Source of the DNA: Acaryochloris marina S15 | Lineage (GTDB): Bacteria; Cyanobacteriota; Cyanobacteriia; Thermosynechococcales; Thermosynechococcaceae | DNA length: 32,000 nucleotides | Direction: 5' to 3' | Assembly (NCBI RefSeq): GCF_018336915.1 | Contig: NZ_CP064925.1 | Location: forward strand, 240,001-272,000 | In this document: piece by piece, positions 1 through 32,000 of the stretch | Position numbering within the stretch: the first letter of the stretch is position 1 | Layout: every line of letters starts with the position of its first letter | Translations under genes and position numbers: made by a program | Notes under the pieces: model-generated | Database searches by the model: none | What the model saw: only the letters and a program-made list of their open reading frames with translations | What the model was told of the DNA's origin: nothing

Positions 1-3000
1 TTTATTAGTTCCTCCTTCTTGGAATCCACGTTCTCCATCACGATCAAGATCATGGAATTTAGTTCCTTGAATGACACCACTTGAGGTAAGGTCAACCACC
101 TCTAGAATGAATTGCTGGGTCTCAACCCCTCCTCGATTATCCTCAACCTGAATTTCAACTGTTTGTATGCCAATATCTTGAGTCGTGACATCCCAAGAGA
201 TCTGACCAGTGTCTGAGTTGATCACCAAACCCAAAGGTGCTGTCAATAGTGAGTAACTGATTACATCTCCATCAGGATCGAGTGCATCAATATCTGTCAA
301 GTATGATGTACCCGCAAAAGCTTTTAAGTCAGGAGAACTAATAATAATGGGTGCATTATTTCCTGCTTCAGCTTGAACAAAAATCCCATAGGCTTGTTCA
401 GCAGTTCCACCCTGACTATCATCAACAAGAACGACAACTTCATTAAAACCTAACTGGGTATTATCCGGTCTCCAACTGATAAGCCCTGTGTTTGAATCAA
501 TAGACATATTTTGGGGACCACTCACTATTGAAAATGTGAGTGAGTCTCCATCAGCATCTTCTGCAGATAACTGATATTGGTAATCTGCTGAGACATTTGC
601 ATCAACGATAGGGATTGACTTAAAGCTAGGAGGCCGATTTGGAGGTGCCTCAATTACTCCAAGGGTATAGTCTTGCGAGGTGATACCACCCCGACTATCA
701 CTGACTTGTACCGTGATGTCATGATTAGCAATATCAGCTACAGTGGTGTCCCAACTGATCACACCCGTCGTTGGTTCAATGGTCATGCCATCGGGGGCAA
801 TCAGGAGTTCATAGGTGAGGGTATCTCCGTTTGGATCAGCTGCATTAACGTCGTAGGTGTAGGGCAACCCAGCAATCGCTTCTAGTCTGGGGGTTGATTC
901 AATGACTGGATTGGAATTTAATTCCGACAGCACAACGAAATCATAAGAAAATTGCACACCCTCTGGGTTTCTAAAGCTAATGGTTCTTGGTCCAGTCAGG
1001 TCATCAGGATTAAACTTGCCTGCGGTGACTAAACTTGTGAAATCAAAGTAAGGGCGTCCATCTGCGGTCAGACCGTCCGCATCAACAACCCGCACAGTGG
1101 GGTTACTCAGATTTGTCACCGCTACCAGGAGGGGACCATCTAAACCAATGGTGCTAATGTTGCGTAGGGTCACCTCAGTAGTCAGGATCTGGCTTTTCTC
1201 ATTGAAGGAAGTTTGTTGATACTCAACTTCGGTACTGAAAGTAACATCCGACAGTAGTGAAAAGTCGATGGGGTCTACTCCCGTAACAAGGGGAGTATCT
1301 GGAATCGCGGTAACAGGATCACTACCAGTGCTATCCTGAACCTCAATATCATTAATCTGAACGCTGGTCGTGACATCACTGTCATCATTGACTAACCGAA
1401 AGACCAAGGTTGCTTCAGTCCCTGGTGCAAGACCTGCCAAATTCACGATAACGGTCTGTCCCTCCAGACGCACTCCTGGAGCTAACTCAGCGGGGAACCC
1501 CTCCGTCATATTTAAGAAGGCATCTTGGTTAGAACCAATGGTGTGAATCAAAGAGTTGCCATTCCCATCCACAAGAGCAACTTCAAACGCATCGTTGATA
1601 AAATCTGGATCGCTGGTATCAAAGATGAGATCACTGTAGGTAAAGCGCAGCTCAGCAGTATTACTGGGAATCGTAATGGCTTGTTCCGCTGTCGTTGTAA
1701 AGTTCGTTCCTTCCTGTAGAACAATCAGGGAGGAAATATTAAAGGAGATGGTTTGGGAATCAGTCCCACCTTGGCCATCACTGACGGTATAGCTAAAGGC
1801 ACCTGCGGCACCTGAGGTCCCTGGTTGAGGGAGAAACTCTAAACTCTCCAACTCATTGAGACTCAGAGTTTGCCCTAAGGTTAAAGTCGTTCCATCAGCC
1901 AACCTTACAATCCCTTGATCTGCCAAGGGTAGCTGGGCAACTGTGATTGTAAGAACATCCCCATCAACATCAGTAGGGGCAGTGATATCTAGAGGAGCCA
2001 ACGTTCCATCATTCGAGGCAGTGATGACTTTATCGTTATCTACAATCGGAAGATCATTGACCGGATCAACGGTAATGCCGAGGGTTTCTGTATTGATCTG
2101 TTGTCCCCCAGCCCCTGTTTGCCCCTGATCATCCACACTCACCGTGAAGACATCAGCACCATCGAAATTCAGATTGCCTCGATAGGTCAGATTAACCAAA
2201 GCTTGATTGATATTAGCTAAGGTGCCAGAGAACACCATGCTGCCATTGGCCGAGCCATCGCCTTGGCTAAAGGTCAACCCACTGGTTTGCCCCAGACTCA
2301 GAACACCATTGTCTACAGTGAGAGTGACAATTACCTCCCCACCATTGACATCAACATCACTAATCGTGATGCCGCTCATCACTAGATCGGTGTCTTCATC
2401 CACCGACGCAGCCGTCGGCAGGATAATCCCTGGCCCATCATTGACAGCAGAGATATCTAAGGTGATGGCCTGAGCTGATATTCCCCCTTGGCCATCACTA
2501 ACGCGATAGCTAAATTGTCCCGCCGTCCCTACAGCATCAAGGACCGGGACAAAGACGAGTCCTTCTAGTTCTATAATCGTCAGGGCCTGATCTAAAACAA
2601 CTGCTGTTCCATCGGCCAGTTGAATCTCACCTTGGACTGGATCTGGAACCTCACTCACCTGCAGGGTCAGTGCATCTCCATCCGCATCCACAGGGGCAGT
2701 AATACCTAATGGATTAGCAACACTGTCCTCCAAGACCATCAGGGTCTTGTCAGGATCAACCGTAGGGGCAACATTGGTTGAATTAACCGCGATTGCAATA
2801 GAGGCCGCATCCGTAAGCAATCCCCCCTCTCCAGTATTGCCCTGGTCATTAACCTCCAAAAAGATATTGGCCGTGCCGTCAAAATTGACCTCACTGCGAT
2901 AAACCAGATCGCTCACAGCTTGATTGATGTCAGCCAAAGCCCCCGTGAAGGCCATTTGGACATCACTGACCCCATCGCCCGTAATAAAAGTGAGGCCATT

Positions 3001-6000
3001 GGTCTGGCTTAAAGACAGAACACCACTATCCACCGTTATAGAGACCTCTAATAGTCCCGTTCCAGCATCTACATCCGTCAAACTAATCCCAGCAATCGTT
3101 AAGTCCGTCTCCTCAGCCACGGATAAAGAGGTCAGGGGAACGATTAACTCTGGAGCGTCATTGACCGGAGTAATCTCCAAGACCACGGCTTGGGAATCGG
3201 TTCCCCCTTGGCCATCGCTGACGGTATAGCTGAAAGTGCCAGCAGCGCCAGCCTCATCATTACCAGGCACAAATTCTAGATCTTCTAGATCAGAGGTACT
3301 GAGCTGTTGACCTACCACCAGGGCTGCCCCTGCTAATTGCACCACCCCTTGACTACTATCAGGAATCTCATCCACCGTCACCGTGAGGACATCCCCATCA
3401 CTATCCGTGGGGGCATTAATAGCTAATGGAGTAGCACCACTATCTTCAGCCACGGTCAGGGTCTTATCAGGATCTGCAACAGGAGCACTATTGGTTGCGG
3501 CTACAGCAATATTGATGGTTGTGCTGTCCGTCAGAGCACCCCCTTCACCCGTATTGCCTAGATCATTCACAGCAATGGAAAGGGTATCGAATCCGTTGTA
3601 GTTGGCATTACCTCGATAAATCAGGTTCGATAGAGCCTGATTAATATCTGAGAGGGTTCCTCTAAAAATCAGGGTGCTATCGGTAATTCCATCCCCTTGA
3701 GTGAAAGCCAATCCCGTTATTTGACTCAGACTCATCACCCCGTTGGTAGCACTCAGGGTAACTTCGAGTTCTCCACTGTCTACATCAACATCATTGATGC
3801 TGATGCCACTCACGACTAAATCAGTGTTTTCATCAACGGCTTGAGCCCCAGGTACCGTTAGGAGGGGAGCATCATTAACAGGCGTCACGGCAATATCAAC
3901 GGTTTGGGTATCCGTGAACCCATTTCCCCCATTGCCTGCTGACTGGTCATTCACTGCAATCGCAATCGCATCACTGCCGTTGAAATCAGCCTCAGCCCGA
4001 TAGGTCAGATTATCTAGGGCCGTATTGATATCTGAGAGGGTGCCCGTAAAGACGGCGGTGGGGTCTGCCGTTCCATCTCCCACACTAAAGGTCAAACCAT
4101 TGGTCTGGGCAAAATTCAAGACGCCATGATTCACCGTAAGGGAGACTTCTAGGGCATTGCTGCCTGCATCGGCATCACTAATGGAAATACCATTGACGAG
4201 TAAATCCGTATCTTCAGCCCCTGTTACTGTCGCTGGAGCTGTAATCTCAGGGGGACTCCCCACCCCAATTCGCTCAATGGTCTGACTAAATTGGCTTTGA
4301 TTTCCCGCCGCATCCGTTGCCACTGCACTCAGGGCATTTGTCCCTATATCTAGGGGCACATCCTCAAACGCAAACTGACCTTGGCCATCAGCCACAACCG
4401 TTTGTCCCAAAGGATTGAGAACCACACTGGCATTGGCTTCCGTGGTTCCCACCAAGCGGACCGTTTCCAAGGTGGTTTGCTGGTCACCTACCGGATCTGT
4501 ATCTGACTCGGGTGCGAGATCAAAACTAGGAGCAGGGATAGTGGTATCGAGGACAAACGGTAAAGAGTAGGGTTGAACAGTGCCACTACCCTCAATCTCA
4601 ATTTGAGCCACCACATCCGTGAAGTCCTGATCACCCCCATTCAATAGATCTTCGAACCGTAATAAATTCGGTTCATTTTCATCCACCTGCATATGGTCGA
4701 AGTGATCCGGGTTGGCGGCTGTAAAGGAGAAAAAGGCTTTGGGATGGCGACGGGTTCGGTTCTTGGGATTCCTCTTGAGAAACTGCTCCGTCGTATTGTC
4801 CTGAATAATATAGAAACCCACCAAACCATCGGCAGGTAGGTCTAATTCCGTCACCGCTCCTTCCCCTAAACCACTGGCAAAGATTACCTGTTGGCTTGCA
4901 CTCGATAGAGCAGCTTTGGCATAGCCCTTATCTCCGGGCTTCAAGTGGCCAATCCGACCCTCAGCATCATCGACGTGAAATAGGCCCAGCTCATTATCAA
5001 AGCTTGCCTCTCGTTCTACCCAGGTAAACTTAGCCGTGACGGTGCCACTGGTATCTCCAGGTAATTGGAACGCTTCTGCATCCAGTGAACTAAAGCCATT
5101 AAAGACTTCTCCTCCATTGCTATTACCAAAAGCATCCGTGGCGAGCAGGTTGAGGGTATAGGTCCCATCGGGGAGAACACCGCCATTGATTTGATTGAGG
5201 GTGGCCTGATCTAAGACAAATGTCCCGTCAGACTGCAACGTCCCCAGGACATCCACATATTGATCTATGGGGGTATTGTTCAACCCCGCTCTAAAGCTCG
5301 TGATCTGACTGGCATCTGAAATCTGACCCACCACCGTGGGGTCAAAGGTCAAGCCATCAGTATTTGTGCCGTTGGCTGCAGTGTCGTTCGCCAAGCTAGC
5401 ACTAATGACGGGTGGGTCTTGATCTGCAGGATTGATGTTAGCAAGTTGCTCAATCTCTAAATCAGACAAGGCCCGGTTATACACCCGTGCATCGGCAATA
5501 ATACCGTCAAGTCCCCGAGTTCCTCGACCATAGCCTTTGCCGTCGTGGAAGCGAGTACTTTGATTCACCCCACCAATACCAATATCATTGGAGTGACTCT
5601 TGAGCTGAGCACCAGCACCGGAGTCAAACTGCTCACCATCGAGATAGGCAGAGAGCGCCTGTTGTTGGACGTGATTTTGCCCAGCTTGGGCATCTAGGAT
5701 CAGGGAAACATGATGCCAGGTATCGGCCTCTACCTGATCTGTAGAAAGAAAAGTACCGTTCCAATTGCTTTGTTTACGGTTCCATCCCCCTACGTATAGA
5801 TGTCCATCATCCAGATAGATATTGAGACCCCGAGTGCTACCCCCTTCTTCATAGATGACTTGCTTGCCTGCTTGTAGGGTATCGGTCTTGAACCAAATAC
5901 TGACGGTGCGTTGGGCATGCGTTCCAAGATTAATATCACGGGTATCTTTGACGGCGAGGTAATCGTTGCGGCCATCGAATTCAACCCCACCCCCTAGGGA

Positions 6001-6462
6001 ACCACCCACATCAACGAATTGAGCCCCATGTCTTAAAAAGCCTCGATTGTTGCGACCTTCGGGCGAGGTATCGGCAGCAACCTGTCCAGTCGTTTCATCC
6101 AGAGTCAGATGCATCACCAAGTCATCGGTAGAGACGGTGGATGCATTGCCGACAAACTGACCGGGGCCAATGCCCAATTGCTGACTAGTGGCAGTGGATG
6201 AAGAAGGGATTGAGATTGATCCTGGGTTAGGTAAAGTTTGGTTCCAGGAGGCATTAGCAGGTGCTGGCGCTGGAGAGCCATTGACGCTACTCCCTCCAAC
6301 CGCGTTGACAGGATCATTGAAGGCTGGGTTATGCTTGCTACCCATTTGGTTCAATACAGAACCCAAGCTAGTATCGTTCCCTAGCGCATCCAGTAAATCC
6401 CCTTCCAGTAAGCCTGATGTTGGAATATCCTGATTGCCAAAAAGATTACCCGAACCACTCAT
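1..6462 (-). CDS. Giant secreted or cell-surface repeat protein. The first 2154 codons are in the window and the 3' end lies beyond it. Domains: LamG lectin-like, Ig-like, DUF4114-like, cadherin-like VNDAP modules, He_PIG Ig domains.
   Basis: My own minus-strand translation starts at the ATG at 6462-6460 (MSGSGNLFGNQDIPTSGLLEGD...). It stays open for 2154 codons to position 1 (...VIQGTKFHDLDRDGERGFQEGGTNK). It is absent from the track because no stop lies in the window. Recognisable parts: LamG/concanavalin-like (nt 5437-6120, ...GIIADARVYNRALSDLEIEQL); Ig-like; DUF4114-like (nt 4591-5037, ...LRFEDLLNGGDQDFTDVV); seven VNDAP-delimited modules; three He_PIG-type domains; the start of an SdrD-B/Cna-B-like segment at the edge. 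No N-terminal signal peptide is visible. Confidence 0.85.
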   Translation of the reverse strand, partial: MSGSGNLFGNQDIPTSGLLEGDLLDALGNDTSLGSVLNQMGSKHNPAFNDPVNAVGGSSVNGSPAPAPANASWNQTLPNPGSISIPSSSTATSQQLGIGPGQFVGNASTVSTDDLVMHLTLDETTGQVAADTSPEGRNNRGFLRHGAQFVDVGGSLGGGVEFDGRNDYLAVKDTRDINLGTHAQRTVSIWFKTDTLQAGKQVIYEEGGSTRGLNIYLDDGHLYVGGWNRKQSNWNGTFLSTDQVEADTWHHVSLILDAQAGQNHVQQQALSAYLDGEQFDSGAGAQLKSHSNDIGIGGVNQSTRFHDGKGYGRGTRGLDGIIADARVYNRALSDLEIEQLANINPADQDPPVISASLANDTAANGTNTDGLTFDPTVVGQISDASQITSFRAGLNNTPIDQYVDVLGTLQSDGTFVLDQATLNQINGGVLPDGTYTLNLLATDAFGNSNGGEVFNGFSSLDAEAFQLPGDTSGTVTAKFTWVEREASFDNELGLFHVDDAEGRIGHLKPGDKGYAKAALSSASQQVIFASGLGEGAVTELDLPADGLVGFYIIQDNTTEQFLKRNPKNRTRRHPKAFFSFTAANPDHFDHMQVDENEPNLLRFEDLLNGGDQDFTDVVAQIEIEGSGTVQPYSLPFVLDTTIPAPSFDLAPESDTDPVGDQQTTLETVRLVGTTEANASVVLNPLGQTVVADGQGQFAFEDVPLDIGTNALSAVATDAAGNQSQFSQTIERIGVGSPPEITAPATVTGAEDTDLLVNGISISDADAGSNALEVSLTVNHGVLNFAQTNGLTFSVGDGTADPTAVFTGTLSDINTALDNLTYRAEADFNGSDAIAIAVNDQSAGNGGNGFTDTQTVDIAVTPVNDAPLLTVPGAQAVDENTDLVVSGISINDVDVDSGELEVTLSATNGVMSLSQITGLAFTQGDGITDSTLIFRGTLSDINQALSNLIYRGNANYNGFDTLSIAVNDLGNTGEGGALTDSTTINIAVAATNSAPVADPDKTLTVAEDSGATPLAINAPTDSDGDVLTVTVDEIPDSSQGVVQLAGAALVVGQQLSTSDLEDLEFVPGNDEAGAAGTFSYTVSDGQGGTDSQAVVLEITPVNDAPELIVPLTSLSVAEETDLTIAGISLTDVDAGTGLLEVSITVDSGVLSLSQTNGLTFITGDGVSDVQMAFTGALADINQAVSDLVYRSEVNFDGTANIFLEVNDQGNTGEGGLLTDAASIAIAVNSTNVAPTVDPDKTLMVLEDSVANPLGITAPVDADGDALTLQVSEVPDPVQGEIQLADGTAVVLDQALTIIELEGLVFVPVLDAVGTAGQFSYRVSDGQGGISAQAITLDISAVNDGPGIILPTAASVDEDTDLVMSGITISDVDVNGGEVIVTLTVDNGVLSLGQTSGLTFSQGDGSANGSMVFSGTLANINQALVNLTYRGNLNFDGADVFTVSVDDQGQTGAGGQQINTETLGITVDPVNDLPIVDNDKVITASNDGTLAPLDITAPTDVDGDVLTITVAQLPLADQGIVRLADGTTLTLGQTLSLNELESLEFLPQPGTSGAAGAFSYTVSDGQGGTDSQTISFNISSLIVLQEGTNFTTTAEQAITIPSNTAELRFTYSDLIFDTSDPDFINDAFEVALVDGNGNSLIHTIGSNQDAFLNMTEGFPAELAPGVRLEGQTVIVNLAGLAPGTEATLVFRLVNDDSDVTTSVQINDIEVQDSTGSDPVTAIPDTPLVTGVDPIDFSLLSDVTFSTEVEYQQTSFNEKSQILTTEVTLRNISTIGLDGPLLVAVTNLSNPTVRVVDADGLTADGRPYFDFTSLVTAGKFNPDDLTGPRTISFRNPEGVQFSYDFVVLSELNSNPVIESTPRLEAIAGLPYTYDVNAADPNGDTLTYELLIAPDGMTIEPTTGVISWDTTVADIANHDITVQVSDSRGGITSQDYTLGVIEAPPNRPPSFKSIPIVDANVSADYQYQLSAEDADGDSLTFSIVSGPQNMSIDSNTGLISWRPDNTQLGFNEVVVLVDDSQGGTAEQAYGIFVQAEAGNNAPIIISSPDLKAFAGTSYLTDIDALDPDGDVISYSLLTAPLGLVINSDTGQISWDVTTQDIGIQTVEIQVEDNRGGVETQQFILEVVDLTSSGVIQGTKFHDLDRDGERGFQEGGTNK
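95..925 (-). repeat. Three tandem He_PIG / dystroglycan-type cadherin-like Ig domains inside the giant ORF
   Basis: There are three ~90-aa units with the same pattern. Example: NPVIESTPRLEAIAGLPYTYDVNAADPNGDTLTYELLIAPDGMTIEPTTGVISWDTT...VQVSDSRGGITSQDYTLGV. The second and third units carry ...DADGDSLTFSIVSGPQNMSIDSNTGLISW... and ...DPDGDVISYSLLTAPLGLVINSDTGQISW... Confidence 0.65.
1740..4260 (-). repeat. Intragenic tandem array of two alternating cadherin-like modules (order A-A-B-A-B-A-B; the A+B period is about 720 nt)
   Basis: Type A is ~125 aa: VNDAP..L..V.EDTDL...GISI.D.D...LEV.L....GVLSL.QT.GLTF..GDG....F.G.L..IN.AL..L.YR. Type B is ~110 aa: N.AP..DPDK.L.V.ED...PL.I..P.D.DGD.L...V.E.PD...G...LA.G....L....LE.L.F.P....G.AG.FSY.VSDGQGG. 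The VND(A/G/L)P codon strings lie on the + strand at about 2047, 2431, 3152 and 3866. The antisense shadow ORFs 2207-2473 and 2924-3229 are visibly similar to each other at a 717-nt offset. Confidence 0.75.
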
Positions 6463-6564
6463 AACCCAACCCAATCCCTACTCAAAACACAGATAAATAG
6501 ATACACAAAGTGGACAGCAAGCGCATTAGCCAAGCGCTGCCATCCATGATTAGTTCCTTGCTAT

Positions 6565-7281
6565 TTAGACAGCTTCTGCCATTGGAATGAGCAGGTCAGT
6601 CGGACTCTGAACAAAACGCTGCACTACTTTCTCAAATGTTTGGATACAGCTATCCCAACGTCCAATTAACTGTTGTACATCATTGAGTCGGTTCTCAGGA
6701 GTCTCTCCCTCCAGCTCATAGTTGAAGTTACCGGAAAAGAGAATTGCTGCCTCAGATTCTGTCTCTGACCGCTTCAGCTCTGCTTGATTAATCGATAGAT
6801 TCAGTTGTCCTCGTTCTTGGGGAAAGCCCATTTGAATCGCAGCTTGAACTGGCCCTGCTTCATTGTCAGACCAAGAGCCTGGGGTGAGTAACTGAGTGGT
6901 TAGATACCGATGGGCTTCGGAGGTATTAGCAAACTTGGTATGGGCTCTGGCATTGATGCTCACCCCTTGGTAATCGACCTTGGGCAATTTCTGGACATAC
7001 TGCTGAGCAATCTTATGTACCTGGGAGTCTCTGTCTTGGCCAGTGGGGACTGATTCGACAAAATCAACTCGATTGGGTTGAGCAATGAGACTTAATCCAT
7101 TCTTGAAAACGATTTGGACAACCTGATTGGTATAGACAGGAGGACGAGCGAGCTCCCAGTCGCTGGGGATGATATCACTGTATTTGAGAAAATCTGGATT
7201 AAGGGCGCTGGGATTAAGATCTTTGGCTGCAAGACTGATTCCGATCTCTTGAACAACTAGGGCTTGGGACATAATTACCAT
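6565..7281 (-). CDS. Hypothetical protein (238 aa), co-oriented with and ~100 bp upstream of the giant gene
   Basis: Track ORF with ATG starts at 7281 or 7272. The amino-acid composition is balanced and globular-looking. I recognise no family motif. A ~750 bp AT-rich non-coding region lies upstream. Confidence 0.6.
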   Translation of the reverse strand: MVIMSQALVVQEIGISLAAKDLNPSALNPDFLKYSDIIPSDWELARPPVYTNQVVQIVFKNGLSLIAQPNRVDFVESVPTGQDRDSQVHKIAQQYVQKLPKVDYQGVSINARAHTKFANTSEAHRYLTTQLLTPGSWSDNEAGPVQAAIQMGFPQERGQLNLSINQAELKRSETESEAAILFSGNFNYELEGETPENRLNDVQQLIGRWDSCIQTFEKVVQRFVQSPTDLLIPMAEAV

Positions 7282-8033
7282 TCCAGAAACTGAGTTGAAT
7301 TATTAAGAAAAAAGCATGAGAAATCTGTGGAATAGATTCTTCCCACAACAATATTTGTGCAAAATCAAGAGTTTTACACGATAAGTCTGTATAACCTCAA
7401 ATAATATTGAAATTAATTAGTGAAGATATTGAGTCTACTTGACATCTATCTAAATCAATTTATTTGAATTTCATCTTCCTCAATTACTATTTTCTAGGGA
7501 GACACTATAGTCTTTAGAGAGTGTTCTGATAGAAACTACCCATATTGAAGGAGTAAATTTCATATTGATTCTCTGTTTAGATCTTATTTAATGAAGCGGG
7601 GAACTACAGTAGGTTCATAACTGTCGATAACTGATTATATACGACGAAATTATATTATTTAAATAACACGTATTCCCTTAATTATTAACGCGAGCATAAA
7701 TATTTAAGAGAAGGTCATAAATTAATACTATTTTCAACTAAAACATTCAAGATAGTCATATAAAGTAATTACACTTTCTACGAAAGAGGTGATATTTATG
7801 TCATTTAGGAGATTATAAGATAATTATTTTTAATCAAATAAATATCTAGACATCCAATTTACTAATGACAAGCAGTCCCCTTGATTTGTTGAGAAAAGAT
7901 ATATACTCGTTAAGTTTTGTTATGTAAGTCACCAGTTTTTGTAGACATTAGTATTTGAAATTGATAGTCATTATTGACTAACTATTACCTGGTGAAAGTG
8001 CATCTTCAATGAGGTAACAGTTATAATTGCCGC

Positions 8034-8876
8034 ATGTTTGATTCTACTTGTAAGTTCCTTGCAGAGAGCTTTTCCAGTGATTTTGCTTCCTGGTTGATTG
8101 GTGAACCTATTCCACTCACTGAACTCAGCCCATCAGAACTATCCCTCGAACCAATCCGGGCCGATGCGTTAATTCTTCTAGCTTCTGAGGAATACATTTT
8201 ACATGTAGAGTTCCAGACTGAACCGGATCCGAATATGCCATATAGGATGGCTGATTATCGCTTGCGGGTCTACCGTCGCTTCCCCCAGAAGCAGATGAAG
8301 CAAGTGGTGATCTATTTGACACCCTCAAACTCAGATTATGTTTACCAGACAGCCTTTGAGATTCCGGGGACACGTCATGAATTCGAAGTGATTCGTCTTT
8401 GGGAACAGCCCACTCAACTTTTCTTGGCATCGACGGGGCTGCTTCCTTTAGCTGTTTTAACCAACACCTCGAATCAAGCCCAGACCTTGCGGCAAGTAGC
8501 TGAACGAATTGATGCCGTTACAGAATCGAGAGTTCAAAGCAACATAGCTGCCTCCACTGGGATTCTAGCTGGGTTAACATTGGAGAGGGACGTCATTAAT
8601 CAAGTTCTGCGGAAAGAGATTATGCAACAGTCAGTCATCTATCAAGAGTGGAAAGAAGAATTTCTTCAAGAAGGTCGCCAAGAAGGACGGCAGGAAGAAG
8701 GACAATCGCTGATCCTCCGTCAACTCACCCGACGTCTTGGTGACGTCTCCCCAGAATTGCAATCCCAGATCCAGTCCCTTTCCCTCGACCAACTAGAAGC
8801 ATTGGGTGAAGCATTACTCGACTTTACGGAACCCGCTGATTTGGTGAACTGGTTGAAGCAACATCCATCTGAGTAG
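8034..8876 (+). CDS. Rpn-family recombination-promoting nuclease / putative transposase (PD-(D/E)XK core plus C-terminal DUF4351)
   Basis: The N-terminus (MFDSTCKFLAE..FASWL..ELSLEPIRADALILL...ILHVEFQTEPD..MPYRMADYRLRVYRRF) is the typical high-copy cyanobacterial Rpn/YhgA-like pattern, with D...ExQ. The C-terminus (LILRQLTRRLGDVSPELQSQIQSLSLDQLEALGEALLDF) is DUF4351-like. Confidence 0.85.
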   Translation: MFDSTCKFLAESFSSDFASWLIGEPIPLTELSPSELSLEPIRADALILLASEEYILHVEFQTEPDPNMPYRMADYRLRVYRRFPQKQMKQVVIYLTPSNSDYVYQTAFEIPGTRHEFEVIRLWEQPTQLFLASTGLLPLAVLTNTSNQAQTLRQVAERIDAVTESRVQSNIAASTGILAGLTLERDVINQVLRKEIMQQSVIYQEWKEEFLQEGRQEGRQEEGQSLILRQLTRRLGDVSPELQSQIQSLSLDQLEALGEALLDFTEPADLVNWLKQHPSE

Positions 8877-8896
8877 CAACAACCGCCTTCTATTCA

Positions 8897-10285
8897 CTAA
8901 GTAACTTTATCCAACCACACCACTTTCACCTCGCAATCATCCAGCTCAGCCAGTAGCTCCATATCCCAGCGCATCTGATCGGTGATAGCAGACAACGCAT
9001 TACCTTCCTCAACCGTCAGCTCATACTCATTCCCCCTGGGCTTAGGTTTGACCATCTGAAACTGACTCAAGACCTTTTCCTCGATCGCTTTTCTGACCGC
9101 ACCCTTCTTCCCTCCTGAAATCTCAACTGTCAACCTCACCTGAACCGCATTCAAGGGCAGATCTACCGCAGTAATCTTGGGCCAGTTCGCAGGCTCATTA
9201 ACGACAACTTCTAGTTCAATCGCCTCTTCTGCCACTGGCACCTCACTAAAAGCCACCAGCTCCTCCAGCGGCATGGGCTGTCGTTCCACTTCCCCTTTAC
9301 TTTCTAGGAACACCCCCTTAGCCGTCCGATACCGGACCTTCTGGGAATAGACCTCGAATGCCTTTACAGATCGCTGCCGCATCAACGTCATTGCCAGGTA
9401 AGCATCCATGCCATTCTCAATCAACTGACTGGCATAGGTATGCCGTCCTTTATGGGGATGAATATCCGGCCAGCCAGCATCCTGGGCCAAAGCTTTGACC
9501 AGCTTATAGATACCCTCATACCCCAACCGTTGACCCTTATTTCGATGACTCGTAGAGACAAACATCGGATCATCCGCTGTCATCCCTCCCTCACCGTCCA
9601 CCATCCGCACCCGAAGATTAGCCCGCAGTGCTTCATCGGTTTGCTCATCGACAGGCACCCGACCCACAGATCCATGCTTAGCCTGACGGATAGTGATTTC
9701 CACCCCGTTATAATCCCCAGCATTGAGATTAGAGATTTCCTCTGCTCGCATCCCGGCAAACACCATCAAACAGAGGATCGCCCGATCACGTCTCTGTGTC
9801 TTCCGCTTCTCCAGTGCCTCAAACAGTGCTTCAACCTGAAACAGCTCTAAATTCTTCCCCTCAGTCTCGGGCGTTACCGGAATACTAATGGCTGTACCGG
9901 GATTCTCCTCGATATACCCGGCCTTTCTCAGCCAGGAAAAGAAGCTCTTGAGGGCAGTTAATATTGCCCCCACCGACCCCTGTTTTAACTGCCGACCCGA
10001 CTCTAGATAAGTCTTGTATCGCTTCAGATCGTTCATGGTAATCTGATGCCAGTCCTTGTTCACCCACAGACTGAACTGCCGTAGATGACGTTCATAGTTG
10101 CGTCGGGTGTTAGCCGCCAGATTTTTCAGGGTGAGGAACTGTTCGATCCTGACTTGACGCAGATTCACTACCGCTGGCTTAGGCAAGGGCGTTTTAGATA
10201 CAGGTTTGCTCTCCTCTGGTTTTTCCGCGTCAAACTCAATGAGACGCACAGGTGGGATGTCGGAAATTTGAGAGAAACGCGACAT
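8897..10285 (-). CDS. Tyrosine recombinase / phage-type integrase with a ~130-aa C-terminal extension
   Basis: SAM-like N-domain: TRRNYERHLRQFSLWV...ILTALKSFFSWLRKAGYIEENP. Catalytic signature: AGMRAEEISNL (R), IRQAKHG (K), HPHKGRHTYAS (HxxR), AFEVYS (Y). About 130 further residues follow the catalytic Tyr. Confidence 0.85.
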   Translation of the reverse strand: MSRFSQISDIPPVRLIEFDAEKPEESKPVSKTPLPKPAVVNLRQVRIEQFLTLKNLAANTRRNYERHLRQFSLWVNKDWHQITMNDLKRYKTYLESGRQLKQGSVGAILTALKSFFSWLRKAGYIEENPGTAISIPVTPETEGKNLELFQVEALFEALEKRKTQRRDRAILCLMVFAGMRAEEISNLNAGDYNGVEITIRQAKHGSVGRVPVDEQTDEALRANLRVRMVDGEGGMTADDPMFVSTSHRNKGQRLGYEGIYKLVKALAQDAGWPDIHPHKGRHTYASQLIENGMDAYLAMTLMRQRSVKAFEVYSQKVRYRTAKGVFLESKGEVERQPMPLEELVAFSEVPVAEEAIELEVVVNEPANWPKITAVDLPLNAVQVRLTVEISGGKKGAVRKAIEEKVLSQFQMVKPKPRGNEYELTVEEGNALSAITDQMRWDMELLAELDDCEVKVVWLDKVT

Positions 10286-10343
10286 AAATTACACCACAGA
10301 GAACAAACTTCAAGATCACTATATTAGACCTGTGGTTTTAATT

Positions 10344-10364
10344 CCAGATTTTGTACCAAAATCT
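10344..10364. promoter_or_regulatory. 21-bp palindrome CAGATTTTG-TAC-CAAAATCTG, ~60 bp upstream of the integrase start
   Basis: Read directly: 9-bp perfect arms with a 3-nt spacer. It lies in the divergent integrase / Rpn-2 intergenic region. Confidence 0.35.
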
Positions 10365-10564
10365 GTATTACACAAAAACTTACACGAAAAAATGACTCTC
10401 CCAGACTCGTCTCTAGAATTCTTTCCCCGATTGACTTTGGAGATTCCGGTGTTCGCTGGTGGTCCTGGTCGGGCTGGTCTTTTGTCAGATCTGTAGGCCG
10501 CTTGACTCAAATTTATTGAGAAGAAACTCGGTGATACACTCAAGCAGCTAATCGAATGTGATAG

Positions 10565-11497
10565 ATGGAGAAGCGGGTGACACAGCAAGGGTCCATTGAC
10601 CACGATGGTTTGTTTAAAGAACTGATTGAAACGTTCTTTTGGGAATTCCTAGAATTGTTTTTGCCTCAAGTCTTGGACTATGTTGAACGTGGACCTGTGA
10701 TATTTTTGTCCCAGGAGGTCTACAGCAGTATTGGCGCTGAAGAGAAGCGCATTATTGATCTTCTGGCTCAAGTTCAATTCCGAGGTCAGGAGAGCTATTT
10801 CCTCTTTCACATCGAACCGCAATCGTCTGATCAGCCTGACTTTGAGAAACGAATGTTCTACTACTTTGGACGATTGCATGAGAAGCATGATCTGCCCATT
10901 TATCCAGTAGTCATATTCTCTTATGACAGCCCTCGTAAAGCAGCGGAAAGTAGCTACAAAGTTGATTTTCCCGACTTCCAGGTCTTGCAGTTCAATTTCC
11001 AAGCTATTCAACTCAATCGATTGAATTGGCGGGACTACTTGAGACAGAATAATCCAGTGGCTTCTGCTTTGATGGCCAAGATGCAGATTGCTAGAGAAGA
11101 TCGGCCCCAAGTCAAGGTGGATTGCTTGCGAATGCTAGCCACCTTGCAGCTTGATCCGGCGAGAACAGAGTTCATTTCTCAGTTTGTAGATACTTATCTC
11201 AGGCTGGAGGCAAATGAGGAGCAACGCTTTCAAGCGGAAGTTGATAGATTAGAGTCAGGAGAACGGGAAGCGATCATGCAAACTTTAACCAGTTGGGAAG
11301 AGAAAGGTTGGCAAAAAGGAGAGGCCACAATTGTTCTGCGTCAACTTCATCGGAAATTCAAAAAGCTGTCTCCTGAAGTTGAAGCCCAAATCCAATCCTT
11401 AGAGATTGAGCAGCTAGAGACGCTGAGCGAAGCACTTTTAGAGTTTGAAGGAATAGACAATTTAACCTCTTGGTTACAAAATTTGGAAACTTCCTGA
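10565..11497 (+). CDS. Second, divergent Rpn-family PD-(D/E)XK nuclease / putative transposase with C-terminal DUF4351
   Basis: HDGLFKELIETFFWEFLELFLP...IIDLLAQVQFRGQESYFLFHIEPQS...FEKRMFYYFGRLHEKHDLPIYPVVIFSYD gives the D...ExQ core. The C-terminus (IVLRQLHRKFKKLSPEVEAQIQSLEIEQLETLSEALLEF) is DUF4351-like. Confidence 0.8.
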   Translation: MEKRVTQQGSIDHDGLFKELIETFFWEFLELFLPQVLDYVERGPVIFLSQEVYSSIGAEEKRIIDLLAQVQFRGQESYFLFHIEPQSSDQPDFEKRMFYYFGRLHEKHDLPIYPVVIFSYDSPRKAAESSYKVDFPDFQVLQFNFQAIQLNRLNWRDYLRQNNPVASALMAKMQIAREDRPQVKVDCLRMLATLQLDPARTEFISQFVDTYLRLEANEEQRFQAEVDRLESGEREAIMQTLTSWEEKGWQKGEATIVLRQLHRKFKKLSPEVEAQIQSLEIEQLETLSEALLEFEGIDNLTSWLQNLETS

Positions 11498-11505
11498 ACT
11501 AACTT

Positions 11506-11612
11506 GGAAGCGTAACAGATTCCTAGCCTAAGATCATTCAGTCAAAAAATTACAGGAATTTGCCAGAAAATAGATAATTACTCAGCATAGACTAGGAATC
11601 TGTTACGCTTCC
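11506..11612. repeat. Perfect 21-bp inverted repeat (GGAAGCGTAACAGATTCCTAG / CTAGGAATCTGTTACGCTTCC) with a 65-nt spacer
   Basis: Arms at 11506-11526 and 11592-11612, read directly. It starts 9 nt after the Rpn-2 stop codon. Confidence 0.7.
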
Positions 11613-11629
11613 TGATTCAATTATCATTA

Positions 11630-11992
11630 TTGAGGAACTATATTTTGATGTCGCTACTCCAGACACCAAGTATTCTGTATAGAATGAAGGAGCAACAAAA
11701 TATCACAGGTAGGATAATTGCTCTATTGAGTAACATTGCTGGATTAGTCAATTACTTGGGCCTAGCCTGGTGGGCTGAGATCAACACATCATGCCCTACT
11801 TGCACATACTATTTTGGCCCATTTATAAGTCGTCAGGAAGTGGAAGTAGCCTTGCCTGGTTATATTGAAGATTTAGAATCTGAACAAGCTGAAAATATTG
11901 TCACTAATATTCAGCGTTGCAAGCCGGCCCAATTGACCAACTGCTATTTTGACGATTCCCAAAACTTACAAACGTTTGAACTTCAGAGTTAG
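11630..11992 (+). CDS. DUF1816-family small protein
   Basis: LAWWAEINTSCPTCTYYFGPFISRQEVEVALPGYIEDLESEQAENI matches the remembered DUF1816 core (WWVEI.T..P.CTYYFGPF). The track start is TTG. The ATGs at 11648 or 11684 are more likely true starts. Confidence 0.7.
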   Translation: MRNYILMSLLQTPSILYRMKEQQNITGRIIALLSNIAGLVNYLGLAWWAEINTSCPTCTYYFGPFISRQEVEVALPGYIEDLESEQAENIVTNIQRCKPAQLTNCYFDDSQNLQTFELQS

Positions 11993-12354
11993 TATCAAAT
12001 CTCTAGGCAATCTGTGGTTAGGTTGAAGGATTTTTAGAAATGCTGAGGGAAAGTTTAGGGCAGAGTCTAAGCATCATACAGTGATTGCAAGTCAGTACTA
12101 TTACCACTCATAGTCGGTATAAGCAAATAACATCTTTCAGATTAAAACTGCCCATCATCGAATTATCTTGCTGCATAAGGAACCTTGCCTTATTGAGAGG
12201 AGCAGGATGATGATGACCTAAGACCGTTCAGAGAACATCGCCCCCTAGTATCACTGTAGTTGATTCGTCTGAATCGAACCTAAGAGATGGGGGGATTTAC
12301 CATAGGGGCGGTCGGTAGTGCGCTAGCGAGGCATGGATCAATTTCCAAGAGGCA

Positions 12355-12443
12355 AGGGTAACACTTTTCCAATGAGATAAATCCTTAAAACCAATGTCTT
12401 GAATGGATTTCAGAGTATTTTGTAAAACTAAAAGTGTTACCCT
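12355..12443. repeat. 14-bp inverted repeat (AGGGTAACACTTTT / AAAAGTGTTACCCT) with a 61-nt spacer, just downstream of the minus-strand gene ending at 12484
   Basis: Arms at 12355-12368 and 12430-12443, read directly. An inner AAATCC/GGATTT pair lies inside the spacer. Confidence 0.5.
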
Positions 12444-12483
12444 CCTTTGGAGCATTCCTCATCCGCAGACATTGGGGTTTGTC

Positions 12484-12759
12484 TTACAAACTCTCTTTGT
12501 ATTGATTGGGCCGACACTCAATCACCATATCCATAACGTCTGGCATCACAATGATGAGCCGCTCAACCCCAATATCTAATCGGGCAATGGCATCAGCTTC
12601 GTGAAATAAAATTTCTGGTTCACTTAGATGCTGACAGTGGATATAGACCGTCTTTTTGTCTGGCTCATAACGCAACTGGCTACCCTTACACCACGGAAAC
12701 CGACGGCACAAGTAGTCTGATAATGCATGGATACAATTCATCAAGTATTCCTCAGTCAA
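12484..12759 (-). CDS. Hypothetical small Cys-rich protein (85-91 aa), abutting the DUF1830 gene
   Basis: Track ORF. The TTG start at 12759 lies 1 nt after the upstream gene's stop, and an ATG lies at 12741 (MNCIHALSDYLCRRFPWCKG...). No family recognised. Confidence 0.5.
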   Translation of the reverse strand: MTEEYLMNCIHALSDYLCRRFPWCKGSQLRYEPDKKTVYIHCQHLSEPEILFHEADAIARLDIGVERLIIVMPDVMDMVIECRPNQYKESL

Positions 12760-12760
12760 T

Positions 12761-13024
12761 TTAGGTTGCTTTGACAGTCAATTGCTTACAGGGAATACAG
12801 TCCACTTGAATAGCCGTGGCAATTTCACTGCTATGAACTTCAAGATGTGCTTTTCGAGGTGCGTTGAATATTAGATACTGCTGCGGGAAAATAACCCGCT
12901 CAAAGTACCAGTTCTCAACATTGGTGACCCGTAACACCTGAACCCGAGAGGTGGAGTTACGGTAACTGCAAAATACGAATTCTGACTGCTGAGGCTCAAG
13001 AGTTTTAATCATAGGTAATGGCAA
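12761..13024 (-). CDS. DUF1830-family small protein
   Basis: FCSYRNSTSRVQVLRVTNVENWYFERVIFPQQYLIFNAPRKAHLEVHS matches the remembered DUF1830 pattern (Y.N.T....I.RI.N...WYFERVV.P.....F.A...A.LEIH). The likely ATG start is at 13012. Confidence 0.7.
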   Translation of the reverse strand: MPLPMIKTLEPQQSEFVFCSYRNSTSRVQVLRVTNVENWYFERVIFPQQYLIFNAPRKAHLEVHSSEIATAIQVDCIPCKQLTVKAT

Positions 13025-13519
13025 ACCAGCCCTCAGATCCGAGTTCCAAGGGCTGGCTTGACGAATAATTTAAGTAGGAATTTATAAGCTGACCAGTGTT
13101 TTTTATTAGAAAGATATAATCCTCTCCAAGAACATTTCCCTTAGCAGGGATTTGTCGCTTTTATTATGACAATTACATTAACTTATTTATAGTTTCTTAA
13201 TAAAACCTTTTATAATGTCTTTATAATCTTCTTGATTTATATCCACTCTAGACTTCTGTGCCGAAAGCCAGTTCATGCTGATGGTGAATTGCTTTGAGGG
13301 ATTTAGTGCTTAGGTTTTGCATTCACCCATCTCGCTATCTATGGGATATTCATACAACCTGTTAGATGATAAGCGATAGCTCTATTTTTTACGTTTCTTA
13401 ATTTAATTCTCAGCTAGAGAAATGATTTAAGGGGTTGAATGTCCGTAACGAATCGCTAATCCAAGCCCTTATCTTGATTTCTGTGAAATTCTGCTGCAGA
13501 TAAATCTGCTTTTTAGCTA

Positions 13520-13696
13520 ATGACGCCGAAAATACCATCTCCGCCACATCAATTGAGCAAACTATTTTGGCTTTGTGCAATCCTGTTCGGCCTTATCTCA
13601 GGGCTGCTATTTCTAAGTCTCTATGGTTTCATTCGCTGGCGATGTTGCCTGGATGAGTTGCTATGTACCCTGCTCTTCCACTCGATCCAGTTTTAG
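13520..13696 (+). CDS. Possible 58-aa single-pass membrane peptide (below the track cutoff)
   Basis: Own translation: MTPKIPSPPHQLSKLFWLCAILFGLISGLLFLSLYGFIRWRCCLDELLCTLLFHSIQF, ending in a stop. It has one hydrophobic helix. There is no other support. Confidence 0.25.
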   Translation: MTPKIPSPPHQLSKLFWLCAILFGLISGLLFLSLYGFIRWRCCLDELLCTLLFHSIQF

Positions 13697-13700
13697 AGCA

Positions 13701-13973
13701 TCAACCCACTAGAGGACAATGATGTTGTTGTTGCGAGTCCGCGATATCACGAATCAGCATCATGTGGTCATACAGATAGCCTTCAGCAGCTTTCCGTTCA
13801 TCTGTTTTCATCGGTTGGCGATTTTCTAAGTGAGACAATACCCAGCTCACCAAACCTGAGTCATCAAGTCTCCCCAAAGAGTGGTAGGGAATCTCTTCAA
13901 TCATTTGCCAGAGTTGACGTAGAAGGGGAGTAGACATAGCAGTAAAATTACCTGATTGCTTGGGTCTATACAC
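13701..13973 (-). CDS. Hypothetical small protein (78-90 aa)
   Basis: Track ORF with a GTG start at 13973. An ATG at 13937 gives MSTPLLRQLWQMIEEIPYHSLGRLDD... No family recognised. Confidence 0.45.
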   Translation of the reverse strand: MYRPKQSGNFTAMSTPLLRQLWQMIEEIPYHSLGRLDDSGLVSWVLSHLENRQPMKTDERKAAEGYLYDHMMLIRDIADSQQQHHCPLVG

Positions 13974-14248
13974 ATTGTAATTTAATTATTTCTTAAGATG
14001 TGCAGTAATTTTGATCTTAAGAGATGAGCTTTAACTTTGGGGTCAAAGTATAGACATCTTCACGGCAAAGCACCTACGACCCCTTCAAGTAATACTTTTT
14101 ATTGCAACAAACGGCTACCATCATAAAGCGGGAAAAGACTTGAGTATTTCCAGATAGGATCGCACTCTTTTGAAGGTGAAATAGGAAAGAGTTCTGCGAT
14201 TAGTCACAGAGAGCTGTATCGTACCTTTGCAAGTCAACAGAGGAAACG

Positions 14249-15853
14249 ATGAGCCTGACAATACGAGAGCGCTGCCAAGCCGTCACTGATTGTCTGTTCA
14301 AACAGGGAGTAAAAGGGATTGCGAAAATTGCTGCTGCGACAGGTCTGTCAAAAAGCAGTGTTCATCGTCATCAACAGGCTATTGCTCGGCGTAACCAATA
14401 TCCAGAGTCACTATAGTGGGAAAGCCGGATAGGGAGTCAATGGCTCAGGATAATGGTCCTAGGAGTGGTGTACTATTTCGGCGTCAAACATGGGGTGGGA
14501 GCTGAGAGTCTATCAGAATTTTTTACAGCGATTCATGTCGATGCTCATGTGGGTGTTTCAGCTAGCTCTCTTCGGCTATTGAAACGCAAGATGCGGGACG
14601 CGATTATCGCCTATGAGGTTGCCCAACAAGAGCATTGCCAACCCAAAGAAGGTCAAGGAATCTGTGTCGGTGGGGATGAAACCTTTTTTGGTTTGCCTAT
14701 CTTAGTGATGTTGGAATTGGCTAGTGGCTTTATCTTCACAGAGGTGGAACGTCCCAACCGTACTTATGCAACCTGGCAAGTCCAGATTCAGCAGTGGTGG
14801 ACCCGCTGTGGATGGCATTTTCATTTTATGGTGAGTGATGGTGCTCCAGCCCTGATTAAATTAGCTGTGTCAGGCTTAGGCTGTGTCAGTGTTTCTGACT
14901 TATTCCATGCCCTGAGTGCCTTAGCCCAACCTATCGGCAGTGATATGGGTCGTCAAATCAGTCAGTTGAACAAAAAAGCGACTGTACTTCAACAGTAACT
15001 TCTCAACGTTCGTAGTGAGGCTAAACAGCAACAACTCCAACAATCAAGGGCAGAGATTTCTGCTCAGCAACAGTCTTTGGAGCAGGACAAGACGGCCTAT
15101 CATCAAGTTCTTCATCGCCTTACCCAAGTCATTCATCCGTTCAATATCAAGACTTTAGAATGGCAACTGTTTGATGATCTATCGGCTGAGTTGAATGCTC
15201 CCCTCGCCCAGATGTCTGCTCTAGCCAAAACCTATGGTGCTCAGAAGGGAAGCAAAACCATTGGCTCATTTCAACAATAGATTCCATCAATGGCTCAGGG
15301 GATTCATGCTTGGTGGCAATGGGTGACTCAAGCGCTAAAAGTATCCACGGATGATCTAGAGCTACAAAACTGGGTACTCATGTACTTATTACCCTGGACT
15401 TATTGGCAACAGCAAACGGACAAAACCCGGCATCCTCAACTCAAATCAGATTATCAAAAGGCGGCTGAACGAGCTTATGAACAGTTGCTTAAGCACCCCA
15501 TAACTCAACAGATGGACTCTCAAAAAAGCCAGGAGTAGGCAGACTGGGCGCAATGGATGAGTACAAAGTATCAACGGACTTCCTCCGCAGTTGAGGGACG
15601 TAATGGCTATCTATCTCGATTACATCATGCAGCCCGAGGGTTCTCGGAAGAATCCTTGAAGGTACTCACCATCATCCACAATTTTGACCTCAAAAGAGCA
15701 GATGGCACTACCGCAGCACAACGGCTTTTTGGACATCCTTTTCCTGATGTGTTTGAGTCAGTTGTTAACTCTATGGGGGAATTGCCAGTGGCACGTCAGT
15801 CTTCAAAGACAAAACGGCTTAACCCTTTAACCCAAACTATTTTCCCGGCTTAA
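14249..15853 (+). pseudogene. DDE transposase-like gene (HTH N-terminus, DUF6399-like C-terminus) broken by four in-frame stop codons
   Basis: The ATG at 14249 opens MSLTIRERCQAVTDCLFKQGVKGIAKIAAATGLSKSSVHRHQ (HTH). The track ORFs 14453-, 15077-, 15290- and 15557- are all in the same frame as 14249. The only interruptions are TAG 14414-14416, TAA 14996-14998, TAG 15278-15280 and TAG 15536-15538. Candidate DDE residues lie in GGDETFF, MVSDGAPAL and SSAVEGRNGYLS. Confidence 0.75.
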
Positions 15854-15952
15854 ATTGATACCTTAATTAGCGATTGTTCTGGAGATTTTAACTCATTAAA
15901 AAGTGTTAGCCTGGTTTTAAAACGGTCGAACTAAGAGTTTAATGCTAAGCAC

Positions 15953-16483
15953 TTAACGTAGAGATACATTGGATAACGGGGATTGTGGTGGTTGATCAGT
16001 TTTTAGCTCAGTCCGACGACGCTTAGAAAGATGCTCTTCTGGGTCAATGCCTTCAAAGGTGGGTGGTAACCATACCCGAACGACAAGTAAAAAGGCCAAG
16101 GTTATTAAAAATACGCAAGTGACCAATACCTGTTGCCAAGGGGTTTCGAGAATACCGTGAACAATCATTTCTCGGAGGGCAGACACAATGGAGACTTCTA
16201 CAGTTACGCCAATGGAAACTCGCTTCTCACCCAAGTAAATAATCAAGAGACGAAATAACTCGACCAAAATCAGGAGAAATAGAATATCTGCGGTAACAGC
16301 TGCTAACTCCAGGGGTGGCAACAAAGACATAAACATATCCCGCAGTTGGAGCACCATAAAGCTAAATAAACCAATACAGAGGCAGATGACGATCAGGTCT
16401 TGCACAAATTCAAGACAACGGACTAAATTCCTGCGATTCATCCATTGCAGTTTAGAGAGGAGTGAGGTGTTCGAAAGGGGCAT
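15953..16483 (-). CDS. PsiE-family (phosphate-starvation-inducible E-like) membrane protein
   Basis: Four hydrophobic segments, plus ADILFLLILVELFRLLIIYLGEKRVSIGVTVEVSIVSALREMIVHG, which resembles the PsiE-family core. I prefer the ATG at 16483, preceded by AAGGAG 8 nt upstream, over the TTG at 16522. Confidence 0.6.
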   Translation of the reverse strand: MPLSNTSLLSKLQWMNRRNLVRCLEFVQDLIVICLCIGLFSFMVLQLRDMFMSLLPPLELAAVTADILFLLILVELFRLLIIYLGEKRVSIGVTVEVSIVSALREMIVHGILETPWQQVLVTCVFLITLAFLLVVRVWLPPTFEGIDPEEHLSKRRRTELKTDQPPQSPLSNVSLR

Positions 16484-16785
16484 AAACGTTATCTCCTTGG
16501 CTAGTTGGGAGCAAAAAAGCAATATAGAAGTTTGAGTCCGATCCGTGCTGTACCAACAAGAACAATAATGATTGCCAACCTTGCGATAATGAACTGCCGT
16601 TGAAGCATCTAGCTTGGATACTTGACTGGCTGCTGTAAATGATTCAAAGATCCTGTGGGATAGGAAAGGAACTCAAGCATCACCACCTCTATCTTCGCAA
16701 TGGAACGAATAGTCTGTAAAATGTCAATGATTTATTTCTCAAATAAGAAATATTAATGAATATATTGCCTAAATATTTATATAGA

Positions 16786-16801
16786 CTATATCTAGATATA
16801 G
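16786..16801. promoter_or_regulatory. Perfect 16-bp palindrome CTATATCTAGATATAG in the psiE-like / lysR divergent intergenic region
   Basis: Read directly. A second dyad, ATATAGAT-N7-ATCTATAT, lies at 17089-17111. Confidence 0.3.
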
Positions 16802-17425
16802 AATAAGCCTCTATCCCTATTTAGAAGATGATTTAGAGAATTTAGCAATCGCAGTAGCCCAGATAGGAATGCCAAGAGTCATAATTAAAGCTTATGATAG
16901 ATTTTGTTCTATGAATAATGCATGTAACATTTTATTTTATCTATGCTCAGATTAATATATTCTTAAAACAGATAAGATTTTTCGGTAAATCAAGCTTTTG
17001 GTTGATCAACAAACAGTAGTCGTAGTTTGTTTTGATTTTTTACGCCAAAAACCCAAACTTAAGTGTTTAGACTACTAATTAGTTATTTATATAGATCAAT
17101 TGAATCTATATTGATATCTCTGTGACTCAAGAGATGCTCGTAATATCAATGTACTTGTTGCTTAAGCTCTGTTAGCTCTTGAAAGTTTTTACAAATAAGC
17201 TGCGCACTTACCCCTGGATTACCTATGCCACTAGTTTGTTCACGATGACGTGGTCTGATGACCTCATAGCAAGTTATTAGAATCTGGTAATTATCTTCAG
17301 AGTCAATAGTATCCCTCCTCTTTAACTCTATTTGCTTTAGCTGAATTAAAAAGTAGACATTAGCCTATTGCAATAAAAAATATACAGAGGATTCCCACAA
17401 TATTTACTACTCCGGTGCAATCACT

Positions 17426-18340
17426 ATGCAACCGACCTTCCATCAACTCAAAGTTTTTGAAGCGGCTGCACGTCATGGTAGCCTTACCCGAGCCGCTGAA
17501 GAACTCTGTCTTTCTCAGCCAACGGTCTCAGTTTCAATGAAACAGCTTTCCAAAACGGTTGGCTTTCCTGTATTTGAGAGAATAGGCAAACAGCTATACC
17601 TCACTGAGGTGGGCCATCAGTTATTATCCACCTGCTATTCTATTTTTGAAGAATTAGACCAGTTTGGAATGCTTCTAAACGACTTGCAAGGTACGACCCA
17701 GGGCAAGTTATATCTGGCTGCCGTTACTACTTGCAAATATTTTCTCCCGCGCCTGCTCGGTTCATTCTGCGGCCAATATCCAGGTATTAATATCTCCCTG
17801 AAAATTACCAACCATCTGCAACTCGAAAAACGGATGGCGGAGAGTCTAGATGACCTGTATTTTTTCAGTCATCAACCCTCATATATTGATCTCAAAGTTC
17901 AACCTGTGATGAAGAATCCCCTAGTGGTTGTGGCACAACCATCACATCCCCTTGTGGGTAAGAAAAATATTGCTATCGCTAACCTAAATCAAGAACGATT
18001 TATTATACGGGAACTAGGATCGGGTACTCGGAAAGCGATACAAGATTTGTTCAGTAAACACCAGGTAAACGTTAAAATCAAGCTGGAACTGGGTAACGAC
18101 GAAGCAATCAAACAAGCGATCATAGACGGGTTAGGAATTTCGGTCTTGTCTCACCACTCCCTCGATAGTCAGGATTACACTGATCTAGCCATTTTAGATA
18201 TTGAGAATTTCCCGATTGAGCAGCAATGGTCTGTTGCCTATTTGTCTGAGAAACATTTGTCCGTTGTGGCAAGAACTTTTCTAAACTACTTTTTTTCAAT
18301 CACAGATCAAAATGGTTTAAATCTCAATCACTTCTGCTAG
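17426..18340 (+). CDS. LysR-family transcriptional regulator, CbbR/RbcR/CmpR-like
   Basis: The N-terminal wHTH (FHQLKVFEAAARHGSLTRAAEELCLSQPTVSVSMKQLSKTVGFPVFERIGKQLYLTEVG) closely follows the remembered CbbR/CmpR opening (LHQLKVFEA.ARH.SFTRAAEEL.LTQPTVS.Q.KQL). The 304-aa length is typical of LTTRs. Confidence 0.88.
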   Translation: MQPTFHQLKVFEAAARHGSLTRAAEELCLSQPTVSVSMKQLSKTVGFPVFERIGKQLYLTEVGHQLLSTCYSIFEELDQFGMLLNDLQGTTQGKLYLAAVTTCKYFLPRLLGSFCGQYPGINISLKITNHLQLEKRMAESLDDLYFFSHQPSYIDLKVQPVMKNPLVVVAQPSHPLVGKKNIAIANLNQERFIIRELGSGTRKAIQDLFSKHQVNVKIKLELGNDEAIKQAIIDGLGISVLSHHSLDSQDYTDLAILDIENFPIEQQWSVAYLSEKHLSVVARTFLNYFFSITDQNGLNLNHFC

Positions 18341-18441
18341 ATGATCTCCCAATACTATGGCTTAGCAACCCATAAGAGTATTGTTAATCAACAAACTGGC
18401 AGCATGACTAGGAACAATATTATGACTACCTTGATATGGGT

Positions 18442-18702
18442 TCAATAAATACGAGCTCCCAACAGCAAGGTTTCAAAAAATATACGCGGACTACCTTTCA
18501 AATCTTGAATGGTCAATTCAATCTCTTTAATTCTGCGCTGACGTGGTTGGCAAAATTTATTGAGAGAATAAACTATGGGGGCTGTATGTTCAGAATCTCT
18601 ACGATATTCTAGTTCTGCAGCTTCAGCTTGGTTCCAAATGGCCCATAGAAATTGATGTAAGGAGGATTTGCAGTACCAACCTCTAACCACCAACAAGAAC
18701 AT
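18442..18702 (-). CDS. Doubtful hypothetical ORF (86 aa)
   Basis: Track ORF only. No motif recognised and no obvious RBS checked. Confidence 0.25.
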   Translation of the reverse strand: MFLLVVRGWYCKSSLHQFLWAIWNQAEAAELEYRRDSEHTAPIVYSLNKFCQPRQRRIKEIELTIQDLKGSPRIFFETLLLGARIY

Positions 18703-18764
18703 AAAGTATCAACATTATCAGTAAATTTCACTGAGATTATCCTGTTGGTGTGAATCTACTACGC

Positions 18765-18906
18765 CGATCACTCTGGGAGCATGTCACCTTTGCAGATGCA
18801 CAAAATTTGGAATCAAAAATTTAATGTCTGAAAGCAAAGCTAGCAAAGATTTCTGGGATAAGTATAAATACTAGATTTCAAAGGTGACATGCTCCCGATC
18901 ACTCAG
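18765..18906. mobile_element. MITE-like 120-bp element with 17-18 bp perfect terminal inverted repeats and 11-bp flanking direct repeats
   Basis: TIRs are GGAGCATGTCACCTTTG (18776-18792) and CAAAGGTGACATGCTCC (18879-18895). The immediately flanking repeats are CGATCACTCTG (18765-18775) and CGATCACTCAG (18896-18906), 10/11 identical. Confidence 0.55.
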
Positions 18907-19000
18907 ACTAAAAGTTAAACTTGAGTATTGTGTGAAGGCTGCCCTACTTTTTCTAGGGTACTTTCCAGAGACGTCATTACCTTAGTTCGGTAGCTAAGCC

Positions 19001-19573
19001 TTAAGAGAGATTTTTTTTGGTAGCTCTGGGCGGCTCTGGTTTGAAAAATACTTTCCATTCTTGAATTTCTTGCGAGGTGAGAATTGTCTCAGCATTTTGA
19101 ATTTCTTCCATTATTCCCTCGACAAGAAGAATGTAGTAGCCCTTAGCAACAAAATTGTTGTAAACAGCAGCATCTTTTTCAGGAATTCTCATCCTTACCA
19201 AAGCACCAATAAGTCCGCCTGTAGCAGCTCCGAGAATACTGGTCATCAATGTAGTCGCCGTGACCCCAGCTAGCATAACTGGCCCAAGACCTGGAATTGC
19301 TATCGTTCCAAGTCCTACAAGTAGGCCCGAAATCGCTCCCACTGTCCCCCCAGTCGCAGCTCCTTTCTTAACAGGACTCTTGATCTGCGACTGAATTTCT
19401 ACGGATGGGGGGACATCATCTTCAAGCTCTGAATCTTGAGCAATTACAGATACTTGTTCCATCGGGAATTCATTATCCTTCAACACCTGGAGTGCTTGTT
19501 CTATATCAGAACGGTTGGCCAAGATGCCAATCGCTTGTCGGTATTCTTGTACATCTATGTTTGGACTAATCAT
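19001..19573 (-). CDS. General-stress-protein-like (YflT/DUF1269-type) protein with a central glycine-zipper membrane segment
   Basis: N-terminal YRQAIGILANRSDIEQALQVLKDNEFPMEQVSVIAQ. Central GAATGGTVGAISGLLVGLGTIAIPGLGPVMLAGV...GAATGGLIGAL. C-terminal IPEKDAAVYNNFVAKGYYILLVEG. This matches the stress-protein architecture as I remember it. Confidence 0.6.
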   Translation of the reverse strand: MISPNIDVQEYRQAIGILANRSDIEQALQVLKDNEFPMEQVSVIAQDSELEDDVPPSVEIQSQIKSPVKKGAATGGTVGAISGLLVGLGTIAIPGLGPVMLAGVTATTLMTSILGAATGGLIGALVRMRIPEKDAAVYNNFVAKGYYILLVEGIMEEIQNAETILTSQEIQEWKVFFKPEPPRATKKNLS

Positions 19574-19923
19574 TAGTTCATTCCACCTGAATTAATATCT
19601 TTGGCTTGCATATCACTTTCTACTGTGCGAGCTATAGGAAGTTTCAGATCTGAGTAATGATGTCAAAAATTTATCTGATGCTATTCCTGGAAACGCCTAT
19701 TCTAAGACTGCAATGTCGGTCAGTCTTGGTATCTATTTAGTAGGCCACTTCAAAAAAATTTCTCGTATCGAGTAATCGTTTAATGAAATTTTGTCTGGAA
19801 TATATTCCCAGATTAGATCGAATATCATTGGGTTTCAGAATGTATTAATTGAGAATGCCATCAAATTATTGAACCCCTTATTAGCAAAGCTTTATTCTCA
19901 TCACAGAAGCCCAATAAATGACC

Positions 19924-20133
19924 TCAAGCTCGCAAAGGGTAGAAATGAATTAACCCCCAAAAACTAAGTCCCAGCAACAGTTGCACGGAAGGAGGAGCTA
20001 TCACAAAACTACAGAAACTACTTAAAAGTCCTGCACTGGTCGCAGCAACAGCATGTACTTCCTCAATTTGTCTTAATTTAATACCTAGGATGATGCAGAT
20101 AACTGCCACAACGAAGAAGAAACCACTAAACAT
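19924..20133 (-). CDS. Possible small two-helix membrane protein (69 aa)
   Basis: Track ORF with two hydrophobic stretches (FFFVVAVICIILGI, FVIAPPSVQLLLGLSFWGLI). No family recognised. Confidence 0.35.
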   Translation of the reverse strand: MFSGFFFVVAVICIILGIKLRQIEEVHAVAATSAGLLSSFCSFVIAPPSVQLLLGLSFWGLIHFYPLRA

Positions 20134-20660
20134 TGAATTCTTTAATAAATGAGCATTATGTAAAGAGTCAGTAGATTACATTTAGTCTATTTACTAAACT
20201 AAATGAATAACTTAGCAAGTATTGCAATAAGCCTATCATTAATGCTTTAAGTATTTTTGCTTATTTTATTTGTATTGGTGATGGCAATGGTTATACCTAC
20301 TTATCGCAAAGTAGCCCTCTTCCCCCTACGCCTTCAGGCCGGGGAGTAATCAACTAGTCTGACTCACGGTTTACTAGACCTCTTGCATAATTCAGCTACC
20401 GATATGGTAGATGACTAAAAATTCATGTCAGATTGCGGCATAAATTGAGTGATTAACACATCATGAAACAAATATTGCAAGAGGTCTAATTTGCGTTCGT
20501 GTAATTTTATTCGTTTGGCTTGAGCACTAAGGTATATTCTCAATTAGGTGTTGGCATCTGAGGATTGTGAAACCGCAAGATTTCAATAATGAAGCGCTCA
20601 CCCATACAACATCTGGCGAGTGGTAACCGTAGACTTCAACCTTTACAGCTGTAATAAATA

Positions 20661-20935
20661 ATGACCCGCATATTAGCTTTACTCCCTGGTGATGTTGGCC
20701 GTCAACTGTTGTTTTTCCCGACTTTAGAAACACTTCAACATCAATATTCTCAGGTAGAGATAGATGTAATTGTTGAACCCCGAGCTAAGCAAGCCTATCG
20801 ACTTTGCCGCAATGTTGAAAATGTATTGACCTTCCAATTTGAAAACCGTAATGGAGCAGCAGATTGGGGAAACTTAATTGGAAAAATGCGAGATCGACGT
20901 TATGACGCGGGCATAACCCTCAGTCGAGATTGGAC
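20661..20935 (+). pseudogene. Glycosyltransferase family 9 (heptosyltransferase-like), 5' fragment, interrupted by the IS
   Basis: MTRILALLPGDVGRQLLFFPTLETLQHQYSQVEIDVIVEPRAKQAY...RRYDAGITLSRDW has the GT9 N-terminal pattern. Reading then runs into the IS terminal repeat at 20936. Confidence 0.8.
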
Positions 20936-22421
20936 GGGCGTAAGCAAAGGATCGGGGATGCATGGCTCAAAGAAAAACGGGTCAAGGACAATAGATCCTG
21001 TACCCGAACCAAAAAACTATCATGCCCCTACCATCGCAATTGCTAACCGTGCTAGCCCATGACGAATTTCTAGAACAAACTGAAGCACTCAAAGTATCAA
21101 CCAGCCTGAGTCAGATGGTTTATATCGTTCTGCAAATGGGCTTGTTTCTAGCTCGCTGTCTTCTGGAGGATGAACTCTCAAGGCGCGCGAAAGCAGTATT
21201 TGTATGGCCTGTATGTACTACCTGCGGAACCCGCTTACATTCGAAGGGATGGGAATCTCGTCAGATGCAGACACTGGTAGGCACTATCTCTTGAAAGCGA
21301 CGGGTGGGCCGTTGTCCCAAAGGATGTCCAGGCAGTCTGTTGACTCCCCTGGATCAAGCCATTGGGATTACCCCCTATCAGCACAGCAGCGAAGAACTGG
21401 TGCGTCTGGGCTGCTTGTTGAGTCTGTTCATGCCCTATGAACTGGCCAGTTGGATGCTGGGTCAGTGGAGTGGTCTATCCGTGAGTCCATCCAGTTTGTG
21501 GAACTGGGTGCAATCCGTGGGTAACAAAGCTCAGCAGGAATTAGAAGCTCAACTCAACGCTCAATCATCAGGGACTCAGGCCCCTTGTGAAGCGATTTCA
21601 GAGATGTTATCTGCTCTACCTTTGGCCATTGCCGCCGATGGTGTGATGGTCCCCTTTCGCCCCACCCCGAACTCACCCAAGGGAAAAATCCAGTGGCGAG
21701 AAGTCAAAGTCGCCATCTTAGCTCGCCTGGGAACACGGGTTACCCGAGCTAAAAAGGAGGTCCCCCAATTACTGCGTCGAAGACTGGTGGCAGTATTGGG
21801 CGATATCGACCAGTTCATCCCTTTACTTCAACTCGAAGCTCACAAACAAGACTTTGAATCTGCTCCAAAAGTCATCTGGCTCAGTGATGGGGGACGAGGC
21901 TTCTGGCGAGTCTATCGCACCTTGTTCTCTCATTGTGCTGTGGCAGTCCTCGACTTTTTTCATTCAGCAGGCCATCTGGCACGAGCAACTAAAGCGATGT
22001 TTGGAGATGCCCGCTCTGCTCAAGCCCAAGCCTGGTTCCGGCACTGGCGACACCAATTGCGACACGGGCAACACCTACTTGTATTACGGTCCTTGACGAT
22101 ATTGATTCACTCACAACTGTTAACGGGAAAGTCTTTTTCAACGTTGCTCCAGGTGCAGGCTTATTTCCAACGCCATCATCACCACATCCGTTATCGGCAC
22201 TTTGAACAGCAACAGATTCCTCTCGGGTCAGGAATGGTTGAAAGTGCATGCAAGTGGTTGATTCAGCAGCGCTTTAAGGGAGTTGGCATGCGCTGGAGTG
22301 AGGATGGTTTCAACCATTTACTGATCTTGAGAATTGCCTGGGTCAATGAACGGTTTGACTCCTTATTCCCAGAGGTGACCATTCCGAAAACTAAGGCATC
22401 CCCGATCCGCTAAATACGCCC
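20936..22421 (+). mobile_element. ISKra4-family insertion sequence (1486 bp) with a 9-bp target-site duplication
   Basis: Imperfect 22-bp terminal IRs: GGGCGTAAGCAAAGGATCGGGG (20936-20957) and the complement of CCCCGATCCGCTAAATACGCCC (22400-22421). AGATTGGAC is duplicated at 20927-20935 and 22422-22430. Confidence 0.85.
21022..22413 (+). pseudogene. ISKra4-family DDE transposase with one in-frame TGA (21292-21294)
   Basis: Track ORFs 21022-21294 and 21304-22413 share a frame and are separated only by the TGA in ...TLVGTIS*KRRVGRCPKGC. The C-terminal IPLGSGMVESACKWLIQQRFKGVGMRWSEDGFNHLLILRIAWVNERF is the remembered ISKra4-type signature. Confidence 0.8.
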
Positions 22422-23232
22422 AGATTGGACAGCAGGATTGCTCTGTTGGCTGGCTGGCATTCCTAAACGAGTCGGATATGAGAATTCGAATCTTCCTCCT
22501 TGGGTTCGCTTTGGTCGCCAACGTTTACCGACAGTTGGTGGAGCACTTGCTGACTTAGCTGGTGTGTTTCTCTCTTCTAAAGTGACTCCCAATGCTCGTC
22601 CCTATGATGCCCAACGGTATCATGATCTGTTGCTGGGATTGAGCATTGATCAGCCTTGTCCTGACATTGCTATTCATATCCCTCAAGCAGATATTCAATG
22701 GGCTAAAATAGAGCGGAAACGGCTTGGCATTGCGGATCAGCCCTATATTCTTTTACATGGTGGCACAGGGGCCGAAAATTCTGACGATGAGCCCTCTCAA
22801 TTCTACCCAATTAAAAGTTGGGAGTCAGTGATTGAAGGGTATTTAGAGCGGCAACCAAATACACCATTCATGATCGTGCAAAGTCCTGATAACAAAGATT
22901 GGGTCACCTCTTTACTCGCGGTCTGTCCGCAACTGAACATCGTCACCCCTCAACATGTTGGCCAACTTGCGGCGTTGATTGATGCTGGACATTTGATGAT
23001 TTGTGCGGATCGAGCACCACTACATTTGGGCGTTGCTGTAAAAACCAAGCTTGTAGCTTTGTTTGGATCCTTAGAGCCGAGTAGACACCTACCACCAATG
23101 CATTATTTTGCAGGTTTAAAATCTCTGACCAGTAAAGTAGCTGATATCCCACCTATTCAAATATTGGAAAAGGTATGGAAAGTTGAAAGCACTGGTTCGA
23201 GCGCAGACATCAAGTTGATAACATTAAAGTAA
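22422..23232 (+). pseudogene. Glycosyltransferase family 9, 3' fragment
   Basis: Deleting the IS and one TSD copy joins ...ITLSRDWT to AGLLCWLAGIPKRVGYENS... in frame, giving 358 aa in total. The downstream part (YILLHGGTG...VGQLAALIDAGHLMICADRAPLHLGVAVKTKLVALFG) is typical of the GT9 C-domain. Confidence 0.8.
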
Positions 23233-23345
23233 GCTGAATAGCTGATGTTGTCGTTCAATCATTCATTGCTAGTGTTACTCAGTTTTTGGCGAACCCATTG
23301 TGTCTTATTCCCATCCCACTCCATAATTGAGGAGCCCTTTGGTCC

Positions 23346-23369
23346 CAATCTCCACAAATGTGGAGATTG
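23346..23369. terminator. Strong hairpin (10-bp stem CAATCTCCAC / GTGGAGATTG, 4-nt loop) between the convergent GT9 and mrpB genes
   Basis: Read directly. There is no clear U-tract on either strand, so the terminator role is tentative. Confidence 0.3.
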
Positions 23370-23523
23370 CCGACTACGCAATCTACTACCGGGAAGGGAG
23401 TATTGCTAGACAATAAGATCATAAATAATCAACCCTTTCAGAGACTCCACTGATCAGAGTGACTAACGTGGGCTTATAAAGAAGCATTGGCAATGCTTAA
23501 CATCTGCCAATTTTTCGAGTCTT

Positions 23524-24186
23524 TTACAATAACCCACGGTATCGAATAAATACCAAGATGACAGCCCAAGAGCCAAGGGCAACCTTAATCGCCACCAACA
23601 CATTAAGAAGAGGAATCACGCCTCCACTCACCAAAGCACCGAGTTCACCATGGGGCAATTCAGAACCAGCCAATGTTATGGCTGCCAATACAAGAAATAC
23701 TAGAACTGAGATTTTCTCCCATATGGCTGCCCGCCAGCGCTGATAAATACCCTGCATCCATTTGGATGAAGAGGTAATGGCAATTAGGCCAATCGCTGTA
23801 CCGCCTGCCACACCTGCCGCAAACCCACCGCCCGGACTCAAATGGCCGCGAATCGCTAACTCGATGCTCACCAACGAGGCAATGGTTGCCCCTAGTCTGG
23901 CTAGGACAATAGAAGGTTTGTCCGTAAATCGATGTACCTTTTTTGAGGGCTGCTCATCCGAGAGTAGAAACCGGACACCCATAATTGCGATGGTAAACAC
24001 CACCACCTCGAAAATGGTGTCGTAGAGACGATTCCTGAAAATAATGCCCGCTAAAGCATTGGGGACACCGCTATCCTTAACAACAGCCTCCACAATCGAC
24101 AATTCAGCAACATCCAATTCTGGATTGGGCATGACCAAAATTTTGACATACAGGGCAAGGCCCGCAATGATATAAAGCCACTTCAT
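23524..24186 (-). CDS. mrpB: Na+/H+ antiporter Mrp subunit B (MnhB domain)
   Basis: NALAGIIFRNRLYDTIFEVVVFTIAIMGV matches the MnhB core. The protein is polytopic. Its start overlaps the upstream stop by 4 nt. Confidence 0.8.
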   Translation of the reverse strand: MKWLYIIAGLALYVKILVMPNPELDVAELSIVEAVVKDSGVPNALAGIIFRNRLYDTIFEVVVFTIAIMGVRFLLSDEQPSKKVHRFTDKPSIVLARLGATIASLVSIELAIRGHLSPGGGFAAGVAGGTAIGLIAITSSSKWMQGIYQRWRAAIWEKISVLVFLVLAAITLAGSELPHGELGALVSGGVIPLLNVLVAIKVALGSWAVILVFIRYRGLL

Positions 24187-24734
24187 ACCTTTGCCTCCGC
24201 TAAATCAGCCACCGCCACATAGGTGAGGGTTGTTTCCGGTGACGTTAATTCTGCCTGCATGATTTCATATAGTCGGGGGATACGGATCAGAGCCTGATCC
24301 TGCACTGTTTCTGCGGCATGGTGCTGGGGTAGGTAAATCGCATGCACTTCTTTTTCATTCAGAGCTTGATGGAGATCTTGGTCATTGGGATAATCAACCA
24401 GTTCTAAGCGCATATAGTGCTTAGAAAATATGGCCCGACAGCCTTCGACCCAAGCTTGAAACCCCTGAGGTTCTGCTGCCTGGAGCACACCCAAGCGCAC
24501 CACCAGGGAGGATCGGACCGCTACTGCATAGAGGGTAATCGCCAGCATAGTGCCCACCAGTGCTTCAGTTAAGGCCACGTCTGCCGCTCCCAAAACGGCA
24601 TAGACAAGGGCCGCCACTGCCCCCAAAATTCCGCGAATAATTAGGGCATGGTAAGGATTGACCTGAAACACCACCATCGCTGCGGTTAAGGGCAGCAGGG
24701 CAGTAATGATATACACATAGCTATCAGTCATCAC
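24183..24734 (-). CDS. mrpA: Short MrpA-like subunit (DUF4040 / MbhD-like only, 183 aa)
   Basis: FQVNPYHALIIRGILGAVAALVYAVLGAADVALTEALVGTMLAITLYAVAV is a DUF4040-type pattern. The gene sits between mrpG and mrpB and has 4-nt overlaps at both ends. Confidence 0.7.
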   Translation of the reverse strand: MMTDSYVYIITALLPLTAAMVVFQVNPYHALIIRGILGAVAALVYAVLGAADVALTEALVGTMLAITLYAVAVRSSLVVRLGVLQAAEPQGFQAWVEGCRAIFSKHYMRLELVDYPNDQDLHQALNEKEVHAIYLPQHHAAETVQDQALIRIPRLYEIMQAELTSPETTLTYVAVADLAEAKV

Positions 24735-25012
24735 GTCCCCGTTTCCTTAGTATCACTAGAACAATAGGCCAACACATATCCCAGCACGGTATTCCAGATC
24801 GCTAGGGAGAGAATGGCCAGAACCAGCAGGGGCCATTCCCGTGGAATTTTCAGAAGCAAACCAACAACAATTAACATCGACCCCAAAGTATCGGCCACAG
24901 AGAGGCTATGAAGTTTGTAGAGCACCGAGCGGTGACCAACTAAGGGCCAAGTCCCCCAAAACCAAAAGAAAATCCCAATGCCCATCAAGACATAACTAAT
25001 CGCGTTAATCAT
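24731..25012 (-). CDS. mrpG: Mrp subunit G
   Basis: 93 aa with 3 TM segments. LHSLSVADTLGS resembles the MnhG motif (HA..KA.TLG). Operon position supports the call. Confidence 0.65.
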   Translation of the reverse strand: MINAISYVLMGIGIFFWFWGTWPLVGHRSVLYKLHSLSVADTLGSMLIVVGLLLKIPREWPLLVLAILSLAIWNTVLGYVLAYCSSDTKETGT

Positions 25013-25260
25013 CAGTCACTGATCCGTTTAATAATCTGGGCCAAAAGCATTAAGGCCGCATTGCCAACACTGAGGATTAGCACCCCCACGACGCCAATCA
25101 TCCAGTCATCCCGTAGGACAGAAATCACCAAAATCATGATCGATGTTTTGCTGGCGATACTGGCAAAGGCCAGCATTTTCTGCCACACATCCTCATCCTG
25201 GCAAGCTTCATAAATAGGAATCGCCAGGGCCAAAATCATGGAAATTAGGATGATATTCAT
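25012..25260 (-). CDS. mrpF: Mrp subunit F
   Basis: 82 aa with 3 TM segments. The call rests mainly on size and position between E and G. The stop/start overlap with mrpG is TGATG. Confidence 0.6.
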   Translation of the reverse strand: MNIILISMILALAIPIYEACQDEDVWQKMLAFASIASKTSIMILVISVLRDDWMIGVVGVLILSVGNAALMLLAQIIKRISD

Positions 25261-25643
25261 GACTTTTTCCTCCGTTCGATACGGTGGACTTCGTACAACC
25301 CTTCCTCGTGGTACTTCAGCACAATGGTTTTGGGGGTAAAGGTAATCACAAAAATATCGAGAAAAATCAAGCCAGGAGTGCGCTGCGGTTTGACATGTTC
25401 CATCGTGATCGCTTCATAGCGGTGAGGACGGACCATAATTTCAATCGCCTCAAAAAAGGCCTGGGGAATGGCAATGATAATTTCTCCGATCGCGTGTAGC
25501 CAATCTTTTAAGGCACCTGGGTTGGCACGGCGCGGCAGGATTAAAGCTACACAAACGCCAATGATGATATTGGCAATGCCAAAGTCGGCAGTCAGCAAAA
25601 ACCAGATGGCTAAGCGCAGCAGAATATTCAAATATCCAGTCAT
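25257..25643 (-). CDS. mrpE: Mrp subunit E
   Basis: MTGYLNILLRLAIWFLLTADFGIANIIIGVCVALIL... is MnhE-like. The ATG at 25643 overlaps the mrpD stop as ATGA. The track's longer ORF (to 26084) overlaps mrpD in another frame and is rejected. Confidence 0.75.
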   Translation of the reverse strand: MTGYLNILLRLAIWFLLTADFGIANIIIGVCVALILPRRANPGALKDWLHAIGEIIIAIPQAFFEAIEIMVRPHRYEAITMEHVKPQRTPGLIFLDIFVITFTPKTIVLKYHEEGLYEVHRIERRKKS

Positions 25644-27070
25644 GCCAACACCATCCAGAACAGTAGAACCAACATTAAGCTCATACCCCCAATTAAATGT
25701 TCGAGTTGCTCTTGGACCCGAGGCAATTTCAGCACCACGCGGCGGATGACCAGCCAATAGACCGACCAGCCCAACCCTACCTTGGCCAAGGCTTTGCCGA
25801 TATTGGCAACGGTATAGGCCTGGTAATAAATACCATTGGCCGCTAGCAAGACCCCTAAAAGTAAGAGAACAGCCACCCAAAACCCAGTTCGAACTGGCTT
25901 CGCTTCGCTCTGATGAGGTAAAAAGATAAATTTGGCAAAGGTAGCAATGGTACCCACTGTGGCGATATTGAGGGCAATCATTTGCCAGGGCAATACACTT
26001 TTCAGCGTTAACGCTTTGGACGCAAACCCAGACCATAGAGGAATACCGGAGATGGAGCAACTGGCCATCACCAATACCAGCCATAAAGACCGCGGTATAG
26101 GCTGCTTATGCAGCTCCTGAAAATCTCGGCTAGGCAATGTCCCAGCGGTTAAAAACAGGGTGGCTTTGACTAGACCATGGGTCAAGGCATAGAATCCACC
26201 GACGGCAGGGGCAGCCAAGATAAACCCAAGCTGTGAAATGGTACTCTGGGCCAAGAGCCGTTTCGTATCTTGCTCGAAGAGGGCCAGACTAATGCCCAAA
26301 AAGGCTGTACCCACCCCAAATAGGGTGATGATGGGAGCGACTTCCTCCACCATTAAGGCCATGCGAGCCAGGGGGAAAACTCCCGTTTTGACAACAACGC
26401 CTGAGAGTAAGGCCGACACCGGAGTCTCGGACTCAGAGTGGGTTAAGGGTAGCCATAAACCAGAGACAAAGACGCCTCCTTTGGTCAGCAGTCCCATAAA
26501 AATCAAGGCGAGGGCTTCTGGCGGTGCTCCTTTTAAGCCGGTATAGGCAAAGGAGTGGTTGGCCTGATACACCAACACAGCGCCCACCAAATAAAACAGC
26601 ATGGCCGTGTTGCTGATAAATAAGTAGCGCAAGGCCACCCAAATCGTCCGATTCGTACGCGGGTAAGACACCAGCAAGAAAGCGGCAATCCCAATGACCT
26701 CTAAGGCCACATATAAGCTAATGAAGTCAGCACAGATAAAGACAGCATTGACGCTGCCATGCAAAATGATGGTTTGGGTATAGAAAAAAGCGGATTTTCC
26801 CGTACCCCAGCAATAACAAATGACGGCAGCTGTCACCAAGGCATTGGTCAAGATAAAGTAGCCACTGAGACTATCAATCCTGAGGGTGACCCCAAAGCTG
26901 TCCATCAGCTGCAGCGTTAATGGGGCTGGCTCCATAAAAACCCGGGCAGCATAACTGGCAGACACCAAGGTCATAGCCAATGCTAAGTATCGATCCAGTT
27001 TAGGGATCAGATATCCTACAAACCCGACAAAAAACGGCAGGGCAATCCAAACGATCGTAAGGGTATTCAT
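25640..27070 (-). CDS. mrpD: Mrp subunit D (NuoM/N-type antiporter-like subunit, 476 aa)
   Basis: A polytopic protein with proton-conducting membrane-transporter patterns (...LLTKGGVFVSGLWLPLTHSESETPVSALLSGVVVKTGVF...). It follows mrpC with a 4-nt overlap. Confidence 0.88.
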   Translation of the reverse strand: MNTLTIVWIALPFFVGFVGYLIPKLDRYLALAMTLVSASYAARVFMEPAPLTLQLMDSFGVTLRIDSLSGYFILTNALVTAAVICYCWGTGKSAFFYTQTIILHGSVNAVFICADFISLYVALEVIGIAAFLLVSYPRTNRTIWVALRYLFISNTAMLFYLVGAVLVYQANHSFAYTGLKGAPPEALALIFMGLLTKGGVFVSGLWLPLTHSESETPVSALLSGVVVKTGVFPLARMALMVEEVAPIITLFGVGTAFLGISLALFEQDTKRLLAQSTISQLGFILAAPAVGGFYALTHGLVKATLFLTAGTLPSRDFQELHKQPIPRSLWLVLVMASCSISGIPLWSGFASKALTLKSVLPWQMIALNIATVGTIATFAKFIFLPHQSEAKPVRTGFWVAVLLLLGVLLAANGIYYQAYTVANIGKALAKVGLGWSVYWLVIRRVVLKLPRVQEQLEHLIGGMSLMLVLLFWMVLA

Positions 27071-27402
27071 GGTGTGTAAGTCTTTTCAATCTCGCGGCTT
27101 TCCAAGGTGGGATTGTCGCGCGAGAGCTTCATCACCCCCACCAACATCAAGGCCTGCACTGAAAAGCCAATCACAATTGCTGTCAAAATCACGGCTTGGG
27201 GAACGGGATCGGCATAGGCTCCCTGATGGGTATCTGTGATGATCGGGGTGAATAACCCTTGACGAGCTGAGATCTTGACGTAATAGGCGATCACGCCTGT
27301 ACTCATCACATCCATGGCAATAATTTTCATCATCAGATTTTCTTTGAGGATGATGCCAAAAAAGCCACAGAGAATCGTCGCAAATATAAACGCTTCTAAC
27401 AT
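27067..27402 (-). CDS. mrpC: Mrp subunit C (NuoK-like)
   Basis: 111 aa with 3 TM segments. LMMKIIAMDVMSTGVIAYYV...DPVPQAVILTAIVIGFSVQALML is typical of MnhC/NuoK. Confidence 0.82.
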   Translation of the reverse strand: MLEAFIFATILCGFFGIILKENLMMKIIAMDVMSTGVIAYYVKISARQGLFTPIITDTHQGAYADPVPQAVILTAIVIGFSVQALMLVGVMKLSRDNPTLESREIEKTYTP

Positions 27403-27505
27403 GGTGATTTAAAAAGGATTAGTAAAAAAGGGGGTCCGAGGATTTATGAGAGAGAGTTGCGATGGCCACAGGCCGGTCGGAGACCATCGCAGCCATCCTC
27501 ATCAA

Positions 27506-28906
27506 TTAGTTGTTCGTTGCCGGAGACTCAATGGCGATGGCACCGCTTTTAAACGCCACCCGTAACAACGGTGGGGCCACAAAGGTCGTCAGAATCACCA
27601 TCGTAATAATCGCAGCTTCCAAGGGCTTATCCAAAACACCACTCGCAGAACCAATGCCAGCAAAGACCAAGCCCACTTCTCCTCGGGGAATCATGCCGAC
27701 GCCAATCGCAAATCGATTAATGCCAGGTTGCCCCACAACGGTCCAGCCAGTGATGAGCTTACCGATCATTGCCACCACAATTAAGAAGGCGGCAATCACG
27801 AGACCTTCTCGATTCTCAGGAATGGCAGGATTCAAAACGCTTAAGTCTGCTTTTGCCCCCACGGTGACAAAGAAAATCGGGACGAAAATATCGGCAATGG
27901 GAATCACCTGTTGATCTAGCTCTTTGCGCTTATCGGTTTCATCTAGCACCAAGCCAGCGGCAAAGGCACCCAAAATCGCTTCTAGATGAATCGCATTGGC
28001 AAGGAAAGCCATGATAAAAGCAAAACTCAGGGCAGGAATCACTAGCTTTCCGCGGGTCTGCAGCTGATCGGCAATGGTCACAAAGGCTTGATTGAAGAAT
28101 CGGCCTAAGAAGATGGAACCCACGAGAAACAGGGTGGCACTACCAATCAAATACAGAACATTAACAACATCCACTTCGCCTGTTTTAGCCAAGCTGGCGA
28201 CCACAGCCAGGACGATAATGCCTAACACATCATCAATAATGGCAGCCCCAACAATGATTTGGCCTTCCTTAGACTTGAGATAACCTAATTCAGACAAGAC
28301 TTTAGAGGTAATCCCAATGCTGGTTGCCGTTAACGCTGCCCCGGCAAAGATCGCTGGAATCGTCGGCATATGAAACAGGAAAATCAATCCGGCTGTCCCG
28401 GCAGTAAAGGGGGCAACAACGCCCACAATCGCCACCAAAACGGCCTGATACCCTACTTCTGTTAACTCTCTAAGATCAGACTCCAAGCCAATCTCAAATA
28501 ATAGAATAATCACCCCCAGCTCAGATAAAATCTCAATGATTTCGCTCTGGCTTTCAAAAATTGAGGTAATCGATTCAGCACTGAGATTGCCACCAATAAA
28601 CTGCAGAATGGGCATCAAGGCCGAATCAGCGGCAACGGTTCCATTTTCAGCAAAGACCAACAGGTGAAGAGCCGAGGCCCCAATGGCCACGCCTCCGACT
28701 AGTTCTCCTAAAACAGGAGGTAGATTTAAAAGCTGAGATAGCTCACCGCCCAGCTTACTGGCCAGATAAATGACCACCAGAGTGAGCAAGACACCTGAGA
28801 GAATCAGGGGAGCTTCATCTGCATTAGCCGTTGCGATTAGCCAGGGCTGAGAGATGCCCCCTTGGAGGAGCGGTGACATTGATAAAGTATCTACGAATGT
28901 GTTCAT
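27506..28906 (-). CDS. CPA2-family Na+(K+)/H+ antiporter, NhaS3/NapA-like (466 aa)
   Basis: LPPVLGELVGGVAIG...LLFEIGLESDL...TATSIGITSKVL...IIDDVLGIIVLAV are classic Na_H_Exchanger (CPA2) signatures. The gene lies 103 nt upstream of mrpC on the same strand. Confidence 0.85.
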   Translation of the reverse strand: MNTFVDTLSMSPLLQGGISQPWLIATANADEAPLILSGVLLTLVVIYLASKLGGELSQLLNLPPVLGELVGGVAIGASALHLLVFAENGTVAADSALMPILQFIGGNLSAESITSIFESQSEIIEILSELGVIILLFEIGLESDLRELTEVGYQAVLVAIVGVVAPFTAGTAGLIFLFHMPTIPAIFAGAALTATSIGITSKVLSELGYLKSKEGQIIVGAAIIDDVLGIIVLAVVASLAKTGEVDVVNVLYLIGSATLFLVGSIFLGRFFNQAFVTIADQLQTRGKLVIPALSFAFIMAFLANAIHLEAILGAFAAGLVLDETDKRKELDQQVIPIADIFVPIFFVTVGAKADLSVLNPAIPENREGLVIAAFLIVVAMIGKLITGWTVVGQPGINRFAIGVGMIPRGEVGLVFAGIGSASGVLDKPLEAAIITMVILTTFVAPPLLRVAFKSGAIAIESPATNN

Positions 28907-29051
28907 ATCTAAAATTCAAGTCAAACAATTACGTCAAAGCAGAAAGACATTCTTCGATTCGCTTAAAAGTTAGTGTCCCGATTTATTCGCCTTACATCAG
29001 AAAAAAATGCCATTCTGAAAGCATTACTAAATAAAGGTTTTAGAAAATCAC

Positions 29052-29159
29052 TTACAGCGGATCGCAGGTTGGTAGGGGACATATTCAATCTTGGAGCATT
29101 TACTGATCAAGCTTTTTAAGAGTTGTGGCTGTCCCCCATCTACATGAAAACCGCTGTAA
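29052..29159 (-). promoter_or_regulatory. Long imperfect hairpin in the sbtB / antiporter intergenic spacer
   Basis: Outer arms TTACAGCGG (29052-29060) and CCGCTGTAA (29151-29159). Inner arms GGGGACA (29075-29081) and TGTCCCC (29130-29136). Read directly. Confidence 0.3.
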
Positions 29160-29246
29160 TTGCCCTCTTAGCAATGGCTAGTAAATCGAGACACTAACTG
29201 AATTCTTATAGATCTAAAATTTTGTGAGAACGAGCGTCGTTTAGAT

Positions 29247-29609
<363 letters not shown>

Positions 29610-29676
29610 CTACATAGAAACTCAGGAAAACGCTAGAGCTGAGTGCTATCACCTTGATCTAGCCTTGGTGTGGGTT

Positions 29677-29713
29677 GCCGGGTCAGGGGAGTACCGACAA
29701 ACCGCGACCCGGC
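29677..29713 (-). promoter_or_regulatory. Intercistronic stem-loop between sbtA and sbtB (8-bp stem GCCGGGTC / GACCCGGC, 21-nt loop)
   Basis: Read directly at 29677-29684 and 29706-29713. Confidence 0.3.
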
Positions 29714-29718
29714 TAGGA

Positions 29719-30807
29719 TCAGCTACCTCCCATCAGGGCTTGGGCAAGCCCGATGTAGAGCGGTATTCCCAAGGCAAGCGCAACTGGCGTGCCGACGGCT
29801 GTGGATGAGCCGATATAGGCGGAGGGATTAGCTGACGGAATGCCAGCTCTTAAGGTAGGCGGCCCTGAGATATCTGAACTTGAGGCAGCGATGACGGCCA
29901 GGATTACGCAGCCACCAGGGCTAAATCCCGTAGTGTAGTGGGCAATCATACCGAAACCAAAGGCGATGAGCCCATGAAGTAGTGGGGCTATTGCAGCATA
30001 GAGGGCGTACCACTGGCCCACCTTGCGTAGCTCACCAATCCTTGCCGTGGCCTCCATACCCATGACCAGCATCAGTATCGAAAGCAGGCCGCGGAAGAGG
30101 GGATTGAAGAAGCTCTCATAGACACTTTCTGGTCGGGTTAGTATACCTAGGGCAAGGCCGAGTAGCAGTGCCGATAGGGCAGAACCCTGAAGACTTTCCT
30201 TGACGATGGGCCATATCTTAACCCGCTTGGTGGTACGCTGCTTGCGGCGATACTCGACTGCGGTACCGCCCTGGTTACCGAGATACTCCTGCTTGCTAAG
30301 AACCTCGTCTGCGGTATCGTACTGCTTGCTGATATAAACGCTAGCCAAGACGATCGCAGTCACGAGAGCTGGGATATCCATGAAGGGATAGAGGGCAGCG
30401 GCCCAGGGTTCATATTGGATGCCTTCCGTTTCCATTAGGGTCAGGGCAGCGGCGAGGGTAGAGCCACTCACGGCACCAAACAAGCCCGCGGTCGCGATCG
30501 CATCCACGGTTTTAACATTCGGCATCTTGGCCAAGGTGTAGCGTCCGATGAACACGATTAGAATCCCCACGACCATGGCGAATACTGCAGGCAACAGCAT
30601 CTCCGCCAGATTGGCATTGCGGATCGCAATACCGCCGCTCAGGCCAACTTTTAAGAGCAGCATGAAGACGATGAACTTATAGATCGCATCTGGAATTTGC
30701 AGGCGGCTATTGACGGCGGCAACGACCATACCACCAATCAGAAAGCCGAGGGTTGGAGACTGCAACTTCGCCAGGAAGAGTGTCATGAAATCGGACAAAA
30801 AATCCAC
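29719..30807 (-). CDS. sbtA: SbtA, sodium-dependent high-affinity bicarbonate transporter
   Basis: VDFLSDFMTLFLAKLQSPTLGFLIGGMVVAA...FMLLLKVGLSGGIAIRN...GGLFGAVSGST...IAASSSDISGPPTLRAGIPSANPSAYIGSSTAVGTP is nearly collinear with Synechocystis SbtA as I remember it. I prefer the GTG at 30807, preceded by AAGGAGG 8 nt upstream, over the track start at 30864. Confidence 0.92.
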   Translation of the reverse strand: MDFLSDFMTLFLAKLQSPTLGFLIGGMVVAAVNSRLQIPDAIYKFIVFMLLLKVGLSGGIAIRNANLAEMLLPAVFAMVVGILIVFIGRYTLAKMPNVKTVDAIATAGLFGAVSGSTLAAALTLMETEGIQYEPWAAALYPFMDIPALVTAIVLASVYISKQYDTADEVLSKQEYLGNQGGTAVEYRRKQRTTKRVKIWPIVKESLQGSALSALLLGLALGILTRPESVYESFFNPLFRGLLSILMLVMGMEATARIGELRKVGQWYALYAAIAPLLHGLIAFGFGMIAHYTTGFSPGGCVILAVIAASSSDISGPPTLRAGIPSANPSAYIGSSTAVGTPVALALGIPLYIGLAQALMGGS

Positions 30808-30966
30808 GTTGAATTCCTCCTTAATCAGAAAAAATTTGAAGAAAGTAAGAGTGAAGCAATTCACCCTTAAAACACAGGAATTAAGCGAGAACCTGTCAAC
30901 AGAGTGTCCAGAGATGGCCGTTCTCTAGAACAGGGCAGGGAGGCAAGCTGTCCTGAAACATATTGA

Positions 30967-30982
30967 ATAGATAAATATCTAT
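30967..30982. promoter_or_regulatory. ATAG-N8-CTAT dyad (ATAGATAAATATCTAT) ~160 bp upstream of sbtA, a candidate LysR (CcmR/NdhR-type) operator
   Basis: Read directly: 7-bp perfect arms ATAGATA/TATCTAT with a 2-nt spacer. It has the form of the dyad I recall being reported for NdhR/CcmR operators. Confidence 0.4.
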
Positions 30983-31408
30983 CAATAGATCTTCTTGTAT
31001 GTACTAAAGTCTATCTTAAAATGTGTCCTAATTTGCACTGGACAACACAAAATGGCAATACGATGTCAAATACAAATTATAAATTTTTCTTATATTTAAC
31101 TAATTTCAATATATGTCTAGCTAATGTAAATCGCGATCACAGCTTTTTCTTCGTTGCTGCTTTTCACCAAGGGCTGTAATTGCTTGCACTCTCCCCATTA
31201 CGTTGGATTACACCTTCGATGGCTGTAGAGCTCAGTGCTAGTGCCTGAAACGGCGCATACCTTCTATAGATCTACAGATAAAGATCCGTGATTAGCTAGG
31301 CAGCTTGTGTACCCAAGGTTTTGCAATATTTGCCCATTAAGACAGTAATTTCATTGGGAGTCTGACTAAAGTACAGTAGCCCCTCATCGACCTGCTGAAC
31401 TAAGTCAT

Positions 31409-31653
31409 CCCTAGTGGTCATAAGTTGGTGTAAAGCCTGAAAACTTTTAAGGGCCTTGCTTTTTATTGAGCATTGCCTTGTATTGGTATCTGGATAAGTA
31501 TTATAGGAAGTTAGAAGATTCTGATCCCTTCGTTGTTCTATATGGTCAACCCCATACCGAAAATGAATTGGATGCTTATCTATAGGGGAAAGGAGCCAAT
31601 TTTTAAGGCTTCCCCGCCAAGATAATTCTTACACCGACTTATGACCACTAGGG
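31409..31653. repeat. 17-bp perfect inverted repeat pair (CCCTAGTGGTCATAAGT / ACTTATGACCACTAGGG) bracketing 211 bp
   Basis: Arms at 31409-31425 and 31637-31653, read directly. Each arm contains ATGACCACTAGG reading outward. Confidence 0.6.
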
Positions 31654-31842
31654 GTGAATCTTAAAGCCGGAGATTACGTCACTGCAGGCCAACTCATTGG
31701 CTACAGCGGCAATTCAGACTGGAGTTCTGGTCCTCATTTGCATGTTAAATTGCAGAAGCCTAGCCAAAGACAGCATTTTACAAAAACAGTACCCTTTGCT
31801 ATTTCAGGAACTTGTAAAGAAGAACCATTCGCTCAGAAATGA
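31654..31842 (+). pseudogene. C-terminal remnant of an M23-family (LytM-type) metallopeptidase
   Basis: LKAGDYVTAGQLIGYSGNSDWSSGPHLHVKL matches the M23 C-terminal motif (V..G..IG..G.TG.STGPHLHFE). The upstream HxxxD half of the domain is missing: an in-frame TGA lies at 31642 and no M23-like sequence lies upstream. Confidence 0.5.
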
Positions 31843-32000
31843 TAGGGCTGTTGTCAGACTGCATTAAGAAGTTTTTCTTGGCAAATTGATATTATTCGGT
31901 GTGAAATCTTCATCTATTCTCTGAAGACTTCTTCATCTATCTTTAATTTTTTGAAAAATAGGTATCATCACTGAGGTTATAGCACGAATTTAATGAGATC

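What the first reader, a model, noticed from the sequence alone, without database searches (positions are those of the whole stretch)
8034..11612. Candidate novel cassette: two divergent Rpn-family nucleases flanking an extended tyrosine recombinase, with palindromic sites
Three recombination or nuclease genes are packed into 3.5 kb: Rpn-1 (+), integrase (-) starting 20 bp after the Rpn-1 stop, then Rpn-2 (+) divergent from the integrase. The two Rpn proteins belong to clearly different subfamilies but share the DUF4351 tail. The integrase / Rpn-2 intergenic region holds a 21-bp palindrome (10344-10364). The cassette ends with a perfect 21-bp inverted repeat (11506-11612). I do not know of a described system pairing Rpn PD-(D/E)XK nucleases with a tyrosine recombinase. 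It could be a mobile island core, a recombination-driven switch, or a defence module.
Basis: partly seen in the sequence, partly recalled or inferred. Interest (0 to 1): 0.7.

Follow-up and report, generated by a model that had tools for sequence, protein, structure and literature searches.

The report
Plasmid recombinase beside its crossover site
The three genes are real but do not form a joint system: the middle gene is a plasmid-borne Xer-like recombinase, the small palindrome beside it marks exactly where Acaryochloris plasmids have swapped segments, and the two flanking Rpn nuclease genes look like self-contained hitchhikers.

Summary
The window is part of a 298-kb Acaryochloris marina replicon, syntenic with plasmid pMB01 of strain 'Moss Beach'. 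The Rpn-Int-Rpn trio occurs only in these two homologous plasmids. About 35 cyanobacterial relatives of the integrase have no Rpn neighbour. The closest relatives of Rpn-1 and Rpn-2 have no such integrase. So a three-gene system is not supported.

The functional unit is the integrase plus the palindrome. Window and pMB01 are 85-90% identical across the integrase and 100% identical for 2.7 kb to its right. The last mismatches (10353-10355) lie in the palindrome's centre. Fifteen copies of the site region lie on ten Acaryochloris plasmids. They join one left half to at least four different right flanks, always at that centre. Integrases only 50-56% identical keep a co-varying dyad upstream.

I read this as a plasmid resolution and cointegration system of the Cre/loxP or Xer/dif type that shuffles plasmid segments. 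The Rpn genes fit the published single-gene RpnL/RpnS toxin-antitoxin model. The terminal inverted repeat is one copy of a dispersed 110-bp hairpin element.

It is a new member of a known kind, of moderate interest.

The parts
8034..8876 (+). Rpn-1: Rpn-family PD-(D/E)XK-type nuclease gene with a DUF4351 tail. Read as autonomous cargo, not as part of the recombinase unit.
   Evidence: TIGR01784 93.2 bits (cutoff 52.1) and DUF4351 2e-27. Putative motif residues D44, E59, Q61 were read from the sequence. The closest relative (89.5% aa) on pREC2 has no integrase nearby.
8622..8876 (+). Candidate internal small ORF (RpnS-like antitoxin, 84 aa) inside Rpn-1. Inferred, not shown.
   Evidence: In-frame Met197 is preceded by GGAAAGAG, and a 4-aa tandem QEGRQEGR lies at aa 212. 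Published model: RpnS = DUF4351, with variable 4-aa repeats (PMC10400941).
8897..10285 (-). Xer-like tyrosine recombinase, 462 aa, with a conserved N-terminal peptide and a C-terminal extension.
   Evidence: PF00589 76.7 bits plus SAM-like domains. The best NCBIfam matches are XerA/XerC/XerD, all far below their cutoffs. PDB XerC-like 4a8e 4e-17 and XerD 1a0p 2e-14. R180, H278, R281 and Y313 align with XerD R148, H244, R247 and Y279. Q303 aligns with XerD H270.
8903..9148 (-). C-terminal beta-alpha-beta-alpha-beta domain of the integrase (aa 380-461), function unknown.
   Evidence: AlphaFold pLDDT 85, pTM 0.74. No Pfam match. Foldseek gives only generic ferredoxin-like hits with E > 1e-3. The domain is conserved in a subset of homologs, and some of these add a PF07929 domain after it.
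10286..10339 (.). Integrase-proximal (left) part of the site region, likely including the integrase promoter/leader.
   Evidence: It is conserved together with the left arm in all 10 aligned copies, including copies that keep only a 12-36-codon integrase remnant.
10340..10370 (.). Core recombination site AATTCCAGATTTT-GTACC-AAAATCTGTATTA (13-bp imperfect dyad arms, about 5-7-bp centre). Inferred crossover point at 10353-10357.
   Evidence: The last window/pMB01 mismatches are 10353-10355, followed by 100% identity to 13097. Homology with other plasmids breaks at this centre. A co-varying dyad lies upstream of integrases that are 50-56% identical.
10366..10465 (.). Right-hand accessory region ('R1'), with two direct repeats TTACAC-N-AAAA (10368-10373 and 10380-10385).
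   Evidence: It is conserved at about 78-94% in full-site copies on pMB01, pMB02, pMB03, pMB04, pMB06, pREC3, pREB7 and pREB8. It has a discrete right end near 10453-10469. Other lineages carry the analogous pair CTCTAGCGAA x2.
10565..11497 (+). Rpn-2: protein with a YhgA/PDDEXK_2-like N-domain and a DUF4351 tail. It is the cargo lying to the right of the site.
   Evidence: DUF4351 8e-21, with weak PDDEXK_2 and Transposase_31 matches. More than 2,166 homologs were found, many with PF04754. It is 100% identical in pMB01 and truncated in pMB02.
11276..11497 (+). Candidate internal RpnS-like ORF (73 aa) inside Rpn-2. Inferred.
   Evidence: In-frame Met238 is preceded by AGGAGAA and GGGAAG.
11506..11612 (.). 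One copy of a dispersed hairpin element of about 110 bp. It is not a cassette boundary.
   Evidence: Seven copies lie on six Acaryochloris plasmids in unrelated intergenic contexts. It has 25 predicted pairs, 4 of them with compensatory changes, and a conserved loop. In pMB02 it abuts the equivalent of window position 11087.

Best explanation
The stretch is a junction on an Acaryochloris marina megaplasmid, not a three-gene machine. The functional unit is a plasmid-encoded Xer-like tyrosine recombinase (8897-10285) and its own target site immediately upstream. The site has a ~31-bp dyad core (10340-10370) plus about 100 bp of accessory sequence with two direct repeats. Two recombinase subunits would bind the two arms and exchange strands across the 5-7-bp centre. 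Between directly repeated sites on a plasmid dimer this resolves multimers. Between sites on different co-resident plasmids it makes and resolves cointegrates and so swaps whole flanks. The sequence comparisons record exactly this swapping. Shown here: the breakpoints fall in the core centre, the site is multi-plasmid, the dyad co-varies with the integrase, and the trio is not conserved. Inferred: binding, strand exchange and the resolution role. Rpn-1 and Rpn-2 are read as autonomous single-gene toxin/antitoxin or defence genes (RpnL with an internal RpnS = DUF4351 tail). They ride along at this junction, as HigBA, HicAB, Uma2 and TIR/NB-ARC genes do at other copies of the site. The 107-bp inverted repeat is a separate dispersed hairpin element.
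For: (1) Window against pMB01 is 85-90% identical over the integrase. The last mismatches are at 10353-10355 in the palindrome centre. Identity is then 100% to 13097 and about 98-100% to the window end. There is no nucleotide match left of about 8700. (2) Ten aligned copies share the left half. The 3-5-nt centre varies. The right side is R1, a second dyad-preserving arm R2 (AAAAATCGGAATT), or unrelated DNA. R1 is also found joined to a different left arm (TACTCCAAATAA), the sequence that lies upstream of the 37-46% integrase family. (3) The site region occurs at 15 places on 10 plasmids, all of them Acaryochloris. (4) Integrases only 50-56% identical (L005, L010, L013) have ttaattcCAGATATG...(C)ATATCTGta 120-355 bp upstream. 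These are symmetric compensatory changes in both arms, followed by a lineage-specific pair of direct repeats. (5) The catalytic R, H-x-x-R and Y residues are present. (6) The integrase lies next to parA/parB on pREC3 and within about 2 kb of them on pMB03. (7) No Rpn gene flanks any other integrase relative in 1.17 Mb of loci. Rpn-1's closest relative stands alone. (8) Rpn proteins are published as self-contained toxin-antitoxin/defence genes that move by recombination or hitchhiking, with RpnS = DUF4351 (PMC10400941). Rpn-1 carries a QEGRQEGR repeat and an internal Met with an SD-like sequence upstream.
Against: There is no experimental evidence of recombination. Some plasmids carry 2-3 site copies, and pMB03 has two inverted left halves about 100 bp apart. 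That is more than a simple one-site resolution system needs. The usual fifth active-site residue (His/Trp) is Gln303 in this subfamily. The catalytic Lys assignment (K203) rests on family invariance, not on the XerD alignment. An Rpn-1-type tail abuts the integrase or its remnant on 4-5 of about 9 plasmid occurrences. That is not random, although DNA-level homology, including the shared junction CATAGGCGGCAAGTCGG, points to common descent. No par or rep genes lie within this 32-kb window.
Confidence: 0.65

Rival explanations
1. Rpn-Int-Rpn is a functional three-gene cassette. The Rpn nucleases would cooperate with the recombinase in mobility, switching or defence.
For: The trio is kept in pMB01 even though Rpn-1 has diverged to 35% aa identity. 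An Rpn or its DUF4351 tail directly abuts the integrase or its remnant on pMB02, pMB07 and pREB1, and weakly on pREC3. Rpn-1-type tails are rare on these plasmids, at about 9 places.
Against: About 35 integrase relatives, including paralogs that are 80-92% identical, lack a full Rpn gene. Rpn-1's and Rpn-2's closest relatives lack this integrase. In pMB02, pMB07 and pREB1 the integrase is deleted while the Rpn or its tail stays, and in pMB01 the integrase is split. The adjacent copies are homologous DNA, so they count as one origin. Rpn proteins are published as self-sufficient (PMC10400941).
Confidence: 0.08
2. The integrase and site form a cargo-capture platform, in the manner of an integron or pdif module. 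It would collect toxin-antitoxin and defence modules next to the site on cyanobacterial megaplasmids.
For: R1 is followed by at least five different blocks: Rpn-2; HigA/RelE; TPR-TIR-NB-ARC (on four plasmids); Uma2 plus HicAB; and HicA. R1 has a discrete right end. Rpn genes are reported to be enriched in defence islands.
Against: There is only one site in 32 kb, so no module is bounded by two sites. The segment exchanged with pMB01 is at least 21 kb and carries housekeeping-type genes such as Mrp, SbtA and LysR. The integron-integrase model scores 26 bits against a cutoff of 265. The 107-bp repeat is not attC-like in behaviour: its other copies are far from any integrase, and its CAGATT motif is not conserved. 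PADLOC finds nothing. These plasmids are rich in TA genes in general.
Confidence: 0.15
3. The palindrome is only an operator or promoter element for the integrase. The breakpoints would then come from homologous recombination that ends where the conserved integrase sequence ends.
For: The palindrome lies 60 bp upstream of the integrase start codon, a typical place for autoregulation. On its own it is not above chance.
Against: Conserved sequence continues for about 100 bp beyond the palindrome (R1) in most copies. Even so, left and right halves are re-assorted exactly at the centre, giving L-R1, L-R2, L-X and L'-R1. Homologous recombination would not stop within 5 bp at least five separate times. 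The arms have the 13+5+13 layout of tyrosine-recombinase cores.
Confidence: 0.07
4. The unit is the attP-like site and integrase of an integrative element. It would move plasmid segments into and out of chromosomes or other replicons.
For: A related integrase (38% identity) with the L' motif upstream lies on the MBIC11017 chromosome (L016). Hybrid sites with an unrelated right flank look like attL/attR.
Against: All 15 site matches in the plasmid collection are on plasmids. No tRNA gene or direct-repeat border lies in the window. The site is a symmetric dyad, not an asymmetric att site with arm sites flanking both sides. No phage association was found.
Confidence: 0.1

Closest known systems
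Plasmid-encoded tyrosine recombinase plus adjacent site used for multimer resolution: Cre/loxP of P1, ResD/rfsF of F, Rsd/crs (from my own knowledge of these systems)
   Same: A single plasmid-borne recombinase gene has its dyad target immediately beside it, with 13-bp arms and a short central spacer. It lies next to parA/parB on some plasmids.
   Different: This integrase family is uncharacterised. It has a conserved N-terminal peptide, a C-terminal alpha/beta domain, Gln in place of the His/Trp, and an accessory region of about 100 bp with direct repeats. Several plasmids hold extra site copies without an integrase.
XerC/XerD with dif, cer, psi, and the pdif modules of Acinetobacter plasmids (PMC5790767; title and abstract seen)
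   Same: The closest sequence relatives are XerA/XerC/XerD. A core plus one-sided accessory sequences resembles cer/psi. Site-mediated cointegrate formation and resolution, and re-assortment of flanks between plasmids, resemble pdif.
   Different: All Xer equivalog models score far below cutoff: 114 against 335 for XerC and 114 against 330 for XerD. The recombinase is plasmid-encoded and apparently single, acting on a symmetric dyad, not a chromosomal XerC+XerD pair. No module bounded by two sites is present in the window.
RpnL/RpnS intragenic toxin-antitoxin and antiphage genes (Zhong et al. 2023, PMC10400941)
   Same: Both have an Rpn N-domain and a DUF4351 tail. Rpn-1 has a 4-aa tandem repeat in the tail. 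Both genes have an in-frame internal Met with an SD-like sequence. They are plasmid-borne and lie next to recombination features.
   Different: Neither toxicity nor internal translation was tested. Rpn-2 scores below the TIGR01784 cutoff. PADLOC 2023 has no model that matches either.
Integrons (intI, attI, attC cassettes)
   Same: The layout looks alike on the surface: an integrase is divergent from a gene that is followed by an imperfect inverted repeat of about 110 bp containing ...AAC / GTT....
   Different: The integron-integrase model scores 26 bits against a cutoff of 265. Copies of the hairpin element lie far from any integrase. Similar hairpins are scattered across the window. The motif it shares with the core site is not conserved among copies.

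Membership tests
Tyrosine recombinase (Phage_integrase, PF00589) | Pfam domain score above the gathering threshold | tested here: met
   76.7 bits against a cutoff of 27.1. The SAM-like N-domains PF02899 and PF13495 are also above cutoff.
Tyrosine recombinase (Phage_integrase, PF00589) | Catalytic R-K-H-R-[H/W]-Y residues | tested here: inconclusive
   R180, H278, R281 and Y313 align with XerD R148, H244, R247 and Y279. The position of XerD H270 is Gln303, which is conserved as Q in this subfamily and is H in more distant members. The Lys is assigned to the invariant K203, but the pairwise alignment places XerD K172 opposite V207.
XerC / XerD / XerA equivalogs (NCBIfam) | Score at or above the curated equivalog cutoff | tested here: not met
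   XerA 130.8 against 220, XerC 114.3 against 335, XerD 113.8 against 330.
Integron integrase (TIGR02249) | Score at or above the curated cutoff | tested here: not met
   26 bits against 265.
Recombinase with a cognate adjacent core site (Cre/loxP-type unit) | A dyad site with two arms and a short spacer next to the gene, conserved and co-varying with the recombinase | tested here: met
   The 13+5+13 dyad lies 60 bp upstream in all Acaryochloris copies. Compensatory arm changes are seen in L005, L010 and L013.
Recombinase with a cognate adjacent core site (Cre/loxP-type unit) | Evidence that crossover happens within the spacer | tested here: met
   This is comparative evidence only. The window/pMB01 divergence ends at 10353-10355. 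The combinations L-R1, L-R2, L-X and L'-R1 are all joined at the centre.
Plasmid multimer resolution system | Resolves dimers and improves plasmid stability | not testable with these tools
   There is only contextual support: plasmid-only distribution and a parAB neighbourhood on pREC3 and pMB03.
pdif-type module | Module bounded by two sites | tested here: not met
   There is a single full site in the 32-kb window and no second half-site above chance.
Rpn family (TIGR01784) | Score at or above the curated cutoff of 52.1 | tested here: met
   Rpn-1 scores 93.2 bits. Rpn-2 scores only 35.6 bits, so it is not met for Rpn-2. Many Rpn-2 homologs nevertheless carry PF04754.
RpnL/RpnS gene-within-gene toxin-antitoxin | C-terminal DUF4351 (RpnS) domain | tested here: met
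   PF14261 scores 95.4 bits (Rpn-1) and 74.3 bits (Rpn-2) against a cutoff of 25. The link between RpnS and DUF4351 is stated in PMC10400941.
RpnL/RpnS gene-within-gene toxin-antitoxin | Internal translation start that yields the small protein; toxicity of the long form | not testable with these tools
   Only sequence hints are available: Met197 and Met238 with purine-rich upstream sequence, and a QEGRQEGR repeat.
MITE (for the 107-bp element) | Terminal inverted repeats, multiple copies, target-site duplication | tested here: inconclusive
   The inverted repeats and 7 copies are present. No target-site duplication is evident in the flanks. Compensatory changes in the arms favour a selected hairpin.

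The most novel reading that the evidence does not exclude
The integrase and site module is a dedicated exchange hot spot on cyanobacterial megaplasmids. One plasmid-encoded Xer-like recombinase, acting on sites spread over most co-resident plasmids, would drive the inter-plasmid movement and duplication of large segments. It would also assemble toxin-antitoxin and defence cargo (Rpn, HigBA, HicAB, Uma2, TIR/NB-ARC) beside the site. This would be a pdif- or integron-like system with its own recombinase, and a candidate mechanism for the unexplained spread of paralogs across Acaryochloris replicons.
Probability: 0.18. Interest if true: 0.65.

Novelty: new member of a known kind. Interest (0 to 1): 0.35.

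Why it matters
Acaryochloris marina is known for an expanded genome in which most paralogs lie on different plasmids. A 2024 paper states that the molecular mechanism behind this gene duplication is unknown (PMC11086944). Here a recombinase and site unit is present on most of the plasmids examined, and natural breakpoints map to a 5-bp centre. That gives a concrete, testable candidate mechanism for inter-plasmid exchange. It also offers a potential site-specific recombination tool that is native to cyanobacteria. The result also corrects a tempting over-reading: Rpn genes next to an integrase are hitchhiking cargo here, not partners.

Tried and rejected
1. Integron-like reading (int, attI-like site, Rpn-2 cassette, attC-like 107-bp repeat). 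Rejected for four reasons. The IntI model scores 26 against 265. The other six copies of the element are far from any integrase or Rpn gene. The CAGATT motif it shares with the core is not conserved among copies. At least five similar hairpin elements of 90-130 bp lie elsewhere in the window.
2. A second site in the window that would define an invertible or excisable segment. None was found.
3. Direct repeats at island borders. Only short two-copy matches at chance level were found.
4. tRNA and Rfam features. None were found.
5. Phage origin. The core pattern hits two viral contigs, but these are AT-rich chance matches with no integrase or other similarity.
6. Defence annotation. PADLOC gives no hits for any of 9 local proteins.
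7. A function for the integrase C-terminal domain. There is no Pfam hit, and Foldseek returns only generic ferredoxin-like folds with E > 1e-3. The function stays unassigned.
8. An exact-sequence look-up of the integrase gene context failed. The source was identified through the cluster look-up instead.
9. Rpn-2 context. Its paralogs on pREB1, pREB4 and pREC3 lie 1.5-2.6 kb from a tyrosine recombinase. That recombinase is an unrelated family (24-26% identity), and the three loci are copies of one block.

Full report
**What is there**

The window has three ORFs at the stated coordinates.
- Rpn-1 (8034-8876, +) is a clear Rpn-family protein. It scores 93.2 bits against TIGR01784 (cutoff 52.1) and has a DUF4351 tail.
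- The 462-aa ORF at 8897-10285 (-) is a tyrosine recombinase. It has PF00589 plus SAM-like N-domains. Its best matches are XerA/XerC/XerD-type models, all far below their equivalog cutoffs. The integron-integrase model scores 26 bits against a cutoff of 265.
- Rpn-2 (10565-11497, +) has a strong DUF4351 tail. Its N-terminal nuclease region gives only sub-threshold PDDEXK_2, Transposase_31 and TIGR01784 matches.
- The two Rpn proteins are 27% identical.
- The palindrome is CAGATTTTG-TAC-CAAAATCTG at 10345-10365.
- The terminal inverted repeat has 25-nt arms at 11506-11530 and 11588-11612.

The palindrome by itself is not above chance: 2 such loci were seen in the window against 0.8 expected.

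**Where the window comes from**

Rpn-1 and the integrase are QUY45866 and QUY45867 of Acaryochloris marina, on a 298,052-bp replicon. The integrase-to-window-end part of the window is syntenic with plasmid pMB01 of Acaryochloris sp. 'Moss Beach'. The surrounding genes are:
- a giant Ig/cadherin-repeat protein (1-6477, -);
- small DUF1816 and DUF1830 proteins, PsiE and LysR;
- an Mrp-type antiporter, SbtA and a P-II-like protein.

There are no tRNA genes and no Rfam matches.

**Is Rpn-Int-Rpn a conserved unit? No.**

I collected 83 loci (1.17 Mb) around integrase relatives. About 35 of these are cyanobacterial relatives with 29-92% identity and up to 10 kb of flank. A tblastn search with Rpn-1 and Rpn-2 found Rpn genes only in the syntenic pMB01, plus a 23-aa fragment elsewhere. 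The contexts of the close integrase paralogs differ:
- on pMB03 it lies between an RND pump and an ankyrin gene, about 2 kb from parA/parB;
- on pMB04 it lies next to a pentapeptide-repeat gene;
- on pREC3 it lies directly beside parA/parB.

The view from the Rpn side agrees. The closest Rpn-1 relative (89.5% aa, pREC2) stands between a LysR gene and a hypothetical/SDR gene. Rpn-2 belongs to a very large cyanobacterial family with more than 2,166 hits. Its paralogs on pREB1, pREB4 and pREC3 sit in a different conserved block. That block is near an unrelated tyrosine recombinase of 24-26% identity. Metagenomic relatives have no integrase at all. In pMB01 the integrase itself is annotated as two overlapping CDSs, which points to a frameshift.

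One qualification applies. Rpn-1-type DUF4351 tails are rare on Acaryochloris plasmids, at about 9 places. Several of them directly abut this integrase or its remnant:
- pMB01;
- pMB02, where only a tail fragment remains;
- pMB07 and pREB1, where a full Rpn gene, its stop codon and a 12-codon integrase remnant (MSRLAQHADLPP) precede the site;
- pREC3, with a weak remnant.

pMB02 and pREB1 share the junction CATAGGCGGCAAGTCGG. These are therefore copies of one ancestral DNA segment, not independent associations. In three of them the integrase has been lost.

**What the palindrome is**

A sliding comparison of the window with pMB01 gives a sharp pattern:
- about 45% identity, i.e. unalignable, left of 8700;
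- 67-72% in the Rpn-1 tail and the integrase 3' end;
- 85-90% across the rest of the integrase;
- a switch to 100% from 10356 to 13097, and 98-100% to the end of the window, apart from an IS21 insertion in pMB01.

The last three mismatches are 10353-10355, which is the centre of the palindrome. Nothing left of 8100 matches any plasmid in the collection. Even so, pMB01 keeps the same gene order there at 35-37% aa identity.

I aligned ten copies of the integrase-upstream region from seven plasmids and one MAG, and examined five more. They show the following.
- A common left half: ...AAGATCACTATATTAGATCTGTGATTCTTATTCCAGATTT.
- A variable centre of 3-5 nt.
- A right side that takes one of three forms. 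The first is 'R1' (CAAAATCTGTATTACAC-AAAAC-TTACAC-AAAAAATGAC..., conserved to about 10465). The second is a different arm that preserves the dyad, 'R2' (AAAAATCGGAATT, in pREB1 and IP29b). The third is unrelated DNA (pMB03 twice, and pREC3).
- R1 is also found joined to a different left arm (TACTCCAAATAA) on pREB7, pREB8 and pREC4. That motif lies just upstream of the related integrase family of 37-46% identity.

Left and right halves are therefore re-assorted at least five times, always within the same few bases. This is the signature of site-specific crossover. The site region occurs at 15 places on 10 plasmids, all of them Acaryochloris.

Independent support comes from distant relatives. 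Integrases 50-56% identical (L005, L010, L013) carry ttaattcCAGATATG-N-(C)ATATCTGta 120-355 bp upstream. The outer arm positions are conserved. The inner positions changed symmetrically in both arms, from TTTT/AAAA to ATAT/ATAT. These sites are followed by a lineage-specific pair of direct repeats, CTCTAGCGAA x2 at 11-bp spacing, where Acaryochloris has TTACAC-N-AAAA x2 at 12-bp spacing.

The extended core, AATTCCAGATTTT-GTACC-AAAATCTGTATTA (10340-10370), has the 13+5+13 layout typical of tyrosine-recombinase sites.

**The integrase**

R180, H278, R281 and Y313 align with XerD R148, H244, R247 and Y279. XerD H270 aligns with Gln303, which is Q throughout this subfamily and H in more distant members. 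K203 is invariant in the family. Residues 1-39 and 346-378 are predicted to be disordered. Residues 380-461 form a confident beta-alpha-beta-alpha-beta domain (pLDDT 85). This domain has no Pfam match. Its structural neighbours are only generic ferredoxin-like folds, such as M20 peptidase dimerisation domains, the eIF2-alpha C-terminal domain and Cas2, all with E > 1e-3. Some homologs add a PF07929 domain after it. Its role is unknown. A role in oligomerisation is a guess.

**Most likely mechanism**

I read the unit as a plasmid-borne resolution and cointegration system. The recombinase would bind the dyad and exchange strands across the centre. This would resolve plasmid multimers. Between the homologous sites on co-resident plasmids it would form and resolve cointegrates and so swap flanks. 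The support is:
- the site is found only on plasmids;
- parAB genes are neighbours on two plasmids;
- the integrase family is present in many copies across co-resident plasmids;
- the breakpoints lie in the core centre.

Binding, catalysis and the resolution role are inferred.

**The Rpn genes**

Published work shows that Rpn proteins are self-contained toxin-antitoxin and antiphage genes. A small C-terminal protein (RpnS, annotated as DUF4351) is translated from within the gene. It carries variable four-residue repeats. The genes are not autonomously mobile and move by recombination or hitchhiking (PMC10400941). Rpn-1 has QEGRQEGR at residue 212 and an in-frame Met197 preceded by GGAAAGAG. 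Rpn-2 has Met238 preceded by AGGAGAA and GGGAAG.

The genes found to the right of other site copies are likewise TA or defence-type cargo:
- HigA/RelE;
- HicA;
- Uma2 with HicAB;
- TPR-TIR-NB-ARC.

This fits Rpn-2 as interchangeable cargo. It leaves open a more interesting reading, in which the site is a hot spot for collecting cargo. I give that reading about 0.15-0.2.

**The terminal inverted repeat**

The 107-bp element is a discrete unit. There are seven copies on six Acaryochloris plasmids, and homology is limited to the element itself. The copies lie in unrelated intergenic contexts. In pMB02 it abuts the equivalent of window position 11087, with unrelated DNA beyond it. Its 25 predicted pairs include 4 with compensatory changes, and the loop is conserved. 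Comparable hairpin elements lie at 12355-12443, 13101-13205, 18775-18896, 20375-20488 and 29049-29162. It does not delimit a cassette.

**Verdict**

The interpretation as an Rpn-integrase system is not supported. The unit is a new, uncharacterised member of a known kind: a plasmid-borne tyrosine recombinase with an adjacent core site. The natural evidence of crossover is unusually clean. It may bear on how Acaryochloris plasmids exchange and duplicate genes, a mechanism described as unknown in PMC11086944.

Noticed in passing
window 1-6477 (-), running off the window start: A giant ORF of more than 2,159 aa with Big_9, He_PIG, cadherin-like, Laminin_G_3 and DUF4114 repeats. pMB01 has a counterpart at the same position, annotated as 'putative Ig domain-containing protein', but with no nucleotide-level similarity.
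   Followed up: partly
window 11506-11612; also 12355-12443, 13101-13205, 18775-18896, 20375-20488, 29049-29162: Intergenic hairpin elements of 90-130 bp are scattered through the window. The 11506 family has 7 plasmid copies, compensatory arm changes and a conserved 57-nt loop. The 20375 element is 89% identical to a stretch of the MBIC11017 chromosome. It is undecided whether these are RNA elements, DNA structures or MITEs.
   Followed up: partly
window 7300-8030: A 730-bp intergenic stretch upstream of Rpn-1 is very AT-rich (about 33% GC against 45-50% in the flanks). It has no ORF and no match in the plasmid collection.
   Followed up: no
L001 (pMB03) about 9685-10186: Two copies of the integrase 5' end plus the left half-site face each other in inverted orientation, about 100 bp apart, just upstream of an intact integrase. 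This may be a footprint of an inversion or an aberrant recombination event.
   Followed up: partly
L084 (pMB02), L088 (pMB07), L089 (pREB1): The same integrase deletion occurs in all three: an Rpn stop codon is joined to integrase codons 1-12, and the site remains intact. These orphan sites could still be used in trans by integrases on other plasmids.
   Followed up: partly
window 15634 against L002 16944-19798: pMB01 carries an IS21-family insertion (istA/istB) that is absent from the window.
   Followed up: no
window 23524-30864 (-): A plasmid-borne Mrp-type cation/proton antiporter cluster lies with a Na+/H+ exchanger, a P-II-like gene and an SbtA-type bicarbonate transporter. A 520-bp stretch of the sbtA region is 87% identical to a Pseudanabaena PCC 7367 plasmid. 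ORFs 25257-26084 and 25640-27070 overlap on the same strand, which may indicate a frameshift or a mis-called start.
   Followed up: no
homologs P0004, P0029, P0032, P0051: Some members of this integrase family carry a further C-terminal PF07929 (PRiA4_ORF3-like) domain after the alpha/beta domain. NCBI names these 'IS1096 element passenger TnpR family protein'.
   Followed up: no
window 23346-23369: This is the strongest short palindrome in the window, with 10-11-bp arms and a 2-4-nt spacer. It lies between convergent genes and is probably a terminator.
   Followed up: no
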